Shown here piece by piece: positions 1-64,000 of a DNA stretch of 64,000 nt. The DNA comes from an uncultured Candidatus Saccharibacteria bacterium (GTDB lineage: Bacteria; Patescibacteriota; Doudnabacteria; UBA920). Made by a program: the position numbers and the translations under genes. The DNA lies in assembly GCA_964536745.1 (NCBI GenBank), contig CAZHYL010000002.1:68969-132968 (forward strand). The letters run 5' to 3'. How positions within the stretch are numbered: the first letter of the stretch is position 1; each line of letters starts with the position of its first letter. The notes beneath the pieces are model-generated. The model had not been told where the DNA came from and did not search any database. It saw nothing but the letters and a program-made list of their open reading frames with translations.

Positions 1-1032
1 CCAGACATTCAGGAATTCGTCTTTAGCCTGATCTAATCTACAAAACACATGAGCATCATCTTGAGCAAACGCTCTTACTCGAGATAATCCGGAAAGTTCC
101 CCAGATTGTTCGTCTCGGTAGCAAGCAGTTGTATTGGCGTATCTTTGTGGAAGTTCACGGTAGCTCCAGCGCTTTCTGTTATAGATTTGAGTATGATGAG
201 GACAATTCATGGGTTTCATTGCGAATTCATGTCCTTCACGAGTAGTGATTCTAAACAATTCATCTTTAAATTTATCCCAATGTCCGCTAGTTTCGTATAA
301 ATCTTTTTTGGTGATGTGAGGAATTTCAACTTTCTGATAACCTTTTGGTTTGCGAAGTTGCCAGACAAAGTCATCTAACAGATGTCTTACCATTGTTCCT
401 TTTGGTGTCCACAACGGTAGTCCTGCGCCGACAAGGTCAGAGAAAACAAATAAATCCAATTCTGGACCAAGTTTCTTATGATCACGCTTTAGGGCTTCTT
501 CGCGCATATTTAAGTACTCATCAAGTTCGGCTTTAGTATCGAATGCCAAACCATAGATGCGAGTCATCATTGGATTTTTTTCATCACCTCGCCAGTATGC
601 GCCAGCTAGTTTGTCGAGCTTAAAAGAGTCGGTATCGATTTCTGAAGTGTTTACCACGTGACCGCCCCTACAAAGATCTATAAATTCCCCGGTCTGGTAT
701 AACGAAATCTGTTCGCCAGATTTTTCCAACTCGGAAATCAAATCTAATTTAAAATCTTGGTTTTTGTCTTTGAAGAAGTCTTTTGCTTCAGCATAGCTTT
801 TTTCCTGTCTCTCAAAATCTAAATTAGATTTAGCTAACTCTTTCATTCTTTTTTCGAGTTTTGGTAAATCATCGGTAGAGAGCGGACTCGAAAATATAAA
901 ATCATAGTAAAAACCATTATCGATTACCGGACCAATACCTAGTTTTGCATCTGGATATTGTTCCAGTACAGCGCTTGCTAAAAGATGTGCTAGCGAATGA
1001 CGCTTATTGTTGAGTTGTTCTTGATTTGGCAT
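1..1032 (-). CDS. thrS: Threonyl-tRNA synthetase, 5' part of the gene. The CDS runs off the window start; the N-terminus is at 1032.
   Basis: Manual translation of the minus strand from the ATG at 1030-1032 gives MPNQEQLNNKRHSLAHLLASAVLEQYPDAKLGIGPVIDNGFYYDF...DHKKLGPELDLF...GHWDKFKDELF...KPMNCPHHTQIY. These are the class II ThrRS tRNA_SAD HxxxH region and catalytic core motifs. The ORF track only shows spurious antisense ORFs here. Confidence 0.85.
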   Translation of the reverse strand, partial: MPNQEQLNNKRHSLAHLLASAVLEQYPDAKLGIGPVIDNGFYYDFIFSSPLSTDDLPKLEKRMKELAKSNLDFERQEKSYAEAKDFFKDKNQDFKLDLISELEKSGEQISLYQTGEFIDLCRGGHVVNTSEIDTDSFKLDKLAGAYWRGDEKNPMMTRIYGLAFDTKAELDEYLNMREEALKRDHKKLGPELDLFVFSDLVGAGLPLWTPKGTMVRHLLDDFVWQLRKPKGYQKVEIPHITKKDLYETSGHWDKFKDELFRITTREGHEFAMKPMNCPHHTQIYNRKRWSYRELPQRYANTTACYRDEQSGELSGLSRVRAFAQDDAHVFCRLDQAKDEFLNVW

Positions 1033-1053
1033 GGTTATAGTGTTAATAAACAA

Positions 1054-1104
1054 AACCCCAGAACTTTAAACAATTTTCTCGTTCAAGGCTCTGGGGTCTT
1101 TTAT
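1054..1104. terminator. Hairpin with extended stem (CCCCAGA...TCTGGGG) flanked by A/T runs. Probably a rho-independent terminator for dnaE; usable on either strand.
   Basis: Inverted repeat aaccccagaac...ctctggggtctttt seen directly in the sequence. Confidence 0.4.
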
Positions 1105-1583
1105 TTATAATAATAGACGATTCCGTCCCAGTTCTCCCGAGTTATACACGGGACTTTTAGTATTTAATTTGTTTGAGCTATTCGGTTGGTAGCCGTTTTA
1201 AGCACTCAAAAAATACAATCCAATTATATACTATTTTTGCAGAAAAAGAAACCCCGAATCTAAATGATTCGGGGCACGAGGAGAAGATAGTCGCTGACAG
1301 GAAAAATGAAAGAGAATAGCAGAGAAAGAAAAGAATAACGGAAAAATAAGAAAAAATGCGACTATAGGAAATGTCCTCCTTGGACAAAAGGGTGGTGGCT
1401 GAAGAGAAATGAATTATACATCAGCCATCGGAGCTCTCAGAATAGAGAGCTGGAGAGAAAATTGATGGGGATTAAGAAACTTAAAGCCCCCATAGTATCA
1501 CTTGCATAAGCAAGCTTAGAGATTTAGACTGCAAGCAATCTTTATCTCACTTTTAGTATACTCTTTGAGGGCTGTTTGTCAAG

Positions 1584-4500
1584 CTAAAAATCCATCCGGT
1601 CATAAATCATTGTGACCTCAGGGATATTGCGAAGTTGTTGTATAAGTGAGCTGGTGATACGAACACTGCTCTTAGTTTTTATAGTATTAGCCTCACCACC
1701 GCTTCCTACATTTAAATATACTTGTGCTTGTCCTGGATTTGCTTCTAGGAGCTGCTTTATTTTGTGAAGAGTTGCCTGATTCTTAATATCGGGAAGGTGA
1801 ATGGTGAGTTGTTTTTGCTTTTCAAGTTCTGCAATTGCCATAAAATACAATTCATCGTTAGGTAAATCTTTGATCTCATTTGCGATTAGTTTTGGCTCGC
1901 CGTCTTTGTAAGAAATTTTTCCACTAACTCTTATCACAGAATCGGAGTCTAGATAGGGAACAGCTGCTGGCATAACTGTCGGGAAGACTAAGACTTCCAC
2001 TCCACCCGTTTTATCTTCTAGAGTGAAGAATGCCATCGGGTCATTTTTCTTTGTGATTGTTCTTTTGGATTTAGTGATAATGCCTGCCACTTGAACAGCA
2101 TGGTTATCCATATTTTCATTTATATCTTTTATTTTTAAATACTCCTTTGCGACTTCAGTAAATTGATCTAGCGGATGACCAGTTACAAAAAGCCCCAAAT
2201 GTTCTTTTTCGTATCTTAGTCTGTCTGTTTCGCTCATTGGTTTTGCGGGTTGTAGTTTTAGCTTTCCAATTTGCATGGATTTCCCGAACAGAGAACTTTG
2301 ACCAGAATTGTTATTTTTCGTATGTTCACGTAGGAAATCTAAGACGTGTTCAGTGCTGGCTAATAATTCTGCTCGTTCACCAAACATATCTAAAGCACCT
2401 GCTTTGACCAAAGCTTCCCAAGATTTTTTATTTAAATTCTTTGTATAACACTTTAGTAAAAAGTCTTCGAGATTGTCGAATTTTATACCAGCTTTGTGGC
2501 AATCAATTATTTTTCTTACCACATCTGACCCAAGATTTTTTATTGCCCTAAGTCCAAAGCGAATTGTTTTTTCATTAATAACAGTAAAGTCGCCATAGCT
2601 TTCAGTTACTGCTGGAGGTAAAACAGAAATGCCTAAAGCTTTACACTCTTCTACTGCAGCGTAAATTTTATCTTCATCACCACTCTCTGCTGTCATTAAC
2701 GAAGCCATAAACTCTACAGTGTAGTTAGCTTTCATGTAAGCAGTTTGGTAAGAAACTTGGCTGTATGATGCAGCGTGAGCTTTGTTAAACCCATAAGCTG
2801 CGAAAGGTTCGATAAGTTTGAATAATTCTTCTGCTTGAACGGCAGGCATCCCACCGGCGATACAACCTGAAGTAAACTTTTCCTTTTGCTTGGCCATTTC
2901 TGCTGGAATTTTTTTACCCATAGCTTTTCTTAACTTGTCGGCTTCTTCCCATGTATAACCAGCAATTCTAATCGCTGTTAGCAAAACATCATCTTGGTAA
3001 ACCAATAATCCTAAAGAACGCGCTAAGTAATCTTCCATTTCAGGTACAAAGAATTTAACTAAGCTAGGATTTTTTTTGCGCGCAATGTATTCGGGGATAA
3101 TACCCATAGGGCCCGGTCGATATAACGCTATCATTGCTGAAATATCAAAAATTGTGTTTGGTTGAAGTTCTTTTAGATAACGGGTCATTCCAGATGATCC
3201 TAGTTGAAATACACCAAAGGTAAATCCGTTCGAAAGTAATTCAAAGGTCTTTGTATCATTCAAAGGAATTTGGTTTGGATCAATCACGATTCCGTGTCTA
3301 ATTTTTACAAGTCTAATTGCTTGCTCTAAAATTGATAGGTTTCTAATCCCTAACAAATCCATTTTAATTACACCAATCGCATGACTGTCTGCGCCAACGT
3401 CTAGCGCATACATATCATATTGTGTGATTAAGCGATTACCATCTGGTTCAGTCTGAAGTGGGGTATAGTCTGTGAGTGGTGTAGGGGTGATTGCTAGAGC
3501 TGCTGCATGAATCGAGGCATGTCTAACACACCCTTCCAATTTATGAGCGATATCGATAATTTTTTTTGTTTCTTCGTCGGTTTCGTAAATGGCTTTGAGC
3601 TCTGGGTTCTGATCCATTGCTTTATCTAAAGTCATCAAAAAGCCTTGTTTCCCAAGAGGAATCATTTTGGCGATACGATCACACTTTCCGTAAGGGACTG
3701 CTAAGGCTCTGCCTACATCTCTTACCACTGCACGAGCTTTCATGGTTCCAAAGGTAATGATCTGTGCAACTTTGTCGTGTCCATATTTATCAGAAATCCA
3801 AGCAATAACTTCATCGCGTCTATCATCGGCAATGTCTAAATCGATATCAGGAGGTGTGGGGCGATGTTTGGTTAAGAATCGTTCGAAGGGAAGTTGATAT
3901 TCGAGTGGGTCAATCGCACTAATTTTGAGCAGGTAACCAACAATACTTCCAGCAGCACTACCTCTTGTATTAGTTAACGCACCAAGTCCATGTGCACCTG
4001 CGACAATATCTGCCACCATTAAAAAGTACACTGCAAAGCCCATCTGACAAATAATGTCGAGCTCATATTCGATACGTTCAACTACAGTATCCGATAATAT
4101 TTTTGTTTCGTAGACTTCATATGCTCTTTCGTACACAATACGTTTCAGTTCTGACTCTGCAGTAGTACCTTCTGGTAATTCCACTTTGGCAAAGTACCGC
4201 TGATTGATTGGAATTTCAATATCAATTTGGGAAGCGATTTTTTGAGTGTTTGCGATGGCCTCTGGTAAATCTGAAAACTTTTTTATCATTTCACTTGGGC
4301 TAGAGAGTGAAAGGTCGTGGGATCTCATATCTAGTCGATTAGGGTCATCAACATTTTTCCCAGTGCCAATACAAACCATAACGTCCTGCGCTTCGGCATC
4401 GTCTTTATTAATATAGTGGCAATCTTGGGTTGCTACGATTCCAATATCAAACTTTTTACCCAATTCAACTAAAAGGTCATTTGGCATCAGTTCATGCCCG

Positions 4501-5039
4501 TCTAGCGAATTTCGCTGTAGTTCTAAATAAAAATTTTCTTTGCCAAATATTTCCAAGTGTTTTTTGAGTGCTTCTTCAGCCGCTTCAACTGATACCTTGA
4601 AGGCTCTCGGGATTTGACCTCTAGGGCAACCAGACAAAGCAATTAGGCCTTCACTGTGCTTACGAAGGAGCTCTAAATCTATTCTGGGTTTGTAGTAATA
4701 ACCCTCGAGATGAGCTTGGGTGGTTAGTTTTATTAAATTGAGATAACCTTGGTAGTTTTTTGCAAGCAGGGTAAGGTGGTGATAATCGGCATCAATTTTT
4801 CCCTCTTTTACTAACATACCTCGCGGGGCAATATATGCTTCCATCCCAATAATTGGCTTAATCTCCTCTGCAATGCAGGTGTTGTAGAATTCAATCGCAC
4901 CGTACATCACGCCATGATCCGTGATTGCCAGACTAGACATACCCATTTCTTTGGCAGATTTAACTAGCGATGAGATCTTTGAGAGTCCATCCAAAAGGGA
5001 AAAATGGGAGTGGCAATGTAAATGGGTGAATTGCTCCAT
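1584..5039 (-). CDS. dnaE: DNA polymerase III alpha subunit
   Basis: 1151 aa. N-terminal PHP domain (HLHCHSHFSLLDG...ITDHG), polymerase core and OB fold. Confidence 0.95.
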   Translation of the reverse strand: MEQFTHLHCHSHFSLLDGLSKISSLVKSAKEMGMSSLAITDHGVMYGAIEFYNTCIAEEIKPIIGMEAYIAPRGMLVKEGKIDADYHHLTLLAKNYQGYLNLIKLTTQAHLEGYYYKPRIDLELLRKHSEGLIALSGCPRGQIPRAFKVSVEAAEEALKKHLEIFGKENFYLELQRNSLDGHELMPNDLLVELGKKFDIGIVATQDCHYINKDDAEAQDVMVCIGTGKNVDDPNRLDMRSHDLSLSSPSEMIKKFSDLPEAIANTQKIASQIDIEIPINQRYFAKVELPEGTTAESELKRIVYERAYEVYETKILSDTVVERIEYELDIICQMGFAVYFLMVADIVAGAHGLGALTNTRGSAAGSIVGYLLKISAIDPLEYQLPFERFLTKHRPTPPDIDLDIADDRRDEVIAWISDKYGHDKVAQIITFGTMKARAVVRDVGRALAVPYGKCDRIAKMIPLGKQGFLMTLDKAMDQNPELKAIYETDEETKKIIDIAHKLEGCVRHASIHAAALAITPTPLTDYTPLQTEPDGNRLITQYDMYALDVGADSHAIGVIKMDLLGIRNLSILEQAIRLVKIRHGIVIDPNQIPLNDTKTFELLSNGFTFGVFQLGSSGMTRYLKELQPNTIFDISAMIALYRPGPMGIIPEYIARKKNPSLVKFFVPEMEDYLARSLGLLVYQDDVLLTAIRIAGYTWEEADKLRKAMGKKIPAEMAKQKEKFTSGCIAGGMPAVQAEELFKLIEPFAAYGFNKAHAASYSQVSYQTAYMKANYTVEFMASLMTAESGDEDKIYAAVEECKALGISVLPPAVTESYGDFTVINEKTIRFGLRAIKNLGSDVVRKIIDCHKAGIKFDNLEDFLLKCYTKNLNKKSWEALVKAGALDMFGERAELLASTEHVLDFLREHTKNNNSGQSSLFGKSMQIGKLKLQPAKPMSETDRLRYEKEHLGLFVTGHPLDQFTEVAKEYLKIKDINENMDNHAVQVAGIITKSKRTITKKNDPMAFFTLEDKTGGVEVLVFPTVMPAAVPYLDSDSVIRVSGKISYKDGEPKLIANEIKDLPNDELYFMAIAELEKQKQLTIHLPDIKNQATLHKIKQLLEANPGQAQVYLNVGSGGEANTIKTKSSVRITSSLIQQLRNIPEVTMIYDRMDF

Positions 5040-5093
5040 GTTTAGCCTTTAATTTGCTATACTTAAATTATCATAACATACTGAATTTAGCTT

Positions 5094-5942
5094 ATGGCAT
5101 CTATTAAGGAAAACATAGAAATACAAACTGGCGGGGCTGTTCTAGCTGCACAGGAGGGTTTGTATAAGAGTAAACAAACCTTTTTCAATCTCCCACTCTG
5201 GGAGAGAATACTTTTAATAATCGTTCTGGTCTCCTTAGTCCCTGGTTATACAGCTGTTCGCTATGGTACAGAGTTGGTCTTAACGAAACTTAATGCCAGA
5301 GATTCATTAGTTGCCCAGCCATCATTTTCTGTTCCAGAACCCTTAGAAGTAGGGAAGGTTACAGTTATCAAGAATGCTAATGACACGTATTCAGCATTTG
5401 CTACTGTTACGAATCCGAATTTAGATTTAGCTCTACCAAATTTAAAGTACACTTTTAAGTTTAGTACTAGTAACGCAGAACAGGTTGCGACTCAAGGCGG
5501 TCAGAATTATTTATTACCAGATCAGCAAAAATTAATCGTTGCGCCACGAGTAGTTAGCTCGCAATCCATAACTAGTGCAACCATCGAAATAGAAGAACCA
5601 CAATGGCAAAAACGATTAACTGTTCCTGAAGTTGAATTGCGAATGGCCGAGCCTTATGTCTATGAAGAAGTGAACCCTTTAGCTACAATCGTTGAGGGAT
5701 CAGTTGTTAATAATAGTGAGTTTGCATTGAAGCAAGCATCATTGGTAATAGTTTTATACGGGGATAACAATAAAATCTTGGCTGTTTCTCAAAGAGAAGA
5801 GTATACTCTAAAACCTTACGAACGAAGAGCTTACCGACTTTCTTGGCCGGGAATAAACAGAGCTTCAGTTAAAAAAGTAGATTTAAAAGCATATACAAAT
5901 TTGTTAGATGAAACCAATCTCTCAGTAGATACAGAAAGGTAA
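5094..5942 (+). CDS. Hypothetical membrane-anchored protein
   Basis: 282 aa ORF with one N-terminal TM segment (ILLIIVLVSLVPGY). No recognisable domain. Confidence 0.6.
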   Translation: MASIKENIEIQTGGAVLAAQEGLYKSKQTFFNLPLWERILLIIVLVSLVPGYTAVRYGTELVLTKLNARDSLVAQPSFSVPEPLEVGKVTVIKNANDTYSAFATVTNPNLDLALPNLKYTFKFSTSNAEQVATQGGQNYLLPDQQKLIVAPRVVSSQSITSATIEIEEPQWQKRLTVPEVELRMAEPYVYEEVNPLATIVEGSVVNNSEFALKQASLVIVLYGDNNKILAVSQREEYTLKPYERRAYRLSWPGINRASVKKVDLKAYTNLLDETNLSVDTER

Positions 5943-7046
5943 TTGATGAGTTCAGTGTTTAACAAGCTTAAATTTTTTGATATACCGCTGCTTGTTGTCA
6001 GCGGTCTATTATTAGTTGTGGGATTAGCGGTGCAGTACGCCATATCCTTAGGAGAAGGAAATTTAGAATTTTTCTATAGACAGGCAATCTTTGCCTTAGG
6101 TTCTATTGTTGTGTTTGCATTGGTAGCAAATTATAATTATCAAATTTTAGCTAAGCGCAATCGGATCTTTTATATAATTTTAGTTTTTGCTTTGCTCTAT
6201 TTAGTTGTCTTTGGTGACCCTATCCGTGGAAGTGCAAGGTGGATAGAATTAGGGTTTTTCAGACTTCAGCCTGCCGAGCTAGCTAAAATTATCATCGCTT
6301 TGGGTTTATCCCGTTGGCTTTATTTAAATAGAGGGCAGATTAATTCGTGGAAAAATATTATCACCACATTTTTATATGCTGGTATACCTGCGGTGTTAAT
6401 TGCTCTAGAGCCAGACTTGGGCTCAACGATAATCATTTTAGCAATCTGGTTTGGAATTATACTTCTAAGCCCAATTAAAAAATCTTATATAGCCATTTTC
6501 ATCTTGGCCGGTTTGATTTTTGCTGGCACTGCGTGGGCATTTTTATTGCAAGACTATCAGATTAACAGAATTGAAGTATTCTTAAATCCCGATAAGGATC
6601 CACAAGGTAAAGGCTATAATGTCCGGCAAGCGATGATTGCAGTTGGTAGTGGACAATGGTTTGGCAGGGGATTAGGGCAAGGGGTTCAAAGTGGTTTAAA
6701 GTTTTTACCAGAAAAACATACTGATTTCGTATTCGCAGCTAGTAGTGAAGAAGTCGGCTTAGTGGGCTCGGTTTCAATTTTAATTTTGTTCTTTATATTA
6801 ATGTACCGGACTTTGGCAGTGATGAAACTCGCAAGGGATGATTTGGGTATGTACATAGCTGGTGGGGTATTTTTCTTTTTCGCCTCACAGGTAGTTATTA
6901 ATATCGGTATGAACATTGGGCTACTGCCCGTTACTGGAATTCCACTTCCATTAATTACTTATGGGGGTAGTGCGATGCTAGTTACTGCGATTGCCTTAGG
7001 GGTTGTGCAGAACATCGCAAAACAGTCAAAAGTACTAAGGTTTTAA
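5943..7046 (+). CDS. SEDS-family peptidoglycan glycosyltransferase (FtsW/RodA/SpoVE), probably RodA
   Basis: 367 aa polytopic membrane protein with SEDS hallmarks. A second copy in dcw context at 50684 is the likelier FtsW. Confidence 0.85.
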   Translation: MMSSVFNKLKFFDIPLLVVSGLLLVVGLAVQYAISLGEGNLEFFYRQAIFALGSIVVFALVANYNYQILAKRNRIFYIILVFALLYLVVFGDPIRGSARWIELGFFRLQPAELAKIIIALGLSRWLYLNRGQINSWKNIITTFLYAGIPAVLIALEPDLGSTIIILAIWFGIILLSPIKKSYIAIFILAGLIFAGTAWAFLLQDYQINRIEVFLNPDKDPQGKGYNVRQAMIAVGSGQWFGRGLGQGVQSGLKFLPEKHTDFVFAASSEEVGLVGSVSILILFFILMYRTLAVMKLARDDLGMYIAGGVFFFFASQVVINIGMNIGLLPVTGIPLPLITYGGSAMLVTAIALGVVQNIAKQSKVLRF

Positions 7047-7095
7047 CTCTTTAAGTTTATATTCTGGTTTGATATAATAGTAATGAAAGGACACT

Positions 7096-7455
7096 ATGCG
7101 TAAATATGACATCAAAAAAGTACTGGGTTGGTTAGGATTTATGTTGCAATGCCCAGTCTGTAGTACTAAGTATCAATTTTCAAATATTAAAGTTTTAGAC
7201 AGTCAGCAAGAAGAAGAATTACCAGATGCGCACTTACTTATCCATTCTGATTGCCACAAGTGCAAGAGCTCCGTTATGTTTAATATCGATATTAGCGGAA
7301 CGGATGTATTCACAGTTATCGCTAAAACCGATTTAACGAAAAAAGATAGTTCAAGGTTTAGTGATTTACCTGCGCTAGCAGTAGATGATTGTATAAAGAT
7401 TCATCAATCGATCCAAAACTTTGATGGAGACTTTATCCGAGCAATTAAGAGATAA
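7096..7455 (+). CDS. Hypothetical zinc-ribbon protein
   Basis: 119 aa with CPVC...CHKC cysteine pairs. Confidence 0.5.
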   Translation: MRKYDIKKVLGWLGFMLQCPVCSTKYQFSNIKVLDSQQEEELPDAHLLIHSDCHKCKSSVMFNIDISGTDVFTVIAKTDLTKKDSSRFSDLPALAVDDCIKIHQSIQNFDGDFIRAIKR

Positions 7456-7470
7456 TAAATTTCATTGATA

Positions 7471-7506
7471 AAAACAAAAAGGCGATCCAAGCTAGGGTCG
7501 CCTTTT
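7471..7506. terminator. Bidirectional rho-independent terminator (GGCGATCC-aagcta-GGGTCGCC) with A-run and T-run flanks
   Basis: Perfect 8-bp stem seen in the sequence between convergent genes 7096-7455 and 7530-7730. Confidence 0.6.
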
Positions 7507-7529
7507 ATACTATTCAGTGGTTACAGATG

Positions 7530-7730
7530 CTAAATTCTGATGCGCGTGGCGTAATGTACGCCGTTGGTCTCGATCCCGCGCTTGCGCAGCCGAGCCGTTG
7601 CCAGATGGTTTATACCGCCGACTTCGATCTTCTCAACCGCATGGCCGTTGCCGTTGCGGATAACGATTCTCTCGCCTTCGCGAAACTGGACTGTTCCTTG
7701 TCCTGAAACCTGAAAGTTATTCTTTGCCAT
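7530..7730 (-). CDS. Small high-GC protein of unknown function, possibly a DUF2945/Tudor-like beta-barrel protein. Likely horizontally acquired.
   Basis: 66 aa with a GAGGAGA RBS 6 nt upstream of the ATG. About 55% GC with GC-rich third codon positions (cgc, ggc, aac, atc) in a roughly 35% GC genome. Motif FREGERIVIRNGNGHAVEKIEV. Confidence 0.6.
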   Translation of the reverse strand: MAKNNFQVSGQGTVQFREGERIVIRNGNGHAVEKIEVGGINHLATARLRKRGIETNGVHYATRIRI

Positions 7731-7904
7731 TTTTCTCTCCTCTGTGTTTTCTAGCCCTTAAAAAAGAACCATCAAACTATAACATATTTTCATATATTTG
7801 TCAATAAGGCCTTTTCTCGAATAAATTTTTAACTATTTACCTTATAGACCTTGCCAAAAATATTTATTTGTTATACAATGTTTGGGTACTTATTACTTAT
7901 ATTT

Positions 7905-8585
7905 ATGGAAAAAATTCAGTTAAAAGTTGCTGCAAGAGAATTAAATTCTCGAGATGCTAAGCCAGTTTACAGAGCAGGTATGATCCCTGCAGAGCTTTAT
8001 GGTCACAATATTCAAAACACCCATTTAGCCGTTGATGCGATTGAATTTGATAAAGTTCTTCGCAAAGCTGGTGAAAGCACAATTATAGAATTGGTTATGC
8101 CAGATGGCAAAACCAATAATGTTCTTATTCAAGACGTTCAGAATCATTATTTAACTACTAAACCAATCCATGTAGATTTCTTTGCTGTAAACATGTCCGA
8201 AAAGCTTACAGCTGGTGTTCAGATCGAATTTATCGGTGAGTCCGATGCTGTAAGAGTCTTGGCAGGTACTTTGGTCAAGGTAATGACTGAAGTTGAAGTG
8301 GAATGTTTACCAACCGATTTACCTCAACATTTCGAAGTAGATATTTCTAAATTAGCTACTTTCAACGATGTTATTGAAATTAAAGATATACCAGTTTCCG
8401 ATAAAGTTAAAATTTTAGCAGAACCAGATGAAGTAGTTGCTAAAGTACAACCACCTCGTGATATGGAAGCAGAATTGCAAGCCGAACAAGTTGATGAAGC
8501 CGCAGCTGTTGCTGCAGCAGTTGGTCCAGAACCTACTGCAGAAAGTGAAGAACCTGCCGAAGAATCTAAAGAAAAATCTGAATAA
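7905..8585 (+). CDS. rplY: Ribosomal protein L25 / general stress protein Ctc
   Basis: L25 beta-barrel N-terminal domain (KVAARELNSRDAKPVYRAGMIPAELYGHN...) plus an acidic C-terminal extension. Start chosen at the internal Met (MEKIQL) rather than the track start at 7851. Confidence 0.85.
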   Translation: MEKIQLKVAARELNSRDAKPVYRAGMIPAELYGHNIQNTHLAVDAIEFDKVLRKAGESTIIELVMPDGKTNNVLIQDVQNHYLTTKPIHVDFFAVNMSEKLTAGVQIEFIGESDAVRVLAGTLVKVMTEVEVECLPTDLPQHFEVDISKLATFNDVIEIKDIPVSDKVKILAEPDEVVAKVQPPRDMEAELQAEQVDEAAAVAAAVGPEPTAESEEPAEESKEKSE

Positions 8586-8592
8586 ATAAAAA

Positions 8593-8621
8593 GCCGCTTG
8601 GTTAATCCGAGCGGTTTTTTT
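8593..8621 (+). terminator. Rho-independent terminator after rplY
   Basis: gccgcttggttaatccgagcgg followed by ttttttt. Confidence 0.55.
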
Positions 8622-8976
8622 CTTGTATTAAATCTTGCTTGATGTAGTGATCACATAATCCCCAGAAGAACCCTGTAGCTAAAGTAAATATACCCAAAGC
8701 GAAGCCAACACCTTCTTTGTCGTTGGGTTGATCCCAAAACCAAAACATTATTATCTGTCCAAATAGAAATAGGACAACTGCCGCAATTCTATAATCGGCT
8801 ACTTCGCCACTCATTCTTATCCCTAGCCTTAAAAAAAAGATTCCTTGAGCCAGAACCCATACAGCTAAATAGGGCGAGATCCTCGGAGCGTAAATGTTGT
8901 TGGTGAATGCGAGCTCGCATAGGGACATACCTAATAGTAAGACAAGTAAGCTGATGTACAATATCAAGTTTTTCAT
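8602..8976 (-). CDS. Hypothetical integral membrane protein
   Basis: 124 aa with four predicted hydrophobic segments. Confidence 0.5.
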   Translation of the reverse strand: MKNLILYISLLVLLLGMSLCELAFTNNIYAPRISPYLAVWVLAQGIFFLRLGIRMSGEVADYRIAAVVLFLFGQIIMFWFWDQPNDKEGVGFALGIFTLATGFFWGLCDHYIKQDLIQEKNRSD

Positions 8977-9035
8977 AAAGACCTCCCGAAATTTGTGCGT
9001 TTCTGTATGGTATCAATAAAGCCAGTGGTTGCCAA

Positions 9036-9842
9036 CTAGTAATGAATTTCACCGAACCTGTCTAATTGGTGAATATCTTTGTATATTTTAGAGAAGATAT
9101 TTCGGTTTGTTTTAAAATAAAGTGGATCGGATTCAATTAAAATGATTCCACCAGGTTTTATATAGGTTTGAGCTTGCCCTAAGAACTTGCCAAGGAGTTC
9201 AAAATCTTTGGCTTTGTCTACTAAAGCCAGCTTGGGTTCGTACTTTAAATTTTTGTACAACTTCCTGTAATCATTTAACGGTACATAAGGTAGATTGGCA
9301 ATTATTAGATCGTATTTTTTGGAGATGCCATTAAATAGATTATGCTTTGAAAATGAAACTTTAACTTTCTGTATCTTTGCGTTTTCTTTGGCAACTTTTA
9401 GGGCTCTACTGGAAATATCTGTAGCAGTAATCCACACATTTTTACTTTTCAGTGTCTTTGCGATACTTATAGCTATACAGCCAGATCCAGTACCAACCTC
9501 TAAGATATGTATTGATTTTTTATTCTTTACCTTTTGCTTCACCAACTCTAAGGTTCTTTCCACTAGCCATTCGGATTCAGGACGTGGAATCAAAACGTTT
9601 TGGTTCACTAGGAATTTTAGACCGTAAAAGTTTTTAAATCCCACAAGATATGCAACTGGCCAGCCAAGTTTTCTTTTTTTAATTAGACCATCTAACCTCT
9701 TCAACAAATTTACAGGAACTGCTTGAGTGTAATTCATATACAATTGTTCCTTGGTCATACTTAAAAGATGAGACAAAAGTAGTTCTGTCTCATCTGGGTG
9801 GATGCTCTTTCGATATTTTGCTAAAGTCTCTTTGATTGTCAT
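9036..9842 (-). CDS. prmC: Release-factor glutamine N5-methyltransferase (HemK/PrmC)
   Basis: 268 aa with SAM-binding motif LEVGTGSGCIAI and NLPY (NPPY-type) motif. Overlaps prfA by 4 bp, the canonical prfA-prmC pairing. Confidence 0.8.
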   Translation of the reverse strand: MTIKETLAKYRKSIHPDETELLLSHLLSMTKEQLYMNYTQAVPVNLLKRLDGLIKKRKLGWPVAYLVGFKNFYGLKFLVNQNVLIPRPESEWLVERTLELVKQKVKNKKSIHILEVGTGSGCIAISIAKTLKSKNVWITATDISSRALKVAKENAKIQKVKVSFSKHNLFNGISKKYDLIIANLPYVPLNDYRKLYKNLKYEPKLALVDKAKDFELLGKFLGQAQTYIKPGGIILIESDPLYFKTNRNIFSKIYKDIHQLDRFGEIHY

Positions 9843-10909
9843 GACTTAATAGATGCTTTTTTGAGTTCTAGTTCAGCTTTTCTAAGACTGTTCATTATAG
9901 GTTCAAACTGACCTTCCATTATTAAGTTAATCTGGTTGAAGTTCTGGTTTATACGGTGATCTGTTACACGGTCTTGAGGGAAATTGTAAGTTCGAATTTT
10001 TTCGCTGCGATCGCCTGTACCAATCTGACTACGTCTGCTATCTGTAATTTTCTTTTCTTCAATTTCTTGGTAGTAACTAGAGACACGGGCGCGAATAACT
10101 GCCAAAGCTTTTTCTTTATTTTGAGCTTGGCTACGTTCGTCTTGGCAGGTAGCAACTATACCTGTAGGAATGTGAACTATCCGAATCGCGCTGTAAGTTG
10201 TATTAACACTTTGTCCGCCTGCACCAGAAGAAGTTGTAGCTTCAATCTTTAAATCTTTTGGATCGATAGCGTAATCTTTTTCTTCAAGCTCGGGCATCAC
10301 GGCAACTGTAATTGTTGAAGTATGAACACGGCCACTCTTTTCTGTTTCTGGTACGCGCTGGACGCGATGTACTCCAGATTCAAACTTAAAGATACCGTAA
10401 GGGCCTATCCCATTTTGTGGTCTACCTTGGATTTCAAAAATAATTTCTTTGAAACCGCCAACTTCACTTTTGGAATTCGATACTACATGTACTTGCCACT
10501 TGAATTGTTCAGCATATTTAGAATATGCTCTAAACATTTCAGCTACGAATAACGACGCTTCGTCACCACCAGCTCCGGCACGCATTTCGATAATGGTATT
10601 ATTTTCGTCACGTTCATCTTTTGGAATAAGCAAAGTTTCAATCTCTTCGGTAAGAACTAGGATTTTTGACTCAAGATTATGGATCTCTTCCAGAGCCATA
10701 TTTTTTATTTCTTCATCTTGGTTTTCTAAGAGTTCTTGATTATCTTTTAGTTCAGTTTCGCATTTAGAGAGTGTTTGTATCTTTTCAACAATAGGTAAGA
10801 GTTCGGCCTGTCTTTTTCCGGTTTTAGCTAAATCAAAATCACCCCCAGAGCTCATTTGCTCTGTGAGTTGTTGGTATTCATCTAAAATTTTCTGAAATCC
10901 TTTATTCAT
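9839..10909 (-). CDS. prfA: Peptide chain release factor 1
   Basis: 356 aa with GGQ motif (SGAGGQSVNTTYSAIRIVHIPTG) and PxT-type RF1 region. Confidence 0.95.
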   Translation of the reverse strand: MNKGFQKILDEYQQLTEQMSSGGDFDLAKTGKRQAELLPIVEKIQTLSKCETELKDNQELLENQDEEIKNMALEEIHNLESKILVLTEEIETLLIPKDERDENNTIIEMRAGAGGDEASLFVAEMFRAYSKYAEQFKWQVHVVSNSKSEVGGFKEIIFEIQGRPQNGIGPYGIFKFESGVHRVQRVPETEKSGRVHTSTITVAVMPELEEKDYAIDPKDLKIEATTSSGAGGQSVNTTYSAIRIVHIPTGIVATCQDERSQAQNKEKALAVIRARVSSYYQEIEEKKITDSRRSQIGTGDRSEKIRTYNFPQDRVTDHRINQNFNQINLIMEGQFEPIMNSLRKAELELKKASIKS

Positions 10910-11010
10910 AACTATATAATTGTACTTTTTATGCGATTTTTCCGCAAGATAGCACCTTTGACAGCATTGATAAGAATCGATAGAATATGTGTTGGTCTGA
11001 AGGAGGGAAA

Positions 11011-11238
11011 ATGGATAGTAAAATGATTCGATTGATGGACTTTGTTAACAGTCATCCTTTTGTTTGCTTGGTATCTTTCGTTTTAATTGGAATGTATTCA
11101 TACCTATCAGTCATCGTTGATATTTCTTTGGCAAAGAGAATGGTAGGTTACTCACTGATCGTACTTTGTACTAGCGGATCTTTACTTGTGTTGTTCAAGA
11201 TTTTGATTGGTCCAGACACCAAAAAACCACCTAAATAG
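11011..11238 (+). CDS. Small hypothetical membrane protein (two TM segments)
   Basis: GGAGGG RBS before the internal Met (MDSKMIRL...). The track ORF starts earlier, at 10987. Confidence 0.4.
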   Translation: MDSKMIRLMDFVNSHPFVCLVSFVLIGMYSYLSVIVDISLAKRMVGYSLIVLCTSGSLLVLFKILIGPDTKKPPK

Positions 11239-11251
11239 GTGGTCTTTTTTA
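11221..11251. terminator. Bidirectional terminator (CCACCT-aaat-AGGTGG) between 11011-11238 (+) and rpmE (-)
   Basis: Perfect 6-bp stem flanked by an A-run and a T-run. Confidence 0.55.
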
Positions 11252-11515
11252 TTCAGTCTTAGCTCCTCTTGTTTTACGAGGTTTCTTTTCTTTCTTGCTA
11301 CTTGCTGCCATAGCCCCAGCTTCACGGCGCTTCTTGAACCGGTCTACATTACCTGTAGTGTCAAGAATTTTCTGTTTTCCGGTGTAAAATGGGTGGCAAT
11401 TACTGCAAATTTCAGTGTTAATAGCTTCAATTGTAGAGCCAGTAACAAAGGAATTTCCGCAAGAACAAGTGACTTTTACGTCTGAATAATATTGTGGATG
11501 AATTCCAGCTTTCAT
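11249..11515 (-). CDS. rpmE: Ribosomal protein L31
   Basis: [10 protein letters not shown]...CSCGN...[12 protein letters not shown]: L31 zinc-ribbon signature with a basic C-terminal tail. Confidence 0.9.
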
Positions 11516-11575
11516 GATTTTATTGTTAAAAATTTGGAAATTATTTAGTGCAAACTTTTCTAATTGTAGCTATCC

Positions 11576-11604
11576 TTGCGCATTTCGTCAAGACCTGCTA
11601 TAAT
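11576..11604 (+). promoter_or_regulatory. Sigma-70-type promoter for rpsB-tsf (TTGCGC, 17-nt spacer, TATAAT)
   Basis: Hexamers read directly from the sequence. A roughly 95-nt leader follows with a long-range stem (atatctcgg ... ccgagatag) before the rpsB ATG. Confidence 0.5.
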
Positions 11605-11702
11605 TTCGTGGTAATTAACAAACATATCTCGGCGTTGTCCTGTCCCTTCTAGCCATTCTGGTGGAAGCAGATATCCGAGATAGGTGAGAAAGGATAACAA
11701 TT

Positions 11703-12416
11703 ATGAAAGATATTAGTCTTTTAGAATTGCTCAAAAGTGGAGCTCATTTTGGTCACAAAGCTTCTCGCTGGAACCCAAAAATGAAGCCGTTTATCTTCTC
11801 GACCAGAAATAATATTCATATTATTGATCTCGAGAAAACTAGAAACAGTTTGCAGAAAGCTGTTAGTTTTGTAGCTGAAGTAGCGAAAAGTGGTGGGGTA
11901 GTATTGTTTATCGGTACTAAACGCCAGTCTCGTGATGTTGTAAAACAGCAAGCCGAGAGTTGTGGTATGCCATATGTAAACCTACGTTGGCTTGGTGGTA
12001 CTTTCACTAACTTCCGAACAATTCAAAAAACTGTCCGTAAGTTAGAAAAGTTACAAAGTCGTAAAGATTCACCAGACTTTGAACAAAAGTACACAAAGAA
12101 AGAACGTCTATTGATTGAAAGAGAAATTGAAAAGTTAACAAAATTATTCTCTGGAATTAAAGATATGAAGAAAACTCCACAAGCTGTCTTCATTACAGAT
12201 ATTCATCACGATAAAATTGCTTTAACAGAAGCACGAAAAATGAAAGTACCGGTAATTGCGATTACAGATACTAACACTGATCCAAGTTTAGTAGATTACG
12301 CAATTCCAGCAAATGATGATGCTGTTGCTGCGGTCAGCTTGATTACTCAAGTTATTGCAGAAGCAATTAATGCGAACAAATCTGCTGTTACTGCTCCAAG
12401 CGTGTCAGCAGAATAG
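11703..12416 (+). CDS. rpsB: Ribosomal protein S2
   Basis: 237 aa with conserved S2 N-terminus (LLKSGAHFGHKASRWNPKM). Confidence 0.95.
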   Translation: MKDISLLELLKSGAHFGHKASRWNPKMKPFIFSTRNNIHIIDLEKTRNSLQKAVSFVAEVAKSGGVVLFIGTKRQSRDVVKQQAESCGMPYVNLRWLGGTFTNFRTIQKTVRKLEKLQSRKDSPDFEQKYTKKERLLIEREIEKLTKLFSGIKDMKKTPQAVFITDIHHDKIALTEARKMKVPVIAITDTNTDPSLVDYAIPANDDAVAAVSLITQVIAEAINANKSAVTAPSVSAE

Positions 12417-12433
12417 AATTAAAATAAAATACT

Positions 12434-13018
12434 ATGTCTGATAATAATTTAATCAAAGATTTAAGAGAGCAAACTGGCGCAGGTATTATGGATGTAAAAG
12501 AAGCGCTTGAAGAAGCTGGTAACGATAAAGATAAAGCTATCGAAATTTTGCGTAAAAAGGGCTTAGCCAAGCAAGCAAAAAAAGCAGATCGTACTGCTAA
12601 CGAAGGTTTGGTTGAAAGTTACATTCACGCAGGTGGCCGCATTGGTGTTTTGTTAGAAGTTAACTGCGAAACTGATTTCGTAGCTAGAACAGATGATTTC
12701 AAAAACTTAGTTAAAGAAATCGCCTTACATATTGCTGCAAGCAATCCATTATATATTTCCAAAGAAGATGTTCCTGCAGAAGTTATTGAAAAGGAAAAGG
12801 AAATTTATAAAGAGCAATTTGCTGGTAAGCCAGATGATGTAATCGAGAAAATGCTTGAAGGTAAAGTTGCTAAATACTACGAAGAAGTTTGTCTTCTAGA
12901 GCAACCATTCGTAAGAGATGGCGAGAAAACCATTGGTGGACTTCTTGGCGAAGCAACTGGAAAAATGGGTGAGAACATCCAAATCCGAAGGTTCGCAAGA
13001 TTTATGCTAGGTAACTAG
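12434..13018 (+). CDS. tsf: Elongation factor Ts
   Basis: 194 aa with UBA-like N-terminus (IKDLREQTGAGIMDVKEALEEAGND) and EF-Ts core. The rpsB-tsf pairing is the usual one. Confidence 0.9.
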   Translation: MSDNNLIKDLREQTGAGIMDVKEALEEAGNDKDKAIEILRKKGLAKQAKKADRTANEGLVESYIHAGGRIGVLLEVNCETDFVARTDDFKNLVKEIALHIAASNPLYISKEDVPAEVIEKEKEIYKEQFAGKPDDVIEKMLEGKVAKYYEEVCLLEQPFVRDGEKTIGGLLGEATGKMGENIQIRRFARFMLGN

Positions 13019-13030
13019 AATTTGTATAAT

Positions 13031-13064
13031 AAAAGACCTCGATTTATTGTCGAGGTCTTTTATT
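13031..13064 (+). terminator. Rho-independent terminator after tsf
   Basis: agacctcga-tttattg-tcgaggtct followed by a T-run. Confidence 0.6.
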
Positions 13065-13099
13065 TAATGGTATACTAGGTTTAAGTAATTTATATTTTC

Positions 13100-13867
13100 G
13101 TGCCTTATAACATCATTTTGAACATTCTTTTTGTTTTGTCCGCTCTTGGGTTGGTTTTAATGGTCCTAAAAAAACTTCCTGAAGCAACTTCGCAGGCTCA
13201 CACAGAAAAGAAGCAAAAAGATGCTAAGCAAACAGCGGACGAAATTCTCGGACAAAAAGGTTTACCTGCTAAGGCTTACTCTAAGACCAAAGCTTTTGCT
13301 CAGGTTGCAGGTCATAAAGTTTGGCAGTTTTTACTTGAGGCTAAGGGTTTGAAGCATGCCCCAAAGGTTAATTATAATTTCCAGAAAGTACTTAAGACTG
13401 TTCGTCCAGATGTTCAGCCCCCGATAGTGAAGAACGAGAAGTACTATATAAATTTAATTAAACGCAATCCTAGAGATAATTCTTACTATGATATGCTAGG
13501 ACAATTTTATCTAGAAGAAAAGAAATTGAACGATGCGCTTAACGTTTATGATTATTTAGTTAATCACGCTCCAACCAATGCGTTGTACTGGGTTAGATTT
13601 GGTTTAACTGCGCTTCATTTACATCATTACAAAAAAGCTGAAGAAGCATACAGAAAAGCAATCGATTTAGACTCAAGCAACCCTAGCAGGTTTTATAATT
13701 TGGCCTTGGCTCTTCAAGGTCAGAAAAAGTATAAGGAAGGCGCAGAAGCATTGCATCAAGCTTTGGCATTAGAGCCAGGAAACCGTAAATATGCGGATTT
13801 GGCTTTCGAGTTAGAGAGCAAAGCAAAAACAGCGGTCCCTATTGAAAAAATTCATAAAACAGAGTAA
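13100..13867 (+). CDS. TPR-repeat protein with N-terminal TM anchor
   Basis: 255 aa with an N-terminal hydrophobic segment and several TPR-like repeats (YYDMLGQFYLEEKK..., ALYWVRFGLTAL..., AYRKAIDLD...). Confidence 0.65.
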   Translation: MPYNIILNILFVLSALGLVLMVLKKLPEATSQAHTEKKQKDAKQTADEILGQKGLPAKAYSKTKAFAQVAGHKVWQFLLEAKGLKHAPKVNYNFQKVLKTVRPDVQPPIVKNEKYYINLIKRNPRDNSYYDMLGQFYLEEKKLNDALNVYDYLVNHAPTNALYWVRFGLTALHLHHYKKAEEAYRKAIDLDSSNPSRFYNLALALQGQKKYKEGAEALHQALALEPGNRKYADLAFELESKAKTAVPIEKIHKTE

Positions 13868-14011
13868 ACTATCTAAGTACCTATTAGCATTTCTCTTTAT
13901 CTATAATTGTTTCGAGGAATACCCTTTAAGGAGATCCTCTGTTGCCCAGTTTCGCGAAGCGAAACGTAGCACAGGCGATCGACGTAAGGGTGTCCGAGAA
14001 ACATCACACTG

Positions 14012-14087
14012 GCCGTTGTAGCTCAGTTGGTAGAGCATCTCCATGGTAAGGAGAAGGTCTGCGGTTCAATCCCGCACAACGGCTCCA
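14012..14087 (+). tRNA. tRNA-Thr (anticodon GGT)
   Basis: Cloverleaf read manually: acceptor GGCCGTT / AACGGCT, anticodon loop cTCCAtGGTaaGGAGa. Confidence 0.85.
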
Positions 14088-14088
14088 G

Positions 14089-14175
14089 GGTAGGTAGCGA
14101 AGCGGTCAAACGCAGCTGACTGTAAATCAGCCGGCCTTGTGCCTTCACAGGTTCGAATCCTGTCCTGCCCACCAC
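14089..14175 (+). tRNA. tRNA-Tyr (anticodon GTA), long variable arm, CCA encoded
   Basis: Anticodon loop gaCTGTAAAtc, T-arm GGTTCGAATCC, 3' CCCACCA. Confidence 0.85.
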
Positions 14176-14176
14176 A

Positions 14177-14208
14177 AAACAACACTTAAGAAGTGTTGTT
14201 TTGTTTTA
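14177..14208 (+). terminator. Rho-independent terminator after the tRNA-Thr/Tyr pair
   Basis: aacaacactt-aag-aagtgttgtt followed by ttgtttt. Confidence 0.55.
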
Positions 14209-14217
14209 TATACATAA

Positions 14218-14244
14218 AATAAAAAACCGAGCTTTTGGGCTCGG
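14218..14244 (-). terminator. Minus-strand terminator for CDS 14268-14762
   Basis: ccgagc-tttt-gggctcgg preceded on the plus strand by an A-run, which is the U-run on the minus strand. Confidence 0.5.
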
Positions 14245-14267
14245 TGCAACCATTCTTTGTGAAAGGT

Positions 14268-14762
14268 TTACCTGTTACTAACCGGAGTTAGTGTGACAGG
14301 CTTTTTTGCTGCCTCTCTGACAGCTGCCGATTTGATTGTCAAAACATTTTGGATCTCTTTAGGAAGACCTTCAATGTTTTGTAGGAGTTCCTCGTAAAGA
14401 TAAATCTGGGGGACGTTTCTGACATCCGCTTCTAAGATTCGGGGTTTTCCGTCCATGAGGACGTAGATCCCATCGATCACTCCCGGTTTATTGGAAGTGC
14501 TAATCCTCACGGATTTTACGTTGCCGGCCGTATCCAAATCAATCGCGTAGGAGTTAGGCTTTTTGGACATCATGTAGAGCCTGCCTTCGACAGTCATCTC
14601 TTTTGTAAACACTGTGCGAAAGATCCATCCGTTCGAAAGGGTTTGATCCTGCGTGTAACCGCCATCACTCCACCTAACGAGATTTGAAGGAGTTTGACCA
14701 TTGACTTCGGTAATAAGCATGAAGCTGTATAGCAAAGCCAAAGCCACGAAGATTTTTTTCAT
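14268..14762 (-). CDS. Hypothetical secreted protein (signal peptide), higher GC than the surroundings
   Basis: 164 aa with N-terminal MKKIFVALALLYSFMLITEVNG. The gene is about 45% GC, against about 35% for the host average, and sits between two tRNA clusters. Confidence 0.6.
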   Translation of the reverse strand: MKKIFVALALLYSFMLITEVNGQTPSNLVRWSDGGYTQDQTLSNGWIFRTVFTKEMTVEGRLYMMSKKPNSYAIDLDTAGNVKSVRISTSNKPGVIDGIYVLMDGKPRILEADVRNVPQIYLYEELLQNIEGLPKEIQNVLTIKSAAVREAAKKPVTLTPVSNR

Positions 14763-15145
14763 CTATGGTATTCCTCTTTTTGGTTTGTGCTAGAACAAAT
14801 TTTCTGTTCCGCGTTCCCTTCTTCGCGAAACACAAATTAATTGTTTTAAAGTGCGTATACTATAACATTAGTTTGCATTTTTGTCAATACAACATGTTTT
14901 TTGTTGGACATGCTATTGAAAACATTTTAGGCAAAAGAAAAAGCGCGAGGAGGTGCGCGCTTAAAAAAAATGCAAACGGAAACTCCGATTAACCCTATGA
15001 AAACGGTGGTAAAATACGGATTCCCGCGGAGGACAATTCCTCCCTATATAAATTGAAATGCTATAAAAGCAATGCTATTTTAGCAGGCAAACTAGACAAA
15101 GTCAAGGGTTTGTGTTAAACTTTGAAAGTTATTTAAGCCATTTAA

Positions 15146-15222
15146 GCCGGCTTAGCTCAGCTGGTTAGAGCAACGGTTTTGTAAACCGTAGGTCGTCGGT
15201 CCGAATCCGACAGCCGGCTCCA
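15146..15222 (+). tRNA. tRNA-Thr (anticodon TGT), CCA encoded
   Basis: Acceptor GCCGGCT / AGCCGGC, anticodon loop ACGGTtTTGTAaACCGT. Confidence 0.85.
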
Positions 15223-15235
15223 TTAAGAAAACAAT

Positions 15236-15391
15236 ATGTCACAAGACCACAGAATTCAGTTGGAATGCACAGTGTGCCGCAATATCAACTACAATACATC
15301 CAAGAATAAAAAGAACACTCAAGCACGACTTGAAATAAATAAGTATTGTAAGCACTGTCGAAAGCAGACCTCACATAAAGAAACCAAATAA
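15236..15391 (+). CDS. rpmG: Ribosomal protein L33 (51 aa, below the ORF-track length cutoff)
   Basis: Manual translation gives [51 protein letters not shown]: a CxxC...CxxC zinc ribbon. The tRNA-Thr / rpmG / tRNA-Trp neighbourhood is the conserved one. Confidence 0.8.
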
Positions 15392-15396
15392 GACAT

Positions 15397-15420
15397 CCCT
15401 CGCTCTGCGAGGGAGTTTGG
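15397..15420 (+). terminator. Hairpin CCCTCGC-tct-GCGAGGG after rpmG; weak T-tract
   Basis: Perfect 7-bp stem seen in the sequence. Confidence 0.35.
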
Positions 15421-15441
15421 TATAATATGAAGCGAAGATAT

Positions 15442-15515
15442 GGGGGCTTCGTATAATGGTAGTACAATGGTCTCCAAAACCATTTGCGTAGGTTCGATTC
15501 CTACAGCCCCTGCCA
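15442..15515 (+). tRNA. tRNA-Trp (anticodon CCA), CCA encoded
   Basis: Anticodon loop gtCTCCAAAac, T-arm GTAGGTTCGATTCCTAC. Confidence 0.85.
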
Positions 15516-15573
15516 CAAAAATACTCAGCATTTGCTGGGTGTTTTTGTTTGAGGGCAAACGAGAATCGAACTG

Positions 15574-16182
15574 GTGTATAATATTCCTATGGATGACAAA
15601 ACTATCTTAGCTTACGACAATTACGCAGAAAAATATGATGAAGAGACGATAGATTTTTGGGAAAGATTTCCAAGAACATTTTTTGATAAGTTTATTTCTC
15701 TTAGCTCAGGAAAGATTCTAGACATCGGGAGTGGTCCGGGGATAGATGGTAAGATCTTACAAAGTAATGGACTCGAGGTAATTTGCGTAGATGCTTCTCA
15801 GTCTATGGTAGAGTTGTCTGCCAAGCGCGGCTTAAAATCAATCGTTGCTGATTTTGCCGAGTTACCATTTGAAGATAACCATTTTGATGGGGTGTGGGCA
15901 TATACTTCCTTGTTACACGTTCCGAAAAAACAAATGAATCAGTCCATCATTGAACTCAAAAGGGTATTGAAACCAAATGGTATTTTTGGACTAGGAATGA
16001 TTGAAGGGGATACAGAAGAGTATAGAGTTACCTCAAAAGTAATAGAACCTAGATGGTTTAGCTTTTATAATAGAAATGAGCTTGAGACTTTATTGAAAGA
16101 GAACGGATTTGATATTTTGTATTTTGAACAGTTTAAGCCAAACACGAAAAACTATTTAAACTTCATAGCACGTAATAGTTAA
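15574..16182 (+). CDS. Class I SAM-dependent methyltransferase
   Basis: 202 aa with motif I ILDIGSGPGIDG. Confidence 0.7.
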   Translation: MYNIPMDDKTILAYDNYAEKYDEETIDFWERFPRTFFDKFISLSSGKILDIGSGPGIDGKILQSNGLEVICVDASQSMVELSAKRGLKSIVADFAELPFEDNHFDGVWAYTSLLHVPKKQMNQSIIELKRVLKPNGIFGLGMIEGDTEEYRVTSKVIEPRWFSFYNRNELETLLKENGFDILYFEQFKPNTKNYLNFIARNS

Positions 16183-16220
16183 AATAGTTCTAACATCCTC
16201 TACCACGCCCTGCCACAAAA

Positions 16221-16242
16221 ATCGCCGCGATGGCGGTTTTTT
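16221..16242 (+). terminator. Rho-independent terminator (CGCC-gcgat-GGCG followed by tttttt) after the methyltransferase
   Basis: Read directly from the sequence. It immediately follows a repeat of the tRNA-Trp 3' end. Confidence 0.45.
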
Positions 16243-16256
16243 GCTATCCTATAAAT

Positions 16257-17021
16257 ATGAATGAACATAGGGAACAACATTTAAGTCCAGAAAGAATGAA
16301 AGGCGAACAAGTCGCCTCCATGGTAAAGGAAGTGTTTGATAAATTCCCCTTTGAAGTTACACAGCACTTGGTTGATTCAAATGTTGTATTAACGCTTGCA
16401 GGAATGAAAGGTCAGACTGAATTTTTTATAGATGTCCCAGATGAATCTCAAGATGAAAGAATTATTCAAGGGATTAATGAGCTAAGTCAAAAATTACAAT
16501 CAATTGATTCAAATATAATTATGAGGTTGGAGCGTGAACCTTTCCCTGCAGCGAGTGATGGTGTGAGGACGATGATGGTGAATGTTCTGAACCTTTCTAC
16601 TTTAGAGGAGTGGATTCAAAAAACAAAACTTTGTGATTTACCCAAGTTTGATAAATCACAGGGTTTTGCTGGATTTGATAAATGGCGCGAAGACGTCGTC
16701 GAAAAATTTGGAGAAGATAGTGATGAGCAAGAAATGGGGGTCGGCGTTAGAAAAGGCTACCCTGATCAAGCGATTCTAGATTTTATTGATTGGTACAATA
16801 CTGGACGTGAAAAAGTTAAAGAAGATGCGAAAATTCTGAATACTGGTTTATATGATGAAGCTCAGCCGATTTATAGCTATTATGCAGAGCATGCTAATGA
16901 TCCAGAGATAGTCGATAATGTAAATCGATCATCAGAGATTCTCGCTGGTTTTTATCAGAGCCAGTGGCACAAGGAAATCGCTCCACGACTAGAATTTAAA
17001 AAGGGTCGCAATCTTGAATAA
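16257..17021 (+). CDS. Hypothetical protein
   Basis: About 254 aa. Start moved to MNEHREQ, which follows a TATAAAT box. No recognisable domain. Confidence 0.5.
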   Translation: MNEHREQHLSPERMKGEQVASMVKEVFDKFPFEVTQHLVDSNVVLTLAGMKGQTEFFIDVPDESQDERIIQGINELSQKLQSIDSNIIMRLEREPFPAASDGVRTMMVNVLNLSTLEEWIQKTKLCDLPKFDKSQGFAGFDKWREDVVEKFGEDSDEQEMGVGVRKGYPDQAILDFIDWYNTGREKVKEDAKILNTGLYDEAQPIYSYYAEHANDPEIVDNVNRSSEILAGFYQSQWHKEIAPRLEFKKGRNLE

Positions 17022-17072
17022 TATGATGGAGTCTGTGTATAAAACAAGCTTGCGTGAGCAGGATTTAGATTT

Positions 17073-17921
17073 ATGACATACAACCCAGAAATATCGCATC
17101 ATAACTTTATCGATAATAACCGTGAAGTTAGCCCAGAAGCTAAGCTTACTGGTTTAATGAGTTCGGTTTCAGAAAAGCAAAATTTGGAGCTTGAACAGCG
17201 CTTTGGTTTAAGTAAGCTTTTGGATTCAGAAGGTAGAATATCCAGTGCAGATTACGGTTCCGTTTATACTGAACAGGAATTAAATGAGTTTTTGGCTACT
17301 TTAAATAAAATGGAACAGAAATTTTCAGAAAAGAATTCTGGACATTTTTCTGATAGAGAACAATGGAAGGCGGATAAATCAAAAAGTAAAGGTAATCAAA
17401 CAGAGCTGGCTATAACTTGCTTATTGTATAAAATGTTAGGTGATAGATACTTGGTAGCACGAACGAACGAATATGATGATTATACAAATGGTGCAGACAA
17501 CGTGCTGATAGATAAAGAAACAGGGGTTGCGATTTGCGCTTTCGATGAAGTGTATGACCGCGAGGAAGAGCGCACTAATGCAGAAAAGAAGCAATTAAAA
17601 GTTTTAGAGATTGCTCTCGCAGGTGGTACTGATATAAATTTCGGAGTTGTGTCCGAGGAGGGTGTTTTAAAAAGAGGGAAACAAGAAAATTTGCCCATTT
17701 TCTATTTGGGTTTGAATAAGGAAGAATTGAATGAATTACTTCAAGAAATGGCTGACGACCCAAATGAAAAAACTGATTTAGAAAGAGTTGTCTACGCGAA
17801 GTTAATGAAATCTATTGCCCAGCAGTTTGTTGTGCTAATGCGACAGAATCTTCCAGAGAAGGTAAAAGAAAATTTATTTAAATTTAAAGAGTCGTTTAGT
17901 AAAGTTCAGATCCCTAAGTAG
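17073..17921 (+). CDS. Hypothetical protein (acidic, coiled-coil-rich)
   Basis: 282 aa ORF with no recognisable domain. Confidence 0.5.
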   Translation: MTYNPEISHHNFIDNNREVSPEAKLTGLMSSVSEKQNLELEQRFGLSKLLDSEGRISSADYGSVYTEQELNEFLATLNKMEQKFSEKNSGHFSDREQWKADKSKSKGNQTELAITCLLYKMLGDRYLVARTNEYDDYTNGADNVLIDKETGVAICAFDEVYDREEERTNAEKKQLKVLEIALAGGTDINFGVVSEEGVLKRGKQENLPIFYLGLNKEELNELLQEMADDPNEKTDLERVVYAKLMKSIAQQFVVLMRQNLPEKVKENLFKFKESFSKVQIPK

Positions 17922-17922
17922 C

Positions 17923-18810
17923 TTATTGGGCTTCTAACCTCCGCAGAGTCTCGTCGCACCAGCCTAAAAATAGACTGCGAATATCCACGCCTTGCGCCAA
18001 GAGCATTTTTGGAATTAGTGAGGTTTTTGTTAATCCTGGAATGGTGTTGATTTCTAAAAAATACACCTTTCCATTTTTTGAAACCATAAAATCAGACCGC
18101 GTAAGATGTTTGGCACCAATAGAATTGTGAATCAATAGTGCTGATTCTTTGAGTGTTTTTTCTAATTCGGGATGTATATTGGCTGGGCAAATTTCTTCTG
18201 CTAGATACTCGGAATCATATTTACTTTGGTAGTCAAAAACACCGTTGTGAGAAATAATTTCTACTACAGGAAGTGATTGCGCAACACTATGATGCTGTAT
18301 TACTCCCACAGTAAACTCTCTCCCAAAAACAGGCTCTTCTAGTAAAAAATCTTCTGAGGGATTATTCTGCATTAATTTTTGAAGTTCTAATGTACTGGTA
18401 CATAGCTGAGAGGCAATTGAGGACCCTCCAAAATTTGGTTTTGCAAAAAGAGGGAAAGTGGGCGATGGTCCGGCAATTTCTGTGGCGATGTTTATTCCCA
18501 AGTCTTTTGCGACCTGTTTCGTAAATCTTTTGTCTAGAGCAGACTTATGTGTTCTAGGATTAGAGAAAAGGTACGGTAAGTTTACGCTCTCTAAGTACTC
18601 TTGGATCGCTCCATCTTCGCCGCCAACGCCATGAATTATTGGGATTGCAATGTGAAATTCCGCTATTCTATCCTGAAAGCTAGCTTGATCCTCTGGAAAT
18701 ACAAAAACCACAGAATCATCTAGGTTCAGGACTGTTTGCAAATTTTTTGCAGAATTAATAGAGACATCTCGCTCACCAGAAACTCCGCCGGTTATAATCG
18801 CAATTCTCAT
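17923..18810 (-). CDS. ddl: D-alanine--D-alanine ligase (ATP-grasp)
   Basis: 295 aa. N-terminus MRIAIITGGVSGERDVSINSA, then ...HGVGGEDGAIQEYLE..., matching the Ddl N-terminal and central domains. Confidence 0.8.
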   Translation of the reverse strand: MRIAIITGGVSGERDVSINSAKNLQTVLNLDDSVVFVFPEDQASFQDRIAEFHIAIPIIHGVGGEDGAIQEYLESVNLPYLFSNPRTHKSALDKRFTKQVAKDLGINIATEIAGPSPTFPLFAKPNFGGSSIASQLCTSTLELQKLMQNNPSEDFLLEEPVFGREFTVGVIQHHSVAQSLPVVEIISHNGVFDYQSKYDSEYLAEEICPANIHPELEKTLKESALLIHNSIGAKHLTRSDFMVSKNGKVYFLEINTIPGLTKTSLIPKMLLAQGVDIRSLFLGWCDETLRRLEAQ

Positions 18811-18895
18811 ACAATTATTTTAACGAATAACAGTTAAGAATGTAACAACCTTTACCGCTATATCTATATTACCCAGAGGTAGGTATACTAAGGGT

Positions 18896-19291
18896 ATGAG
18901 CGCACACGAAAAAGAAGCAATATTCACTGAATTAAGGGAATATCACCTAAAAAACTTTCCAGAAACCACTAGTTCGGAAAGTTATTCTGACGTCTACAAA
19001 CAGTTTCTTTTAGCAGAGGAAACAATTATAAATATGGTTCTTCAATTAGTAAACGGGAAGTCAGAGTATGTTGACCATAACCCAAAGCTCCAACAATTAA
19101 TGGAAATTGTAAAAAAACAAAGTTTAGCAGACCCGAATTTTACAACAGTAAGTGATATTTTTATAGAGAAGTGTTCACACCTGGGAAAAATTCTTAGTCT
19201 TGCGTCAGTAGGGGATTTTCCTCTTCGCAAGCAAAAGGTGCCTAGGATTTCGTTGGCTACCAAACCTATCATCACTAAGAAAAATAAGTAA
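18896..19291 (+). CDS. Hypothetical protein
   Basis: 131 aa ORF with no recognisable domain. Confidence 0.45.
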   Translation: MSAHEKEAIFTELREYHLKNFPETTSSESYSDVYKQFLLAEETIINMVLQLVNGKSEYVDHNPKLQQLMEIVKKQSLADPNFTTVSDIFIEKCSHLGKILSLASVGDFPLRKQKVPRISLATKPIITKKNK

Positions 19292-19325
19292 ACCCTCCAA
19301 GCGAGGGTTTTGTTATAATATACTC

Positions 19326-19823
19326 ATGTTAACTTGGAAAAATATCATTACCGTTTCTGTATTTGTTTATTGCCTATACTACCTTAGCAGTTTAGACTCG
19401 TGGCACTTTATTGATTACGTTAATTTAGCTATCCATGAAGCAGGACATGTTATATTCATACCTTTCGGATATTTTCTTACAGTTAGCGGGGGTACAATAT
19501 TACAATTACTTATCCCAGTTGTGTTTATTTGCTATTTTGCTTTTCGCAAAGAAAACTATTCAGCGAGTTTACTTGTTTATTGGTTGGCCTTAAATTTATT
19601 TAACATATCCGTCTATGCCAGCGATGCTTTAAAAATGCAACTTCCATTATTAACTGGCGATAAAGACGGTCATGATTGGAATCAAATCTTGTTTACACTA
19701 AATCTGTTACGTCACACACAGTTTATCGGTAAGGCAATTTTGGGACTGGGAGTGGCATCAATTATTATTGCCTTAATTTGGGGTCTATATGAATCTAGAA
19801 GAACTATACAACAGCGCAGTTAA
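19326..19823 (+). CDS. Polytopic membrane protein with an HExxH motif (putative zinc metallopeptidase)
   Basis: 165 aa. AIHEAGHVIF lies at the edge of a TM segment, with GDKDGHDW downstream. Confidence 0.45.
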   Translation: MLTWKNIITVSVFVYCLYYLSSLDSWHFIDYVNLAIHEAGHVIFIPFGYFLTVSGGTILQLLIPVVFICYFAFRKENYSASLLVYWLALNLFNISVYASDALKMQLPLLTGDKDGHDWNQILFTLNLLRHTQFIGKAILGLGVASIIIALIWGLYESRRTIQQRS

Positions 19824-20322
19824 TCATCAAACCAGTCATAATTGTAGTGCGCATCCTTATGAGAGCTATCAAAGGCTGTTTGAGCTAGTTCAAGAACATA
19901 AACCAAAAAATATTCTGGAAATTGGATCAGGAAATGGATTTTCTGCGATGGTTATGTCTCTGGCTAATCCTGATAGTTCTATTTTAAGTCTCGAAAAAGA
20001 TTTAGAGCATTTTAATGTAGCTCAAGAGACTGTAAAATCTCATAACCTGTATAAGAATATAAAGTTTGTCCATGCGATCGCAGAGGAATATTTACCTACC
20101 CTTAATCAGACATTTGATTTAATTTTCTTTGACGGATTCCAAATCCATTACGAATTTCTCCCACACTATTTAAGATTGTTAAAAACTGGTGGTATTCTAG
20201 TGTTAGGCAATAATCACTTGGGAAGCAGAACAAGCGAACAATTCTTTAGCGAACTCGAAAACGGTGGGCATTGGGAAATTCTAGATAAATTTGCTGAAAC
20301 AACAGTCGCAGAGCGTAAATAA
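19789..20322 (+). CDS. SAM-dependent O-methyltransferase-like protein
   Basis: 177 aa with motif I ILEIGSGNGFSA. Overlaps the previous ORF by 35 bp, so the start is uncertain. Confidence 0.6.
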   Translation: MNLEELYNSAVNHQTSHNCSAHPYESYQRLFELVQEHKPKNILEIGSGNGFSAMVMSLANPDSSILSLEKDLEHFNVAQETVKSHNLYKNIKFVHAIAEEYLPTLNQTFDLIFFDGFQIHYEFLPHYLRLLKTGGILVLGNNHLGSRTSEQFFSELENGGHWEILDKFAETTVAERK

Positions 20323-20340
20323 TTAAGATATAATTTTACT

Positions 20341-21141
20341 ATGAAAGTCACGATTTTAGGTTCAGGAACATGCGCCTCAAATTTACCAGGGATTGAAAAC
20401 CGCTTTCCACCGGGGTTTTTTGTTGAGTGGAATGGTGGGTCCATATTATTAGATTGTAGTGAAGGTATCCGGTTCAGGTTAGAAAAGATGGGAATAGATT
20501 ATAATCAAATTCATAATATTGCCATTACTCATTCGCATCCAGATCATTTTGCTTTGGTCCATTATCTTCAGTCGGTATTCTGTAAAAGTATGGTTGGACC
20601 AGATAAGAATAATGAAGTTCATATCTACGCCCCAAAACACATCGTAAAAAACTTTCCATTGCTTTGGTCTTTATACACTCAAGAGCGAGGTGAAGAATTT
20701 TTCGATTATCCTACATTGAAATTCCATAACATGCCGGACGAAACTGCTGTTGTTGGAAATGCAAAGCTTTCTGCTGTAAGTGTTTACCACGGATTTGGGA
20801 AAGTTGATGCAGTTGCATATAAGTTAGAGACTCCGGAAGGGACTGTTGTGTACTCTGGAGACTGCGGGGATAGTCCGGAAATCAGACAGATTGCAAAGAA
20901 TGCAGATTTATTTTTATGCGATACATCTGCAAGAATCGGCGATGCTAATAATGCTACGGGATATGGGCACTTAAATCCCAAGCAAGTTGGTGAAATTAGT
21001 ATGGAAGCAGAAGTAAAACGAGTGGCCCTCACTCATTACTTTGGAGTAGATTCTGACGATGCAATGCTGGCAGACTGTAAATCCTCTGGTTATTCTGGAG
21101 ATGTAATGGTAGCCAAAGATTTTCAAGTAATAGAAATTTAA
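20341..21141 (+). CDS. MBL-fold metallo-hydrolase (RNase Z / beta-lactamase superfamily)
   Basis: 266 aa with the HSHPDH metal-binding motif. Confidence 0.75.
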   Translation: MKVTILGSGTCASNLPGIENRFPPGFFVEWNGGSILLDCSEGIRFRLEKMGIDYNQIHNIAITHSHPDHFALVHYLQSVFCKSMVGPDKNNEVHIYAPKHIVKNFPLLWSLYTQERGEEFFDYPTLKFHNMPDETAVVGNAKLSAVSVYHGFGKVDAVAYKLETPEGTVVYSGDCGDSPEIRQIAKNADLFLCDTSARIGDANNATGYGHLNPKQVGEISMEAEVKRVALTHYFGVDSDDAMLADCKSSGYSGDVMVAKDFQVIEI

Positions 21142-21145
21142 ATAT

Positions 21146-21517
21146 ATGTCCGACAAACAAGTTGAAGAAATTGTTAAAGAGTATGCCGATTTAGCTAAAG
21201 ATAAGAATATTGATGTTTCGGCTCTCATGATGAATGCTCTTGCCCAGCAAGATCAAAATAGGCTAAATCCAAAACACAGACGATGGGCTTATTTAGTATC
21301 ATTATTGTTTCCACCTGTCGGATTTCTGTTGGCGGTATATTTTTATTTTAAATCAGAAACTGATGCAAAAGTTACAGCTTATTGGTGCGTTGGTTTAACA
21401 ACCTTTTCAATCGTGTTATCAATTTTGTTTTTTTACGTAATATTAAGTAGCAGTGGAGTTTCGGTAGAGCAAATTCGTCAGATTGACCCAAACGAAGTGT
21501 ATCAGCTAACTCAATAG
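21146..21517 (+). CDS. Hypothetical membrane protein
   Basis: 123 aa with two C-terminal TM segments. Confidence 0.45.
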   Translation: MSDKQVEEIVKEYADLAKDKNIDVSALMMNALAQQDQNRLNPKHRRWAYLVSLLFPPVGFLLAVYFYFKSETDAKVTAYWCVGLTTFSIVLSILFFYVILSSSGVSVEQIRQIDPNEVYQLTQ

Positions 21518-21569
21518 TTGGTATAAAACCAAACTCGTGATAATATTTACAAGAAATTAATACAAATTT

Positions 21570-22058
21570 ATGCTTACAAAACAAGAATTTATGGAGACTT
21601 TCAAATGGGAATTAGATACTCTATTAAGAGTTATCAAGGCAATTCCAGCGGATAATTACGATTACAGACCCCACGAAAAATCCAAAAGTGCTAAGGAGTT
21701 AGCAAATTCCTTGATTGCAGAAGTTTATATGACCACTGCTTTTTTAAAGGGTGAGTCTATTACTCAAGACAACGCAGGGGCATTCTTTTCAAAATCCCCG
21801 CAATCTGTGGAAGAAACGGCAAAAGATTTAGCCGAGGCTAACGCCAAATTTATAGCAGAGTTATCTCAAGTTTCAGAAGAAAATTTAAAAAATAAAGTTA
21901 CCTTTTTTCACCGCGAAACTACTATTGACGATGCAATTTTTAACATGATGCTGGATATCATCCATCACCGTGGCCAATTATCTGTTTACATTCGCTTAGC
22001 CGGCGGTTCTGTACCTAGTATTTACGGTCCATCCGCAGACGAGGAGTTTGCTGGATAA
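21570..22058 (+). CDS. DinB/YfiT-family (DinB_2) protein
   Basis: 162 aa with the C-terminal IIHHRGQLSVY motif typical of the DinB four-helix-bundle family. Confidence 0.6.
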   Translation: MLTKQEFMETFKWELDTLLRVIKAIPADNYDYRPHEKSKSAKELANSLIAEVYMTTAFLKGESITQDNAGAFFSKSPQSVEETAKDLAEANAKFIAELSQVSEENLKNKVTFFHRETTIDDAIFNMMLDIIHHRGQLSVYIRLAGGSVPSIYGPSADEEFAG

Positions 22059-22750
22059 TGCCGTTACCTAACCATTTAGCAATCATTCCTGATGGTAATC
22101 GAAGATGGGCAAAGGCTCGTCTTTTATTACCATGGCAAGGCCATGCAGAAGGAGCGAAACGCTTTTGGGAATTATCGGAATATCTAGCAACGACTTCAGT
22201 TTCTTTTGGGACCTTCTGGGCTGGCTCATATAGCAACCTATCTAATAGATCTGAAGAGGAAGTTAAATTCTTATTCCAGATTTTGGAGCAAGAACTTTCC
22301 GATAAAAAAGTCATAGATAGTTTAGAGAGAACCGAGACCAGATTTAGATTTATAGGTGAGTGGGCAAGTTTTAACAAGAGCACCAGTCTACCAGATACAA
22401 TTTCAGAATTAGAAAAGAAAACAGAAGGTTATTCAAAACACAACCTAACTATCTTGTTCGGATATGATGGTCAGCGAGAAATGCTATCAGCCGTAAATGA
22501 GCTACAAAAGAGTGGTGAAGAAGTAACCAAAGAAAACTTACGCAAGCATCTTTGGACAGCTGTACTGCCAGACGTCGATTTAGTTATTCGCACTGGCGGC
22601 GAACCGCATTGGTCTGCTGGATTTTTAATGTGGCAAACTGCTAATAGCCAGTTTTATTTCACTGAAGCATTATGGCCGGACTTTAAAGTTCCGCAATTAA
22701 AAACAGCGCTCGAGGATTTCGAGCGCCGTGAGCGCAGGCTAGGTAGGTAG
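22058..22750 (+). CDS. uppS: Undecaprenyl (isoprenyl) diphosphate synthase
   Basis: 230 aa: HLAIIPDGNRRWAK ... RTGGE ... C-terminal RERRLG. Confidence 0.9.
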   Translation: MPLPNHLAIIPDGNRRWAKARLLLPWQGHAEGAKRFWELSEYLATTSVSFGTFWAGSYSNLSNRSEEEVKFLFQILEQELSDKKVIDSLERTETRFRFIGEWASFNKSTSLPDTISELEKKTEGYSKHNLTILFGYDGQREMLSAVNELQKSGEEVTKENLRKHLWTAVLPDVDLVIRTGGEPHWSAGFLMWQTANSQFYFTEALWPDFKVPQLKTALEDFERRERRLGR

Positions 22751-22755
22751 CCGTT

Positions 22756-22983
22756 CTATTCGGTATTTGCTGGTGCTCTTTTGGAAAGCTCTATGCTTAC
22801 CTTTTTTGCCATCGATATCCTGATGGGCGATATACTGGTAAGAATAAATTCTTTATCCGATGCAGATTCTATCCCATCTGCCATCTCCCTAAGTTTCTTT
22901 GCCAACTGATTAACCCTGATGTTAGGCCCAGTCGGCCCACAGATAACATCAAACCCGAATTCCAATATTTGAGTACCCTGCAT
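22756..22983 (-). CDS. Island gene A: small protein of unknown function (about 75 aa; the track ORF extends to 22998)
   Basis: GGGAGGG RBS 6 nt before the ATG of MQGTQILEFGFDVICGPTGPNIRVNQ.... Last gene of a five-gene minus-strand operon and convergent with uppS, with only a 5-bp gap. Confidence 0.55.
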   Translation of the reverse strand: MQGTQILEFGFDVICGPTGPNIRVNQLAKKLREMADGIESASDKEFILTSISPIRISMAKKVSIELSKRAPANTE

Positions 22984-23001
22984 GACCATCCCTCCCATTT
23001 G

Positions 23002-23280
23002 TTACGGCTTTTTTCCGCAAACTTTTATGTACGTTGCAATTTGAAGTGCGTCCATACTATTAGACTTTCCGTCATTTTTAGTCACACATTCACTGACCGC
23101 AAATCTAATCTGTTCCCACTGCTTTGCACTTACTAGAATTTCTACATCGTTGAGTGCTTCCCTGATGGCAAGATACTGTGTAGCCATTTCTTTGGCCCGA
23201 TTGCTTATTTGAGCTGTTGATCTAACACCCAGAAGTGTTTTCCGCTCAATGAATAACGCATCATCAACATTTCTAAACAT
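23002..23280 (-). CDS. Island gene B: small helical protein of unknown function (92 aa)
   Basis: AGGAGGG RBS immediately upstream. No recognisable domain. Confidence 0.55.
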   Translation of the reverse strand: MFRNVDDALFIERKTLLGVRSTAQISNRAKEMATQYLAIREALNDVEILVSAKQWEQIRFAVSECVTKNDGKSNSMDALQIATYIKVCGKKP

Positions 23281-23291
23281 TTCTTACCCTC

Positions 23292-23588
23292 CTATAAACC
23301 CCTATATCCACCGATCCTTTCTTGAGGTTCACATGAATTCAGCCAAGCTGCTGCTGCGAAGAGATCGGCAAGTTGGAAGCCGTTTTTGTTCACAAATACA
23401 CATAGCTCGTTCAACTGTTTGTAGTGTCGGGCTCTAATAATTAAGTGTGGGTCATTGACCAACTCAGCAAGTCTAAACAGGAATTCCTCTCTTCGAGATC
23501 CTTCTCCTTTTGCCAAATTAACTAAATGCATTAAATTTGGGTTGTGAGGTGCCTCTTCAGATCCATTAAGAGCGCTTGATATACCCAT
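23292..23588 (-). CDS. Island gene C: small protein of unknown function (98 aa). Faint Nif11-like helical pattern (EEFLFRLAELVNDPHL...NELCVFVNKNGFQL).
   Basis: AGGGAGG RBS before the internal Met (MGISS...). The track ORF starts 16 codons earlier, without an RBS. Confidence 0.55.
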   Translation of the reverse strand: MGISSALNGSEEAPHNPNLMHLVNLAKGEGSRREEFLFRLAELVNDPHLIIRARHYKQLNELCVFVNKNGFQLADLFAAAAWLNSCEPQERIGGYRGL

Positions 23589-23642
23589 TAATTTGTCCTC
23601 CCTTTTTCGTTGTCTTGAAACTGAAAACAAAAACATCTAACT

Positions 23643-23882
23643 TTATACATCTAACGGAACAATATTGTAGGCCAGTACAGCTGTATATGTTGACACCGTG
23701 TATGGAGTCATACAAACAGACTTACGAATATGTCGTTCCGTTGGATGGTAAGATACAATACTTAAGCCACGATTTTCAGGTTTAAACTTTTCATTAGTTT
23801 TACAAATCCAATCGTTAACTTTTTTGTCTAGTCCTTCTCGTGAGTCAGACGACATTGTGATTACTCCTGAACTTTGATCCAT
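23643..23882 (-). CDS. Island gene D: small protein of unknown function (79 aa)
   Basis: GGGAGGG RBS upstream of MDQSSGV.... No recognisable domain. Confidence 0.55.
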   Translation of the reverse strand: MDQSSGVITMSSDSREGLDKKVNDWICKTNEKFKPENRGLSIVSYHPTERHIRKSVCMTPYTVSTYTAVLAYNIVPLDV

Positions 23883-23935
23883 TGGTGTGCCCTCCCGACT
23901 TATGTACCTATCGTTTCTGTTGAATAATAGAACTC

Positions 23936-24151
23936 TTAGTCCTTTATCTCAGACAGGTCTCTATACGGCTCGACCTGCTTCTCATCCTTTCTTACAGTGA
24001 CATCGATTTTGTAGCTAATTGTGTTTAGAAAATATCCAGCGGCCCTGACTGTTTCTAATTGCGAAACAAAGTCTTTGAATTCTTCCACAACTTTATCTAA
24101 ACTTGAGCTAGATTCAGATCTTAAGCTGAAAGTTTGTGATGTAGTTTTCAT
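23936..24151 (-). CDS. Island gene E: small protein of unknown function (71 aa; the track ORF over-extends to 24346)
   Basis: TTGGAGGATT RBS 4 nt before the ATG of MKTTSQTFSLRSESSSSLDKVVEEFKDFVSQLETVRAAGYFLNTISYKIDVTVRK.... First gene of the operon. Confidence 0.55.
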   Translation of the reverse strand: MKTTSQTFSLRSESSSSLDKVVEEFKDFVSQLETVRAAGYFLNTISYKIDVTVRKDEKQVEPYRDLSEIKD

Positions 24152-24643
24152 AATCCTCCAATGCAGTGTGATTTTCAAACAAAAACACATAACTAAAAAA
24201 GTTGTGTGTTTTTGTTTTGCTTCAAGCAGGTTCGTAAGCCGGATTTTGTGTCTACATGACAATCTATCTAGGCACCTTGTTGCCAAGCTGCTCGTGCTGC
24301 CCACCAAATTTGGCATTGCACTCAAGTAAGAATTTTGCCGTTTCACCCTTATAGTTTCCTATAAGGTTAATCCCGAAGGATTCCTTTGCATCTCTGCTTA
24401 GGCGTCACTGTTCGCATCTCTAGAGTTACCTCAGACGGGCGTTACCCGCTACTATTGTTAAAAGCTCATATGATACTTTCAACTTGAGTGTCCGGACTTT
24501 CCTCTTCAAACAAAGTAAGAAGTAGTCATGCGGCCTGCTTAAAGCTATTAAATAGTGCCACAGATTTGTGTTTTTGTCAATCAGAGAATCCATAATTTGA
24601 TGATATAATTAAGCTAAATTCACTAAATTAACACTATATTTTT

Positions 24644-25750
24644 GTGAAAATAGATAAATCTGATGTAGTTTTAGCGCATGATTCATTTACCCAGTATGGT
24701 GGAGCGGAAAGGGTAATAGAAGCGATCTCGGAAATATACCCAAATAGCGAAATATACACTCTAGCGACCGACCCAAAGGTTCTTAGGCATCTAGCTGGTA
24801 AAGTTTTTAAAACCAGTTTTTTAAACTTGTTTTATAAGATTATCCCTAAACTGCAGTGGTGGTTTCCATTCGCTCCTGCGGCTTTAAGATTTTTAAAAAT
24901 TAGAAATGCAAAAGTCGTGATTAGTAGTAGCTCTGCTTACATGAAAGGGCTCCGCAAGCCAGAGGGTAGTATTCATATAGATTATTGTCATACGCCAACT
25001 CGGTTTCTCTGGAGTGATATTGTCTATGCTGAAGGTGAAGTACCAAAAATCTTACGTCCGCTCATGAGAGCTTACTTATTATGGCTTCGCAAGTGGGACT
25101 TGAAAGCAGCAAGTAACGTTGATTATTTCATAGCTAACTCTAAAGAAGTTCAGAATAGAATCAAACGTTATTACAATCGCGAAAGTAAATTAATTTATCC
25201 TTATATTGATACAAACTTTTGGCGTAACTCTAAATCAAAACAAAATTATTATTTAGTCGCCGGCAGGCTTACTCCATACAAGGGTTACGAAAAAGTAATC
25301 GAAATATTTAACGAATTAGGTTTGCGTCTGCATGTCATTGGTGAAGGTAGATATTCAAGTTACTTGCAATCAATTGCTAACAGAAACATTATCTTTTTTG
25401 GTCGCGTTAGTGATAAAGAATTAAGAGATCAATACAGTTCTGCTCAGGCTTTTATATACCCTCAAGTTGAAGATTTTGGTCTTATGCCTCTTGAAGCGGC
25501 AAGTTGTGGTACCCCAACTATTGCCTTGGCCAAAGCTGGTAGTCTAGAAACTGTACTACCTGGTATCACGGGTGAATTAGTAGAAAACTTTGATTCAGAG
25601 ACAGTTAAAAACCTTATTCACAACTGGGATGTGACTAAATACAATCCAGAACGTATGAAACAACATGCTATGAGTTTTAGCAAAGATGTATTCCAAGAAA
25701 ATATTCGAAATTACGTAAACGAAGTTATCAACCATGCAAGTCGCAATTGA
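24644..25750 (+). CDS. Glycosyltransferase family 4 (GT-B, retaining)
   Basis: 368 aa with C-terminal EDFGLMPLEAASCGTPTIA, the GT4 E-x7-E region. Confidence 0.8.
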   Translation: MKIDKSDVVLAHDSFTQYGGAERVIEAISEIYPNSEIYTLATDPKVLRHLAGKVFKTSFLNLFYKIIPKLQWWFPFAPAALRFLKIRNAKVVISSSSAYMKGLRKPEGSIHIDYCHTPTRFLWSDIVYAEGEVPKILRPLMRAYLLWLRKWDLKAASNVDYFIANSKEVQNRIKRYYNRESKLIYPYIDTNFWRNSKSKQNYYLVAGRLTPYKGYEKVIEIFNELGLRLHVIGEGRYSSYLQSIANRNIIFFGRVSDKELRDQYSSAQAFIYPQVEDFGLMPLEAASCGTPTIALAKAGSLETVLPGITGELVENFDSETVKNLIHNWDVTKYNPERMKQHAMSFSKDVFQENIRNYVNEVINHASRN

Positions 25751-26849
25751 CCTACGTAGCTTACACGCTAAAAATTATAGTGGTGTAGAGCTATTCACAA
25801 TTCAGGCTATTGAAAGGCTGATTGAGCTGGATAAAGAGCGCCAGTATCTACTTTTTTATAATGGGGCTAAACCAAAGACTTTTGATGAGTTTCATTTTTT
25901 GAATGTCAAATACAAGCAAACGAGAATTCCTAATCGGTTATTAAATTTTGGGTTTAGATTCTTAAAATGGCCAAAGATCGAAAGCTTGGCAGATGAACCA
26001 AGAGTTTTATTAATGCCGAATCCGAATATGGTGGCAGTACGGAGCCTAACTAAGCTAGTTTTAGTTATTCATGACTTGTCTCCAGTGGTGATGCCTGAAA
26101 TGTATTCATTTAAGGCCCAAGTTTGGCATAAATTTATCAATGTGAAGAAGTTATGCCAGCGAGCGGATAAAATTTTAGCAGTGTCAGAGTATACCAAGCA
26201 GGCTTTAGTAAACGATCTAGGTATTGAAGAGGAAAAAATTCACACTGGACTATTAGGGGTAGATCATAATCGGTACCACAACGACATTGATATTAATAAA
26301 CTAAGGTCTGTTAGAAATGTGTATGGTCTACCGGGGAAATTTGTACTATTTGTCGGTACACTTGAACCAAGAAAAAATTTAGCAAGGCTCCTTGAGGCGT
26401 TTGAGAGTTTAGATTCAGATCATCATTTAGTAATTGCAGGTAAACTTGGCTGGCGATATTCAGAAGCAATGGACTTAATGAGGAATACAAAAAAACGAAA
26501 TTTTATTCACTACTTAGGATATGTTCCAGAGGAAGATAAACCAGCATTGATTAAATTAGCCAAGGTGTTTGCTTGGCCAAGTTTGTATGAAGGTTTTGGA
26601 CTGCCTGTTTTAGAAGCCATGGCAGTTGGCACCCCTGTTCTAACTTCAAATGTAACATCCCTTCCAGAAGTAGCTGGGGATTGCGCTTTGATGGTTAATC
26701 CTTACAACGTCGATGATATTAGAAAAGGGCTTCAGATGCTTACAACACAATCAAATTTGCGAGAGCGGTATATTAAAGCTGGATTGATCCGTAGTAAAAA
26801 ATTCACTTGGGACCATACAGCATCCGTGTTAAAAGAATTATTGGATTAA
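25734..26849 (+). CDS. Glycosyltransferase family 4
   Basis: 371 aa with [21 protein letters not shown]. Confidence 0.8.
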
Positions 26850-26850
26850 T

Positions 26851-27993
26851 ATGAAAATTGGCTTTGATTTCAGAATGGGTGGAAGTATAAATGCCGGAAT
26901 AGGTCGGTATAGTTTTGAGTTGCTCCAAGCCTTGTTAAGACAGAACCAGCAGCATGAGTTCGTAGTTTTTTATAATGAGTTTAATGTCAACATAAGAGAT
27001 CTAGAAGTTTTACAGAAGCTCAAAGTCCAATTAGTTAAAGCAAATTTTAGACATTATTCATACTCGGAACAGTTCGCATATCCAAAATTACTTAATAGTT
27101 ATGGTTTAGATTTAATGCATTTCCCCAACTTTAATGTACCAATTTTTTACAAAGGAGATTATGTAGTAACAATCCACGATATGGTTCACCATAAAATTAG
27201 TGGACATAAAAAAAGTCGTTATTATAAATTTTTAGCATATAAGTTTATAATTAATAGAGCTGCTCAAAAAGCTCTAAAGATTATTACAATCACTGAAGCA
27301 GCAAAGAAGGAGATTATAGAATTTCTAAGTGTCCCAGCAGATAAGGTTGAAGTTATCTATGAAGCTCCACCAGAACAAATTGAAGAGGCTTCAGATTTTT
27401 CGGAGCTAAAGAAAGCATATTTACTCAACAAACCATATTTATTATTTGTGGGTTCTTTAGAAAGAAAGAAGAATGTAATTAAGCTTTGCCAAGGCTTCGA
27501 TATATTATTGGACAAGTATAAATACGACCTTGATTTAGTAATTGCTGGTAAGGTTGACCCTCATTACCCCGAAATTCGTACTCAAGCGCTGGCGATTAAG
27601 CATCATGACAACCTAGTTTTCACAGGTTATGTTACTAATAGTGACCAGATAACTTTATATAAAAATGCTTTTGCCTTCGTGACGGCGTCTCTCCATGAAG
27701 GGTTCGGGTTGCCTGGCGTTGAGGCTATGCAGTACGGAATTCCTGTATTGGCAGCTAATACTGAAGTTTTTAATGAAGTATACGATAATGCAGCAATATT
27801 TTTTGATGGATCAGACCCAGCAGATATCGCAGAAAAAATTCATCTGTTAATAAGCGATCAACCGTTTTATGAATCTATGCAAAAAAAGAGTGTAGAACGT
27901 GCGAGTATTTTCTCTTGGCAGAAGGCCGCAAAACAGACATTAGAACTTTATCGAAACCTAAAAAGTGTTAGTTACGATCCAGAACAAGAATAA
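26851..27993 (+). CDS. Glycosyltransferase family 4
   Basis: 380 aa with EGFGLPGVEAMQYGIPVLAAN. Confidence 0.8.
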   Translation: MKIGFDFRMGGSINAGIGRYSFELLQALLRQNQQHEFVVFYNEFNVNIRDLEVLQKLKVQLVKANFRHYSYSEQFAYPKLLNSYGLDLMHFPNFNVPIFYKGDYVVTIHDMVHHKISGHKKSRYYKFLAYKFIINRAAQKALKIITITEAAKKEIIEFLSVPADKVEVIYEAPPEQIEEASDFSELKKAYLLNKPYLLFVGSLERKKNVIKLCQGFDILLDKYKYDLDLVIAGKVDPHYPEIRTQALAIKHHDNLVFTGYVTNSDQITLYKNAFAFVTASLHEGFGLPGVEAMQYGIPVLAANTEVFNEVYDNAAIFFDGSDPADIAEKIHLLISDQPFYESMQKKSVERASIFSWQKAAKQTLELYRNLKSVSYDPEQE

Positions 27994-27995
27994 AT

Positions 27996-29120
27996 ATGAA
28001 ATCAAAAAGAAAAAAATATGTCCTTTTGGCGGGTGGGCTAACAGGTGGTCCTATAAAACCACTGCTTGCAGTAGTAAATAAATGGAGGTCCGAAGAACCC
28101 GACATCACTCCCGTTATAGTAGACATAAAAAAGTCTGTTAGTTTGAATATTGCTAAAAATGAAGGGATAGAATTCAAGAGAATAGTTGCCGGTAAGTTAA
28201 GACGTTATTGGTCCATCTATAATCTATTAACACCAATACTATTTGTAATTAGCTTGATACAATCCTTCATTCTAATCAGAAGGTATAAACCGGTTTTAGT
28301 AATGGGAGCAGGAGGTTTTGTGCAACTACCGTTGATTGTAATGGCTTGGGTTTGCAGAATTCCAAGAATGATTCACCAACAAGATGTTACAGTTTCTCTA
28401 TCGAATCAACTAGCTGCACCGTTTGCAAACCTAATTACAACAACTTTTGAGTTTTCGATAAGGGACTTTCCTCAAGGGACAGGTTTGGGAAATAAATATA
28501 TTAACGGTTCAAAAGTTTACTGGACTGGAAACCCAACGGATATTATCAGTGATAAAGTTTCCTCGAAGGATGCTAAGTCAAAGCTATCTTTGCATAACCA
28601 ACTGCCTGTTTTATTTATTTTTGGTGGTGGTTCTGGCTCGCAAAGCCTAAATAAGCTTATTACAGAGAATTTAAAAGAGCTTACAAAAGTTGTTCAGATT
28701 TTACATATCACTGGGATAGGGAAGCAAAAGCCTGTGGTGCACGAAAATTATCATAGCTTTGAATTTGCCGATAATATGGGTGATTTTTATTCTGCAGCCG
28801 ATATTGTGATAGCTAGGGCAGGGATTGGTACCCTTACAGAATTGGCAGAGTTTGGTAAACCCAGTATAATTGTGCCATTGCCACAGACTCATCAAGAAAT
28901 GAATGCAGAACTACTTTTCAGGACGAAATCAGCTCTTGTACTAGATCAGGAAGACTTGGATGCAAAAATCTTGATTAATGCAATTAGAAAGATTTTGTTT
29001 GACCCTAATTATGAAAAACAATTAGTGCATAACCTAAGAGTTATTTTTCCGAAACATGCGAAAGAGAAAGTTGTGGAATTAATCATTAAGTTAATCACTC
29101 ACCGTGGACGAAAAAAATAG
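27996..29120 (+). CDS. murG: Undecaprenyldiphospho-muramoylpentapeptide beta-N-acetylglucosaminyltransferase
   Basis: 374 aa. N-terminal G-loop LAGGLTGGPIKPL and C-terminal ARAGIGTLTELAEFGKPSIIVPLP fit MurG (GT28). Confidence 0.75.
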   Translation: MKSKRKKYVLLAGGLTGGPIKPLLAVVNKWRSEEPDITPVIVDIKKSVSLNIAKNEGIEFKRIVAGKLRRYWSIYNLLTPILFVISLIQSFILIRRYKPVLVMGAGGFVQLPLIVMAWVCRIPRMIHQQDVTVSLSNQLAAPFANLITTTFEFSIRDFPQGTGLGNKYINGSKVYWTGNPTDIISDKVSSKDAKSKLSLHNQLPVLFIFGGGSGSQSLNKLITENLKELTKVVQILHITGIGKQKPVVHENYHSFEFADNMGDFYSAADIVIARAGIGTLTELAEFGKPSIIVPLPQTHQEMNAELLFRTKSALVLDQEDLDAKILINAIRKILFDPNYEKQLVHNLRVIFPKHAKEKVVELIIKLITHRGRKK

Positions 29121-30141
29121 TCATGTAAAAGTTGGGTTCGCTTTTAGTGGAGCATCTACGAGATCAATTTTCTATATTGGTTTTTTAGAAGTGCTTAAAG
29201 AAAATGACTTTCCGATTGATTTTATTGCTGCTTTGTCTGGGGCAACTATAGTAGCAGCTAGTTATGCTTGCAACTCTATGCCACAGTTCAAGAACTTAGC
29301 ACTGCAAATCAACAAAGAAGTAGTTTTCAGTCTAATAGAGCGCAGTAAAGGGAAGGCAGGACTTTACCAATTAGGACAATTCGAAGAATTAATCAGATTT
29401 TACACAAAGAATAAAAATTTTGAGGATGTAAAACCAAGACTAGCTTTTGTGGCAACAGATATCGTTGCTGGAGAAGAGGTCGTTCTACAGGTTGGTGACT
29501 TAGCTAAAGCAATTTGTGCTTCATGTACCTTACCTGTTGTCTTTGAACCAATGCATTGGGGTAATAAGATCTTAGTAGACGGCGGAGTAGTGAATGTAGT
29601 CCCAGGGAACGTTGCAAGAGAAGCGAATGTAGATTTAGTTATCGGAATAGATTTACGCGCTACAAGACACGTCTTTAGCCCTTGGCAAATCTTCTTACGC
29701 AAACTGGTTAACAGTATTAGATTTATTCTTTGGCCTAGGAAGGCACGTATTTTCTGGCAAACCTTAACAGAGAAAATTAAGGATTCGGATTTCTGGCAAA
29801 ATCATTTAATGATGAGTAACTTAAATGATAAGATGAAAGACCCTAAAATTATGACTGTTATTAATAGATCACTAGACATTGCAATCGCTGCTCAACAAAA
29901 GAGCAAGTCTAAAAACTTTGATTGTGATTTGTTAATTAGTCCCGAATTAACAATGCCATTTTGGAGGAAAGCTCTTTTCTTAAGATTTACTCACTTTGAT
30001 AATATGAAAGATTATTATCAAGCTGGGCGCGATTCAGCTTTAGAAAATTTACCGAAAATGTGGCAGTTACTAAAAGATAAAGAGAAAGAAAAGCAAGACA
30101 AGGCCCAAATAGTCAAAGAGTTATTCGAAAAAAATATATGA
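29104..30141 (+). CDS. Patatin-like phospholipase-domain protein. The oxyanion and nucleophile motifs look degenerate.
   Basis: 345 aa. The DGG catalytic-Asp motif (ILVDGGVVNVVPG) is present. The GGxR block reads FSGASTRS, and the expected GxSxG region reads LSGATIVAAS. Confidence 0.6.
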   Translation: MDEKNSHVKVGFAFSGASTRSIFYIGFLEVLKENDFPIDFIAALSGATIVAASYACNSMPQFKNLALQINKEVVFSLIERSKGKAGLYQLGQFEELIRFYTKNKNFEDVKPRLAFVATDIVAGEEVVLQVGDLAKAICASCTLPVVFEPMHWGNKILVDGGVVNVVPGNVAREANVDLVIGIDLRATRHVFSPWQIFLRKLVNSIRFILWPRKARIFWQTLTEKIKDSDFWQNHLMMSNLNDKMKDPKIMTVINRSLDIAIAAQQKSKSKNFDCDLLISPELTMPFWRKALFLRFTHFDNMKDYYQAGRDSALENLPKMWQLLKDKEKEKQDKAQIVKELFEKNI

Positions 30142-31550
30142 TAAATTTAGAAACTAATCCTAAAATTTATTTCATTGGAATCGGCGGCATCGCTATGTCT
30201 GCTACTGCTGGTATAAGTAAACAGTTAGGTTACGAAATTATTGGTAGTGATAGTAAAGAACTTTACGATCCCGCGAAATCAGTCCTTACTTCGTTAGGGA
30301 TAAATTATTCTGTTGGTTACGATGCTAAACACGTCACAGATTTAGGTGACTGCATTTTTATTGCATCAGCTGGAGAAGATTTATCCAACCCAGAAATTAA
30401 ATATCTTCACGACAATCAAATCCCGATTCATTCTTTAAGCGAGCTATTATATGAACTTTCGAAAGATAAAATTCGAATTGTAGTAGCCGGTACTCATGGT
30501 AAATCCACAACTACTGCTATTTTAGGAAAGACCCTGCAAGAAATAGACAACAGTTCATTTATGACTGGAGCAGTGTTGCTAGAAGAGAATCAAAATTTTC
30601 ATTTAGGCGATGGTCACTATTTCACCTTTGAAGGAGATGAATACAAAGCGTTATTCGATGACCCTACTCCAAAATTTCAACAGTATAAAGCAGATATTGC
30701 AATTTTAACCAATCTGGAGTTCGATCATCCTGATGTATTTTCCTCCATTGATGAAGTTAAGGATGAGTTTAGAGAAATGCTAGATTTAATGCCTAGCGAT
30801 GGTGTTATAGTTTACAACGCTGATTCGGTTGAGCTTGTTAGGCTGGCCCATGAAAGCAACCTGGGCCAAGTTAGTTACGCGTTAGATAACAAAGCAGACT
30901 TCGTAGCGACTAATATAGTAACCAATATTGACGGGACAACTTTCGACGTTCTGAAAACTGATCTTACAACAAAAGAAGAGAGTACCGAGCACTACACTAT
31001 CAATGCTTTCGGTAGAATCAACGTTTACAACGCCCTAGCAACTATTGCGACACTGCGAACTTTAGGATTCTCTGCGGAACAGGTAGCTGAAGGCTTGTTA
31101 GAGTTCAAAGGACTCAAGCGTCGTTTTGAATACATTGGAGAGAAAAATGGAATTTCTGTGTTTGATGATTACGCCCACCATCCAACTGCTATAAGTGAAA
31201 CCTTAAATTTAGCAAAACTAAGATTCCCAGATAAAAAGATTTGGGCAGTTTTCGAACCTCATACATTTAGTCGCACCCAAGCTGTTTTAGATGAACTTGC
31301 TAAGTGCTTTGAAGCTGCAGATGAGGTTTTACTTGCAGAAATTTACCCTGCGCGAGAGAAAGCTAGTGCTGGAACTATTACTGGTCAGCAAGTTGTTTCC
31401 GAAATAGCTAAGCATCATAATAATGTTAGATTAGTGGCAGATAAATCTGAAGCAAAATCGATTATTCAAACAGAAGGAAAACCAGGAGATGTTGTGGTTA
31501 TTATGGCTGTTGGAAATTTTAATACTTTAGCGAAAGAACTATGCAGTTAA
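30138..31550 (+). CDS. murC: UDP-N-acetylmuramate--L-alanine ligase
   Basis: 470 aa: IYFIGIGGIAMSATAG, GTHGKSTTTAILG. Confidence 0.9.
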   Translation: MINLETNPKIYFIGIGGIAMSATAGISKQLGYEIIGSDSKELYDPAKSVLTSLGINYSVGYDAKHVTDLGDCIFIASAGEDLSNPEIKYLHDNQIPIHSLSELLYELSKDKIRIVVAGTHGKSTTTAILGKTLQEIDNSSFMTGAVLLEENQNFHLGDGHYFTFEGDEYKALFDDPTPKFQQYKADIAILTNLEFDHPDVFSSIDEVKDEFREMLDLMPSDGVIVYNADSVELVRLAHESNLGQVSYALDNKADFVATNIVTNIDGTTFDVLKTDLTTKEESTEHYTINAFGRINVYNALATIATLRTLGFSAEQVAEGLLEFKGLKRRFEYIGEKNGISVFDDYAHHPTAISETLNLAKLRFPDKKIWAVFEPHTFSRTQAVLDELAKCFEAADEVLLAEIYPAREKASAGTITGQQVVSEIAKHHNNVRLVADKSEAKSIIQTEGKPGDVVVIMAVGNFNTLAKELCS

Positions 31551-32653
31551 TCGAAAATTTTCCTTTAGCGAAGTATTCGACTTTTTATATCGGCGGGCCT
31601 AGCCGATATTTGATTTACGTCACAGACCTAACAGAACTACAAGAAGCAGTAGCGTTTGCAAAATCAAAAGAACTACCCTTTTTCATCTTAGGAGAAGGTA
31701 GTAATTTATTGATTAGTGATAAAGGTTATAAAGGCGTGGTAATTAAAATGGAACTGCTCGGTATTGATTTGATTTCTGAAGATGAGGATTCCGTCATGTT
31801 GAAGATTGCCAGCGGTGAAAATTGGGATGATGTAGTTAGGTTTGCGGTCGAAGAAAACTGGTGGGGAATAGAAAACCTTTCTCATATCCCTGGCACAATG
31901 GGTGCGTTTAGTGTCCAAAATGTTGGAGCGTATGGCCAAGAGGCAAGTCAGGTTGTTTCTGAAGTCGAGGTGCTTGAAATTAATACAAATACGATTAAAG
32001 TTCTTACAGCAGCCGAATTAAATTTTTCTTACAGAAAAAGTATTTTTAACACCACACAAAAAAATAAATATATAATTCTTACGACCACGATTAGATTATC
32101 TAAAAATCCTGAACCAAAATTAGACTATGGTGACTTAAAGACAGAATTTGCAGAAACAGAGAAAGCTGGAAATCCTCCCACTATTAGTGCTATTCGTTCG
32201 GCAATAGTTAAAATACGCAATACTAAGTTTCCGTATCCTGATACTCCAACTCAAGGTAATAGTGGTTCGTTTTTTCGTGGCCCGATTCTTTCCGAATCAG
32301 AATTAGAAAGTTTGGCTGGAAATTTAAAGCAAAACTTTTCTGCAGATTGTTTTTCACGACTCTTGCAAATGAAAGATCGCCTTCAAGTACCACAAGGTTA
32401 TAAGACTCCTGCAGCGTTCCTGATTGAGTTATGTGGACTTAAAGATTTTTCTGTCGGTGGTGCCAAAATCAATCCAAGTCAACCTGCAATTATCTTAAAT
32501 TTTACAGGACGAGCTACCAGTACAGATGTCTTAGAACTATATAAAACTGTGAGTTTGGCAGTTTTAGAAAAGACTTCGGTTAGGCTGGGGATAGAGCCAG
32601 AATTACTTGGTTTTTCTGATGAAGAACTGACCTATTTTTCGGTTAAAAAATGA
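31541..32653 (+). CDS. murB: UDP-N-acetylenolpyruvoylglucosamine reductase
   Basis: 370 aa with an FAD-binding N-terminal domain (YSTFYIGGPSRYL...ILGEGSNLL). Confidence 0.85.
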   Translation: MQLIENFPLAKYSTFYIGGPSRYLIYVTDLTELQEAVAFAKSKELPFFILGEGSNLLISDKGYKGVVIKMELLGIDLISEDEDSVMLKIASGENWDDVVRFAVEENWWGIENLSHIPGTMGAFSVQNVGAYGQEASQVVSEVEVLEINTNTIKVLTAAELNFSYRKSIFNTTQKNKYIILTTTIRLSKNPEPKLDYGDLKTEFAETEKAGNPPTISAIRSAIVKIRNTKFPYPDTPTQGNSGSFFRGPILSESELESLAGNLKQNFSADCFSRLLQMKDRLQVPQGYKTPAAFLIELCGLKDFSVGGAKINPSQPAIILNFTGRATSTDVLELYKTVSLAVLEKTSVRLGIEPELLGFSDEELTYFSVKK

Positions 32654-32679
32654 TATAATAAGTACAGAAAGGAAACTCT

Positions 32680-33012
32680 ATGAATATCAATATAAAGGCA
32701 ACAAACACTACATTAACAGATAGTATAAAGGCAAATATAAACGATAAGTTATCCGTATTGGAAAAGTTTATGAGGCCAGAAGATATGGTCCATATAGAAA
32801 TTGCAGAGGACAGGAAGCATCAGAGTGGCGAGTTCTTCCGAGTAGATATTCAAATTAGCCCAAGAGGTTTTTACGCAGAAGCAAGAGGGAATGATTTTTA
32901 CGAAGCCCTAGATCTAGTAATTCCGAAGATTAAAAATCAGTTTTCAAAGGAAAAAGAGAAAGGTCTAAGTCTAAGGAAACGCTTAGGTAAATGGTTCGGC
33001 AAAGGTGAATAA
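32680..33012 (+). CDS. hpf: Ribosome hibernation-promoting factor / RaiA family
   Basis: 110 aa: MNINIKATNTTLTDSIKANINDKL... Confidence 0.8.
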   Translation: MNINIKATNTTLTDSIKANINDKLSVLEKFMRPEDMVHIEIAEDRKHQSGEFFRVDIQISPRGFYAEARGNDFYEALDLVIPKIKNQFSKEKEKGLSLRKRLGKWFGKGE

Positions 33013-33017
33013 ATATA

Positions 33018-33045
33018 AACAGCTGGAAACAGCTGTTTATTCTTA
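33018..33045 (+). terminator. Rho-independent terminator after hpf
   Basis: aacagctg-gaa-acagctgtt followed by a T-rich tract. Confidence 0.55.
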
Positions 33046-33150
33046 AATTACTACGCAAACTTTGAGTAAATCAGTATATGTATCTAAAAGCGCCCTCAAT
33101 TGTGGAAAATCCGTATTTTAGCTATACTAATCAGGTATTATTTATAAATT

Positions 33151-35883
33151 ATGTCAATATTTTCAAGGGTTTTTAAGTTTGCTTCCAATGATCCAACTAC
33201 GATATTTGGGGCAGATTTAGACAAAATTAACAATTTAAAGGACGAGATTGCAGGTCTCTCTGATGAACAGATAAAAGCGGAAATTCAGGGTTTTAAGGAT
33301 GATTTATCTAAATTCACAGAAAGTGAACAGATCTTCAAAAAATTATACGAGATTAGACCTCGTGTTTTTGCTTTAACCAGAGAAGCGGCAAAAAGAGCTA
33401 TCGGACAGTTCCACTATGACGTTCAAGTTATTGGTGGTCTAGCACTATCACAAGGGAAGATTTCAGAAATGAAGACCGGTGAAGGTAAGACCTTAACCGC
33501 AACTTTACCATTAGCATTATTTGCTCTTGCCGGAAAAGGTGCTCATTTAGTCACAGTTAATGATTACTTGGCAAGATGGCAAGCAAGTCTAATGGGTAAA
33601 GTTTTTCATCAATTGGGTTTATCAACAGCAAGCATCCAGCACGAAGCATCATTTTTGTACGATGAGAGTTATCAACCAGAACAAGAAGAACTTGATAAGC
33701 TAGAAAGTGAAACTCAAGGACTTGTTTTAGATGTTAAACATATGAGACCTGTCTCACGAAAAGAAGCTTATGCAGCAGACATTACTTACGGAACTAATAA
33801 TGAGTTTGGTTTTGATTACTTGCGTGATAACATGGTGCAAAATGTTGGCCAGCTGCGCCAGCGAGACTTATTCTATGCAATTGTCGATGAAGTCGACAGT
33901 ATTTTAATTGATGAAGCCAGAACTCCCTTAATTATCTCTCAACCAGATACTGAACCTACAGACAAGTATTATCAGTTTGCTAAGTTAGTCGAACGGCTTC
34001 AAGACGATGAAGACTATATTGTAGATGAGAAACACAAATCCGCTGGTCTAACCGATGAAGGAATTAATAAAATTGAAGATATCCTAAAAGTTGGTAACAT
34101 CTACGATACTTCTTCAGGAGTTACTACAATTCATCACATCGAACAGGCGTTACGTGCTAAGACTTTGTATAAAAAGGATCGTGATTATGTTGTCCGTGAT
34201 GGAGAAATTATCATTGTAGACGAATTCACTGGTCGTCTAATGTTTGGACGTAGATACAGCCAGGGCCTCCATCAGGCTATTGAAGCTAAAGAGAATGTAA
34301 AAATACAGCAAGAAAGCAAGACCTTAGCTACTATCACTTTCCAAAACCTGTTCCGTCTTTATGATAAACTTTCTGGAATGACTGGTACCGCAAAAACTGA
34401 AGAGGAAGAATTTTTCAAAATATATCAACTAGAAGTACTACAAATCCCGACTAACCGAGATATGGTCAGAATCGACAAACAAGATCTTGTCTATAAAAAT
34501 GAAAAAGGGAAGTTTGAAGCAATAGCTCGCGACGTAAAGGAAATGCATAAAAAGGGCCAACCAGTTCTGATTGGTACTGTTAGCATTGCCAAGAATGAAC
34601 TGCTAGCAGAACAGTTAAAGAAGTCTGGAATTCCTTTTGAAGTTTTAAACGCTAAGAATCACGAAAGAGAAGCACAGATTATCGCACAAGCAGGTAGATT
34701 TGGAGCTGTTACCTTAGCTACAAATATCGCTGGTCGTGGTGTAGACATTCTTTTAGGTGGTAATCCCGTGGATAAAGAAGAAGCACAAAAAGTACGAGAA
34801 GCTGGTGGATTAGCAGTTATTGGTACTGAACGTCACGAATCTAGACGTATTGATAACCAGCTTCGTGGACGTAGTGGTCGTCAGGGAGATCCTGGAATAA
34901 GTCAATTCTATGTTTCGATGGAAGATGACTTAATGCGCCTTTTTGGTGGTGGTAGAATGCAAAGTTTAATGGAAACTCTAAAAATTCCAGACGATCAACC
35001 AGTTGAGGCAAAATTAGTTTCTCGCTCTATAGAATCAGCTCAAAAGAAAATTGAGGGAATTAACTTTGATACTAGAAAGAATGTATTGGAGTTTGATGAT
35101 GTCTTAAACCACCAACGTAAAAATATTTACCGTCGTAGAAAACAATACTTAGTTGGTGCGGCGGATGAAGATGGTAATCAAATCCGTGCAGAAATCTTAG
35201 AATTAATTAAAAAAGAAGTCGCAGAAATTGTCTCTTACCATATTAGTAGCTTTGACTTTACAGAAGCAGTTGATAAGATCTTAGAAACTTGTAGCGGGTT
35301 TATGTTCATCGAACCAAACTACAAATCAATTTTAGATCAGACTTTAGAAAATGTTGCTGATAGGGAATTCGTGCTTATCGACGAACTTAATAAGCTAGCT
35401 TCCCAGCAAATGGATGCTAAAACAGAACAATTGGGAGAAGAATTATATGAGTCAGTGCTCAAATCTTTACTCTTATCTTCTATAGACCGTTTATGGATGC
35501 AGCATCTGGATACTATGGATCATTTAAGAGATTCGGTTAGGCTTCGTGGTTATGGTCAGAGAGACCCTTTGATTGAATATAAAAAAGAGGGCCATTCACT
35601 TTACCAAAGTTTATTAGCAGATATAGACAAACAGGTCATTTATGCAGCACTTAGAATTGGTGTAGAAACCCACACAGAGAATGGAGAACAACATCAACAT
35701 GTCACTCTCTCTAGTGGAAATCAAACAGCAAACCAAACCCAGCAAGCAGTAGTCTCCGAGGCGGACCCAAGAGCAGCTGGAATTGGTCGAAACGACGCTT
35801 GCTATTGCGGTAGTGGTAAGAAATATAAAAAATGCGGACTCTTAAATACTGCAGAGCATCAACAGTTAGTAGCTAAACTCTAA
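33151..35883 (+). CDS. secA: Preprotein translocase ATPase SecA
   Basis: 910 aa with DEAD-like motor motifs and a C-terminal zinc-binding tail (CYCGSGKKYKKC). Confidence 0.95.
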   Translation: MSIFSRVFKFASNDPTTIFGADLDKINNLKDEIAGLSDEQIKAEIQGFKDDLSKFTESEQIFKKLYEIRPRVFALTREAAKRAIGQFHYDVQVIGGLALSQGKISEMKTGEGKTLTATLPLALFALAGKGAHLVTVNDYLARWQASLMGKVFHQLGLSTASIQHEASFLYDESYQPEQEELDKLESETQGLVLDVKHMRPVSRKEAYAADITYGTNNEFGFDYLRDNMVQNVGQLRQRDLFYAIVDEVDSILIDEARTPLIISQPDTEPTDKYYQFAKLVERLQDDEDYIVDEKHKSAGLTDEGINKIEDILKVGNIYDTSSGVTTIHHIEQALRAKTLYKKDRDYVVRDGEIIIVDEFTGRLMFGRRYSQGLHQAIEAKENVKIQQESKTLATITFQNLFRLYDKLSGMTGTAKTEEEEFFKIYQLEVLQIPTNRDMVRIDKQDLVYKNEKGKFEAIARDVKEMHKKGQPVLIGTVSIAKNELLAEQLKKSGIPFEVLNAKNHEREAQIIAQAGRFGAVTLATNIAGRGVDILLGGNPVDKEEAQKVREAGGLAVIGTERHESRRIDNQLRGRSGRQGDPGISQFYVSMEDDLMRLFGGGRMQSLMETLKIPDDQPVEAKLVSRSIESAQKKIEGINFDTRKNVLEFDDVLNHQRKNIYRRRKQYLVGAADEDGNQIRAEILELIKKEVAEIVSYHISSFDFTEAVDKILETCSGFMFIEPNYKSILDQTLENVADREFVLIDELNKLASQQMDAKTEQLGEELYESVLKSLLLSSIDRLWMQHLDTMDHLRDSVRLRGYGQRDPLIEYKKEGHSLYQSLLADIDKQVIYAALRIGVETHTENGEQHQHVTLSSGNQTANQTQQAVVSEADPRAAGIGRNDACYCGSGKKYKKCGLLNTAEHQQLVAKL

Positions 35884-35889
35884 AAGTTT

Positions 35890-36153
35890 ATGACAACGCA
35901 CACAAAGAAAGTTCTGCGGCCATTCTTTGAAGCCTTACTGTCAGGTAAAAAATCTTACGAACTTAGATTAAATAACTTTGAAATAAACGAGGGTGATACA
36001 CTTGTGCTATTGGAGCAAGATGAAACTGGTACACTAACGGGTAGACAACTTGAGAAGATAGTTACTTATGTTGGAAATGTTGATTTAAACAACTCACACT
36101 GGCCTGTAGAGGAAATACTACAGAAAGGCCTAAAGATTATTTCTCTTAAATAA
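35890..36153 (+). CDS. ASCH-like DUF3850 domain protein
   Basis: 87 aa: FFEALLSGKKSYELRLNNFEINEGDTLVLLE matches the DUF3850 consensus pattern. Confidence 0.6.
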   Translation: MTTHTKKVLRPFFEALLSGKKSYELRLNNFEINEGDTLVLLEQDETGTLTGRQLEKIVTYVGNVDLNNSHWPVEEILQKGLKIISLK

Positions 36154-36155
36154 CA

Positions 36156-38684
36156 ATGCCTCAAAATAAACACAGACTAGATTCAAATGTAAAACCAATT
36201 AAATACGACATCACTATTACACCTAACCTAGGTGATTTTAGTTTTGTGGGTGAAGAAGTAATTCAGATTTTATTACAAAGATCTACTAAATCTATTACTC
36301 TTCACTCAGCTGATCTACAGATAGATTCTGCCGAGCTAATTGATAAAAAAAGTTCCCATAAACCTCTACGCATAAGTACAAATTCAAAAGCCGAAACAAT
36401 CAGTTTTCACTTCTCCAAGCAAATCAGTGGAACAGTAAAATTCAAGCTTAAGTTTACCGGAAGTATTAATGATCAACTCAGAGGGTTTTACCGCAGTAAA
36501 TATCACCATAACGGGAAAGAGAAACATATTGCTACAACTCAATTCGAAGCCACAGACGCGAGGCGAATGTTTCCATGTTTCGATGAACCTTCTCACAAAG
36601 CGATCTTTAAATTAAGTGTTGTAGTGCCTAAACACGTTCAAGTTATTTCTAATACAACAGAAGCATCTATTAGTTCTCATGAGCAGGGGATAAAAATTGT
36701 TAGATTTGAACCATCCCCAAAAATGTCGACTTACTTACTAGCTTTGATTATCGGTGAGTTCGAGCATCTAGCAGGAAAGAGTAAAAATGGTGTTAAAATT
36801 CGCGTTCATACTCCAAGAGGTAAAAAAACTCAGGCAAAATTTGCTTTAGATGTCACAAAAAAAGCTTTAGATTATCTAGAAAACTATTTTGGCATAAAAT
36901 ATCCGCTACCTGTCTTAGACCTGATTGCGATTCCAGATTTTTCTGCTGGCGCTATGGAAAACTGGGGTGCTATAACCTTTAAAGAAACGGCCTTGCTTAT
37001 AGATGACCAGAACAGCTCTTTTCTATCAAAACAGAGAGTTGCCGAGGTTGTGGCTCACGAATTAGTACACCAATGGTTTGGGAACCTCGTAACCATGGAG
37101 TGGTGGACTCATCTCTGGCTAAATGAAAGCTTTGCCACTTATATGGCTTATCAGACCGTGGATCACTTGTTCCCAGAATGGAATTTTTGGACAAAATTTA
37201 TATTGAATGAGCAATCTTACGCTTTACAAGCAGATAGTTTGCTTTCTACTCAACCTGTAGAGGTGGAAGTAAAACATCCTGATGAAATCAACGAACAATT
37301 TAATCCTGCGATAGTCTATGCCAAAGGGGCGAGCGTTTTAAGAATGCTGGCAAACTATATCGGTGAAGATAATTTTAGAAAGGGATTAGCTTTATACCTA
37401 CGCAAACACAGTTACAAAAATACATCATCCATCCATCTTTGGGATGCATTTGAACAAGTTTCAAAAATGCCTGTGAAGAAGTTTATGAAAGAGTGGACCA
37501 CTAACCGCGGTTTCCCAGTTTTATCTGCAACAATACAGGAAGGAACCTTAAAATTAACCCAAGAAAAATTTTCATTCTTAAAGAACAACCAGAAATACCT
37601 TTGGCATATTCCTTTGTTCGAAAAAGAAATTAGTTCAAGTATTACATTAACTTCAAAATCCAAACATCATAAAATATCTAACCATGAAGACTTTACCAAG
37701 CTTAATCTAGGTGAAAAAGGCTTCTATATAGTTAACTACAGTATTTCTATGCTTGCCAGATTATTGCCTTTATTAGAAGACAAAACACTGAGCAGTGCCG
37801 ATAGGTTGGCAATAATTCGAAACTGTTTGATGCTGGTTAAGTCTGGTAGATTAGGAAGTGAAATTTATATTGAACTTCTGAAATATGTTAAAAACGATAA
37901 TAGCTACATAGTCTGGTCAGAAGCAGACGATGGACTTCATCAACTGGCAATCGCTCTATCTGATGATAAGGTTGTAAACAAAATTACGAAATTGAAAGTC
38001 TCTCTCTTTGGTAACATCTTGAAACGACTTGGCTTTTCTCCAAAAACAAATGAACCAGAAAATGATTCCGTCCTTAGAGGATTAGCCTTCTTAGAAGCTG
38101 GTTTATCTGGCCAGAGACTTAGCATAAAAAAGGCAAAGGAATTGTTTAATAGGAGGCTGAAGGGTGGATCTATCCCTGCGGACTTAAGAACAGCTGTTTA
38201 TTCAATTGTATCGGCTAATGCAAGGCAACAAGATTTAAATAGACTAATTACATTGCATTCCAAAATTTCTGATGTTCATGAAAAGCAACAGCTTCTCTAT
38301 GCTTTAACACATCTTAAACATACTACTTTGCAAAAAGTTGCGATGAGATTCTTTTTGAGCGACGAGGTCAGAAATCAAGATAAGCCGTTCGTGCTTGCAC
38401 AAGCATTAGCAAATCCTAAGTACAAAAAAATTGCATGGGAAGCAATTCAAAAGAATTGGAATGAGCTAACGGTTCAATTTTCAGGTAGTAAACTCCTTGG
38501 AACAATTCTTAAAGGAGCGAAAAACTTTAATTCAAATGACGAGTTGAAGTCTTTTGACAGATTCATTAAGATTAACAAACCAAAAGGGGTAAAATTAACT
38601 CTGAAACAGGTTAGGGAGAGGATCCTAGTGAATATCCAATGGAGAAAAAGGGATGAAAAGCGGATTTTAAAATACCTACCTTAA
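36156..38684 (+). CDS. pepN: Aminopeptidase N (M1 family)
   Basis: 842 aa with the GAMEN motif (FSAGAMENWGA) and HELVHQWFGNLVTMEWW...E zinc site. Confidence 0.9.
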   Translation: MPQNKHRLDSNVKPIKYDITITPNLGDFSFVGEEVIQILLQRSTKSITLHSADLQIDSAELIDKKSSHKPLRISTNSKAETISFHFSKQISGTVKFKLKFTGSINDQLRGFYRSKYHHNGKEKHIATTQFEATDARRMFPCFDEPSHKAIFKLSVVVPKHVQVISNTTEASISSHEQGIKIVRFEPSPKMSTYLLALIIGEFEHLAGKSKNGVKIRVHTPRGKKTQAKFALDVTKKALDYLENYFGIKYPLPVLDLIAIPDFSAGAMENWGAITFKETALLIDDQNSSFLSKQRVAEVVAHELVHQWFGNLVTMEWWTHLWLNESFATYMAYQTVDHLFPEWNFWTKFILNEQSYALQADSLLSTQPVEVEVKHPDEINEQFNPAIVYAKGASVLRMLANYIGEDNFRKGLALYLRKHSYKNTSSIHLWDAFEQVSKMPVKKFMKEWTTNRGFPVLSATIQEGTLKLTQEKFSFLKNNQKYLWHIPLFEKEISSSITLTSKSKHHKISNHEDFTKLNLGEKGFYIVNYSISMLARLLPLLEDKTLSSADRLAIIRNCLMLVKSGRLGSEIYIELLKYVKNDNSYIVWSEADDGLHQLAIALSDDKVVNKITKLKVSLFGNILKRLGFSPKTNEPENDSVLRGLAFLEAGLSGQRLSIKKAKELFNRRLKGGSIPADLRTAVYSIVSANARQQDLNRLITLHSKISDVHEKQQLLYALTHLKHTTLQKVAMRFFLSDEVRNQDKPFVLAQALANPKYKKIAWEAIQKNWNELTVQFSGSKLLGTILKGAKNFNSNDELKSFDRFIKINKPKGVKLTLKQVRERILVNIQWRKRDEKRILKYLP

Positions 38685-38739
38685 CTTTGCAATATTCCTG
38701 GCTTTTCTATATAATTTTTAAAGAAATTAAAGTAACTTT

Positions 38740-40233
38740 ATGAAATCATTTATCAGACGTTTTGCTGTTTTTTTATTCGTAATTCTGATCGGGCTAGCCG
38801 CAGCCTGGATGGCTTTACCTCAAGGAAGCCGAATAAACCTCACCAAAACTGGTTTAAATTTCAATAAATCTTACCCAATTCAGCTGGGGTTGGATTTGCA
38901 AGGTGGTGCCCACTTAATTTACCAGGCAGACTTCAAGGATATTTCTGAAGGCGATAGGAAAGATGCTTTAACTAGTGTCAGAGACACTATAGAGCGCCGT
39001 GTAAATAGCTTTGGGGTATCTGAACCAGTTGTTCAGGTCCAAGGAAAGGATCAAGTTGTTGTTGAACTTCCTGGTATTACGAATATCGACGACGCTATCA
39101 AACAAATTGGACAAACTCCTTTACTAGAATTTAGAACACAAGGAGATCCAAATGCTAAACCACAACCAGTTATTGGACCTGATGGCAAGATTACCTTAGA
39201 TCCACTGTCAGGCTGGGACCCTACTGGTCTTTCTGGTAAACAACTTAAAAAGGCGACCGCAGACGTTCAAGGAACATCTGGTCTATCTTCTCAATTAGCT
39301 GTAGTCCTTAAATTCGATGACGAAGGAACCAAATTATTCGCAGACTTAACCAAGGCTAATATCAATAGACCAATCGCTATTGTACTAGATGGACAAATCA
39401 TTAGTGCTCCAACTGTTCAAAGTGAAATTACCAATGGGGAAGCTTATATAACTGGTAACTTTACCGCAGACGAAGCAAAACTCTTGGCAACCAGATTAAA
39501 TTCAGGTGCTTTACCAGTTCCGATCAATCTAGTCTCGCAACAAAATGTTGGTGCCAGTCTAGGACAAGAGTCAATCCAAAAATCTCTAATTGCGGGACTA
39601 ATTGGTCTTTTACTGGTAGCACTGTTTATGATTAGTTTTTACAGATACCCAGGACTGCTTGCAGTACTCGCACTTATTATTTATGTCCTAGTATCTATCA
39701 CGATCTTTAAAGTCGGTATTTCTGCTGTTGCTCTGGTACTTGTTGGGCTGTTCTTTATTCTTGGGATTGTTGTGAGTGGTTGGTTTGGGGTACTGGCATT
39801 AATTAGCTATATAGCCCTTATATTCTTGAATGGAGTACAACCAGTTACATTAACTCTAGCTGGTATCGCAGGATTTATTCTTTCGATTGGTATGGCGGTT
39901 GATGCTAACATTCTTATTTTCGAGAGAATGAAAGAAGAATTGCACAGTGGTAAGGACATCTCGAAGGCAGTTACAGATGGATTCGCAAGAGCCTGGTTAT
40001 CTATCCGTGACTCAAACGTTTCCAGCTTGATTACTACCAGCATTCTATATACTTTCGGAACCCCAGCGATTAAGGGATTCGCTATCACTCTGTCTATCGG
40101 TATTCTAATTTCAATGTTTAGTGCAATTACTGCGACTAAGACATTTTTAACACTTCTCACCACCAAGAGGATATCCAACATTCCTTGGTTATTCGGAGTT
40201 AAGTTCAAAAAGACTCAGACAGAAAATAATTAA
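38740..40233 (+). CDS. secD: Protein translocase subunit SecD
   Basis: 497 aa with a periplasmic domain and a C-terminal six-TM bundle. Confidence 0.9.
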   Translation: MKSFIRRFAVFLFVILIGLAAAWMALPQGSRINLTKTGLNFNKSYPIQLGLDLQGGAHLIYQADFKDISEGDRKDALTSVRDTIERRVNSFGVSEPVVQVQGKDQVVVELPGITNIDDAIKQIGQTPLLEFRTQGDPNAKPQPVIGPDGKITLDPLSGWDPTGLSGKQLKKATADVQGTSGLSSQLAVVLKFDDEGTKLFADLTKANINRPIAIVLDGQIISAPTVQSEITNGEAYITGNFTADEAKLLATRLNSGALPVPINLVSQQNVGASLGQESIQKSLIAGLIGLLLVALFMISFYRYPGLLAVLALIIYVLVSITIFKVGISAVALVLVGLFFILGIVVSGWFGVLALISYIALIFLNGVQPVTLTLAGIAGFILSIGMAVDANILIFERMKEELHSGKDISKAVTDGFARAWLSIRDSNVSSLITTSILYTFGTPAIKGFAITLSIGILISMFSAITATKTFLTLLTTKRISNIPWLFGVKFKKTQTENN

Positions 40234-40244
40234 GAATTGTAAAG

Positions 40245-41138
40245 ATGAAATTACTCAATTACTCACGCTTCTTTTTAGGCCTTTCAATTGCATTCTTTGT
40301 AATCGGCGGTTTAGCACTTGGAATTTTTGGACTGAACCTTGGTATCGATTTTAAAGGTGGAACAGTTACTGAAATTCAATTTAGCCAAAGTCCAGATGTT
40401 TCAAAAATTAGATCAATTTTAGAGCAACAAACCATCACAAATGGTTTAGTTCAGCCAACTAGCGACAATGGAGTTATTATAAAGACTCCGGTTCAAGACA
40501 AATCCGCTCACGACAAGCTAATGCAACAGATTAAATCGGATGTTGGAGAATTTCAAGAAAAGCGTTTTGAATCTATTGGTCCTGTAATAGGGGAGCAGCT
40601 CACCAGACAAGCGATTTACCAATTAGCCTTAGTCTCACTTGGTATTGTGCTTTACATCGCTTACGCTTTTAGAAAAGTTTCTAGACCGGTCAGTAGCTGG
40701 CAATTCGGTATTGCCGCTGTAATAGCACTACTTCATGACTTAGTTATCGTTCTTGGTATCTTTGCGATTCTCGGGCATTATTTTGATGTAGAAGTGGATA
40801 GCATGTTTGTTACCGCAATGCTTACTGTGCTTGGGTTTTCTGTTCACGACACCATCATTGTGTTTGATAGAATCAGAGAAAACCTTCGTGTCTATGCTGG
40901 TCAGAGTATGGAATTCGTTGTTAATCACAGTATCTCTCAAACTTTAGTTAGATCATTAAATACTAGTCTTACTGTACTCTTAGTATTACTATCTTTACTA
41001 CTTTTTGGTGGAGAAACAATCAGGTACTTCGTCTTAACTCTGTTTGTCGGTATAATTTTCGGAACTTATTCATCTATATTTGTAGCCAGTCCAATCTTAT
41101 CGATATGGCAGAATCGTCTAAAAAAATCTAGATCATAG
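40245..41138 (+). CDS. secF: Protein translocase subunit SecF
   Basis: 297 aa, adjacent to secD, with a conserved C-terminal TM bundle. Confidence 0.9.
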   Translation: MKLLNYSRFFLGLSIAFFVIGGLALGIFGLNLGIDFKGGTVTEIQFSQSPDVSKIRSILEQQTITNGLVQPTSDNGVIIKTPVQDKSAHDKLMQQIKSDVGEFQEKRFESIGPVIGEQLTRQAIYQLALVSLGIVLYIAYAFRKVSRPVSSWQFGIAAVIALLHDLVIVLGIFAILGHYFDVEVDSMFVTAMLTVLGFSVHDTIIVFDRIRENLRVYAGQSMEFVVNHSISQTLVRSLNTSLTVLLVLLSLLLFGGETIRYFVLTLFVGIIFGTYSSIFVASPILSIWQNRLKKSRS

Positions 41139-41140
41139 AA

Positions 41141-41176
41141 AAAACCCCTTAATTATAAGGGGTTTTATTTTATTTT
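41141..41176 (+). terminator. Rho-independent terminator after secF
   Basis: aacccctt-aatt-ataaggggtt followed by a long T-run. Confidence 0.6.
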
Positions 41177-41240
41177 ACTATATGGATTATTTGACCCGTT
41201 ACAATATATATGTTATAATTGTGAATATTAAAACACGTGT

Positions 41241-42332
41241 ATGGGAATACTCGATACAATCATTGACTCACATCAAAAAGAATCATTGCAGGAATTTGAA
41301 CTAAACCAAATCATTACAAAGATTCTTGAACCATTAAAAGAACGCGAGAAGACTATTTTGTCTAAGCGTTATGGTCTTAATGATGAGCAAATTCAAACTC
41401 TTAAAGTAGTAGGTGAGGAACAGGGGCTTACAAGAGAACGTGTTAGACAAATTGAAAAAGAATTATTGAAAAACCTTAAGCGTGGGGTAAATGAACTAGA
41501 AGATTTTATTGCCGCGAAAGATCTTTTGATTAACACTATCGCTGAACATGGTGGAATTATGTCAGAAGAGGCTCTAACTAATTATTTGGGTTATACCGAA
41601 CCAACAGACGTTCAAGCTCTTAAATTTTTATTAAAGCTTATCGCTGAACTAGAAGAACATTCAGCAGATGAACACATTAGACAATCTTGGACTAAGATTG
41701 GTTTTGATAAAGATTTCTTACATCAGTTCGTAGTTGTCACTAAAGATTTACTAAACAATCATGGAAAGCCTGTTCAACCAGAAGAATTATTGTCAAAGAT
41801 TGAAAAGACCGATTTTTATTCCGAAAATCAAGCTAAGCTAACTCCTAAGGTTATGCTTAACTACTTGCACACCGCAAATAATGTTAAGAAAAATCCATTT
41901 GGTGAGTTTGGTTTAGGACACTGGAATGAAATTAAACCAAAAGATGTAGGTGACAAAGCTTACTTAGTAATGAAGCACCACGGAAAACCAGAGCACTATT
42001 CTGTAATCACTGATATGATTAACGAGCACGGAATAGATAAGCGAAAGGCTTTTAAAGAAACTGTACACAATAAACTAATTAAAGATAAAAGATTTGTCTT
42101 GGTTGGAAGAGGTATTTACGCCCTTACAGAATGGGGATACCAACCCGGCGTTGTTTCAGATATCATTGTTGAAATTTTGAAAGAAAAAGCCGAGCCTATG
42201 ACTCGCGACGAAATTGTTGAAGAAGTCTTGAAGAGACGATTAGTAAAGAAAAATACTGTACTTGTGGGATTGTCTAATAAAAAATTGTTTAAGAAAGTTG
42301 GAAAAAATCTTTACGATTTAACAACCGCCTAA
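41241..42332 (+). CDS. DNA-binding protein: N-terminal sigma-70 region-4-like HTH followed by two HARE-HTH-like winged-helix segments
   Basis: 363 aa. EREKTILSKRYGLNDE...QGLTRERVRQIEKELLKNLKR resembles sigma region 4. RFVLVGRGIYALTEWGY and TVLVGLSNKKLF...NLYDL resemble HARE-HTH. Confidence 0.5.
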   Translation: MGILDTIIDSHQKESLQEFELNQIITKILEPLKEREKTILSKRYGLNDEQIQTLKVVGEEQGLTRERVRQIEKELLKNLKRGVNELEDFIAAKDLLINTIAEHGGIMSEEALTNYLGYTEPTDVQALKFLLKLIAELEEHSADEHIRQSWTKIGFDKDFLHQFVVVTKDLLNNHGKPVQPEELLSKIEKTDFYSENQAKLTPKVMLNYLHTANNVKKNPFGEFGLGHWNEIKPKDVGDKAYLVMKHHGKPEHYSVITDMINEHGIDKRKAFKETVHNKLIKDKRFVLVGRGIYALTEWGYQPGVVSDIIVEILKEKAEPMTRDEIVEEVLKRRLVKKNTVLVGLSNKKLFKKVGKNLYDLTTA

Positions 42333-42367
42333 ATTAAGATTAGTTTTAAAACCAAAACCAGTTAAAT

Positions 42368-43549
42368 ATGAACAACGGCCTACTCCCAGACATAACAAGC
42401 GTACTCAATATTATTTGGTTCCTATTCAGTCATGGTGGATGGGTCGTTTTTGTTTTACTTGTAATCTATATTTTGTATCAATTGTACCTTAATGAAATCC
42501 AAAGTCAGTATCTAAGCACAATTGAATGGACCTTATTGGAAATAAAACCACCTAAAGAGAATGCCACTAGTTTTTACAATGCCGAGCAAGTGTTTATTCA
42601 GTTACACCAATTATTTGATAATTTTAATTTTCAGGAAAAATACTTAGAAGGGAAGTTAGTATTTACTATTTCCTTCGAAATAATCAGCCTTGGTGGAAAG
42701 ATATCTTATCTTGTACGGGTTCCAACAAAGCAGAGAGATTTACTAGAAGCAGCGCTCTATGCAAACTACCCAAGTATAGAACTCACAGAAGTAAAAGATT
42801 ACTTAGATAATTTTAAATATGACCCAGAAAACAAAACTTATGATTTGTTTGGAGCAGAGTTTGTACTGGTAAAACCTCAAAGTTACCCAATTAGAACATG
42901 GCGCGAATTTGAAAGTTTACATGGTCCAGAAACCAGTGAAATTGTTGTAGATCCATTAACACCATTATTTGAAACATTCACCAAGATTAGTGATCAGGAG
43001 TTTTATGGCGTACAATTCATTTTGCAACCTGTTATGGATGATTCTTGGCACGACGAAGCAGAAGAAATTGTCGAAAAATTAAAAGGTGAAAAGGAGTTAA
43101 TCGCTTTAGATGATATAACTAAACAGCAAATTACCTCTATTAAAAATAAACTTGGTCGTCCAGGATATAAAACCAAGATTAGGCTCTTACATTTGGGAGT
43201 TAAGGAACATTTTAATAAGAATGCAAAGAAATTGGTCTTAAGTCCGTTTCGCATTTTCAGTTCTGCTAATTATAATGGTTTCAAGCCTGCATTTGGCCCT
43301 AAGAAAGATTATAAGATCTCACCATCACTAGAAGCTCCCTACCTAGATTGGTGGGTAAAAAGACGTAAACAGCAATTATTTGAGGGTTATAAAGCCAGAA
43401 CACAGTACATAGGTGAAAGTACTTACATTCTAAATACAGAAGAGCTCGCAACCTTGTTCCATTTCCCAATTACAAAGACCGCAGTTACACAACCTGTAGA
43501 AAGCCTAGATACCAAGAAGATTCAACCACCAGCTAATTTACCAATATGA
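42368..43549 (+). CDS. Single-pass membrane protein of unknown function, partner of the downstream coupling-type ATPase
   Basis: 393 aa with an N-terminal TM segment (IIWFLFSHGGWVVFVLLVIYILY). Its stop overlaps the start of the ATPase gene by 4 bp. Confidence 0.55.
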   Translation: MNNGLLPDITSVLNIIWFLFSHGGWVVFVLLVIYILYQLYLNEIQSQYLSTIEWTLLEIKPPKENATSFYNAEQVFIQLHQLFDNFNFQEKYLEGKLVFTISFEIISLGGKISYLVRVPTKQRDLLEAALYANYPSIELTEVKDYLDNFKYDPENKTYDLFGAEFVLVKPQSYPIRTWREFESLHGPETSEIVVDPLTPLFETFTKISDQEFYGVQFILQPVMDDSWHDEAEEIVEKLKGEKELIALDDITKQQITSIKNKLGRPGYKTKIRLLHLGVKEHFNKNAKKLVLSPFRIFSSANYNGFKPAFGPKKDYKISPSLEAPYLDWWVKRRKQQLFEGYKARTQYIGESTYILNTEELATLFHFPITKTAVTQPVESLDTKKIQPPANLPI

Positions 43550-45300
43550 GTTCACAACCAGATCAAATAAATTTTTTCGCTAAAACTAACTTTCGTAACA
43601 AGCAAGTGCCTTTTGGTATAAAAACCGATGATAGGCGCAGGCACATGTATGTAATCGGAAAGACAGGGATGGGAAAGACAACCATGATGGAGAACATGGT
43701 TATTCAAGATATCCGAAATGGCAATGGAGTTTGCTTTATCGACCCGCATGGTGATTCCATCCGAAAAATCCTAGATTTCGTACCACCAAACAGAATTAAT
43801 GACGTGGTATATTTTGATCCATCCGATTTAGATCACCCAATTGCATTTAACATTTTAGAGTCAGTTGAAAGTAGATATAAACATTTGGTAGCTTCAGGCT
43901 TAATGGGTGTGTTCACAAAAATCTGGGCCAGCATGTGGTCTAGTCGTATGGAATACATCTTAAATAACACCATTCTTGCTTTACTAGATAGCCCAGGAAA
44001 CACAATGCTTGGTATAGTCCGTATGTATGTAGATAAAAAGTACCGTAAGAAAATTGTCGACAACATCAAAGATCCTATGGTAAAAGCTTTTTGGGTAGAA
44101 GAATTCGCAAACTACGCAGAAAAATATCGAACAGAAGCTGTGGCACCAATTCAAAATAAAGTTGGGCAGTTCTTATCTTCCGCAGTAATCAGAAATATCG
44201 TTGGTCAGCCAAAATCCACGATTGACCTGCGGGAGATCATGGATAACCGCAAAATCTTACTACTAGACCTTTCTAAAGGAAAAGTAGGTGAGGATAATTC
44301 AGCTTTGCTTGGTGCAATGATCATCACCAAACTTCAGTTAGCAGCACTCTCACGTGTCGATATTCCTGAATCAGAAAGACAAGACTTTTATCTTTACGTG
44401 GACGAATTTCAAAACTTCGTCACAGATAGTTTTGCAACAATTCTATCCGAAGCTAGAAAGTACCGTTTAAATTTAACTATCGGACATCAGTACATTGGAC
44501 AATTAACCCCAGACAACAATACAAAAGTAAGGGATGCTGTGTTTGGAAACGTTGGCTCAATGGTAGTGTTTAGAGTAGGTGCAGCAGATGCAGAGTACTT
44601 GGAAACTGAATTTGAGCCTTCTTTCACCCCAACTGATATCGTGAATCTTCCTAAATTCCACATCATTCTGAAACTCATGATTAATGGAATGACTAGCGAC
44701 CCTTTTACAGCTGTCACAATCCCAGTTGATGAAAACTGGATAGTTGGTAATGGTGAAAAGGTAATAAAGGTTTCAAGGGAACGATATGCAAACCCAAGAG
44801 AACAAGTTGAAGAGAAGATTCAACGTTGGATGGGAACGGAATTCCATGAAGCTTCTGCGGAATCTCATAGTAGTGAACAGGGAGAACAATCTTTAGCAAG
44901 AGTAAAATCTCCTAAAGTAGAATCTACCAAGCCAGAACAGTCCGAAGAGAATGAAGTAAAAATACCAGTTGAACAAAATGACAGCCCTATGCCTAAGCCT
45001 AGTATTCAGATTTCTTCTGATTACTTAGAAAGGGTAAAAACACCGAAACAGAACGCGCAAAAGTTTACGAAGCCGAACCAAAAATCATTCTCTAAAAATA
45101 AGAACCAAAAGCCTGCTTCAAAAAATAATAAGCCAGATGTTTGGAAAACTGCTCAGAATTTACAACAAGATAATCAAAAGAAGGTCGCAGAGGATATTTC
45201 TTCGGCAATTGAGTCCGCCTTCACTAAACAGGCAGAGCCACAGTCGGCCAAGCCTAATGATTCTAGTTCAATAGAGCCTGGTCAAACTTATCAACTCTAA
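43546..45300 (+). CDS. VirD4/TraD/TrwB-like type IV coupling-protein-family ATPase with a disordered C-terminal tail
   Basis: 584 aa. Walker A VIGKTGMGKTT, then FIDPHGD about 20 aa downstream, Walker B LYVDEFQNF. The roughly 150-aa C-terminus is rich in K, Q, N, P and S. Confidence 0.65.
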   Translation: MSSQPDQINFFAKTNFRNKQVPFGIKTDDRRRHMYVIGKTGMGKTTMMENMVIQDIRNGNGVCFIDPHGDSIRKILDFVPPNRINDVVYFDPSDLDHPIAFNILESVESRYKHLVASGLMGVFTKIWASMWSSRMEYILNNTILALLDSPGNTMLGIVRMYVDKKYRKKIVDNIKDPMVKAFWVEEFANYAEKYRTEAVAPIQNKVGQFLSSAVIRNIVGQPKSTIDLREIMDNRKILLLDLSKGKVGEDNSALLGAMIITKLQLAALSRVDIPESERQDFYLYVDEFQNFVTDSFATILSEARKYRLNLTIGHQYIGQLTPDNNTKVRDAVFGNVGSMVVFRVGAADAEYLETEFEPSFTPTDIVNLPKFHIILKLMINGMTSDPFTAVTIPVDENWIVGNGEKVIKVSRERYANPREQVEEKIQRWMGTEFHEASAESHSSEQGEQSLARVKSPKVESTKPEQSEENEVKIPVEQNDSPMPKPSIQISSDYLERVKTPKQNAQKFTKPNQKSFSKNKNQKPASKNNKPDVWKTAQNLQQDNQKKVAEDISSAIESAFTKQAEPQSAKPNDSSSIEPGQTYQL

Positions 45301-45303
45301 AAT

Positions 45304-45338
45304 AAAAAACCCGAAGATTAGTTTCGGGTTTTTTATTT
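45304..45338. terminator. Bidirectional terminator shared by the ATPase gene (+) and trxA (-)
   Basis: aacccgaa-gattagt-ttcgggtt flanked by an A-run and a T-run. Confidence 0.6.
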
Positions 45339-45657
45339 ATATGTGCTTTTGGAGTTCAGCAACAATTGTTGTTTTAGGTGCCGCACCAATAATCTCTCCG
45401 ACTGCTTCACCTGCTTTAAAAAACTTCATTGTTGGAATACTCATAATGTTAAACTTTTGAGTTAACTCTGGTTCTGCGTCAACATCGACTTTTGCAACTT
45501 TTAATTTTCCCTCATACTCAACTGCTAATTCGCTAACAATTGGACCAAGAACCTTGCATGGGCCACACCATTCAGCCCAAAAATCTACTAATACTGGTAC
45601 ATTTGAATTGATTACTTCAGACTCAAAATTATCCTTAGTTACTTTTACTTCGCTCAT
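45337..45657 (-). CDS. trxA: Thioredoxin
   Basis: 106 aa with WAEWCGPCK. Confidence 0.9.
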   Translation of the reverse strand: MSEVKVTKDNFESEVINSNVPVLVDFWAEWCGPCKVLGPIVSELAVEYEGKLKVAKVDVDAEPELTQKFNIMSIPTMKFFKAGEAVGEIIGAAPKTTIVAELQKHI

Positions 45658-45760
45658 AAATATTAAATAAATTAATTGATTCGTCTCAATATTTTACCAG
45701 AGTCACTGCCTTTGGGTCAACCGATTTGCAATTACTCCCAGTTAAAATTATAGTTATCAT

Positions 45761-46672
45761 ATGATTATTTTTGTAAGAATACTTGGGCCATTTGTCGTTA
45801 GTTTTATAACAATAGTTGTGTATATTGCGGGTTTCGCTAATCCTGTCTTTGCTCCTGTGAAATCGGTGAAAATTTTAGGTGCAAACTCCTGGGAAAATAG
45901 TCAGATTCAGGAAATGCAAAGTTATACTTTAGATGACCAAATCAACCCGCCCGACATCAAAAGCACCAGCTACTTAGTTAAGAATCTAACTACAGATCAA
46001 ATCTTGTACAAAAAATATAGCCATAACCCATTACCAATCGCCAGTCTAACAAAATTAATGACAGCTTGGGTGGTATTAAAACACGGATCCCTCGATGACA
46101 CCTATACGATTACCAATTCTGATACAGAAAATATTAGTCCGGTTTTAGGTTTACGAATTGGTGACACTATAAAAGTTAATGATCTTGTCCACGCTTTACT
46201 TATAGGATCTGCAAATGATTCTGCTATGGCATTGGGAGGATACATTAAATCAAAGACGGGAAAAGATATCTCAACCCTAATGAATGCTGAAGCAAAAAAT
46301 CTTGGGCTTAGTGATTCTAGATACCAAAATCCGATTGGGTTCGATAGTGATAATAACTACTCCTCAGCAGAGGATGTTGCTTTGCTTGTTAAAAAGCTCA
46401 AAGAAACTGGAATTTTTGTTACTACACAGAGAGCAAATTCGTATAGTTTTAAGAGCGCTGAAGGAAAACCATACGAAATTAGTGCTACGAATAAACTAAT
46501 CGCAAAGTATAACGACCTAAATGCGGTAAAAACTGGGTTCACAAACCTAGCCCTAGGAAGTATGGTTACTACTTTAACGCTAAATGACGAAGAATATTTG
46601 ATAGTAGTAATAGGGAGCTCAGACAGAGAAGGGGATACATTACTTTTCAGAAAACTAATTTTGGAAAAGTAG
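45761..46672 (+). CDS. D-alanyl-D-alanine carboxypeptidase (peptidase S11, low-molecular-weight PBP)
   Basis: 303 aa: SxxK (ASLTKLMT), SxN (SAND) and KTG (VKTGFT) motifs, with an N-terminal TM anchor. Confidence 0.8.
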   Translation: MIIFVRILGPFVVSFITIVVYIAGFANPVFAPVKSVKILGANSWENSQIQEMQSYTLDDQINPPDIKSTSYLVKNLTTDQILYKKYSHNPLPIASLTKLMTAWVVLKHGSLDDTYTITNSDTENISPVLGLRIGDTIKVNDLVHALLIGSANDSAMALGGYIKSKTGKDISTLMNAEAKNLGLSDSRYQNPIGFDSDNNYSSAEDVALLVKKLKETGIFVTTQRANSYSFKSAEGKPYEISATNKLIAKYNDLNAVKTGFTNLALGSMVTTLTLNDEEYLIVVIGSSDREGDTLLFRKLILEK

Positions 46673-46718
46673 CAAACTTTTAGGAGTTTGACCCTCAAAT
46701 GTGGTATAATTAATATCG

Positions 46719-47759
46719 ATGATAACAGATATTTTAATTAAAATTTTCGGTTTAACGACCATTGCTTTTTTAGTATCGATACTACTTACACCTTTTTTAA
46801 CCAAGATACTGTATCGATACAAACTTGGTAAGCAAATCAGAAATAACGGTTCAACTCCTTTGTTTACAAAGATGCATATGAGCAAAGCTGGTACACCAAC
46901 CATGGGTGGTGTGCTAGTTTGGGGTACAACAGTACTACTTGCGGTAGTTTTTTGGTTTCTAGATCGAACAATGGATTTGGCACAGTTCCACATACTAAAC
47001 TTTCTAACCCGTAAAGAAACCCTACTACCGCTCGGAGCCATGCTTGGAGCTGCTGTTGTAGGTTTAATGGATGACTATCTTGATATTAAAAAACTTGGAC
47101 ATGAAGGCAGGGGATTTAGATTTAGATTTAAAGTTATTCTGTATACCCTCGTAGCTTTAATTGGAGCCTGGTGGTTTTACTACAAGTTAGGTTTTGATTT
47201 TGTTCAAATCCCATTTTACGGTGATATTACTCTTGGCTGGTTATTTATCCCATTCTTTCTTTTGGTCGTTGTTGGTACCAGTTTTGCCGTAAATCAAACA
47301 GATGGACTAGACGGATTAGCGGGCGGTGTTCTGCTAGTTGCATTTTTATGTTACACAGTAATTTCTTTCATGCTTGGTAAAGAAAACCTAGCAGCTATGC
47401 TTGGTGTTGTTTCTGGAAGCTTACTTGCATTTCTTTGGTTCAATGTACATCCGGCAAGATTCTTTATGGGTGATACAGGCTCAATGGGTTTAGGTGTGCT
47501 ACTTGCAATAGTCGCGTTCCTAACTAACAGCGTCTATTTATTACCTTTGATTGGATTTATTTTTGTGTTAGAAGCTTTAAGTTACTTTATTCAAATATTT
47601 TGGAGAAATGTCTTTCATAAAAAGTTTTTTCTATCTGCACCAATACATCACCACCTTGAAGCGATTGGTTGGCCTGAAGCAAAAATTACAATGCGATTTT
47701 GGATTCTGTCTGCAGTAGCAGGAATAACTTCAATAATTATTTTCTTCATAAATAAATAA
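46719..47759 (+). CDS. mraY: Phospho-N-acetylmuramoyl-pentapeptide transferase
   Basis: 346 aa polytopic protein with MraY D-D motifs (MDDYLDI, NQTDGLDGLAGG) and a C-terminal PIHHHLE. Confidence 0.9.
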   Translation: MITDILIKIFGLTTIAFLVSILLTPFLTKILYRYKLGKQIRNNGSTPLFTKMHMSKAGTPTMGGVLVWGTTVLLAVVFWFLDRTMDLAQFHILNFLTRKETLLPLGAMLGAAVVGLMDDYLDIKKLGHEGRGFRFRFKVILYTLVALIGAWWFYYKLGFDFVQIPFYGDITLGWLFIPFFLLVVVGTSFAVNQTDGLDGLAGGVLLVAFLCYTVISFMLGKENLAAMLGVVSGSLLAFLWFNVHPARFFMGDTGSMGLGVLLAIVAFLTNSVYLLPLIGFIFVLEALSYFIQIFWRNVFHKKFFLSAPIHHHLEAIGWPEAKITMRFWILSAVAGITSIIIFFINK

Positions 47760-49319
47760 ATGTTTTCACTTTTGATTAAAAATGCCACTGTCATCGACGG
47801 AACTGGGACAAAATCTATTATCGCTGATGTAGCTGTGGAAGATGATAAGATTGTTGCAATTAACAACAATATTACCAAAGGAGCTAAAACTGTCTGGGAC
47901 GGCACGGGTTTAGTTTTGGCACCTGGGTTTATCGATGTTCAAAACCATAGTGATAGTTACTGGCAATTATTCGATAATCCTAATTTACACAGCTTAATTA
48001 GCCAAGGATACACAACAGTCCTCGTTGGAAATTCTGGAACAAGCTTAGCCCCAATTATCTCAGAACACAGTCTATTATCGGTACAAAAATGGCAATCGAT
48101 CTCTGGTTTAAATGTAAACTGGAGAAGTTTTGAGGAATATAAAGATCAGCTAAACAAGCTGCAATTTGGCTGCAATGTTTCATCACTAATTGGCTACTCT
48201 ACAATCCGAAGAGGTTTATTAGGTGATTCTTTAGAAGCCCCGACTCCTGGTGAATTCGAATCATTACTAAGACTTGTAGAAAGCGGATTAAAAAACGGGG
48301 CAAGTGGTGTTTCGGTGGGTTTACAATATTCTCATGAATTAAATGTTTCCGAAGTAGAGCTAATTGGTTTAGCTGAACTTTGTGCTAAGTATGATCGAAT
48401 TTTGGCTGTGAGCCTCCGCAATGAGACTGATGAAGTTGTAGATAGCGTTAGAGAGTTAGCCAGCATTGCTGAACACACTAAAGTCAAACTAAAAATCAGT
48501 CATCTTAAGATCAGATACAAGCAATACTGGCCACTTTTGAAAGACTTGCTCGACACAATTGAAACAAGCTGGCATAGAGGTGCGAAAATTTATTTTGATT
48601 GCTATCCTTATACCTTTACATGGCAACCACTATACACCTATTTACCTCAGTGGAGTTTAGAAGGAGGGCGAAGTCATTTATTGACCAGGTTAAATGATCC
48701 AGATCAATCTCAAAAAATCTTAACCGAACTCAAAAATTCGCCAGCTAAAATAAGTGAGCTCATTATTGCGTCGACTGCTACTGGACTAAAAGTAAATGGT
48801 AGGAAGCTTTCCGAAATTGGGAAAGATATGAACTGTACGAGTGAACAAGCCCTAATAAACTTAGTTAGGTCTGGTGGAGCAACTACTTTAGTATTTGATG
48901 AGTGTCTTGACCCAGAGAATATGGACGCACTCATCAATCACTCTCTTGCATTTATTGCTACCAATGGTGGTGGTTTTAGCCTAGAACATACCGACAAACT
49001 AATCCACCCAAGGAGCTTTGGAACCGCACCGCTATTTATAAAAAATGTTATTTCAAGGAAACTGATTTCATTAGAAGAAGCCATTGCCAAACTAACTTCT
49101 AGACCAGCAGATTTAGTTGGTCTGAACAAGCGCGGTAAGATTGCAGTAGATTACTATGCGGATTTAGTTCTGTTTAATCCAAAGACTATTAACTCAAAGG
49201 CTAATATTAGCAACCCTTATCAATATCCTAATGGAATAGAAGCTGTATGGGTAAATGGCAATCTCGCAACTCTTAAAAATATCCCGACAGGGCAATTATC
49301 AGGAAAGTTTTTGTACTAG
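47760..49319 (+). CDS. Amidohydrolase-superfamily enzyme related to D-aminoacylase (N-acyl-D-amino-acid deacylase)
   Basis: 519 aa with N-terminal NATVIDGTG...DVAVEDDKIVAI...PGFIDVQNHSD. Sits between mraY and murD. Confidence 0.7.
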   Translation: MFSLLIKNATVIDGTGTKSIIADVAVEDDKIVAINNNITKGAKTVWDGTGLVLAPGFIDVQNHSDSYWQLFDNPNLHSLISQGYTTVLVGNSGTSLAPIISEHSLLSVQKWQSISGLNVNWRSFEEYKDQLNKLQFGCNVSSLIGYSTIRRGLLGDSLEAPTPGEFESLLRLVESGLKNGASGVSVGLQYSHELNVSEVELIGLAELCAKYDRILAVSLRNETDEVVDSVRELASIAEHTKVKLKISHLKIRYKQYWPLLKDLLDTIETSWHRGAKIYFDCYPYTFTWQPLYTYLPQWSLEGGRSHLLTRLNDPDQSQKILTELKNSPAKISELIIASTATGLKVNGRKLSEIGKDMNCTSEQALINLVRSGGATTLVFDECLDPENMDALINHSLAFIATNGGGFSLEHTDKLIHPRSFGTAPLFIKNVISRKLISLEEAIAKLTSRPADLVGLNKRGKIAVDYYADLVLFNPKTINSKANISNPYQYPNGIEAVWVNGNLATLKNIPTGQLSGKFLY

Positions 49320-49321
49320 AT

Positions 49322-50683
49322 ATGAGTTTAGATGATTTGTTAAACAAGAAAATAGGAATCTTAGGGCTAGGCCAAGAAGGGCTAGCAGTTGTTCGATATT
49401 TGCAAAAACATAATATAGATCCCGTAGTTTACGATAAAAAAGATGTGCGACCACAGGATATAAATGTGAAGATAGTCAGCGGAGATCAATACTTGCGAAA
49501 AGCAATAGAAGAATCTGAAATTATTTTTAGGAGCCCAGGTGTGAAGATCCCGTCAGAATTTAATGATTTGATTTCGGAGAAGGGCGTGATTATAACCAGT
49601 CAAACGATTTGGTTTTTTAATAACTGCCCTGCAAGGATAATTGGGGTTACCGGAACTAAAGGTAAGGGAACCACTTGTTCGCTGCTTTTTTCAATCTTAG
49701 AAAAATATTCTGAAACTAAAGATACTTTCAAACCTTATTTAACTGGAAACATTGGAAAAGATCAACCATTTGACTTCATAGAAGATCTCACCAAAAATGA
49801 TTTGGTCGTATATGAGCTTTCAAGTTTTCAACTACAAGACTTAAAAAAAAGTCCCTATCTTGGCATAACCCTAATGGTTACAGAAGACCATTTAGACTAC
49901 CACTCAGATTTAACCGAATACCACGCTGCCAAATCCGCAATAAGTGCTTATCAGAAAGAAAACGATATCCAGATTTTTAATTCAGATTATGAGCCAAGCA
50001 GACAAATAGGAGAGCTTGGGTCTGGGCAAAAATGGATGGTATCGTCTAAATCAGAAATTAATAAAGGAGCAATAATACAGGAATCCTCAATTATGATAAA
50101 GGGTTATAAAGATACGGAAATCACAATTGATACAACAAGGCGAAATTTACGTGGTAAACATAATCTTGAGAATATCGCAGCAGCATCTTTAGCTGCAACT
50201 ATCTTGGGTGTAGATCTAGAGACTATTCAAAGTTGTGTAGATAATTTTAAAGGTCTTAAACATAGATTACAGCTCGTAGCAAACAAAGATGGGGTCACCT
50301 TCTACAACGATTCAATTTCTACTATCCCTGAAGCAACTATGGCTGCCCTAAACTCTTTTACAGAACCCATTATCCTGTTACTTGGTGGTGCTTCCAAAAA
50401 TCTTGACTATACCGAGCTAGTAAAATTTATTGAATCGAAAGAAAATCTAAAGGCAGTAATCACAATCGGAGAAACAGGGGATGAGTTATACAGTTTAATT
50501 GGCAAATCTAATTATCAAGGACAGCTTCATGGTCCTTATACAAATTTTGCAGAAGCAGTAGATAAAGCCAAATCTATCGGAATGTCTGGTGATGTAGTAC
50601 TACTAAGCCCTGCGGCAACTTCATTCGACATGTTTAAAAGTTATGCTGATCGCGGAGAACAATTTATTGAGCTAGTTAGTTAG
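49322..50683 (+). CDS. murD: UDP-N-acetylmuramoylalanine--D-glutamate ligase
   Basis: 453 aa with N-terminal Rossmann IGILGLGQEGLAV and P-loop IGVTGTKGKGTT, in mraY-murD-ftsW context. Confidence 0.85.
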   Translation: MSLDDLLNKKIGILGLGQEGLAVVRYLQKHNIDPVVYDKKDVRPQDINVKIVSGDQYLRKAIEESEIIFRSPGVKIPSEFNDLISEKGVIITSQTIWFFNNCPARIIGVTGTKGKGTTCSLLFSILEKYSETKDTFKPYLTGNIGKDQPFDFIEDLTKNDLVVYELSSFQLQDLKKSPYLGITLMVTEDHLDYHSDLTEYHAAKSAISAYQKENDIQIFNSDYEPSRQIGELGSGQKWMVSSKSEINKGAIIQESSIMIKGYKDTEITIDTTRRNLRGKHNLENIAAASLAATILGVDLETIQSCVDNFKGLKHRLQLVANKDGVTFYNDSISTIPEATMAALNSFTEPIILLLGGASKNLDYTELVKFIESKENLKAVITIGETGDELYSLIGKSNYQGQLHGPYTNFAEAVDKAKSIGMSGDVVLLSPAATSFDMFKSYADRGEQFIELVS

Positions 50684-51793
50684 ATGAAAAATACAAAAAC
50701 TACATTTGATAAACCACTACTTGTTATCACAATAATTCTGTTGTTGATTGGTTTAAGCGTGCTTTGGTCTGCTTCAACAACTGAAGCTGAACAAAATTTT
50801 GGCAGCACGAGTTATTTCATTATAAGACAACTAACTAGGGGAGTATTGGTTGGTCTAATACTAATGTATATATTTAGTAAATTCGATTATCATCGCTTCA
50901 AAAAGCCAGCAGGGATTTTTGTTGTTGTCGCTCTATTGCTACTAATTTTAGTAAAAGTCCCTGGGCTCGGACTTACAGCAAACGGCGCAACTAGATGGTT
51001 AGTAATCGGTCCACTTTTGTTTCAGCCATCAGAATTAGCAAAATTGGCAATGATACTGTATATCTCTGCTTGGTATAGCCAGCCAGGCCGAGGAATGGGT
51101 CACGATTTTTGGAAATCAATTTTTCCACCAGTTGCGATTGTTGGCTTAATGTCATTTCTTATTATTTGGCAACCAGATTTGGGATCAACGATTTCATTAT
51201 TGGGAATCGTAGGATTGATGATTTATGCCGGAGGGACGAGGCTAAAATATCTTTTCTACCTATTTGCCGGTGGAGTTACTGCTGTCGTAGGTTTTGCCAT
51301 AATCGAACCCTACCGACTTCAGAGAATTACGGCTTTTCTTAATCCAAGTGGTGACCCACTCGGAATCAGCTACCAAATTAACCAAGCCCTAATTGCAGTT
51401 GGTACCGGTGGTTTACTAGGGTATGGCTATGGACTATCCAGACAAAAACATTTTTACCTCCCTGAAGCCATCAATGACTCAATCTTCGCTGTTATGGCGG
51501 AAGAGCTAGGTTTTATTCGTGTTGTGCTAATTTTGCTATTGTTTGCGTATTTAGTATTTAGAGGTATTAAAATCAGCTTAAATACTACAGACCAGTTCGG
51601 TAAAATGCTGGCATTCGGTCTTACCTCTCTAATCGGAGTTAATGTTATTATTAATGTAGGGGCAATAATCGGTCTCATCCCTTTAACAGGGATCCCTTTG
51701 CCATTTTTTAGCTATGGAAGCACTGCCATGATAGTTTCGCTGAGCGCAGTCGGTATATTACTTAATATTTCAAAACAGAACAGAGCAGTTTAA
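50684..51793 (+). CDS. ftsW: Cell-division SEDS protein FtsW
   Basis: 369 aa SEDS protein immediately downstream of murD. Confidence 0.85.
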   Translation: MKNTKTTFDKPLLVITIILLLIGLSVLWSASTTEAEQNFGSTSYFIIRQLTRGVLVGLILMYIFSKFDYHRFKKPAGIFVVVALLLLILVKVPGLGLTANGATRWLVIGPLLFQPSELAKLAMILYISAWYSQPGRGMGHDFWKSIFPPVAIVGLMSFLIIWQPDLGSTISLLGIVGLMIYAGGTRLKYLFYLFAGGVTAVVGFAIIEPYRLQRITAFLNPSGDPLGISYQINQALIAVGTGGLLGYGYGLSRQKHFYLPEAINDSIFAVMAEELGFIRVVLILLLFAYLVFRGIKISLNTTDQFGKMLAFGLTSLIGVNVIINVGAIIGLIPLTGIPLPFFSYGSTAMIVSLSAVGILLNISKQNRAV

Positions 51794-51798
51794 AGCAA

Positions 51799-53964
51799 AT
51801 GAAAACCAAACTCAAAGTAATACTTCATCATAATATTTCTGAAGAAGTTACCATGAAATCTAAGCATGGCTTTTTAGGTTTTTTGAAGTTTGCTTGGTTT
51901 AAGATTATCAACCTCATAATGAACTTCTTTTACGCAGTCGGGTTAGCTTTAATAACTATCCCAAAGCTTCCGATACTATTCGCAAAAGAATCAACTTCAT
52001 TATTTAAAAAGCAAAGCTTCACAATCAACTTTTCAAAAGCTGTACCGTTCGTGCTCTTAGTAACAATTGCGAGTGCACCAATACTGCTTGCCAAAACAGC
52101 TTCAGAAGGACAAAGACTCGGCGGCAGGGTATTAGGAATCAGTACAGATGCACTACTTGATGCGGAACAAGCTAAGCACGCTATTACAGAAGAAAATTTT
52201 TCTTTGGCTCAAGACAACTTTACTCTTGCCTTACAAAAGCTAGAGACAGCTCAAGTTGAGCTAGATAAATCTAGTATTTTATTAGAATCTATCGTTAAGT
52301 TATCTCCCGATAAATACAACACAGAAAATATATTAGAGTCGGCGAAGCTCCTTACGGAGAGCGGTGCTCTTGGTTCAGAAATTCTAAATAATCTAACTAA
52401 GATTAAATTTTCTCCGGATGGCATCACTCATACGGATGGGCAGAATATTAAAGAAACATTGGAGAATCTGAATAGTAACTCAAAAAAAATCTCTCAGAAT
52501 TTAAGCAAAGCTAACGAGCTAATGGCACCACTAGACACCTCCTTGTTGCCAGCAGAATATCAACTTCCACTAGAAGCTAGTAAAAGTTTAGTAGCTGATT
52601 TCAGTAAACTGACTGAAACTTTAAGCAAAGCCACCGACTTATTTTATGAATTACTGATTAAAGATCAGACATTTTTGATTGTGATGCAAAACAACAACGA
52701 ACTACGCCCAACAGGTGGTTTTATTGGAACAGTGGGGCAGGGTAAATTAAAAGAAGGCAAAATCACGTCATTAGATATACGGAGCGTTTACGATTTTGAT
52801 GGTCAAATTGTAAACTGGTACACACCGCCAATTCCAATGCAAACTGTAAACAACAGATTGTTTTTAAGGGATAGTAACTGGCTTGCCCATTTTCCAGATT
52901 CTGCTTCACTAATAAATTACAATTATGAAAGATCAGGAGGAGAAACTCCAGATTTAATTATTGCCTTTACACCAGACTTATTCATCCAATTACTCGAATT
53001 AACTGGTCCAATTGTTTTGCCAAATTACAACGTTACTATAAGTAAAGAAAACTTTATAGAACAGATCCAAACTACGACTTCTGTAGAATATAGCAAAGAA
53101 CTTAATCAACCTAAACAAATGCTCGCGGATTTATATCCTGCCTTAATGCAAAGAGTTGGTGAAGTAACAAAAAATGACAGTCTCTCTGTCCTGAATTTAT
53201 TCTTAGAAAATTTAGCTAGCAAGAATATCCAGCTTTACTCTAGGGACCCAGAATTACAATCTAAGATTTTAGCTTTTAACTGGGGTGGCTCCATTAACGA
53301 AACTTCACGAGACTACTTAGAAATGAGCTTTAGTAATTTAAGTGGGACCAAAACTGATCGCAGTCTAATAAGATCAGCCCAACTTAACACTTCTATCGCA
53401 GAGGACGGGTCAATTATAAATGAACTAACTTACAAGGTAAAAAATCCCTTACCAAACCAAGCAGGATTGGGAAATCGGTCGCTACTACGTATTCTCGTAC
53501 CAAATGGTAGTAGGCTAATTTCGACATCTAATTTTTACTCATTTGAATTACCTAAACTCGATGATAGAAGCACCTACTTAACAGATGACTTAATCGCTAC
53601 TTGGAATAATTCATTAAAATTTTCAGATCAATATCAAGTTTGGGAGGGGCAAGAGTCTGGTAAAGATTTTTATGCGGGCTGGGTAAATGTCGACGGGGGC
53701 TCAGAGCAAACCGTTACTATTACATACCAGTTACCGTTTAAAGTTAAGGATAAGGATAGATATAGTCTTTTATGGCAGAAACAAAGCGGAGTTTTACCAT
53801 TTGAAATCACACAAAAGATCTATTTCCCGAACCGCTCAATCATCTGGGATAACTTCCAAAATAAAGAAAATCTGACAAAAAATAGTACCCAAAACAGCTT
53901 AACATGGTCAGGGAAATTAATTACTGATAACTTTATTGGAATGGTACTGGATTCCAAACAATAG
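51799..53964 (+). CDS. Large membrane-anchored extracytoplasmic protein, DUF4012-like
   Basis: 721 aa with N-terminal TM segments and a large exported domain containing ELRPTGGFIGTVGQG. My recollection that this motif belongs to DUF4012 is unverified. Confidence 0.5.
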   Translation: MKTKLKVILHHNISEEVTMKSKHGFLGFLKFAWFKIINLIMNFFYAVGLALITIPKLPILFAKESTSLFKKQSFTINFSKAVPFVLLVTIASAPILLAKTASEGQRLGGRVLGISTDALLDAEQAKHAITEENFSLAQDNFTLALQKLETAQVELDKSSILLESIVKLSPDKYNTENILESAKLLTESGALGSEILNNLTKIKFSPDGITHTDGQNIKETLENLNSNSKKISQNLSKANELMAPLDTSLLPAEYQLPLEASKSLVADFSKLTETLSKATDLFYELLIKDQTFLIVMQNNNELRPTGGFIGTVGQGKLKEGKITSLDIRSVYDFDGQIVNWYTPPIPMQTVNNRLFLRDSNWLAHFPDSASLINYNYERSGGETPDLIIAFTPDLFIQLLELTGPIVLPNYNVTISKENFIEQIQTTTSVEYSKELNQPKQMLADLYPALMQRVGEVTKNDSLSVLNLFLENLASKNIQLYSRDPELQSKILAFNWGGSINETSRDYLEMSFSNLSGTKTDRSLIRSAQLNTSIAEDGSIINELTYKVKNPLPNQAGLGNRSLLRILVPNGSRLISTSNFYSFELPKLDDRSTYLTDDLIATWNNSLKFSDQYQVWEGQESGKDFYAGWVNVDGGSEQTVTITYQLPFKVKDKDRYSLLWQKQSGVLPFEITQKIYFPNRSIIWDNFQNKENLTKNSTQNSLTWSGKLITDNFIGMVLDSKQ

Positions 53965-53967
53965 CCT

Positions 53968-55596
53968 ATGACTAAATTATATAAGTACCTAAGTAAATTA
54001 GAACAGACTTTTCACCTTGGCACTGCTACATTAATTATCGCAGTGCTTACTTTGTTTTCTAGAATCACAGGTTTTCTAAGAGATCTTCTCCTTGCTAGTG
54101 AATTAGGAGTGAGTAGATCGACTGACATTTATTTTACTGCTTTTAGAATTCCAGATTTAATCTATAACTTTTTAATCTTAGGAACCTTAAGTGCCGCCTT
54201 TATTCCTGTCTTCACAAAATATTTCATAAAGAATAAATCTGAAGCTTGGCGATTAACAAACAATGTACTAAATGTTGCGCTTGCTGGAATGGGATTAGTC
54301 TCCCTGATTGCATTTGCATTTGCAAGTCCTTTGATGAAATTAGTTGCACCTGGATTCTCTGATGCGGACCTGATTGAAACAGTAAAATTGACGAGGATAC
54401 TTTTATTGTCCCCGATTATCTTCACTATTTCGAGTGTGTTCTCGAGTACACTACTTAGCTTGAAAAAATTCCTATGGGTTAACACAGCGCCGCTACTCTA
54501 CAACGCAGGGATTGTAATTGGGATTCTATTCTTTCTTCCTATTTGGGGGCTTAAAGGTTTGGCCTTTGGCGTAATCCTTGGTGCAATCTTACACGCTTTA
54601 ATACAGGTCCCTCAGCTTATCTCTTCCGGTTGGAGATGGAAACCAATATTAAATTTTAAAGATAAGGGAGTTAAGCAAGTTATTGCATTGTTAATTCCAA
54701 GAATCCTTGGTCTCGATATTGCGTACGTAAACTTGATTATTGTTTCTGTGATTGGTTCTAGCTTAGCAGCAGGGACAATCGCGGCGTTTAGTTTCGCATC
54801 AAATATTCAAACAGTGCCTTTGGGCGTATTCGCTCTATCAACTTCGCTAGCCATCTTTCCTGTGCTTTCAGAACAATATGCAAAAAAACAATTTACGGCT
54901 TTTGTTAATTCATTTAACAGTGCCTTTGTAAGAATCCTGTATCTAATTCTTCCATTTAGTGTATTGTTATTACTTTTAAGAGCTCATATAGTTAGACTCT
55001 TAATTGGATATGGGAAGTGTGATTGGACCTGCACCATAACTACTTTTGATGCACTTGGGGTATTAAGTCTTGGCCTTATCGCTCAAAGTTTAGTTCCGTT
55101 GTTATCGAGAGCTTTTTACGCAAGAGAGAATACAAAACTGCCAGTAATTATCGGGTTAGGTTGTATCGCACTGAACGGAATTTTATCTTATCTGTTAGCG
55201 CCAGGCTTAGGAATTATTGGAGTCACGGCTGGTTTTGTCATCGCATCATTTTTACAAATGACACTTCTGATAGTTTACTTGCACAGAGATTTGAAAGACG
55301 ATGAAACAAGAAATAATATTGTAAGAGAAAGTGATTACTATATTGCATCCAACACCGCAAAAATTCTAGTTGCAAGCCTAGCTACAGCAATAGCTGCTTA
55401 TCTTATATTAAACATCATGGCTCTATTCTTGGATACTCATACCGTCATTGGTATCTTTACTCAAAGTGCTACCACATGTCTGTTGTCCGCTGCATTATAT
55501 CTCGGAATTACAGCCCAGCTTAATGTCCCAGATGCAGTGAAAATTAAATCTAGCTTAGGGAAAATAGCCAGTTTTTTCAATGTTTCTGGTGTTTAA
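53968..55596 (+). CDS. murJ: Lipid II flippase MurJ/MviN
   Basis: 542 aa, 14-TM MOP-superfamily protein with a MurJ N-terminal region (FSRITGFLRDLLLA...YFTAFRIPDLIYN). Confidence 0.85.
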   Translation: MTKLYKYLSKLEQTFHLGTATLIIAVLTLFSRITGFLRDLLLASELGVSRSTDIYFTAFRIPDLIYNFLILGTLSAAFIPVFTKYFIKNKSEAWRLTNNVLNVALAGMGLVSLIAFAFASPLMKLVAPGFSDADLIETVKLTRILLLSPIIFTISSVFSSTLLSLKKFLWVNTAPLLYNAGIVIGILFFLPIWGLKGLAFGVILGAILHALIQVPQLISSGWRWKPILNFKDKGVKQVIALLIPRILGLDIAYVNLIIVSVIGSSLAAGTIAAFSFASNIQTVPLGVFALSTSLAIFPVLSEQYAKKQFTAFVNSFNSAFVRILYLILPFSVLLLLLRAHIVRLLIGYGKCDWTCTITTFDALGVLSLGLIAQSLVPLLSRAFYARENTKLPVIIGLGCIALNGILSYLLAPGLGIIGVTAGFVIASFLQMTLLIVYLHRDLKDDETRNNIVRESDYYIASNTAKILVASLATAIAAYLILNIMALFLDTHTVIGIFTQSATTCLLSAALYLGITAQLNVPDAVKIKSSLGKIASFFNVSGV

Positions 55597-55635
55597 ACTA
55601 TTGAAGGAATGGTCGCGATTTGATAAGATTAGCCC

Positions 55636-57438
55636 ATGTCTAAAGACTTAAACACAGAGTCAATCCGTAACTTCTGCATTATCGCTCATATTGATCACGG
55701 TAAATCGACCCTTGCCGACAGACTATTAGAAGAAACAAAGACTGTTTCTACTAGAGAAATGAAAGCTCAACTTTTAGATCAAATGGATCTGGAAAGAGAA
55801 CGGGGAATTACTATCAAACTTCAACCCGTTCAAATGAGCTATGAGTATCAAAATCAAAGTTACACTCTAAACCTGATAGATACACCAGGACACGTAGATT
55901 TTAGTTATGAGGTCTCCAGAAGTTTAGCCGCCTGTGAAGGCGCTATTTTAGTAGTGGACAGTACTCAAGGAATTGAAGCACAGACCTTAGCTAACGCCCA
56001 TTTAGCACTACAACATAACCTTGTACTAATTCCAGTAATTAACAAGATTGATTTACCAAATAGTGACAGAGAGAAAGTTGCTGCAGAAATGAAAGCAGTT
56101 TTTGGTTTTAATGACGAAGATTTTCTTTACGCTTCCGGTAAAACCGGTGAAGGAGTTGATAAGATTTTACAGACTATTGTCGAAAAAGTACCTGCCCCAG
56201 CGAAACATACCGACCAACCGCTTCAAGCATTAATTTTCGACTCTAGCTACGACGCTCACAGAGGAGTAGTTACTTACATTAGAGTTGTGAGTGGGGAACT
56301 AAAGCCTAGACAAAAAATCATCATGATGGGAAGTAAAAGTGAGGCTGAAAGCCTCGAAGTAGGCGTGTTCAAACCACAGATGACTAAAACCGATATCATT
56401 CCGACAGGAAGTGTTGGTTATATTGTTACAGGTCTTCGCGAAGTCAGTAAAGCAAGTGTTGGTGATACTATCACCTTAATATCTTCACCATCCAAAGAAC
56501 CACTCCCAGGATACAAACAAGTTAAGCCAATGGTGTATGCGAGTATTTTTCCTGTTTCTGGAGACGATTATCCACTCCTAAGAGACGCTATCGAAAAATT
56601 AAAACTGAACGACGCAGCACTTTCATTTGAACCAGAAAATATTCCAAGTATTGGATTCGGTTTCCGTACCGGCTTTTTAGGTTTGCTCCATATGGACATC
56701 GTTCAAGAACGACTGACTCGTGAGTATGACTTGGATTTAGTTCTTACTGCACCAAGTGTAGTTTATGAAATCGTAAAAACTGGTGGTGAAACAATAACTA
56801 TCTACAATCCTGCTGGGTTCCCAGACCCTTCAAGTATTGTTGAAGTTAGAGAGCCGTGGGCTAAAGTAGCTATTCTGACTCCAGCTAATTATATTGGACC
56901 GATTATGGAGATTGTCACACAGCGCAGAGGTCTTAGTGTGGGAATGGATTACCTTGGACCAGAAAGAGTTGAAATGCAGTTCGAAATGCCACTAGCGACC
57001 ATTATTACCGACTTTTATGATAAACTTAAGAGTGTTTCTAGTGGATATGCTTCATTAAATTACGATGTAATTGAAATGAGACCTAGTAATTTGGTGAAGT
57101 TAGATATCTTAGTTGCAGGAGAACCGATCGAAGCGTTATCTGCCATTGCCCATCGTAGCACAGCAGAGAGCGAAGGCCGTTCACTAGTTGCCAAGCTAAA
57201 AGATTTAATTCCAAGACAGCAGTTTGAAATCGCTATTCAAGCAGCCATCGGCAGTAAAGTTATCGCCAGAGAAACAATCTCTGCTTTAAGAAAAGATGTT
57301 ACGGGATATCTGTACGGTGGGGACGTAACTAGAAAAATGAAACTCCTCCAGAAACAAAAGAGAGGTAAAAAACGAATGAAGAAAGTTGGTAAAGTTGATA
57401 TTCCCCAAGAAGCATTCTTAGCAGTACTCAAAAAATAA
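55636..57438 (+). CDS. lepA: Elongation factor 4 (LepA)
   Basis: 600 aa with G-domain motifs (AHIDHGKST, DTPGH, NKID) and the LepA-specific C-terminal domain. Confidence 0.95.
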   Translation: MSKDLNTESIRNFCIIAHIDHGKSTLADRLLEETKTVSTREMKAQLLDQMDLERERGITIKLQPVQMSYEYQNQSYTLNLIDTPGHVDFSYEVSRSLAACEGAILVVDSTQGIEAQTLANAHLALQHNLVLIPVINKIDLPNSDREKVAAEMKAVFGFNDEDFLYASGKTGEGVDKILQTIVEKVPAPAKHTDQPLQALIFDSSYDAHRGVVTYIRVVSGELKPRQKIIMMGSKSEAESLEVGVFKPQMTKTDIIPTGSVGYIVTGLREVSKASVGDTITLISSPSKEPLPGYKQVKPMVYASIFPVSGDDYPLLRDAIEKLKLNDAALSFEPENIPSIGFGFRTGFLGLLHMDIVQERLTREYDLDLVLTAPSVVYEIVKTGGETITIYNPAGFPDPSSIVEVREPWAKVAILTPANYIGPIMEIVTQRRGLSVGMDYLGPERVEMQFEMPLATIITDFYDKLKSVSSGYASLNYDVIEMRPSNLVKLDILVAGEPIEALSAIAHRSTAESEGRSLVAKLKDLIPRQQFEIAIQAAIGSKVIARETISALRKDVTGYLYGGDVTRKMKLLQKQKRGKKRMKKVGKVDIPQEAFLAVLKK

Positions 57439-57448
57439 ACACCTTAAC

Positions 57449-57547
57449 ATGAGAAACAGAAAAGCACTACAAACTATCATGATCGTTATCTCTGTTCTAA
57501 TTATTGTTTCAATGATTAGCAGTATTTTCTTATTCTCTTATGCATAG
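57449..57547 (+). CDS. Possible 32-aa hydrophobic micropeptide (MRNRKALQTIMIVISVLIIVSMISSIFLFSYA); speculative
   Basis: Manual six-frame reading of the lepA-to-PH-protein spacer. Overlaps the start of the next gene by 8 nt in another frame. No RBS is evident. Confidence 0.2.
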   Translation: MRNRKALQTIMIVISVLIIVSMISSIFLFSYA

Positions 57548-58106
57548 ATTCAGACTATTAGAAGGAGAGCACCATAAAAATACTTACCGAGAAAGTATGC
57601 TATTTTTGTTTGAACCTCTGATAGTAGTTCTGCTCGCAGTATTCCTACCATTATATTTCTTATGGCGTTATGAACTACTTAGTCAATTTGGTTCGATCAT
57701 CCTTATAGTAGCAGTAATCGGTATTGGCTGGTTCTTAAGAGATGCGATGATCTGGTATCGAAATTCGTACGTTTTAACTAATCAGAGGCTAATTATTTTT
57801 GACCATCAAGGACTACTGAAACATGCAGTAATTGAAACCCCGCTGGAAAGAATATTAAATGTCAGCTTTAGAACCACAGGAGTTCTTTCTGCACTATTTG
57901 TCTTTGGCGATGTTGAAGTGCAAGTTGTTGGAGTCGTTGAGCCAGTAATCTTGAAGCACGTTCCAAACCCTGCAGAAATTAAGGATTACCTTTGGGATCT
58001 ACACAAACGAAATAACCCTAAAAACATAAGCCTAGAACCACAAGATTTACCAAAATACTCACGAGATAGCCTACATCACAATTCTGAAAAAACTAACAGA
58101 CATTAA
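57540..58106 (+). CDS. Bacterial PH-domain (bPH_2/YdbS-like) membrane protein
   Basis: 188 aa with two N-terminal TM segments, then NQRLIIFDHQGLLKHAVIETPLERILNVSF. Confidence 0.7.
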   Translation: MHRFRLLEGEHHKNTYRESMLFLFEPLIVVLLAVFLPLYFLWRYELLSQFGSIILIVAVIGIGWFLRDAMIWYRNSYVLTNQRLIIFDHQGLLKHAVIETPLERILNVSFRTTGVLSALFVFGDVEVQVVGVVEPVILKHVPNPAEIKDYLWDLHKRNNPKNISLEPQDLPKYSRDSLHHNSEKTNRH

Positions 58107-58107
58107 T

Positions 58108-58473
58108 TTGAAACTTCCTGCAATATTCAAATCAAAATTATTTATTGTAGTCGCATTAATTGCTTTTTTGGTGACTGCTGGTTTAGAATATAAACAATGG
58201 ACAGCAAGAAGAACAATTGATAATGAGATAGATGCCTTGAAACAAGAAGAACACAGGTTAAATGAAGCGAACAATGAACTAAAAAACTCAATAAGCTTTC
58301 TTTCCAGTCCTGAATATCAAGAAAAGCTTGCTCGAATGCAATTAAACCTCAAAAAAGAAGGTGAAATCGTTGTAAATTTACCCGGTGAGGGACAACAAAC
58401 CAACACTAGTATAGAAAGTCATCAAACCAAATCAAACTTAGTGAACTGGTGGAATTATATATTCGTTAACTAA
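58108..58473 (+). CDS. FtsB/DivIC-like septum-formation initiator
   Basis: 121 aa with an N-terminal TM segment and a coiled coil (IDALKQEEHRLNEANNELKN). Confidence 0.6.
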   Translation: MKLPAIFKSKLFIVVALIAFLVTAGLEYKQWTARRTIDNEIDALKQEEHRLNEANNELKNSISFLSSPEYQEKLARMQLNLKKEGEIVVNLPGEGQQTNTSIESHQTKSNLVNWWNYIFVN

Positions 58474-58478
58474 TCGCT

Positions 58479-59387
58479 ATGGCAAACAAAGAAAAAACTG
58501 AAGCCGTAACAAAGAAAAACAAGAAGTGGATCTTCATAACCCTTGGAGTTATTCTTTTAATCGTGGCTGGAGCAAGCTTTTGGCTATATACAGGAGAAAC
58601 GACTAACGCTAAGAGAACTGTATTTAAGACCTTACCATTGCCACTTGCGAAAGTTGGTACAGAAATGATTTATAGCAATGACTTCTTTTCCAGACTCACT
58701 GTTGCTTCATTAATTTACAATCGAGAAAAGTTACCAACAACAAGTCTAGAACAGGATTTATTGAATCAACTTATCAATTTGAAAAAAATTGAAGTTCTTG
58801 CCAAGCAAAATCATGTGTCAGTTACTAATCAAGAAATAGAAGATAGCTATCAAGCATTTCTAAGTCAAAGTGGACTTAAGTCAGAGGAAGACCTAGAATC
58901 CAAACTTAAGGACCAATACCATTTGTCTATTGGATCATTCAAAGAAGAAGTCCTTAAACAGAAACTTATCCAAGACAAACTAAATTTATGGTTCAATGGT
59001 CAGGAAAGACTCAATCAGGAAAGCTTCATTCTAGCTCGTGAAGTTCTAGCAAAATTGGAAAATGGTGAAAATTTTGAAGAGGTAGCTAAAAAATACACCC
59101 AAGACTATGGTAGTAAAGATTTTGCAGGTGATGGTGGTTTTGTACCATATCAGAGTCTATTACCAGAGTTTAGAGAAGCGGTTAAAGAGCTTTCCATTAA
59201 TCAGAGAAAATTAGTCATCAGTAGATATGGGCTACACATTGTTCAACTTAATGCGGTAGAAGAGTCACCGGAATCAGAAGAGAATAAAAGTTATAATTTA
59301 CAGCAAATCTTTATTAAGCCTGGAGACTTCGGAAAATGGCTAGAAAGCGAGTCGCAGGCTATCTCTACAATAAAATTCCTACAATAA
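58479..59387 (+). CDS. Parvulin-type peptidyl-prolyl cis-trans isomerase (PrsA/SurA-like), membrane-anchored
   Basis: 302 aa with a TM anchor and a PpiC domain (FEEVAKKYTQDYGSKDFAGDGGFV...RYGLHIVQL). Confidence 0.75.
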   Translation: MANKEKTEAVTKKNKKWIFITLGVILLIVAGASFWLYTGETTNAKRTVFKTLPLPLAKVGTEMIYSNDFFSRLTVASLIYNREKLPTTSLEQDLLNQLINLKKIEVLAKQNHVSVTNQEIEDSYQAFLSQSGLKSEEDLESKLKDQYHLSIGSFKEEVLKQKLIQDKLNLWFNGQERLNQESFILAREVLAKLENGENFEEVAKKYTQDYGSKDFAGDGGFVPYQSLLPEFREAVKELSINQRKLVISRYGLHIVQLNAVEESPESEENKSYNLQQIFIKPGDFGKWLESESQAISTIKFLQ

Positions 59388-59414
59388 CCCTGTAATTCAA
59401 ACAGGGTTTTTGTT
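59388..59414 (+). terminator. Rho-independent terminator after the PPIase gene
   Basis: aaccctgt-aattcaaa-cagggtt followed by a T-run. Confidence 0.55.
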
Positions 59415-59429
59415 AAAATGCCTTAGTAA

Positions 59430-59503
59430 GCAGAATTAGTACAATGGTAGTATGCGACCTTCCCAAGGTTGAGACGCGGGTTCGATTCCCGTATTCTGCT
59501 CCA
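59430..59503 (+). tRNA. tRNA-Gly (anticodon CCC), CCA encoded
   Basis: Acceptor GCAGAAT / ATTCTGC, anticodon loop cgaccTTCCCAAggttg. Confidence 0.8.
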
Positions 59504-59519
59504 GTAGCATTCTAGACCC

Positions 59520-59595
59520 GCCGACTTAGCTCAGTTGGTAGAGCAGCGGTATCGTAAACCGCAGGTCATCGGTTCAAACCCGATAGTCGGCTCCA
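59520..59595 (+). tRNA. tRNA-Thr (anticodon CGT), CCA encoded
   Basis: Acceptor GCCGACT / AGTCGGC, anticodon loop gcggtATCGTAAaccgc. Confidence 0.85.
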
Positions 59596-59609
59596 AACCT
59601 AAAAACTCT

Positions 59610-59630
59610 TGCCAAAATGGCATTTTTTTG
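59610..59630 (+). terminator. Short hairpin (TGCCA-aaa-TGGCA) followed by a T7 run after the tRNA pair
   Basis: Seen in the sequence. Confidence 0.4.
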
Positions 59631-59657
59631 ATACTTTTTAAGGGTAGATAGATCCAA

Positions 59658-59894
59658 ATGACTAACAATAACGAGCAGAAAACGATTACTTGGCAAAAAA
59701 CCCTCGTTATTGCGATGGAGTTTGGTTTTATTATTGTATTACCTCTAATTGCCTTTAGTTACGTAGGGAAGTGGCTTGAAAATAAATATGATAATAAAAT
59801 CTTCTTCATGGCCTCATTGCTTGCAGCCCTCATATTTAGCACCATTTGGTTATACCGTAAAATAATGAAACTATACGACGAGTTTACAAAATAA
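59658..59894 (+). CDS. Small membrane protein at the head of the atp operon (AtpZ/AtpI-like)
   Basis: 78 aa with two TM segments, directly upstream of atpB. Confidence 0.55.
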   Translation: MTNNNEQKTITWQKTLVIAMEFGFIIVLPLIAFSYVGKWLENKYDNKIFFMASLLAALIFSTIWLYRKIMKLYDEFTK

Positions 59895-59898
59895 AACC

Positions 59899-60750
59899 AT
59901 GATAGCCTTACCTCCACTGGCAGCCGAACCGATTTTCCATATCAATAATTTTGCTGTTACAAATACAATTATCAATTCAACCTTAACCATGCTTGGTTTT
60001 GTTGCTTTTGCTTTTGTAATAAGCCTTACTATAAAAAATAGTAAGTCCTCGGCTCCAAGGGGAATCTTAAACTTTTTTGAATCAATCCTTGAAACACTTT
60101 ATGGATATTTTGACTCTGTCACCAGAGATCGCAAAAAAACCATTCAGTTTCTTCCATTGGTAGGTACTTTGTTCTTTTTCATTTTAGTATCAAATTGGAT
60201 TGGACTGCTTCCTGGTATCGGTAGTATCGGAAGATACCTGCTACACGAAGGACATGTAGAGCTTATTCCAATCTTCAGACCAGCAACCACTGACCTTAAT
60301 CTAACACTTGCTATGTCCTTAGTAGCAGTTATTACCTCTCATGTTTTAGGTATTGCTGTTATTGGAGCTTTCAAATACTTCAATAAGTTTGTTAAAGTCG
60401 CAGATCTTTGGTACGCAGTTAAATCCTTAAACCCCATGAATATTTTAACTGCAGTTATTGAATTCTTTGTTGGATTCTTAGAAATCATCTCTGAAGTTGC
60501 AAAACTGCTTTCGTTGTCATTGAGGTTATTTGGAAATGTTTTTGCTGGCGAAGTACTCTTAACCGTTCTTGCTGGTATTTTGCCTTTCATCTTACCGCTG
60601 CCTTTTATTACGCTAGAAATTATTGTCGGTGTGGTTCAAGCTACTGTCTTTAGTATGTTAACCTTAGTGTATCTAACCGTGGCTACTACAGAAGTTGCCA
60701 GCCACCATGATAGTCATCCTGAAGATTTAGAGCCAACGCCAACTATGTAA
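59899..60750 (+). CDS. atpB: F0F1 ATP synthase subunit a
   Basis: 283 aa with the conserved Arg region (LSLSLRLFGNVFAGE). Confidence 0.9.
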   Translation: MIALPPLAAEPIFHINNFAVTNTIINSTLTMLGFVAFAFVISLTIKNSKSSAPRGILNFFESILETLYGYFDSVTRDRKKTIQFLPLVGTLFFFILVSNWIGLLPGIGSIGRYLLHEGHVELIPIFRPATTDLNLTLAMSLVAVITSHVLGIAVIGAFKYFNKFVKVADLWYAVKSLNPMNILTAVIEFFVGFLEIISEVAKLLSLSLRLFGNVFAGEVLLTVLAGILPFILPLPFITLEIIVGVVQATVFSMLTLVYLTVATTEVASHHDSHPEDLEPTPTM

Positions 60751-60835
60751 GTCGCATGTTTACGGGTGCGGTATAACCGCCCTCGTAAAGATGTTGTTTA
60801 CATCTAAAGTAATTAATTTGATTAAACGACTTTAA

Positions 60836-61090
<255 letters not shown>

Positions 61091-61144
61091 CTTTTAGATT
61101 CAGCCTTTATACTCATAAAGGCTGGGATTTAAACACTATTCATT

Positions 61145-61822
61145 ATGAAAAAAATCTCACGAATCATTTTTATCTCGGTATTCTTTGGTAGCTTTGTACT
61201 TTTCAATTTTACTATTGTTAATGCAGCTACAACTGCCAGCCCAACAGAAACTACTACCGCTGAAATGCATCAAACCGATTCTGTAGAGTCTGCAAATGCC
61301 ACCACACCAGAGCACTCTGAAGACACAGGAGTTGTTGGACTCTTTGGCTTGAATTGGAAACTATTCCTTGCTCAACTGATTAACTTCGCAATTGTGTTAT
61401 TTGTACTATGGAAATGGGTCTGGAAACCTGTAACTTCTGGAATGGAAGCTCGTACCAAAAAAATTGAAGATTCCTTACTGACTGCAAATAAGATCGAAAA
61501 TGAAAAAATTCTTTTTGAAGAGTGGAAATCAGCAGAGATGAGTAAAGCAAGAACTGAAGCCACTAGTATTATTAACGAAGCCAAAACTACTGCTGTTCGT
61601 ACAAAAGATCAAATTTTAGAACAGACCAAACAAGAACAACAGGGAATCATTGATAGAACAAAAGTTCAACTTGCCAAAGAGCAAGAATTGGCAGTTTCAG
61701 AAGCAAAGCAACAACTCGCAGAACTGGTTGTAATTGCTACTGAAAAGTTACTTCGTTCCAAATTAGATACTAAATCAGACCAAAAGCTTATTAATGCGGC
61801 ATTAAAAGATAGGGAAGAATAA
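61145..61822 (+). CDS. atpF: F0F1 ATP synthase subunit b, with an N-terminal extension
   Basis: 225 aa with signal/TM, Ser/Thr-rich spacer and second TM, then a long charged helix. Confidence 0.75.
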   Translation: MKKISRIIFISVFFGSFVLFNFTIVNAATTASPTETTTAEMHQTDSVESANATTPEHSEDTGVVGLFGLNWKLFLAQLINFAIVLFVLWKWVWKPVTSGMEARTKKIEDSLLTANKIENEKILFEEWKSAEMSKARTEATSIINEAKTTAVRTKDQILEQTKQEQQGIIDRTKVQLAKEQELAVSEAKQQLAELVVIATEKLLRSKLDTKSDQKLINAALKDREE

Positions 61823-61823
61823 T

Positions 61824-62222
61824 ATGAAATTCACCGCCAAACAATATGCTGAAAGCTTGCATGAAGTAATTGAACAAAGTAGTCCCAAGGAACACGATAA
61901 AATTATTAATAATTTCATTGCAATTCTAAATTCTAATGGCGATTTAGCAGCGTACGAAAAGATTGTAAACGAATACGAAAAACTTCTTATTCTAGAAGCA
62001 AACACGAGCAACATAGAAATCACTACAGCTTCTGGAGCAAGTCCCAGCCCTACACTGCTCAAAGAACTCAACCAGTACGCAAAAGATAAAGCGAAAATTA
62101 CCAAGACAACAGATGACTCAATTATCGGAGGGGTAATTATAAAAGTAGATGATACACTAATTGACGCAAGTTTAAAAACCCAACTCAATTCCATGGAAGC
62201 TAATTTAAAGGAAAATCTATGA
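61824..62222 (+). CDS. atpH: F0F1 ATP synthase subunit delta (short form)
   Basis: 132 aa between atpF and atpA with a C-terminal [26 protein letters not shown]-like segment. Confidence 0.7.
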
Positions 62223-63718
62223 ACAGTAATATAATAATTCAAAAACTTAAAGACCAAATTAGTGGCTTTGATCCAAAAGCCGAGATTAGTCATGTAGGAA
62301 TTGTGACAGAAGTAGGGGATGGTATCGCAAAGATTAATGGTTTGTCTGAAGTTGCTGCTATGGAAATGCTCGACTTTGGCAATAATACTTTTGGAGTTGC
62401 GCTTAATCTTGAAGAGAGGAGTGTCGGGGCAATTATTCTTGGAGCATTCGAACATATTAAGCAAGGTGACACTGTAAAAGCAACTGGGAAAATTTTATCC
62501 GTTCCTGTTGGCGAAAATTTAATTGGGCGAGTAGTCGGAGCCCTAGGCGAACCAAAAGATGGCAAGGGCGAGATTAAAGAATCTGCCTTTTTCCCTGTAG
62601 AAAAACTTGCTCCAGGTGTTATCACTCGTCAATCTGTACACCAACCTGTACAGACAGGAATTAAGGCAATTGATGCGCTGATTCCTATCGGTCGTGGTCA
62701 ACGCGAATTAATTATCGGTGATCGTCAGACAGGAAAAACTGCGGTAGCAATCGATACGATTTTAAATCAAAAAGGTCAGAATATGATCTGTGTTTATGTT
62801 GCTGTGGGCCAAAAGGAAAGCAAAATTGCAAAAATCGTTGCGGAATTAGAAGAGCGTGGAGCAATGGACTACACAATCATTGTATCTGCGGGAGCATCTG
62901 AAGCAGCGGCATTATCATACATTGCTCCTTACAGTGGTTGTGCCATGGCTGAGTACTTCATGGACCAAGGTAAAGATGTTTTGATTGTATTTGATGATCT
63001 ATCAAAGCAAGCTGTAGCTTACCGAGAAATTTCTTTGTTACTCCGTCGTCCACCGGGCCGTGAAGCTTATCCAGGAGATGTATTCTACTTGCACTCTCGT
63101 TTATTAGAACGCGCTGCAAAATTAAACAAGGATCATGGTGGGGGATCTATAACCGCTTTACCAATTATTGAAACTCAAGCGGGAGATATTAGCGCCTACA
63201 TTCCTACCAACGTGATTTCCATCACTGATGGACAAATTTTCCTTGAAGGCGATTTATTCTATAAAGGTGTCCGTCCAGCTGTTAACGTTGGTACATCAGT
63301 ATCACGTGTGGGGAGTAGTGCTCAAACCAAAGCTATAAAAAAAGTTGCTGGTAAATTGAAACTTGCGCTTGCTCAATTCCGTGAATTAGAAGCGTTCGCT
63401 CAATTCGGTTCAGATTTAGACGAGGCCACAAGACAACAATTAGAACTAGGTCGCAGATTAACAGAACTACTAAAGCAGCCTCAATATTCACCGGTGCCGA
63501 TGGAGAAGCAAGTTGTCTCGCTTTATGCAGTTAATAACGGATACATGGATGATGTAGAAATAGAACAAGTTGGGAAGTTTGAAAAAGAACTTTATGAATT
63601 TATGGAAACTACTGGAAAAGAAGTCTTAGAAGCAATAGCCGAACAAAAAGAATTAACGGAAGAGATTGAAGGTAAATTAAAAACCTCGCTCGAACAATTC
63701 AAGCAAGGATGGAAGTAG
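62219..63718 (+). CDS. atpA: F0F1 ATP synthase subunit alpha
   Basis: 499 aa with P-loop GDRQTGKT and full alpha-subunit core. Confidence 0.95.
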
Positions 63719-63724
63719 GTTAGT

Positions 63725-63917
63725 ATGGAATATTATCTTCTCACTTGTCCTCGATCCATAAACTCAGACTTCGTGGATCTGCGGAATCGTTCGAAGATAA
63801 TATTCCATACATTAGGTGAGAGGCGGAATCGTTCTAAAATGTACTCGTATTCGCAGAATGGAATGAGATTATTAAGGTTTATGGTCTGCGGAATCGTTCG
63901 AAGATAATATTCCATAT
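63725..63917. repeat. Cluster of direct and inverted copies of a roughly 32-bp element (TCTGCGGAATCGTTCGAAGATAATATTCCATA)
   Basis: Exact 32-bp direct repeats at 63778-63809 and 63885-63916, period 107 bp. There is an inverted copy of the distal 17 bp at 63725-63741, and a degenerate copy (GCGGAATCGTTC...GAATGGAATGAGATTATT) between the direct repeats. The two 60-aa ORFs in the track, both starting MEYYL on opposite strands, are artefacts of this symmetry. Confidence 0.7.
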
Positions 63918-63941
63918 AAAAAAGGGAACCGAAGTTCCCTT
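63916..63941 (-). terminator. Minus-strand rho-independent terminator (GGGAAC-cgaa-GTTCCC) for a convergent gene that runs off the window end
   Basis: The hairpin is preceded on the plus strand by aaaaaa, which is the U-run on the minus strand. Confidence 0.5.
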
Positions 63942-63955
63942 AAGCCTACTCATCA

Positions 63956-64000
63956 CTAGATACCCGCCCAAGCCGACGACGTAGCAACATTGAGTGCCAT
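63956..64000 (-). CDS. 3' end of a high-GC minus-strand gene of unknown function (C-terminus ...ALNVATSSAWAGI)
   Basis: Open frame to the window edge with a TAG stop at 63956-63958 and a terminator just downstream. This stretch is about 58% GC, unlike the host. Confidence 0.3.
   Translation of the reverse strand: MALNVATSSAWAGI

What the first reader, a model, noticed from the sequence alone, without database searches (positions are those of the whole stretch)
15442..16245. Methyltransferase cassette bracketed by a direct repeat of the tRNA-Trp 3' end
The last 14-15 nt of tRNA-Trp plus trailing bases (GCCCCTGCCACAAAAAT, 15505-15521) recur at 16204-16220 (CGCCCTGCCACAAAAAT). The second copy lies just downstream of the stop of a SAM-dependent methyltransferase gene (15574-16182). 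A terminator follows it immediately. A tRNA 3'-end duplication flanking inserted DNA is the classic scar of site-specific integration at a tRNA gene. The secE-nusG pair that usually follows rpmG / tRNA-Trp is replaced here by this methyltransferase and two unrelated hypothetical genes (16257-17921). No integrase is present, so this would be a decayed or minimal integrated element.
Basis: seen in the sequence. Interest (0 to 1): 0.5.

Follow-up and report, generated by a model that had tools for sequence, protein, structure and literature searches.

The report
Single-gene cassette inserted at tRNA-Trp
A 700-bp unit carrying one methyltransferase gene, with its own terminator and promoter, sits at the 3' end of tRNA-Trp in a Saccharibacteria-like genome, and related genomes hold whole arrays of such one-gene units at the same place with no recombinase gene nearby.

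Summary
The repeat is real. An exact 15-mer, CCCTGCCACAAAAAT, lies at 15508-15522 (last 8 nt of tRNA-Trp plus 7 nt of trailer) and again at 16208-16222, 700 nt away. It brackets a class I SAM methyltransferase gene.

The same 700-bp unit occurs in GCA_041910175.1 with no tRNA beside it. Identity to the window is about 96-100% from core to core and absent outside.

There, and in four other related contigs, the unit belongs to a same-orientation array of 0.5-1.4 kb, mostly one-gene cassettes. A conserved junction separates them: left arm AAAATAGTTCTAACATCCTYYACCACG, a core ending in the tRNA-like GCCA, a terminator hairpin, often an inverted right arm, then a -10 box 6 nt before the ATG.

Where the tRNA is on the contig, the array starts at tRNA-Trp. 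It fills a hypervariable interval between tRNA-Trp and conserved flank genes.

No recombinase gene was seen in the window or the array contigs.

Best reading: cassettes moved by site-specific recombination at the tRNA-Trp 3' end by an unlinked enzyme. This is integron-like in logic and a tRNA island in anchoring.

The enzyme, an empty site and a circular form were not observed. Homologous recombination between junction modules is the main rival.

The methyltransferase is not a restriction-modification enzyme. Absence of secE-nusG is lineage-wide.

The parts
15442..15515 (+). tRNA-Trp (CCA anticodon, encoded 3' CCA). It is intact and serves as the attachment site (attB-like). Its T-loop region GGTTCGATTC (15489-15498) is the inverted partner of right arm A.
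   Evidence: ARAGORN; Rfam tRNA 65.6 bits; identical tRNA in L014 and L004; fold.
15508..15522 (+). Core copy 1 (attL side): CCCTGCCACAAAAAT, made of the last 8 nt of the tRNA plus 7 nt of trailer.
15516..15547 (+). Terminator-type hairpin 1: A-tract CAAAAAT, stem ACTCAGC/GCTGGGT, loop ATTT, then GTTTTTG. It travels with the methyltransferase in L002 and L003.
   Evidence: Sequence; fold; the conserved hairpin has 3 compensatory pairs across 15 junctions; cassette alignment.
15551..15572 (+). Right arm, type A: GAGGGCAAACGAGAATCGAACT. Its reverse complement contains GTTCGATTC, an inverted copy of the tRNA-Trp T-loop region.
   Evidence: 9-nt exact inverted match, p = 0.004 by shuffling; ssDNA fold -19.9 kcal/mol, z -4.3; alignment A2.
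15577..15582 (+). -10 box TATAAT, 6 nt before the ATG (leaderless-type promoter). Conserved as TGGTGTATAAT in many cassettes.
   Evidence: the same geometry is common genome-wide.
15589..16182 (+). Cargo gene: a 197-aa class I SAM-dependent methyltransferase (ORF open from GTG 15574).
   Evidence: Pfam Methyltransf_11 1e-19 and Methyltransf_25 5e-18; homologues are mostly 197-198 aa; NCBIfam and PADLOC.
16183..16207 (+). Left arm AATAGTTCTAACATCCTCTACCACG, the conserved cassette 3' element present at array junctions in relatives.
16208..16222 (+). Core copy 2 (attR side): CCCTGCCACAAAAAT.
16223..16242 (+). Terminator-type hairpin 2 (CGCCGCGATGGCGG plus T-run). No right arm follows. The same junction type precedes other genes in L002 (2953-2990) and L014 (about 3330-3380).
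16245..17021 (+). -10-like TATCCT (16245-16250) 6 nt before ATG 16257, and a 254-aa gene of unknown function. This is the first gene after the cassette. It is not recombinase-like.
17073..18810 (.). Rest of the variable interval: a 282-aa unknown gene (+, 17073-17921) and ddl (-, 17923-18810). No recognisable junction element is present here.
18896..19291 (+). Conserved 131-aa flank gene. It marks the right border of the variable interval in CAYVOF010000003.1 and L014.

Best explanation
The methyltransferase gene is the cargo of a 700-bp cassette (one core-to-core repeat unit, window 15508-16207, i.e. core 1 through the left arm; core 2 follows at 16208-16222). The cassette is joined to the chromosome by site-specific recombination within a roughly 12-15-bp core (CTGCCACAAAAA) that overlaps the 3' end of tRNA-Trp.

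The cassette carries everything needed to function in any context. At its 5' end it has an A-tract/hairpin/T-tract terminator, which ends the upstream transcript, here the tRNA's. Next come a right arm and a -10 box placed 6 nt before the ATG. The cargo ORF follows. At its 3' end a conserved 25-nt left arm abuts the core.

Recombination regenerates the tRNA's last 8 nt, so tRNA-Trp stays intact, and leaves the core as a direct repeat. Repeated events build same-orientation arrays, as seen in relatives.

The enzyme is not encoded in the cassette or near the array, so it must act in trans.

Shown: the repeat, the module's sharp core-to-core boundaries, the arrays, the conserved junction anatomy and the absence of a nearby recombinase gene.

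Inferred: the circular intermediate, the recombinase itself, which partner moved, and that the promoter and terminator are functional.
For: (1) The exact 15-nt core is duplicated 700 nt apart and overlaps the tRNA end. It is non-random, and only 2 of 106 control tRNA-Trp loci show such a duplication.

(2) Window 15506-16222 aligns to L002 (GCA_041910175.1) from core to core at about 96% overall. Identity is near 100% outside one 75-nt patch. There is no homology on either side: the window has the tRNA and hairpin 2, while L002 has another gene's left arm and hairpin 3.

(3) Arrays of junction elements occur in relatives, all on the same strand:
- L002: spacing 700, 554 and 550 nt.
- CAYVOF010000003.1: at least 9 junctions between tRNA-Trp and the conserved flank.
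- L008: tRNA-Trp followed by three cassettes.
- L014.
- Diverged versions flank the 64-68% identical methyltransferase in L144 and L143.

(4) Upstream-arm type (tRNA or left arm) and right-arm type (A or B) assort independently across 15 junctions. This is expected if exchange occurs between them.

(5) Displaced tRNA-Trp 3' ends of 19-21 nt lie behind short inserts in L014, L018 and L107.

(6) Cargo is accessory-type: several different methyltransferases, GNAT, SDR, NUDIX, a RelE/YoeB-like toxin pair, and unknowns.

(7) No recombinase ORF was seen in the window's translations (only 9 of its ORFs, all in 13.1-20.3 kb, were scanned with Pfam). None appears in the precomputed Pfam lists of L002, L010, L014, L018, L144 or L145.
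Against: No recombinase has been identified. No empty site or circular junction was observed.

Only about six lineages could be sampled, most from short metagenomic contigs.

Outside the core, the left arm is not significantly similar to the tRNA-Trp 3' half (p 0.7-0.97). The tRNA link therefore rests on the core and on the longer remnants in L014, L018 and L107.

Hairpin 1 is found with right arm A (window, L002), with right arm B (L008) and behind a displaced tRNA remnant (L014). Not every breakpoint can therefore lie in the core.

L004 is 99.9% identical to the window from the tRNA-Trp 5' end rightwards but only about 75-92% identical to its left. That points to homologous exchange anchored on the tRNA, or to a chimeric contig.

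The comparison with L002 cannot say whether the methyltransferase unit or its neighbours moved.
Confidence: 0.55

Rival explanations
1. Cassette shuffling by homologous recombination, with no dedicated recombinase. The ~100-nt junction modules (left arm, core, terminator, right arm, promoter) and the conserved tRNA-Trp act as portable homology. After natural transformation, RecA exchanges, deletes or inserts whatever lies between two modules. The tRNA-like core would be a relic of one ancient integration.
For: Junction modules share 80-95% identity over 60-117 nt between cassettes and between genomes, which is long enough for RecA. Hairpin 1 is combined with different arms. L004 looks like a block exchange with one end in or at tRNA-Trp. 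A 75-nt mosaic patch inside the methyltransferase shows recombination within cassettes.
Against: In the window the two junctions share only the 15-nt core, too short for efficient RecA exchange by established knowledge. Homologous recombination does not explain how unrelated genes first acquired identical modules. It also does not explain why every junction keeps the tRNA-like ...GCCA end, or why displaced true tRNA ends occur.
Confidence: 0.22
2. Ordinary decayed genomic island. One or more integrase-carrying elements once integrated at tRNA-Trp and have since lost the integrase and most genes, leaving att scars.
For: A direct repeat of the tRNA 3' end with an intact tRNA. tRNA-proximal accretion with scattered partial tRNAs is described for tycheposon islands (10.1101/2020.12.28.424599).
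Against: No integrase fragment was seen in any array held. Units are uniform: 0.5-1.4 kb, usually one gene, with the same left arm and promoter/terminator module around unrelated cargo. Random decay would not produce that.
Confidence: 0.1
3. The ~95-nt palindromic junction is itself a miniature inverted-repeat element, or a purely regulatory terminator/promoter module, that has inserted between ordinary genes. The match to the tRNA end would be incidental.
For: Type-B junctions have terminal inverted repeats AGTTCTAAC...GTTAGAACT and fold into a long imperfect hairpin (-22.8 kcal/mol, z -5.7). They supply a terminator and a -10 box.
Against: Copies are confined to the interval after tRNA-Trp and all lie in one orientation. 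The window has only the two partial copies. The strict pattern hit only 2 contigs among 185,579 species genomes. Many junctions lack the right arm. The arms recombine independently.
Confidence: 0.06
4. RNA-level function. The left arm plus ...GCCA at the 3' end of each mRNA would be a tRNA-like 3' tag for processing or stability. The repeats would then be conserved for that reason rather than as recombination sites.
For: Every junction places ...GCCA just before an A-tract and terminator hairpin, downstream of the cargo stop codon.
Against: No Rfam family matches. The left arm cannot form an acceptor stem on its own. Cassettes with minus-strand genes carry the element on the non-coding side. 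This idea does not explain the core-to-core module boundaries.
Confidence: 0.04

Closest known systems
Integron gene cassettes, attC arrays and CALINs (clusters of attC sites lacking an integrase). Features recalled from general knowledge.
   Same: Arrays of small, mostly single-gene cassettes in one orientation. Cargo is accessory-type and includes a toxin-antitoxin pair, acetyltransferase and NUDIX genes. A conserved imperfect-palindrome junction of about 60-100 nt is present, with ends (TCTAAC...GTTAGA) that resemble the attC R''/R' boxes. No recombinase lies inside the cassettes.
   Different: The anchor is the 3' end of tRNA-Trp, not attI next to intI. No IntI-like gene is nearby. The inferred breakpoints lie in the core next to the left arm, not in the R' box. 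Each cassette brings its own -10 box and terminator rather than relying on Pc. The right arm is dispensable (absent in the window's second junction). The host is Saccharibacteria/CPR.
tRNA-targeting integrative elements and islands built by tandem accretion, for example tycheposons of Prochlorococcus (10.1101/2020.12.28.424599).
   Same: The attachment site overlaps a tRNA 3' end. The tRNA is regenerated. Partial tRNA repeats flank inserts. New arrivals push older ones into a hypervariable island next to the tRNA.
   Different: Tycheposons are multi-kb elements that carry their own tyrosine or serine recombinase and replication genes. Here the units are 0.5-1.4 kb, usually hold one gene, have no recombinase anywhere in the arrays, and share a standard promoter/terminator module.
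Cis-mobilisable elements (CIMEs) and integrase-less satellites that use an integrase supplied in trans; also Xer-dependent modules such as pdif modules of Acinetobacter plasmids. From general knowledge.
   Same: Small cargo modules bounded by recombination sites and dependent on a recombinase encoded elsewhere.
   Different: Those sites are att sites of a known ICE or 28-bp dif-like sites. The junction here is neither dif-like nor linked to any known element.
Bacterial MITEs that carry promoters or terminators (for example Correia elements; general knowledge).
   Same: A roughly 95-nt imperfect palindrome that provides terminator and promoter signals.
   Different: The copies are not dispersed. 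They have one orientation, one locus and a tRNA-matching core, and they delimit exchangeable genes.

Membership tests
Integron (intI + attI + attC cassette array) | Integron-type tyrosine recombinase gene (intI) adjacent to the array | tested here: not met
   No recombinase-like ORF was seen by eye in the translations of the 64-kb window (only 9 ORFs between 13.1 and 20.3 kb were Pfam-scanned). There is no PF00589 or PF00239 in the precomputed Pfam lists of L002, L010, L014, L018, L144 or L145. Array ORFs of L002, L007, L008, L009 and L014 that were scanned gave only cargo-type domains. The rest of each genome was not available.
Integron (intI + attI + attC cassette array) | attC site: imperfect inverted repeat with R''/L''...L'/R' boxes (RYYYAAC...GTTRRRY, as recalled) at the 3' end of each cassette | tested here: inconclusive
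   Type-B junctions are imperfect palindromes (AGTTCTAAC...GTTAGAACT; z -5.7), but each end departs from the recalled consensus by one base. Type-A and hairpin-2 junctions, including the window's second copy, lack a matching right arm. The IntegronFinder attC covariance model was not available.
Integron (intI + attI + attC cassette array) | Cassette boundary (crossover) inside the R' box, G/TT | tested here: not met
   Homology between the window and L002 starts and stops in the core CTGCCACAAAAA. The hairpin and right arm travel with the downstream gene.
Integron (intI + attI + attC cassette array) | Cassettes generally promoterless, expressed from a common Pc | tested here: not met
   A -10 hexamer lies 6 nt before the ATG in most plus-strand cassettes. 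Function was not tested.
tRNA-integrating genomic island / integrative element (including tycheposons) | Direct repeat of the tRNA 3' end flanking the insert, with the tRNA gene left intact | tested here: met
   longer displaced tRNA ends in L014, L018 and L107.
tRNA-integrating genomic island / integrative element (including tycheposons) | Element-encoded integrase, usually next to one att site | tested here: not met
   The cassette holds only the methyltransferase ORF. No integrase is present in any array held.
tRNA-integrating genomic island / integrative element (including tycheposons) | Occupied versus empty site, or excised circle, in related genomes or populations | not testable with these tools
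   All contigs of the window's species are occupied (L001, L004-6, L010, L011). Raw reads could not be searched, and look-ups were exhausted.
MITE / dispersed palindromic repeat | Many copies dispersed over unrelated loci, in both orientations | tested here: not met
   There are only two partial copies in the window, both at this locus. All copies in relatives are on the tRNA strand, in one interval. The strict pattern occurs in only 2 contigs of the species-representative genome collection.
Restriction-modification / DNA methyltransferase | DNA methyltransferase domain (N6/N4 or C5 type) and a partner nuclease | tested here: not met
   Pfam gives only small-molecule-type class I families (Methyltransf_11/25/23, UbiE, TehB). 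No NCBIfam family is above cut-off. PADLOC gives only a generic methyltransferase-domain hit to mad2.

The most novel reading that the evidence does not exclude
A previously undescribed gene-capture system of Saccharibacteria/CPR, functionally parallel to integrons. Self-contained cassettes (terminator, promoter, ORF) would be inserted at the 3' end of tRNA-Trp by a recombinase encoded elsewhere in these tiny genomes. The recombinase would recognise a conserved left arm plus a tRNA-like core, possibly as a folded palindrome. This would generate the hypervariable interval that separates tRNA-Trp from conserved flank genes across genera.
Probability: 0.35. Interest if true: 0.85.

Novelty: new variant of a known kind. 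Interest (0 to 1): 0.62.

Why it matters
Saccharibacteria and other CPR bacteria have genomes of about 1 Mb or less and few recognised mobile elements. How they gain and lose accessory genes is poorly understood.

A tRNA-anchored cassette array with standardised expression modules and no linked integrase would be a compact route to strain-level variation. Here the cargo is small-molecule methyltransferases, acetyltransferases, NUDIX hydrolases and toxin-antitoxin genes.

It would also be a second, independent solution to the problem integrons solve. The defined junction (about 40 nt of left arm plus core) gives a searchable signature for finding the arrays and, by co-occurrence, the missing recombinase. 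It could also serve as a natural landing pad for genetic work in these organisms.

If the rival (homologous exchange at repeated modules) is right, the locus is still a clear example of a modular hot spot for transformation-driven gene exchange.

Tried and rejected
- **Chance repeat:** rejected (control loci).
- **General tRNA-Trp trailer:** rejected. 120 metagenomic loci with the same tRNA end have quite different trailers.
- **Restriction-modification or defence methyltransferase:** rejected. No close relative lies on known plasmids or phages.
- **Known RNA family for the junction:** none in Rfam.
- **Phage attP:** the junction pattern has no hit in IMG/VR.
- **JGI metagenomes:** no hit to the left-arm pattern. 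The second scan, with the tRNA end, returned only unrelated lineages.
- **Third, degenerate junction after the 282-aa gene (about 17925-17975):** not significant. 12 of 2556 window tiles score as well.
- **Left arm as a diverged tRNA-Trp 3' half:** not supported statistically outside the core.
- **dif/Xer-like reading of the left arm:** considered by eye and dropped, because it lacks the inner palindrome.
- **254-aa neighbour as a hidden recombinase:** a confident AF2 model (pLDDT 91) has no meaningful PDB match.
- **282-aa neighbour:** the single-sequence model was unusable (pLDDT 36).
- **Compositional anomaly of the insert:** none.
- **rpmG exact-protein look-up:** failed, because the gene is not called in the collection.
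- **-10 box 6 nt before the ATG as a cassette hallmark:** rejected. It is common genome-wide.
Full report
**Observation**

tRNA-Trp lies at 15442-15515 and has an encoded CCA. The exact string shared by the two sites is the 15-mer CCCTGCCACAAAAAT, at 15508-15522 and 16208-16222, exactly 700 nt apart. It covers the last 8 nt of the tRNA plus 7 nt of trailer.

No other copy exists in the window, even with 2 mismatches, and no dinucleotide shuffle gave two matches. Both copies are followed by an A-tract/hairpin/T-run of terminator type: 15516-15547 and 16223-16242.

As a base-rate control I examined 106 metagenomic tRNA-Trp loci that have the same 25-nt 3' end. Only 2 carry a repeat of 12 nt or more of the tRNA end downstream, and the trailers are very diverse. 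The duplication is therefore neither chance nor a general trailer.

**The organism and the neighbourhood**

The window encodes housekeeping genes of a Saccharibacteria-like CPR bacterium: dnaE, prfA, rpsB, tsf, rpmG, ddl, uppS, mur genes, secA/D/F, lepA and the atp operon. The only species-representative genomes that share the junction element are labelled Saccharibacteria and Peribacteria MAGs.

I saw no integrase or other recombinase ORF when reading the translations of the 64 kb. I also saw no secE or nusG. Only 9 ORFs, all between 13.1 and 20.3 kb, were scanned against Pfam. GC content shows no anomaly over the insert.

**The cargo**

The ORF (ATG 15589 to 16182, 197 aa) is a class I SAM methyltransferase of the small-molecule type, matching Methyltransf_11/25.
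- No NCBIfam model passes its cut-off.
- PADLOC gives only a generic methyltransferase-domain match.
- Nothing on known plasmids or phages is more than 38% identical.
- It belongs to a large Patescibacteria family at about 60-66% identity.

It is not a restriction-modification gene.

**The decisive comparison**

A 96% identical protein (P0002) lies on contig JAYRRK010000086.1 of GCA_041910175.1 (locus L002) with no tRNA on the contig. At the DNA level, window 15506-16222 aligns with L002 from core to core. Identity is essentially complete apart from one 75-nt divergent patch in the SAM-binding region.

To the left of the first core the window has tRNA-Trp, whereas L002 has the end of an unrelated gene followed by AAAATAGTTCTAACATCCTTCACCACG. 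To the right of the second core the window has hairpin 2, whereas L002 has a different hairpin, a right arm and another gene.

The 700-bp unit is therefore a discrete module whose boundaries on both sides fall in CTGCCACAAAAA. This comparison alone cannot say whether the module or its neighbours moved.

**Arrays in relatives**

- **L002** carries four junctions at spacings of 700, 554 and 550 nt, plus two decayed ones further on.
- **CAYVOF010000003.1** (L009 and L007) is syntenic with the window on both sides. It holds at least nine junctions between tRNA-Trp and the homologue of window gene 18896-19291.
- **L008** starts in a near-identical tRNA-Trp and continues with three cassettes.
- **L014** has an identical tRNA-Trp and a 48% identical flank protein. 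It holds a full junction, a degenerate one and a hairpin-2-type junction before the conserved flank gene.
- **L144 and L143** carry methyltransferase homologues of 64% and 68% identity, and these are also flanked by diverged versions of the element. In L144 the element reads AAAAGTTCYAACATCRTCCCAsACnGCCA and occurs in at least 5 copies.

All junctions lie on the tRNA strand. Units are 0.5-1.4 kb and usually hold one gene, on either strand.

Cargo includes four different class I methyltransferases, a GNAT acetyltransferase, an SDR, NUDIX hydrolases, a RelE/YoeB-like toxin with a partner, a Band_7 protein, a lipoprotein and unknowns.

L145 is a more distant syntenic genome. Its interval between tRNA-Trp and the O-methyltransferase flank is a 10.5-kb island of about 17 small genes, including a 64% identical homologue of the methyltransferase, but no detectable junction repeats. 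The interval is thus hypervariable across genera, and the footprints are legible only in some lineages.

**Anatomy of the junction** (alignment A2 of 15 junctions)

The parts, in order:
1. A left arm, AATAGTTCTAACATCCTYYACCACG.
2. A core, CCCTGCCA(C/G)AAAA, ending in discriminator G plus CCA.
3. An A-tract/hairpin/T-tract whose stem varies by compensatory changes (3 pairs).
4. Often a right arm.
5. A -10 box (TGGTGTATAAT).

The right arm comes in two types. Type B (GGGGCAAGTGGAGGTTAGAACT) is an inverted copy of the left arm (p = 0.0035). Type A (GAGGGCAAACGAGAATCGAACT, the type in the window) is an inverted copy of the tRNA-Trp T-loop region (p = 0.004). As single strands, type-B junctions fold into a long imperfect hairpin (-22.8 kcal/mol, z -5.7). 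The window's tRNA-side junction does too (-19.9 kcal/mol, z -4.3), but the window's second junction, which lacks a right arm, does not.

Upstream-arm type and right-arm type occur in all four combinations. This is what exchange between them predicts. Cassettes with minus-strand genes, and the hairpin-2 type, lack the right arm. The constant part is therefore left arm plus core plus hairpin.

Outside the core, the left arm is not significantly similar to the tRNA. However, true displaced tRNA-Trp ends of 19-21 nt occur behind short inserts in L014, L018 and L107.

The -10 box sits 6 nt before the ATG in most plus-strand cassettes. That leaderless-type geometry is common throughout this genome, so the cassettes are adapted to the host's expression style rather than distinctive in this respect.

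**Mechanism**

The best-supported reading is site-specific recombination in the core at the tRNA-Trp 3' end, carried out by an enzyme encoded elsewhere.

The attP-like site of a cassette would be left arm, core, hairpin and right arm. The attB-like site would be the tRNA end, core and hairpin. The product keeps the tRNA intact and duplicates the core. Successive events build arrays.

The shown steps are the repeat, the module boundaries, the arrays, the junction anatomy and the lack of a nearby recombinase gene. The inferred steps are the circle, the enzyme, the direction of movement and the activity of the promoter and terminator. I put this at about 0.55.

**Rivals**

The main rival (about 0.22) is homologous recombination between the roughly 100-nt junction modules and across the conserved tRNA after natural transformation.
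- In its favour: modules share 80-95% identity between genomes. Hairpin 1 occurs with both right-arm types and behind a displaced tRNA end. Contig L004 is 99.9% identical to the window from the tRNA-Trp 5' end rightwards, but only about 75-92% identical to its left. That is either a block exchange or an assembly chimera.
- Against it: the window's two junctions share only 15 nt. Homologous recombination also does not explain how unrelated genes acquired the same modules, or why each junction keeps a tRNA-like end.

A decayed conventional island (0.10) is unlikely because the units are uniform and no integrase remnants are present. A MITE or a purely regulatory module (0.06) is unlikely because copies are confined to one locus and one orientation. 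An RNA 3'-tag function (0.04) has no support beyond the GCCA motif.

**Comparison with known systems**

The system works like an integron in logic, with small cassettes, arrays, accessory cargo, a palindromic junction and a recombinase outside the cassettes. It fails the membership tests I could apply:
- No adjacent intI.
- Breakpoints lie in the core, not in an R' box.
- Each cassette has its own promoter.
- The right arm is dispensable.

It is anchored like tRNA-targeting islands such as tycheposons, where partial tRNAs flank elements and newcomers push older ones into the island (10.1101/2020.12.28.424599). Those elements, however, are multi-kb and carry their own integrase.

Full-text searches for integrons, attC or tRNA-linked islands in Saccharibacteria, Patescibacteria or CPR found nothing describing this. 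I therefore rate it a new variant of a known kind.

The verdict is partly supported. The repeat and its reading as a recombination scar at a tRNA hold. The 'decayed element', the hint at restriction-modification and the 'replaced secE-nusG' parts do not. secE and nusG are absent after tRNA-Trp in all relatives examined.

**Limits**

- The recombinase is unknown.
- No empty site or circle was seen.
- Only a handful of lineages were available, mostly short metagenomic contigs.
- All look-up quotas were used.

Noticed in passing
L004 1-1246 versus window 15140-15440 (tRNA-Thr, rpmG): ENA wastewater contig L004 is 99.9% identical to the window from the first base of tRNA-Trp rightwards for 2.7 kb. 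Its rpmG and tRNA-Thr(tgt) to the left are only about 75% and 92% identical. This is either recent transfer of the whole tRNA-Trp-linked block between diverged genomes, or a chimeric assembly.
   Followed up: partly
L018 4800-5120; L019/L020; L037; L119; L144 about 4000-4240: Small GIY-YIG genes sit beside or inside duplicated pieces of tRNA-Trp in several CPR contigs. In L018 a tRNA-Trp 5' half comes first, then the GIY-YIG gene, then the full tRNA. tRNA-Trp appears to be a target of homing-endonuclease-type elements as well.
   Followed up: no
L014 348-500 and L107 3147-3330: A homologous, gene-less insert of about 170 nt (shared AAAGGAATWGAAGGGYGCGAG...GCGAGCAGGATTCCTAC) lies between tRNA-Trp and a displaced copy of its 3' end in two unrelated samples. 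No Rfam match. It may be a small structured RNA or a mini-element.
   Followed up: partly
L018 4215-4350: tRNA-Thr(tgt) is also followed, about 90 nt downstream, by a second copy of its own 3' half (ACGTAGGTGGCCCCGGTGTGATACCGGGACAGCCGGCTCCA). tRNA-end duplications are therefore not limited to tRNA-Trp in this clade.
   Followed up: no
L009 2683-3357: In CAYVOF010000003.1 a 224-aa ORF lies between rpmG and tRNA-Trp, overlapping the tRNA start. It has an N-terminal resolvase-type HTH (HTH_7/HTH_23) and a C-terminal part that by eye resembles LAGLIDADG-like endonucleases. It is absent from the window.
   Followed up: partly
window 15720-15800: Within the otherwise near-identical methyltransferase cassette, a 75-nt patch over the SAM-binding motif differs at many sites between the window and L002. 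This is a mosaic patch suggesting gene conversion from another allele.
   Followed up: no
window, many gene starts (e.g. 18810, 18896, 19326, 20341, 38740, 55636): A -10-like hexamer (TAnnnT) lies exactly 6 nt upstream of the ATG at many first genes, and few have a Shine-Dalgarno motif. Leaderless mRNAs seem common in this organism.
   Followed up: partly
[not shown]
   Followed up: partly
window 14175-15145: The minus-strand 164-aa gene between tRNA-Tyr and tRNA-Thr(tgt) has no Pfam hit. This interval holds different contents in relatives: a 165-aa gene in L145, a different gene in L004, and an inverted tRNA-Tyr in L009. It may be a second variable spot beside a tRNA.
   Followed up: no
L014 7583-7908 (-); window about 23.0-24.6 kb: RNase P RNA lies just after uppS in L014. 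The gene-poor stretch after uppS in the window probably holds the same RNA. Not checked.
   Followed up: no

What the first reader, a model, noticed from the sequence alone, without database searches (positions are those of the whole stretch)
22751..24640. Compositionally distinct island: a five-gene operon of uncharacterisable small proteins with strong SD sites, between uppS and the glycosyltransferase/murG operon
Five consecutive minus-strand ORFs of 75, 92, 98, 79 and 71 aa are tightly spaced (3-53 bp). Each sits behind a canonical GGAGG-type ribosome-binding site at optimal spacing. Most host genes in this window have no recognisable SD (rpsB, tsf, secA and others). The block is visibly more GC-rich than its flanks. 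It abuts the stop of uppS with only a 5-bp gap. It is preceded by a 490-bp non-coding leader, unusually long for this compact genome. None of the five products matches a family I can name. Gas-vesicle, microcompartment-shell, WXG100 and toxin-antitoxin signatures are all absent. Gene C, and more faintly gene B, show a helical pattern reminiscent of Nif11-type domains (EEFLFRLAELVNDPHL ... NELCVFVNKNGFQL). Only four residues follow the GG, so a RiPP precursor is unlikely. Co-transcribed small proteins, foreign-looking composition and a fixed position next to cell-envelope genes fit a horizontally acquired module. Candidates would be a small multi-subunit assembly, an anti-defence set or an envelope-associated set.
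Basis: partly seen in the sequence, partly recalled or inferred. Interest (0 to 1): 0.78.

Follow-up and report, generated by a model that had tools for sequence, protein, structure and literature searches.

The report
Swappable mini-genes behind the RNase P RNA gene
Five real but completely unclassifiable small protein genes sit in the transcribed tail of the RNase P RNA gene of an uncultured ultra-small (CPR) bacterium, in a slot that holds from zero to five mostly unrelated genes in related genomes and appears to be exchanged between lineages.

Summary
The five minus-strand ORFs (71, 79, 98, 92 and 75 aa) are real genes. Each has a GGAGG ribosome-binding site in a genome that almost never uses one. 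A sister genome keeps all five intact, with pooled pN/pS of 0.33 (p = 4e-7).

It is the RNase P RNA gene rnpB (24219-24541, minus strand, Rfam 113 bits).

The genes lie between two minus-strand terminators. T1 is an AT-rich hairpin directly after rnpB. T2 is a GC-rich terminator embedded antisense in the last codons of uppS and supported by covariation. Only about 17 nt separate T1 from the first ribosome-binding site. I therefore infer a promoterless array expressed by read-through from rnpB.

In 16 related CPR genomes this uppS-rnpB slot holds 0 to 5 small genes. All are co-oriented with rnpB, nearly all have strong ribosome-binding sites, and most are unrelated in sequence.

Against the sister genome the block has dS 0.02-0.44, while flanking genes have dS above 1. 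That argues for recent exchange.

No family, phage, plasmid, defence or solved-structure match exists. One protein (D) has a single distant homologue, and it sits in the same slot. Protein function remains unknown.

The parts
24552..24580 (-). Putative rnpB promoter: TTGACA (24580-24575), 17-nt spacer, CACTAT (24557-24552). It ends about 10 nt before the rnpB 5' end.
   Evidence: Read directly from the sequence. The consensus scan did not list it because the -10 hexamer matches only 3 of 6 positions. The homologous position in L125 has TTGACA-17-TAATAT. Inference only.
24219..24541 (-). rnpB, bacterial class A RNase P RNA.
   Evidence: Rfam RF00010: 113 bits (gathering score 100), E = 8.6e-34, model positions 1-367 of 367, not truncated.
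24177..24217 (-). T1: an AT-rich hairpin with an A-tract before it and a U-tract after it, directly after rnpB. It is probably a weak (leaky) intrinsic terminator or a processing hairpin.
   Evidence: 18-nt arms, 94% complementary, 5-nt loop. Folding energy -18.1 kcal/mol, z = -4.25. It is present in relatives with compensatory arm changes (L021, L024, L025, L032, L037) and loops of about 2-115 nt.
23936..24151 (-). Gene A, 71 aa, pI 5.1. SD GGAGG at 24159-24155.
   Evidence: The ORF is intact in L044, with changes at codon positions 1/2/3 of 8/6/17 and dN/dS 0.23. It is called as a gene on 23 contigs.
23643..23882 (-). Gene B, 79 aa. SD GGGAGG at 23896-23891.
   Evidence: dN/dS 0.27 against L044. 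It finds only its own cluster among 5.8 billion proteins.
23610..23642 (-). Remnant copy of the T1 right arm plus the post-terminator leader, in the B-C spacer.
   Evidence: 16 of 18 nt identical to the T1 right arm (D3/I2). 84% identity over 32 nt to the T1 right arm plus downstream leader of relative L023; E = 1.8e-4 in a 6.5-kb database. It is less well conserved in L044.
23292..23588 (-). Gene C, 98 aa, predicted helical. SD GGGAGG at 23602-23597.
   Evidence: dN/dS 0.14, with an in-frame 6-nt indel relative to L044. It finds only its own cluster among 5.8 billion proteins. The single-sequence AF2 model has pLDDT 50 and is unusable.
23002..23280 (-). Gene D, 92 aa, pI 9.0. SD AGGAGGG at 23293-23287, overlapping the stop codon of C.
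   Evidence: dN/dS 0.54. The exhaustive HMMER search of 1.84 billion representatives gave one true homologue, P0013 (43% identity, E = 2.9e-6). P0013 also lies between rnpB and uppS in another CPR genome.
22756..22983 (-). Gene E, 75 aa. SD GGGAGG at 22996-22991.
   Evidence: It is 98% identical in nucleotides to the L044 copy, with 4 substitutions.
22693..22729 (-). T2: a GC-rich intrinsic terminator (11-bp stem, then UGUUUUUAAUU) for the rnpB-strand transcript. It lies antisense inside the last codons of uppS (..LKTALEDFERR..).
   Evidence: Found by the terminator scan. Folding energy -22.5 kcal/mol, z = -3.3 on the minus strand, against z = -1.6 on the plus strand. Across 14 genomes, 5 of 9 pairs change on both sides, 89.7% of cells are paired, and 0 of 500 shuffles reach the observed values. 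Many G.U pairs are valid only on the minus strand.
22058..22750 (+). uppS (undecaprenyl-diphosphate synthase family). It is the convergent flank and the right-hand anchor of the slot.
   Evidence: Pfam PF01255 is recorded on the called gene. Relatives are 57-74% identical. The last ~70 nt (22680 to the stop at 22750) are 100% identical to L044, against 82.5% for the whole gene.

Best explanation
**What it is.** The locus is a promoterless array of five small accessory protein genes. It is housed in the 3' trailer of the RNase P RNA (rnpB) transcription unit of a CPR/Patescibacteria bacterium.

**How it is expressed.** Transcription starts at the rnpB promoter and makes RNase P RNA. A fraction of polymerases read through the weak AT-rich hairpin T1. 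They continue through A-B-C-D-E and stop at the strong GC-rich terminator T2, which is hidden antisense in the end of uppS. Each gene carries its own strong GGAGG site. That allows internal initiation on this transcript in a genome whose ordinary genes start without an SD.

**How it evolves.** The stretch between T1 and T2 is an evolutionary slot. In the clade it holds 0-5 small soluble proteins of mostly unrelated sequence. Its content turns over by gain, loss and exchange between lineages, probably by recombination through the conserved flanks (rnpB/T1 on one side, the uppS end/T2 on the other). In this genome, C-D-E look like the older residents. A-B look like a later insertion at T1 that left a duplicate of the T1 right arm in front of C.

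**Shown:**
- the identity of rnpB;
- both hairpins and their conservation;
- the SD contrast with the host;
- coding selection on the five ORFs;
- variability of the slot;
- the dS contrast between block and flanks.

**Inferred:**
- co-transcription with rnpB;
- the recombination route;
- the order of acquisition.

**Function.** The biochemical role of the five proteins is not established. My best guess is a strain-level accessory role in a conflict with phage, host or competitors. I hold this guess weakly.
For: **The 'leader' is rnpB.** Rfam scores it above the gathering threshold over the full model.

**There is no room for an independent promoter.** T1 ends at 24177 and the SD of gene A starts at 24159. 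In L021, L023, L025, L026, L029, L030, L036, L037 and L125 the first slot gene likewise starts within about 24-40 nt of T1.

**Orientation.** All 22 slot genes in the 12 filled slots lie on the rnpB strand.

**T1.** It is conserved as a structure, with compensatory changes in relatives.

**T2.** It is supported by covariation, and its G.U pairs fit only the rnpB strand.

**SD contrast.**
- In the window, 5 of the 8 GGAGG-plus-start-plus-ORF sites are these genes.
- 38 of 52 long ORFs have no SD.
- In relatives, 5 of 118 long ORFs have GGAGG, while nearly every slot gene has it.

**Coding.** All five ORFs are intact in L044. Pooled pN/pS is 0.33, binomial p = 4e-7.

**Variable slot.**
- The slot is empty in L024, L027, L031 and L032.
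- It holds 1-3 genes elsewhere and 5 genes here and in L044.
- tblastn, blastp, HMM and hhalign find no significant homology between the window's genes and the relatives' slot genes.
- The only exceptions are D, and a weak D-like hit in L023.

**Exchange.**
- Flanking genes have dS of 1.1 to above 2, while the block has dS 0.02-0.44.
- Elevated identity runs from about 22680 to rnpB.
- L026 and L028 show the same pattern: uppS 88% identical, the shared slot gene 94%, plus a 388-nt single-gene presence/absence difference.

**Insertion scar.** The B-C spacer is homologous to the T1 right arm plus leader.
Against: - There are no transcript data, so read-through of T1 is inferred from geometry alone. 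A promoter overlapping T1 or the 3' part of rnpB cannot be excluded.
- The -10 element of the putative rnpB promoter is poor.
- The dS contrast rests on one sister genome (L044). L044 is a Logan contig, so assembly chimerism is conceivable. However, its block alleles differ from the window's by 2-14%, so it is not a simple chimera with this strain.
- The T1-arm remnant is short, and in L044 it has diverged.
- D's only homologue sits in the same slot of a distant genome. At least part of the content may therefore be old and vertically inherited but fast-evolving, rather than swapped.
- Nothing constrains what the proteins do. Both AF2 models were unusable (pLDDT 50 and 42).
Confidence: 0.6

Rival explanations
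1. The five genes form an ordinary independent operon. Its promoter overlaps T1 or the 3' end of rnpB, and the adjacency to rnpB is incidental.
For: The consensus scan finds weak sigma-70-like matches at 24178-24150 and 24482-24454 on the minus strand. CPR promoters are poorly known.
Against: - The scan found 6 matches against 5.5 expected by chance.
- The 24178-24150 match places its -10 element on top of gene A's SD and ATG.
- The same tight spacing from T1 to the first SD recurs in at least 9 other genomes, although the genes differ.
- All slot genes share rnpB's strand.
Confidence: 0.2
2. The genes are vertically inherited, lineage-specific genes that evolve very fast. The slot looks variable only because homology decays beyond detection, not because cargo is exchanged.
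For: - D has a homologue (P0013, 43% identity) in the same slot of a distant genome.
- A D-like C-terminus occurs in the L023 slot gene.
- Relatives share a recurring small family in the slot: L022, L023, L028, L029 and L030.
Against: - Fast evolution predicts higher divergence than the flanks. Instead the block is much less diverged than its flanks at synonymous sites (dS 0.02-0.44 against more than 1).
- Four genomes have empty slots.
- There is a clean single-gene presence/absence difference between L026 and L028.
Confidence: 0.2
3. The block is the decayed remnant of a mobile element (integrative island, satellite or prophage fragment). The element would have targeted the 3' end of rnpB, as other elements target tRNA and tmRNA genes.
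For: - A duplicated T1 right arm flanks A-B like an att scar.
- The T1 loop is an insertion hotspot; L022 has a 115-nt MITE-like insert there.
- Small ORFan genes with strong SD sites are typical of phage early regions.
Against: - No integrase or recombinase is among the called genes within about 8-10 kb on either side (Pfam lists).
- There are no PHROG hits.
- No relatives appear in IMG/VR or in GenBank phages and plasmids.
- The same small-scale architecture recurs across the clade without any element-like genes.
Confidence: 0.15
4. The ORFs are chance reading frames in the rnpB trailer and encode nothing.
For: They have no homologues, they are short, and the AF2 models have low confidence.
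Against: - Five out of five have optimally spaced GGAGG sites in an SD-poor genome.
- All frames are intact in L044 despite 2-14% nucleotide divergence and an in-frame indel.
- Pooled pN/pS is 0.33, p = 4e-7.
- D is conserved at the protein level in L125.
Confidence: 0.02
5. The block is a toxin-antitoxin, defence or anti-defence module. For example, acidic C followed 11 nt later by basic D would be a type II TA pair.
For: - Gene sizes, tight spacing and the acidic-then-basic order fit (pI 6.4 then 9.0).
- The block shows mobility and patchy distribution.
Against: - No PADLOC, Pfam or NCBIfam hits, even at permissive thresholds.
- The D homologue stands alone in its slot in L125, and six genomes have single-gene slots. 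Obligate pairs are therefore unlikely.
Confidence: 0.1

Closest known systems
Bacterial class A RNase P RNA gene (rnpB, Rfam RF00010)
   Same: The 323-nt segment 24219-24541 matches the full model above the gathering score. It carries the GAGGAAAGUCCGG and ACAAAAUCCGGCUUA conserved regions.
   Different: It is somewhat shorter than the model (323 against 367 positions, with several helices reduced). Unusually, it is followed on the same strand by protein genes that lie before the strong terminator.
Integron and CALIN cassette arrays
   Same: Both are arrays of promoterless, co-oriented, mostly ORFan small genes. Each gene has its own ribosome-binding site. The array is expressed from one upstream promoter, its content turns over among relatives, and new genes appear to enter at the promoter-proximal end (A-B next to T1).
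   Different: There is no intI integrase nearby. The intergenic spacers are 11-54 bp, too short for attC sites. The driving promoter belongs to a stable-RNA gene. The only repeat is a single duplicated terminator arm.
Genomic islands or flexible islets next to tRNA and tmRNA genes
   Same: Variable accessory cargo lies directly 3' of a conserved stable-RNA gene. Part of the RNA gene's 3' flank is duplicated. The conserved flanks allow replacement by homologous recombination.
   Different: The target is rnpB, not a tRNA or tmRNA gene. The cargo is tiny (0.3-1.5 kb) and has no integrase or mobility genes. It appears to be part of the RNA gene's own transcription unit.
Repeats and small ORFs in the 3' flank of E. 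coli rnpB (Reed & Altman, PNAS 1983). Recalled from memory; I could not retrieve the paper here.
   Same: Small ORFs and terminator-like repeats lie immediately downstream of rnpB.
   Different: These are unrelated sequences. I could not check the details, because the paper is not in the searchable library.
Nif11-type leader peptides and dockerin type I repeats (sequence motifs only)
   Same: The segment EEFLFRLAELVNDPHL...NKNGFQL in C loosely resembles a Nif11 helix pattern. The last 23 residues of D are 52% identical to dockerin repeats of P0014.
   Different: Neither C nor D reaches any Pfam or NCBIfam model. D's homologue P0013 lacks the Ca-binding residues. These are motif-level resemblances, not family membership.

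Membership tests
RNase P RNA, bacterial class A (for the 'leader') | Covariance-model score above Rfam's gathering threshold over the full model | tested here: met
   113 bits against a gathering score of 100, model positions 1-367, E = 8.6e-34. It is the only Rfam hit in 22600-24700 at E up to 1.
RNase P RNA, bacterial class A (for the 'leader') | Catalytic activity on pre-tRNA, and association with the RnpA protein | not testable with these tools
   This needs biochemistry. No rnpA gene was looked for in the window.
Integron / CALIN cassette array | IntI tyrosine recombinase adjacent to the array | tested here: not met
   No Phage_integrase or recombinase Pfam family appears among the called genes from about 10 kb on the rnpB/glycosyltransferase side to about 8 kb on the uppS side.
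Integron / CALIN cassette array | attC recombination sites (about 57-141 nt imperfect palindromes) between cassettes | tested here: not met
   The spacers are 53, 54, 11 and 18 bp. The repeat search finds only one half-copy of the T1 arm, in the B-C spacer. No dedicated attC model was run.
Integron / CALIN cassette array | Promoterless, co-oriented cassettes driven by one upstream promoter | tested here: inconclusive
   The geometry fits: about 17 nt between T1 and the first SD, and all genes on the rnpB strand. There are no transcript data.
tRNA/tmRNA-type integrative genomic island | Integrase gene plus direct repeats that duplicate the 3' end of the target RNA gene | tested here: not met
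   There is no integrase. There is one short duplicate of the post-rnpB hairpin arm, but none of rnpB itself.
Nif11-type RiPP precursor (gene C) | Match to the Nif11 domain or to the NCBIfam Nif11-leader models, with a GG cleavage motif followed by a core peptide | tested here: not met
   No Pfam hit at E up to 1 and no NCBIfam hit at E up to 10. Only 4 residues follow the GG.
Dockerin type I (C-terminus of gene D) | Match to PF00404, with paired Ca-binding loop-helix repeats | tested here: not met
   D has no PF00404 hit. It has a single 23-residue segment similar to the dockerin repeats of P0014. The homologue P0013 lacks the D-G and N ligands.
Known anti-phage defence or toxin-antitoxin systems | Match of at least one component to PADLOC, Pfam or NCBIfam models | tested here: not met
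   All five give zero families in PADLOC and NCBIfam at E up to 10. Among the ten slot proteins from other genomes that were scanned, only a sub-threshold AbiTi hit appeared (E = 0.007, 14.6 bits).
Phage or plasmid gene set | Homologues in phage protein families or on phage or plasmid records | tested here: not met
   PHROGs gives nothing below E = 0.1. IMG/VR gives none. GenBank phages and PLSDB plasmids give no tblastn match at E up to 0.1.

The most novel reading that the evidence does not exclude
The transcribed trailer of rnpB, between a leaky first terminator and a strong second one, is a dedicated landing-and-expression platform. A clade of CPR bacteria would use it to capture, test and exchange promoterless mini-genes without any integrase, or possibly to give birth to them de novo. 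This would be an integron-like function built on a housekeeping ribozyme gene. The strong SD sites would be the device that makes cargo translatable in an otherwise SD-independent genome.
Probability: 0.2. Interest if true: 0.75.

Novelty: new variant of a known kind. Interest (0 to 1): 0.55.

Why it matters
CPR bacteria have tiny, streamlined genomes, so any place where they tolerate and exchange accessory genes is informative about how they adapt. Three things would follow if the model holds.

- The slot would be a compact, easily recognised marker locus (uppS, T2, cargo, T1, rnpB) for strain-level variation in this clade.
- It would be an example of protein genes riding on a stable-RNA transcription unit.
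- It would be a natural case where SD-dependent and SD-independent initiation coexist in one genome.

It also corrects an annotation trap. Gene callers place a spurious 136-aa ORF over rnpB, and the RNA gene is easy to mistake for a leader.

Tried and rejected
**Searches and analyses that led nowhere or were corrected**
- A concatenated five-protein query in the search for homologous proteins found nothing, not even the proteins themselves. That search was wasted.
- Strain contigs L001-L020 are at least 99.8% identical to the window, so they are useless for dN/dS.
- My first dN/dS for gene A used a frame shifted by one base. I corrected this.
- The metagenome scan with a uppS profile returned only distant relatives (55% identity or less). 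None has rnpB next to uppS and none has homologues of A-E.
- Single-sequence AF2 models of C and B had pLDDT 50 and 42. No fold search was worth running on them.
- PDB sequence and profile searches gave nothing below E = 0.09.
- Literature searches for rnpB co-transcription, rnpB as an integration site, and 'downstream of rnpB' found nothing relevant.

**Ideas I considered and rejected**
- I suspected that A, B and E belong to the recurring small family seen in relatives' slots (L022, L023, L028, L029, L030). HMM and hhalign gave no support: scores below 1 bit, probability 0.1% or less.
- I considered D as a dockerin. Only a 23-residue motif matches, so I rejected it.
- I considered the duplicated 60 nt around the N-run in L026 as a second att-like repeat. 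It looks like an unmerged scaffold gap.
- I considered the five proteins as RNase P protein subunits. They are not basic, and they are absent from or different in relatives.
Full report
**What is at the coordinates**

| Gene | Coordinates | Length |
|---|---|---|
| A | 23936-24151 | 71 aa |
| B | 23643-23882 | 79 aa |
| C | 23292-23588 | 98 aa |
| D | 23002-23280 | 92 aa |
| E | 22756-22983 | 75 aa |

The spacers are 53, 54, 11 and 18 bp. E's stop lies 5 bp from the stop of the convergent uppS gene (22058-22750). Each ATG is preceded by GGAGG or GGGAGG at a spacing of 3-8 nt.

That is exceptional for this genome. The pentamer GGAGG occurs 37 times on both strands of the 64-kb window. Only 8 of those are followed by a start codon and an ORF of at least 30 aa. 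Five of the eight are these genes, two are other small hydrophobic ORFs, and one lies inside murG. Of 52 long ORFs, 38 have no match of 4 nt or more to the SD consensus upstream.

The compositional claim is weaker:
- Host genes average GC 0.376 +/- 0.017, and the A-E block is 0.400.
- A and B are host-like.
- GC3 of A, C and E exceeds the host maximum.

**The 'leader' is a gene**

The 492 bp between gene A and the divergent glycosyltransferase gene is not a non-coding leader. Rfam finds a complete class A RNase P RNA at 24219-24541 on the minus strand: 113 bits against a gathering score of 100, model positions 1-367, E = 8.6e-34. It is the only RNA family hit in the region even at permissive thresholds.

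The 136-aa GTG ORF listed over it is spurious.

**Anatomy of the transcription unit**

Reading the minus strand, the elements come in this order:
1. A TTGACA-17-CACTAT promoter-like element ends about 10 nt before the rnpB 5' end. This is by eye only and the -10 element is weak. The homologous spot in locus L125 has TTGACA-17-TAATAT.
2. Directly after rnpB comes hairpin T1 (24217-24177). It has 18-nt AT-rich arms and the form A-tract / stem / U-tract. Its folding energy is -18.1 kcal/mol, z = -4.25.
3. Gene A's SD begins about 17 nt after T1.
4. After gene E comes T2 (22729-22703, followed by UGUUUUUAAUU). It is a GC-rich intrinsic terminator found by the scan. Its folding energy is -22.5 kcal/mol, z = -3.3 on the minus strand, against z = -1.6 on the plus strand.

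T2 lies antisense inside the uppS codons for ..LKTALEDFERR... Across 14 genomes of the clade:
- 5 of its 9 pairs change on both sides.
- 89.7% of cells are paired, and no shifted register reaches more than 52%.
- 0 of 500 shuffles reach the observed values.
- Many pairs are G.U, which would be A.C mismatches on the uppS strand.

T2 is therefore a real terminator for rnpB-strand transcripts.

There is no room for a conventional promoter between T1 and gene A. The few sigma-70-like matches are at chance level (6 found, 5.5 expected). I therefore infer that A-E are expressed by read-through of T1 from the rnpB promoter. This step is inference, not observation.

**The genes are real coding genes**

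More than 20 metagenome contigs carry the identical locus. They are at least 99.8% identical to the window, so they carry no information about selection.

A diverged sister genome (L044, Logan SRR11567540) has the same five genes, all intact, with one in-frame 6-nt indel in C.

| Gene | dN/dS against L044 |
|---|---|
| A | 0.23 |
| B | 0.27 |
| C | 0.14 |
| D | 0.54 |
| E | 0.84 (only 4 changes) |

Pooled pN/pS is 0.33, with 41 synonymous and 49 non-synonymous changes. The excess of synonymous changes has binomial p = 4e-7. My first calculation for A used a frame shifted by one base, which I corrected.

**Relatives: a variable slot**

A scan of one genome per species with the uppS protein gave CPR/Patescibacteria MAGs. 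Their record titles are inconsistent (Saccharibacteria, Doudnabacteria, Minisyncoccia). The best uppS identity is 73-74%.

The following loci have rnpB convergent to uppS and followed by the same divergent glycosyltransferase genes or other envelope-polysaccharide genes:
- L021-L027
- L029-L032
- L036 and L037
- L125
- L044

More distant relatives do not have this arrangement.

What lies between uppS and rnpB varies:

| Slot content | Genomes |
|---|---|
| Empty | L024, L027, L031, L032 |
| One gene | L021, L025, L026, L029, L036, L037, L125 |
| Two genes | L023, L028 |
| Two genes plus a 13-codon remnant | L022 |
| Three genes | L030 |
| Five genes | the window, L044 |

Three properties hold across the clade:
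- All 22 slot genes lie on the rnpB strand.
- Nearly all have GGAGG-type sites. Only 5 of 118 long ORFs in those loci do, even when scored generously.
- In ten genomes the first gene's ATG lies about 24-40 nt after T1. In L022 a 13-codon remnant ORF occupies that position.

T1 itself is conserved as a structure. Arm changes are compensatory in L021, L024, L025, L032 and L037. Loop lengths run from about 2 to 115 nt, and the L022 loop holds a MITE-like insert.

The window's five proteins have no significant similarity to any slot protein of the relatives by any method:
- tblastn
- all-against-all blastp
- a profile of the one recurring family
- hhalign

**Evidence for exchange**

Between the window and L044, eight flanking genes are 80-86% identical in nucleotides, and their synonymous sites are saturated (dS 1.1 to above 2, dN/dS 0.02-0.05). 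The five slot genes are 86-98% identical, with dS 0.02-0.44.

Sliding-window identity rises from about 22680, inside the end of uppS, through to rnpB. It falls back to about 75-80% beyond it. The block is therefore younger than the genomes that carry it. I read this as recent recombination between lineages through the conserved flanks.

A second pair shows the same thing. L026 and L028 are 88% identical in uppS and 94% identical in the shared slot gene. They differ by a clean 388-nt segment that carries one extra gene.

Within the window, the B-C spacer (23642-23610) is a copy of the T1 right arm plus the sequence that follows T1 in relative L023:
- 16 of 18 nt match the window's own T1 right arm.
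- 84% identity over 32 nt to the L023 sequence, E = 1.8e-4 in a 6.5-kb database.

This suggests that C was once the first gene after T1, and that A-B entered later at T1. The remnant is short and has diverged in L044, so I hold this point with moderate confidence only.

**ORFan status**

- Pfam, PHROGs, NCBIfam and PADLOC give nothing for any of the five.
- B and C find only their own clusters among 5.8 billion proteins.
- None of the five has relatives in IMG/VR, in GenBank phages or PLSDB plasmids, or in the PDB.

The one exhaustive HMMER search, run on D against 1.84 billion representatives, found a single true homologue. P0013 is 100 aa, 43% identical, E = 2.9e-6. It is encoded between rnpB and uppS in another CPR genome (GCA_020049755.1, L125) and has its own AGGAGG site. 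D thus belongs to a small slot-specific family.

D's last 23 residues also resemble dockerin repeats (P0014). D itself does not match the dockerin model, and P0013 lacks the calcium ligands. I treat this as a motif resemblance only.

The proteins are soluble (GRAVY -0.15 to -0.62) and not notably basic (pI 5.1-9.0). That argues against secreted or envelope proteins and against RNase P protein subunits. Single-sequence AF2 models of C and B were unusable (pLDDT 50 and 42).

**Interpretation**

The best-supported picture is a promoterless, SD-driven mini-gene array in the rnpB trailer, between a leaky terminator (T1) and a strong one (T2). Its cargo is gained, lost and exchanged within one CPR clade. 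What the proteins do is unknown. A strain-level conflict-related role is my guess, and nothing here tests it.

The rivals stand as follows:
- **An independent operon.** Possible, but there is no room for a promoter.
- **Vertical fast evolution.** This fits D and P0013, but it predicts more synonymous divergence than the flanks, not less.
- **A decayed mobile element targeting rnpB.** This fits the scar, but there is no integrase, no phage signal and no element genes.
- **Chance ORFs.** Rejected by the SD sites and by selection.
- **A toxin-antitoxin or defence module.** There are no hits, and many slots hold a single gene.

**Comparison with known systems**

Functionally the arrangement works most like an integron cassette array: promoterless, co-oriented ORFan genes, one upstream promoter, and entry at the promoter-proximal end. 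It also resembles flexible islets next to tRNA and tmRNA genes.

It fails the defining tests of both. There is no integrase within about 8-10 kb, there are no attC-sized spacers, and no part of the RNA gene itself is duplicated.

I found no description of protein genes housed in an rnpB trailer in the searchable literature. From memory only, small ORFs and repeats were reported downstream of E. coli rnpB (Reed & Altman 1983), but I could not verify this here. A CPR ribosome study notes that some Parcubacteria lack the anti-SD motif (PMC9297842). That makes the 16S 3' end of this organism an important check.

**Verdict**

- The 'leader' is a mis-read RNA gene.
- The 'island' idea survives in a sharper form.
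- Novelty: a new variant of a known kind.
- Interest is moderate (0.55), limited by the unknown function and the lack of expression data.

Noticed in passing
window 22693-22729 (minus strand), inside uppS codons ..LKTALEDFERR..: A covariation-supported intrinsic terminator is encoded antisense within the conserved C-terminal coding sequence of uppS. Amino-acid changes in relatives (ALEDFER to AIEDFDS, AIAEYDR and so on) keep the stem paired. The G.U pairs fit only the rnpB strand.
   Followed up: yes
L022:2928-3090 (minus strand; loop of the hairpin after rnpB): The T1 loop carries an insertion of about 115 nt with its own perfect hairpin (GTCATCCTGACGAAAGTCAGGATGAC), which looks like a miniature mobile element. 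It is followed by a 13-codon ORF whose SD and start (TGGAGGATAATATGAAC) resemble those of window gene A.
   Followed up: partly
L028:1197-1584 versus L026:4129-4140: Two close relatives differ by a clean 388-nt segment next to the uppS stop that carries one 114-aa gene. Their shared slot gene is more similar (94%) than the flanking uppS (88%).
   Followed up: partly
window 8602-8976 (-) and 11011-11238 (+): These are the only other GGAGG-led ORFs in the window. Both are small (124 and 75 aa) and look like hydrophobic membrane proteins. They may be further accessory genes that use SD-dependent initiation.
   Followed up: no
window 20341-21141 (+): A 266-aa metallo-beta-lactamase-fold protein whose precomputed Pfam list includes PF23023 (Anti-Pycsar_Apyc1) as well as Lactamase_B_2. 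It could simply be an RNase Z-like or MBL hydrolase.
   Followed up: no
window 29104-30141 (+): A patatin-like phospholipase gene is wedged between murG and murC in the cell-wall operon. It is conserved in the sister genome L044.
   Followed up: no
window 23936-24346 (-): A mechanical 136-aa GTG ORF runs from inside rnpB into gene A. In L044 a gene caller extended gene A to 84 aa for the same reason. This is an annotation trap caused by the unannotated RNA gene.
   Followed up: yes
L026:4600-4720 and L030:10734-10909: Runs of N. In L026 the run is flanked by a duplicated ~60 nt of the T1 region, which looks like an unmerged scaffold gap rather than a biological repeat. In L030 the run covers part of uppS.
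   Followed up: partly
L022, L023, L028, L029, L030 slot genes (for example L030:10976-11224, minus strand): A recurring small family (70-131 aa) with a conserved W in the first helix, an S-H-A-I-like motif and a final hydrophobic strand occupies the uppS-proximal end of several slots. It has no Pfam, PHROG or PADLOC match.
   Followed up: partly

What the first reader, a model, noticed from the sequence alone, without database searches (positions are those of the whole stretch)
41241..45300. Minimal coupling-ATPase module: sigma-r4/HARE-HTH DNA-binding protein, single-pass membrane protein and VirD4/TraD-like ATPase with a disordered tail, with no other T4SS parts
The 584-aa protein has a Walker A (GKTGMGKTT), a downstream IDPHGD box and a Walker B (LYVDEFQNF) arranged as in TraD/TrwB/VirD4 coupling proteins. 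It ends in a tail of about 150 residues rich in K, Q, N, P and S, which looks like a low-complexity interaction or DNA-binding region. The ATPase is translationally coupled to a 393-aa protein with one N-terminal TM helix and a large extracytoplasmic domain. Upstream is a 363-aa protein combining a sigma-70 region-4-like HTH with two HARE-HTH-like winged helices. No VirB4, VirB6 or other secretion components lie nearby. Instead the trio is embedded between secDF and trxA / cell-wall genes. A DNA- or protein-translocating ATPase paired with one membrane partner and a dedicated DNA-binding protein could be a stripped-down DNA uptake or export device. It could also be a regulator-coupled motor. 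It is not a canonical T4SS.
Basis: partly seen in the sequence, partly recalled or inferred. Interest (0 to 1): 0.6.

Follow-up and report, generated by a model that had tools for sequence, protein, structure and literature searches.

The report
Split VirB4/VirD4-type motor operon, Patescibacteria
The three genes are a real operon, conserved across Patescibacteria (CPR bacteria), that encodes a conjugation-type (VirD4-like) ATPase, a separate membrane anchor folded like the front half of the secretion ATPase VirB4, and a DNA/RNA-polymerase-binding protein; it sits among housekeeping genes, not in a secretion system, and its job is still unknown.

The parts
41141..41176 (+). Intrinsic-terminator-like hairpin (11-bp stem AAAACCCCTTA/TAAGGGGTTTT, then a T-rich tract) directly after the secF stop codon. 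It separates secDF from the trio.
41191..41219 (+). Best sigma-70-type promoter match of the region (TTGACC, 17-nt spacer, TG-TATAAT; 11 of 12), 22 nt upstream of the first gene.
   Evidence: This is a consensus match only; promoter-like sites were not enriched over shuffles in the region as a whole.
41241..42332 (+). Gene 1: a 363-aa protein with a sigma-70 region-4 domain followed by winged helices of HARE-HTH type. It has no sigma region 2, so it is not a sigma factor.
   Evidence: A homologue lies directly upstream of the membrane gene in 70 of 80 loci.
41325..41480 (+). Sigma-70 region 4 (residues 29-80), including the recognition helix TRERVRQIE.
   Evidence: Pfam PF04545 at 40.2 bits. 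Aligns to RpoS/RpoD/SigA region 4 at E 6e-10. The helix is at least 90% conserved in 64 homologues.
41955..42134 (+). Best-scoring HARE-HTH winged helix (residues 239-298). With the following winged helix it is the most conserved part of the protein.
   Evidence: Pfam PF05066, E 1.1e-17 with 3 stretches. Conservation.
42368..43549 (+). Gene 2: a 393-aa DUF8128 (PF26449) protein made of an N-terminal membrane helix and a cytoplasmic VirB4-N-terminal-domain-like alpha/beta domain.
42398..42499 (+). Hydrophobic membrane segment (residues about 11-44) with a conserved HGGW motif. Orientation is N-out, C-in.
42527..43456 (+). Alpha/beta domain (residues 54-363), whose only strong structural match is the N-terminal domain of TrwK/VirB4.
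43514..43546 (+). Conserved C-terminal peptide K-x4-PPANLPI after a disordered linker. It corresponds to the domain junction in fused relatives and is the likely docking peptide for the ATPase.
   Evidence: Invariant P388, L391 and P392. Low pLDDT at 372-393. Junction alignments.
43546..43549 (+). ATGA overlap of the gene 2 stop codon with the gene 3 start codon (translational coupling).
43546..45300 (+). Gene 3: a 584-aa T4CP (VirD4/TraD/TrwB)-type ATPase with no membrane segment, made of a core (1-430) and a disordered tail.
43657..43683 (+). Walker A motif GKTGMGKTT (residues 38-46).
43738..43755 (+). IDPHGD box (residues 65-70), which aligns with VDPNGD of TrwB.
44392..44418 (+). Walker B motif LYVDEFQNF (residues 283-291).
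44836..45297 (+). Low-complexity tail (residues 431-584), acidic then lysine-rich. Conserved islands are W533 with a predicted helix at 532-559, and a terminal PG motif.
45304..45334 (.). Hairpin AAAAAA-CCCGAA-loop-TTCGGG-TTTTTT between the ATPase stop codon and the convergent trxA stop codon. It is a candidate bidirectional terminator.
   Evidence: Read directly from the sequence. The pattern scan did not list it.

Best explanation
The locus is a vertically inherited, Patescibacteria-wide three-gene operon. It encodes a membrane-anchored motor of the VirB4/VirD4 ATPase superfamily that has been split into two polypeptides, together with a sigma-region-4/HARE-HTH nucleic-acid- or RNA-polymerase-binding protein.

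Shown:
- The 393-aa DUF8128 protein is a single N-out/C-in membrane helix followed by a cytoplasmic domain with the fold of the VirB4 N-terminal domain.
- The 584-aa protein is a soluble T4CP-type P-loop ATPase.
- The two are colinear with single-chain relatives, so they form one functional unit. The junction falls at the conserved PPANLP peptide.
- The trio is transcribed separately from secDF. It is syntenic across many candidate phyla and is never next to T4SS genes.

Inferred:
- DUF8128 plays the part that the N-terminal domain (with VirB3) plays for VirB4. It holds and organises a ring of ATPase subunits on the inner face of the membrane, and its C-terminal peptide docks on the N-terminal strands of the ATPase.
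- The ATPase uses ATP to move a polymer. This is most probably DNA, as in TrwB/TraD and in the T4CP-like ATPases of Dnd/MADS defence systems.
- The sigma-r4/HARE-HTH protein supplies the nucleic-acid or RNA-polymerase contact.
- The motor works on the cell's own nucleic acid, independently of conjugation, as an accessory housekeeping function. A second, always-fused paralogue carries the essential role.
For: Architecture:
- Colinear fusion: L032 852-aa protein, profile-profile E 5.6e-34 and 3e-125, and the A-type fused P0500 with a 6-residue junction.
- Positive-inside rule.

ATPase class:
- Pfam TrwB_AAD_bind above its cut-off.
- Only TrwB and DotL are found in PDB sequence searches.

Inheritance and context:
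- At least 582 species-level hits, with record titles naming many candidate phyla of Patescibacteria (a few carry other labels).
- The sigma-r4/HARE-HTH gene is adjacent in 70 of 70 loci where it was found, with a median gap of 43 nt. The ATPase is adjacent in 64 of 67, with a median gap of 21.5 nt.
- No T4SS family is among the recurrent neighbours. The whole window is housekeeping.
- The ATPase core has a median identity of 62%, against 45% for SecD and 44% for SecF, in 61 distant loci.
- A terminator and promoter lie upstream, and a terminator downstream.

Literature:
- T4CP homologues occur in 2,918 of 3,035 genomes against VirB4 in 2,417, and only 148 of 5,713 are near virB4 (PMC12102498).
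- All three Southlakia homologues belong to core, Patescibacteria-enriched families (PMC10633639 Table S1).

DNA link:
- A sigma-r4 recognition helix conserved at 90% or more.
Against: - No direct evidence shows what the motor moves. DNA is inferred from family resemblance only.
- The ATPase model is poor (pLDDT 50), so pore or DNA-binding features could not be examined.
- In Southlakia the sigma-r4/HARE-HTH homologue is essential while the adjacent ATPase is not. The DNA-binding protein therefore must do something beyond serving this ATPase, and the co-transcription may reflect history rather than partnership.
- About six loci keep secF-DUF8128-ATPase without the sigma-r4/HARE-HTH gene, and eight keep sigma-r4/HARE-HTH-DUF8128 without an adjacent ATPase.
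- A VirB4-like N-terminal domain is exactly what one would expect of a subunit that docks on a T4SS inner-membrane complex, and most Patescibacteria do have a T4SS elsewhere in the genome.
- Orthology of the Southlakia genes rests on annotation and synteny, not on sequences I could align.
Confidence: 0.45

Rival explanations
1. The pair is the unlinked coupling ATPase of the Patescibacteria type IV secretion system. The VirB4-like N-terminal domain of DUF8128 docks the T4CP-type motor onto the VirB3/VirB6/VirB8 inner-membrane platform encoded elsewhere, and the motor feeds substrates (DNA or proteins) into that channel.
For: - The ATPase is T4CP-like by sequence.
- DUF8128 has the fold of the VirB4 domain. 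From established knowledge of the R388 T4SS structures, that domain contacts VirB3 and VirB8 in the inner-membrane complex.
- Patescibacteria T4SS clusters generally lack a coupling protein in cis, and T4SS genes are present in about 80% of genomes (PMC12102498, PMC10633639).
Against: - T4CP homologues are more widespread than VirB4 (2,918 against 2,417 of 3,035 genomes) and are almost never linked to it.
- In Southlakia the T4SS is essential, but the sigma-r4-linked ATPase SEML1_0293 is not.
- The ATPase is more conserved than SecD/SecF, unlike typically fast-evolving T4SS parts.
- The operon partner is a sigma-r4/HARE-HTH protein, not a relaxase or a T4SS subunit.
- There are two paralogues per genome, each in its own housekeeping synteny.
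Confidence: 0.25
2. The sigma-r4/HARE-HTH protein is an independent, essential RNA-polymerase-associated or promoter-binding factor that merely shares a transcript with the motor. The DUF8128/ATPase pair acts on another substrate, for example proteins at the membrane in connection with SecDF.
For: - The sigma-r4/HARE-HTH homologue is essential while the adjacent ATPase is dispensable in Southlakia.
- Both of its domain types are known RNA-polymerase binders: sigma region 4 and the delta-subunit HARE-HTH (TIGR04567, 35.4 bits).
- secD-secF lies immediately upstream in 53 loci, and it persists next to DUF8128 even where the sigma-r4/HARE-HTH gene is missing.
Against: - The sigma-r4/HARE-HTH gene adjoins DUF8128 in every one of the 70 loci where it was found, with short gaps, including Southlakia, where the rest of the neighbourhood differs.
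- In the window, secDF is separated from the trio by a terminator and a promoter.
- No T4CP-family member is known to work with the Sec machinery. This rests on my own knowledge and was not tested.
Confidence: 0.17
3. The trio is an anti-phage defence module built on a T4CP-like DNA translocase, in the manner of DptH (Dnd) or the MADS system.
For: - PADLOC mad8 hit at E 1.8e-14, and an MzaA hit on the sigma-r4 domain at 1.5e-9.
Against: - The module is near-universal, single-locus, syntenic and slowly evolving across a whole phylum. This is the opposite of the patchy, fast-turnover pattern of defence islands.
- No nuclease, methylase or other effector lies in the operon or recurs nearby.
- The matches cover only the generic ATPase and sigma-r4 domains.
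Confidence: 0.03
4. The trio is a remnant of an integrated conjugative or mobilisable element.
For: Only the T4CP family assignment of the ATPase supports this.
Against: - GC content (0.34-0.40 across the trio) stays close to that of the flanks.
- The window has no integrase, relaxase or other conjugation gene.
- Synteny with secDF is conserved across many candidate phyla, and sequence conservation is very high.
Confidence: 0.02

Closest known systems
Type IV coupling proteins (VirD4 / TraD / TrwB / DotL; Pfam TrwB_AAD_bind, T4SS-DNA_transf)
   Same: - The ATPase shares Walker A, the DPxGD box, Walker B and the Q-rich motif.
- It scores above the Pfam gathering threshold.
- TrwB and DotL are the only PDB sequences detected.
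- It has a helical insertion where TrwB has its all-alpha domain (low-confidence model).
- It has a disordered C-terminal tail with conserved islands, as TraD has for TraM binding.
   Different: - It has no N-terminal two-helix membrane domain; anchoring is delegated to a separate or fused VirB4-N-terminal-domain-like module.
- It is not linked to mating-pair-formation genes or relaxases.
- It falls far below all NCBIfam/TIGRFAM T4CP cut-offs.
- It is chromosomal, vertically inherited and very slowly evolving.
VirB4 / TrwK (and natural VirB3-VirB4 fusions)
   Same: - The overall architecture of the pair, and of its fused relatives, is the same: membrane segment, then an N-terminal alpha/beta domain, then a RecA-like ATPase.
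   Different: - DUF8128 has no detectable sequence similarity to VirB4.
- The ATPase half is VirD4-like, not VirB4-like, by sequence (TIGR00929 12.6 bits against a 643 cut-off).
- It is split into two genes here.
- It is not in a T4SS locus.
TrsD-type stand-alone VirB4-N-terminal-like proteins of Gram-positive and Patescibacteria T4SS (PMC12102498)
   Same: These are also separate polypeptides resembling the N-terminal part of VirB4, encoded next to an ATPase of the same superfamily.
   Different: - TrsD homologues lie mostly next to virB4 (1,664 of 2,272).
- DUF8128 lies next to, or fused with, T4CP-like ATPases and away from virB4.
- A direct comparison with TrsD was not possible with the tools available.
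EccE-EccC of mycobacterial type VII (ESX) secretion
   Different: The similarity is much weaker. The ATPase clade (FtsK/SpoIIIE) and the secretion context are different.
FtsK / SpoIIIE (membrane anchor + motor + winged-helix gamma domain)
   Same: The logic is the same: a membrane-anchored ring ATPase of the same superfamily combined with a winged-helix DNA reader.
   Different: - Saccharibacteria already carry an annotated ftsK (10.1101/2022.03.25.485537).
- TTGACA shows no strand polarity in the window.
RNA polymerase delta subunit (RpoE) and sigma-70 region 4
   Same: Gene 1 combines a primary-sigma-like region 4, with the recognition helix TRERVRQIE, and HARE-HTH winged helices of the kind found at the N-terminus of delta.
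   Different: - It has no sigma region 2 or 3, so it cannot be a sigma factor.
- It has no acidic delta tail.
- It scores below the TIGR04567 cut-off (35.4 against 42).
- It is co-transcribed with a membrane motor.

Membership tests
Type IV coupling protein (VirD4/TraD/TrwB) | P-loop nucleotide-binding domain with T4CP-type Walker A, DPxGD and Walker B motifs, scoring above the Pfam family threshold | tested here: met
   TrwB_AAD_bind 43.3 bits against a 20.5 cut-off. TrwB E 7e-6 and DotL E 1.5e-3 are the only PDB relatives.
Type IV coupling protein (VirD4/TraD/TrwB) | N-terminal transmembrane domain in the same polypeptide | tested here: not met
   No 19-residue window of the ATPase exceeds a Kyte-Doolittle mean hydropathy (KD) of 1.45, and Walker A starts at residue 38.
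Type IV coupling protein (VirD4/TraD/TrwB) | All-alpha domain inserted in the nucleotide-binding domain | tested here: inconclusive
   A helical stretch at about 103-233 lies between core strands, but the model is low-confidence (pLDDT 50). The Pfam match spans profile positions 10-314 of 387.
Type IV coupling protein (VirD4/TraD/TrwB) | Genetic association with VirB4/mating-pair-formation genes or a relaxase | tested here: not met
   None in the 64-kb window and none recurrent in 80 loci. In the literature, 148 of 5,713 homologues are near virB4.
Type IV coupling protein (VirD4/TraD/TrwB) | Curated NCBIfam/TIGRFAM equivalog scores (TraD, SXT_TraD, CD1115) | tested here: not met
   Best score is 51.4 bits against a 366 cut-off.
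Type IV coupling protein (VirD4/TraD/TrwB) | Hexameric, DNA-stimulated ATPase that recruits secretion substrates | not testable with these tools
   Needs biochemistry.
VirB4 | VirB4-type N-terminal domain fold | tested here: met
   [not shown]
VirB4 | N-terminal domain and ATPase on one polypeptide | tested here: not met
   Two genes in the window. The feature is met in fused relatives.
VirB4 | VirB4-type sequence signature (TIGR00929 / CagE_TrbE_VirB) | tested here: not met
   TIGR00929 gives 12.6 bits against a 643 cut-off, and there is no CagE_TrbE_VirB hit. The DUF8128 profile finds no VirB4 among PDB sequences.
DUF8128 (Pfam PF26449) | Match to the family model | tested here: inconclusive
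   The local Pfam copy gave no match to this family. Nearly all of the 120 listed homologues, including the identical sequence P0001, carry precomputed PF26449, which is named DUF8128.
HerA / FtsK-SpoIIIE translocases | Family-specific ATPase signature and accessory domains (HAS barrel; FtsK alpha/gamma domains) | tested here: not met
   [not shown]
Sigma-70 family sigma factor | Region 2 (core binding and -10 recognition) together with region 4 | tested here: not met
   Only Sigma70_r4 matches. All NCBIfam sigma hits cover residues 3-90 alone and are far below their cut-offs.
RNA polymerase delta subunit (RpoE) | N-terminal HARE-HTH plus a long acidic C-terminal tail, scoring above the TIGR04567 cut-off | tested here: not met
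   35.4 bits against a 42 cut-off. The C-terminal third is net positive.

The most novel reading that the evidence does not exclude
The essential sigma-region-4/HARE-HTH protein physically couples promoter DNA or RNA polymerase to membrane-anchored VirB4/VirD4-type motors. That would make a Patescibacteria-specific machine handling the cell's own nucleic acid at the membrane, for example promoter-targeted DNA or transcript translocation, possibly feeding the T4SS towards the host. It would be a kind of transcription-linked translocase with no described counterpart.
Probability: 0.1. Interest if true: 0.9.

Novelty: new variant of a known kind. Interest (0 to 1): 0.6.

Why it matters
- Patescibacteria make up a large share of bacterial diversity. 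Nearly all of them carry about two 'orphan' coupling-protein homologues whose role is unknown, and the only phylum-wide survey left open that they were exapted (PMC12102498).
- This analysis gives those proteins an anatomy: a VirB4-like N-terminal anchor (DUF8128), split or fused, in front of a VirD4-like motor. It also gives them a conserved partner, a sigma-r4/HARE-HTH protein that is essential in the one genetically tractable species, and two paralogous lineages with different essentiality.
- That turns a vague annotation into testable hypotheses in Southlakia. Does the motor bind the sigma-r4/HARE-HTH protein, DNA, or the T4SS?
- It also bears on how VirB4 and VirD4 diverged, because this family combines the N-terminal half typical of one with the ATPase half typical of the other.

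Tried and rejected
- The afdb50 fold library was unavailable.
- A sequence-level link between DUF8128 and VirB4 was sought and not found.
- An FtsK-like 'polarity reader' idea, with sigma-r4 reading co-oriented TTGACA sites, got no support: 3 sites against 10 on the two strands. Saccharibacteria also have an annotated ftsK.
- PHROG 5156 matches the fused architecture, but two IMG/VR scans found no viral relatives. I did not pursue a phage origin.
- Defence-system membership was rejected on distribution and conservation.
- Literature searches for PF26449 and DUF8128 returned nothing, and a HARE-HTH plus sigma search gave nothing relevant.
- I could not obtain whole genomes, so co-occurrence with VirB4 rests on published counts.
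- I could not align the Southlakia proteins directly, so their orthology rests on domain coordinates and gene order in the paper's tables.

Full report
**What is in the sequence**

Three co-directional ORFs occupy 41241-45300: 363 aa, 393 aa and 584 aa. The last two overlap by ATGA.
- The 584-aa protein has Walker A GKTGMGKTT (residues 38-46), IDPHGD (65-70) and Walker B LYVDEFQNF (283-291). It has no hydrophobic segment. Its 154-residue tail is rich in S, K, Q, E, P and N, acidic at first and lysine-rich later.
- Pfam places it in TrwB_AAD_bind (43.3 bits, cut-off 20.5), with weaker DUF87 and TraG-D_C matches. All curated NCBIfam coupling-protein models fall far below their cut-offs.
- The 363-aa protein has Sigma70_r4 (residues 29-80) and HARE-HTH (three stretches, best at 239-298).
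- The 393-aa protein has one N-terminal hydrophobic segment and no hit in the local Pfam or NCBIfam copies.

**The window as a whole**

The window is a Patescibacteria chromosome. Best homologues are named Candidatus Doudnabacteria. I scanned 43 larger ORFs along the 64 kb; most match housekeeping families and seven have no Pfam match. They include dnaE, prfA, S2, tsf, ddl, uppS, murG/C/B, secA, pepN, secD, secF, trxA, a D-Ala-D-Ala carboxypeptidase, mraY, murD, ftsW, murJ, lepA, ftsB, prsA and ATP synthase. RNase P RNA and tRNAs are also present. No VirB4, VirB6, VirB8 or relaxase was found.

**The membrane protein**

Its homologues (434 by word-indexed search; 2,882 cluster representatives at E up to 1e-3 in an exhaustive profile search) carry Pfam PF26449, named DUF8128.

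An AF2 model from 33 sequences (pLDDT 79.8, pTM 0.77) has three parts:
- a long N-terminal helix (residues 9-51);
- an alpha/beta domain (54-363);
- a disordered end (372-393), which nevertheless contains the invariant peptide PPANLPI.

The fold matches VirB4.
- In Foldseek, the first 13 hits are all TrwK chains, at E 9e-6 to 3e-4.
- The protein has no P-loop. The VirB4 entry that holds only the C-terminal ATPase domain (4ag5) is absent from its hit list but does match the ATPase model. The similarity is therefore to the VirB4 N-terminal domain.
- There is no sequence-level similarity to VirB4.

**The pair is one enzyme split in two**

In locus L032, about 9 kb upstream of that genome's split pair, lies an 852-aa protein. 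Its residues 121-408 align with the membrane protein up to the PPANLP motif, and residues 419-831 align with the ATPase at 43% identity, E 6e-122.

Profile-profile comparison makes the colinearity exact:
- DUF8128 columns 17-417 match fused columns 26-413 (E 5.6e-34);
- ATPase columns 11-427 match fused columns 415-833 (E 3e-125).

This fused form is a large family of its own: 2,169 hits, about 830-890 aa, all 120 listed carrying PF26449 plus PF10412. I call it B-type. A 956-aa protein (P0500) is a fused version of the window's own lineage, which I call A-type. It is 58% identical to the window ATPase, and the junction reads ...PTNLPIEGSEEDLTLFAKTNFR....

The fused proteins have only the N-terminal hydrophobic segment before the ATPase. 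Lysine and arginine also cluster after the helix and not before it. The alpha/beta domain must therefore be cytoplasmic.

**Classification of the ATPase**

- By sequence it is coupling-protein-like. Single-sequence and profile searches of all PDB sequences recover only TrwB and DotL. No VirB4, FtsK or HerA appears even at E = 10.
- The enzyme thus joins a VirB4-type front half to a VirD4-type motor and lacks the membrane domain that defines canonical T4CPs.

**Distribution and context**

A scan of one genome per species found at least 582 relatives of the membrane protein. Record titles name many candidate phyla of Patescibacteria; a few are labelled otherwise.

In the 80 best loci:
- the sigma-r4/HARE-HTH gene is immediately upstream in all 70 where it was found (median gap 43 nt);
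- the ATPase is immediately downstream in 64 of 67 (median gap 21.5 nt; 22 cases at 10 nt or less);
- secD-secF precedes the trio in most, at a median gap of 104 nt.

Exceptions exist. Eight loci follow the membrane gene with nusA or an mltG-like gene instead of the ATPase. About six have secF directly followed by the membrane gene, with no sigma-r4/HARE-HTH gene.

Clustering all neighbouring ORFs found no other recurrent family except housekeeping genes, and no T4SS family. In 61 distant loci the median identity to the window protein is:

| Protein | Median identity |
|---|---|
| ATPase core | 62% |
| SecD | 45% |
| SecF | 44% |
| sigma-r4/HARE-HTH | 35% |
| DUF8128 | 30% |

The B-type paralogue has its own conserved neighbourhood: a small ORF, the fused gene, two small ORFs, then dnaX. 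It too lacks T4SS genes.

**Transcription unit in the window**

- A strong terminator-like hairpin follows secF (41141-41166 plus a T tract).
- The best promoter-like site of the region lies at 41191-41219 (TTGACC, 17 nt, TG-TATAAT).
- A hairpin flanked by A and T runs (45304-45334) lies between the ATPase stop codon and the convergent trxA.

These are consensus matches, not proof. They fit a three-gene operon separate from secDF.

**The sigma-r4/HARE-HTH protein**

- Residues 3-83 align with region 4 of primary-type sigma factors (RpoS, RpoD, SigA; E 6e-10), including the recognition helix TRERVRQIE.
- That helix is at least 90% conserved in 64 homologues, as are the last HARE-HTH and the final winged helix.
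- There is no sigma region 2, so the protein is not a sigma factor. It is also below threshold for the RNA polymerase delta subunit.
- Both of its domain types are known to contact RNA polymerase or DNA. That is established knowledge of sigma region 4 and of delta. What this protein binds is unknown.

**What the literature adds**

- A 2025 survey found 5,713 VirD4-type homologues in 2,918 of 3,035 Patescibacteria genomes, only 148 of them near virB4. VirB4 itself is in 2,417 genomes. The authors noted that exaptation 'cannot be ruled out' (PMC12102498).
- The Southlakia epibionticum study states that its essential T4SS lacks a recognisable coupling protein (PMC10633639).
- In that study's tables, all of the first three genes below are flagged as core, Patescibacteria-enriched families, and none is discussed in the paper's text:

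| Gene | Description | Tn-seq call |
|---|---|---|
| SEML1_0294 | 349 aa; PF04545 at 27-72, PF05066 at 225-283; lies directly upstream of SEML1_0293 | Essential at all time points |
| SEML1_0293 | 921 aa; PF10412 at 402-719, i.e. a fused form | Non-essential, although normalised reads fall 5817, 2940, 1372 |
| SEML1_0142 | 1019-aa second paralogue | Essential |
| SEML1_0141 | Small ORF preceding SEML1_0142 | Growth-defective, then essential |

- I equate these genes with the window's proteins by domain coordinates and gene order. I could not align them.
- No paper in the library mentions PF26449 or DUF8128.

**Interpretation**

Shown:
- a phylum-wide, vertically inherited operon;
- a split VirB4-architecture motor with a VirD4-type ATPase;
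- a cytoplasmic anchor domain;
- no linkage to T4SS genes.

Inferred:
- DUF8128 tethers and organises the ATPase ring at the membrane;
- the motor moves nucleic acid;
- the sigma-r4/HARE-HTH protein provides the DNA or RNA-polymerase contact;
- the A-type motor is accessory, while the B-type is essential.

The main rival is that the VirB4-like domain docks this motor on the T4SS encoded elsewhere. The wider distribution of T4CP homologues than of VirB4 argues against it. So do the dispensability of SEML1_0293 while the T4SS is essential, and the unusual sequence conservation. None of these excludes it.

A second rival is that the sigma-r4/HARE-HTH protein is an independent essential transcription factor and the motor has another substrate. 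Its essentiality favours this; its invariable adjacency to DUF8128 argues against it. Defence-system and mobile-element readings are very unlikely given the distribution.

**Verdict**

The finding is a new variant of a known kind: a VirB4/VirD4-superfamily ATPase with a hybrid, split architecture in a non-secretion, housekeeping operon. Interest is moderate to high. The proteins are near-universal in a huge, poorly understood phylum, one partner is experimentally essential, and a genetic system exists to test the hypotheses.

Noticed in passing
L032:9-2567; L081:10001-12508; L083:10001-12547: A second, always-fused paralogue (DUF8128 plus T4CP ATPase, about 835-852 aa) has its own conserved neighbourhood: a small 138-166-aa ORF upstream, then two small ORFs and dnaX downstream. 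Its apparent Southlakia counterpart SEML1_0142 and the preceding small ORF SEML1_0141 score as essential in Tn-seq. The 2025 T4SS survey describes the Southlakia t4cp homologue as non-essential.
   Followed up: partly
[not shown]
   Followed up: no
window 42368-45300: PHROG family 5156 (824 positions, unknown function) matches the membrane protein at profile positions 27-202 and the ATPase at 396-815, so it has the fused architecture. Two scans of IMG/VR viral contigs nevertheless found no relatives. The origin of that phage-family entry is unexplained.
   Followed up: partly
[not shown]
   Followed up: partly
L026, L037, L042, L067, L065: Genome records titled 'uncultured Gammaproteobacteria bacterium' or 'Acutalibacteraceae bacterium' carry this Patescibacteria-type module, some with secDF upstream. 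These are probably mislabelled or contaminated bins.
   Followed up: no
L032:9938-11323 and lengths: In other lineages the DUF8128 protein is longer (450-600 aa), with extensions after the conserved C-terminal peptide. In L032 a PPxxLP-like motif appears twice (EPPFTLPV and VPPNLPF).
   Followed up: no
window 5943-7046 and 50684-51793: There are two FtsW/RodA-family genes in one 64-kb stretch. There are also three tandem GT4 glycosyltransferase genes (24644-27993) and a 721-aa DUF4012 protein (51799-53964) inside the cell-wall gene cluster.
   Followed up: no
window 5094-5942, 16230-17021, 17073-17921, 19326-19823: These are sizeable ORFs (165-282 aa) on the coding strand with no Pfam match at E up to 1e-3.
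   Followed up: no
window 1-64000: Almost all genes lie on the + strand, and cumulative GC skew rises steadily across the window. This is consistent with one replichore with strong gene-strand bias. RNase P RNA (24219-24541) is one of the few features on the - strand.
   Followed up: no
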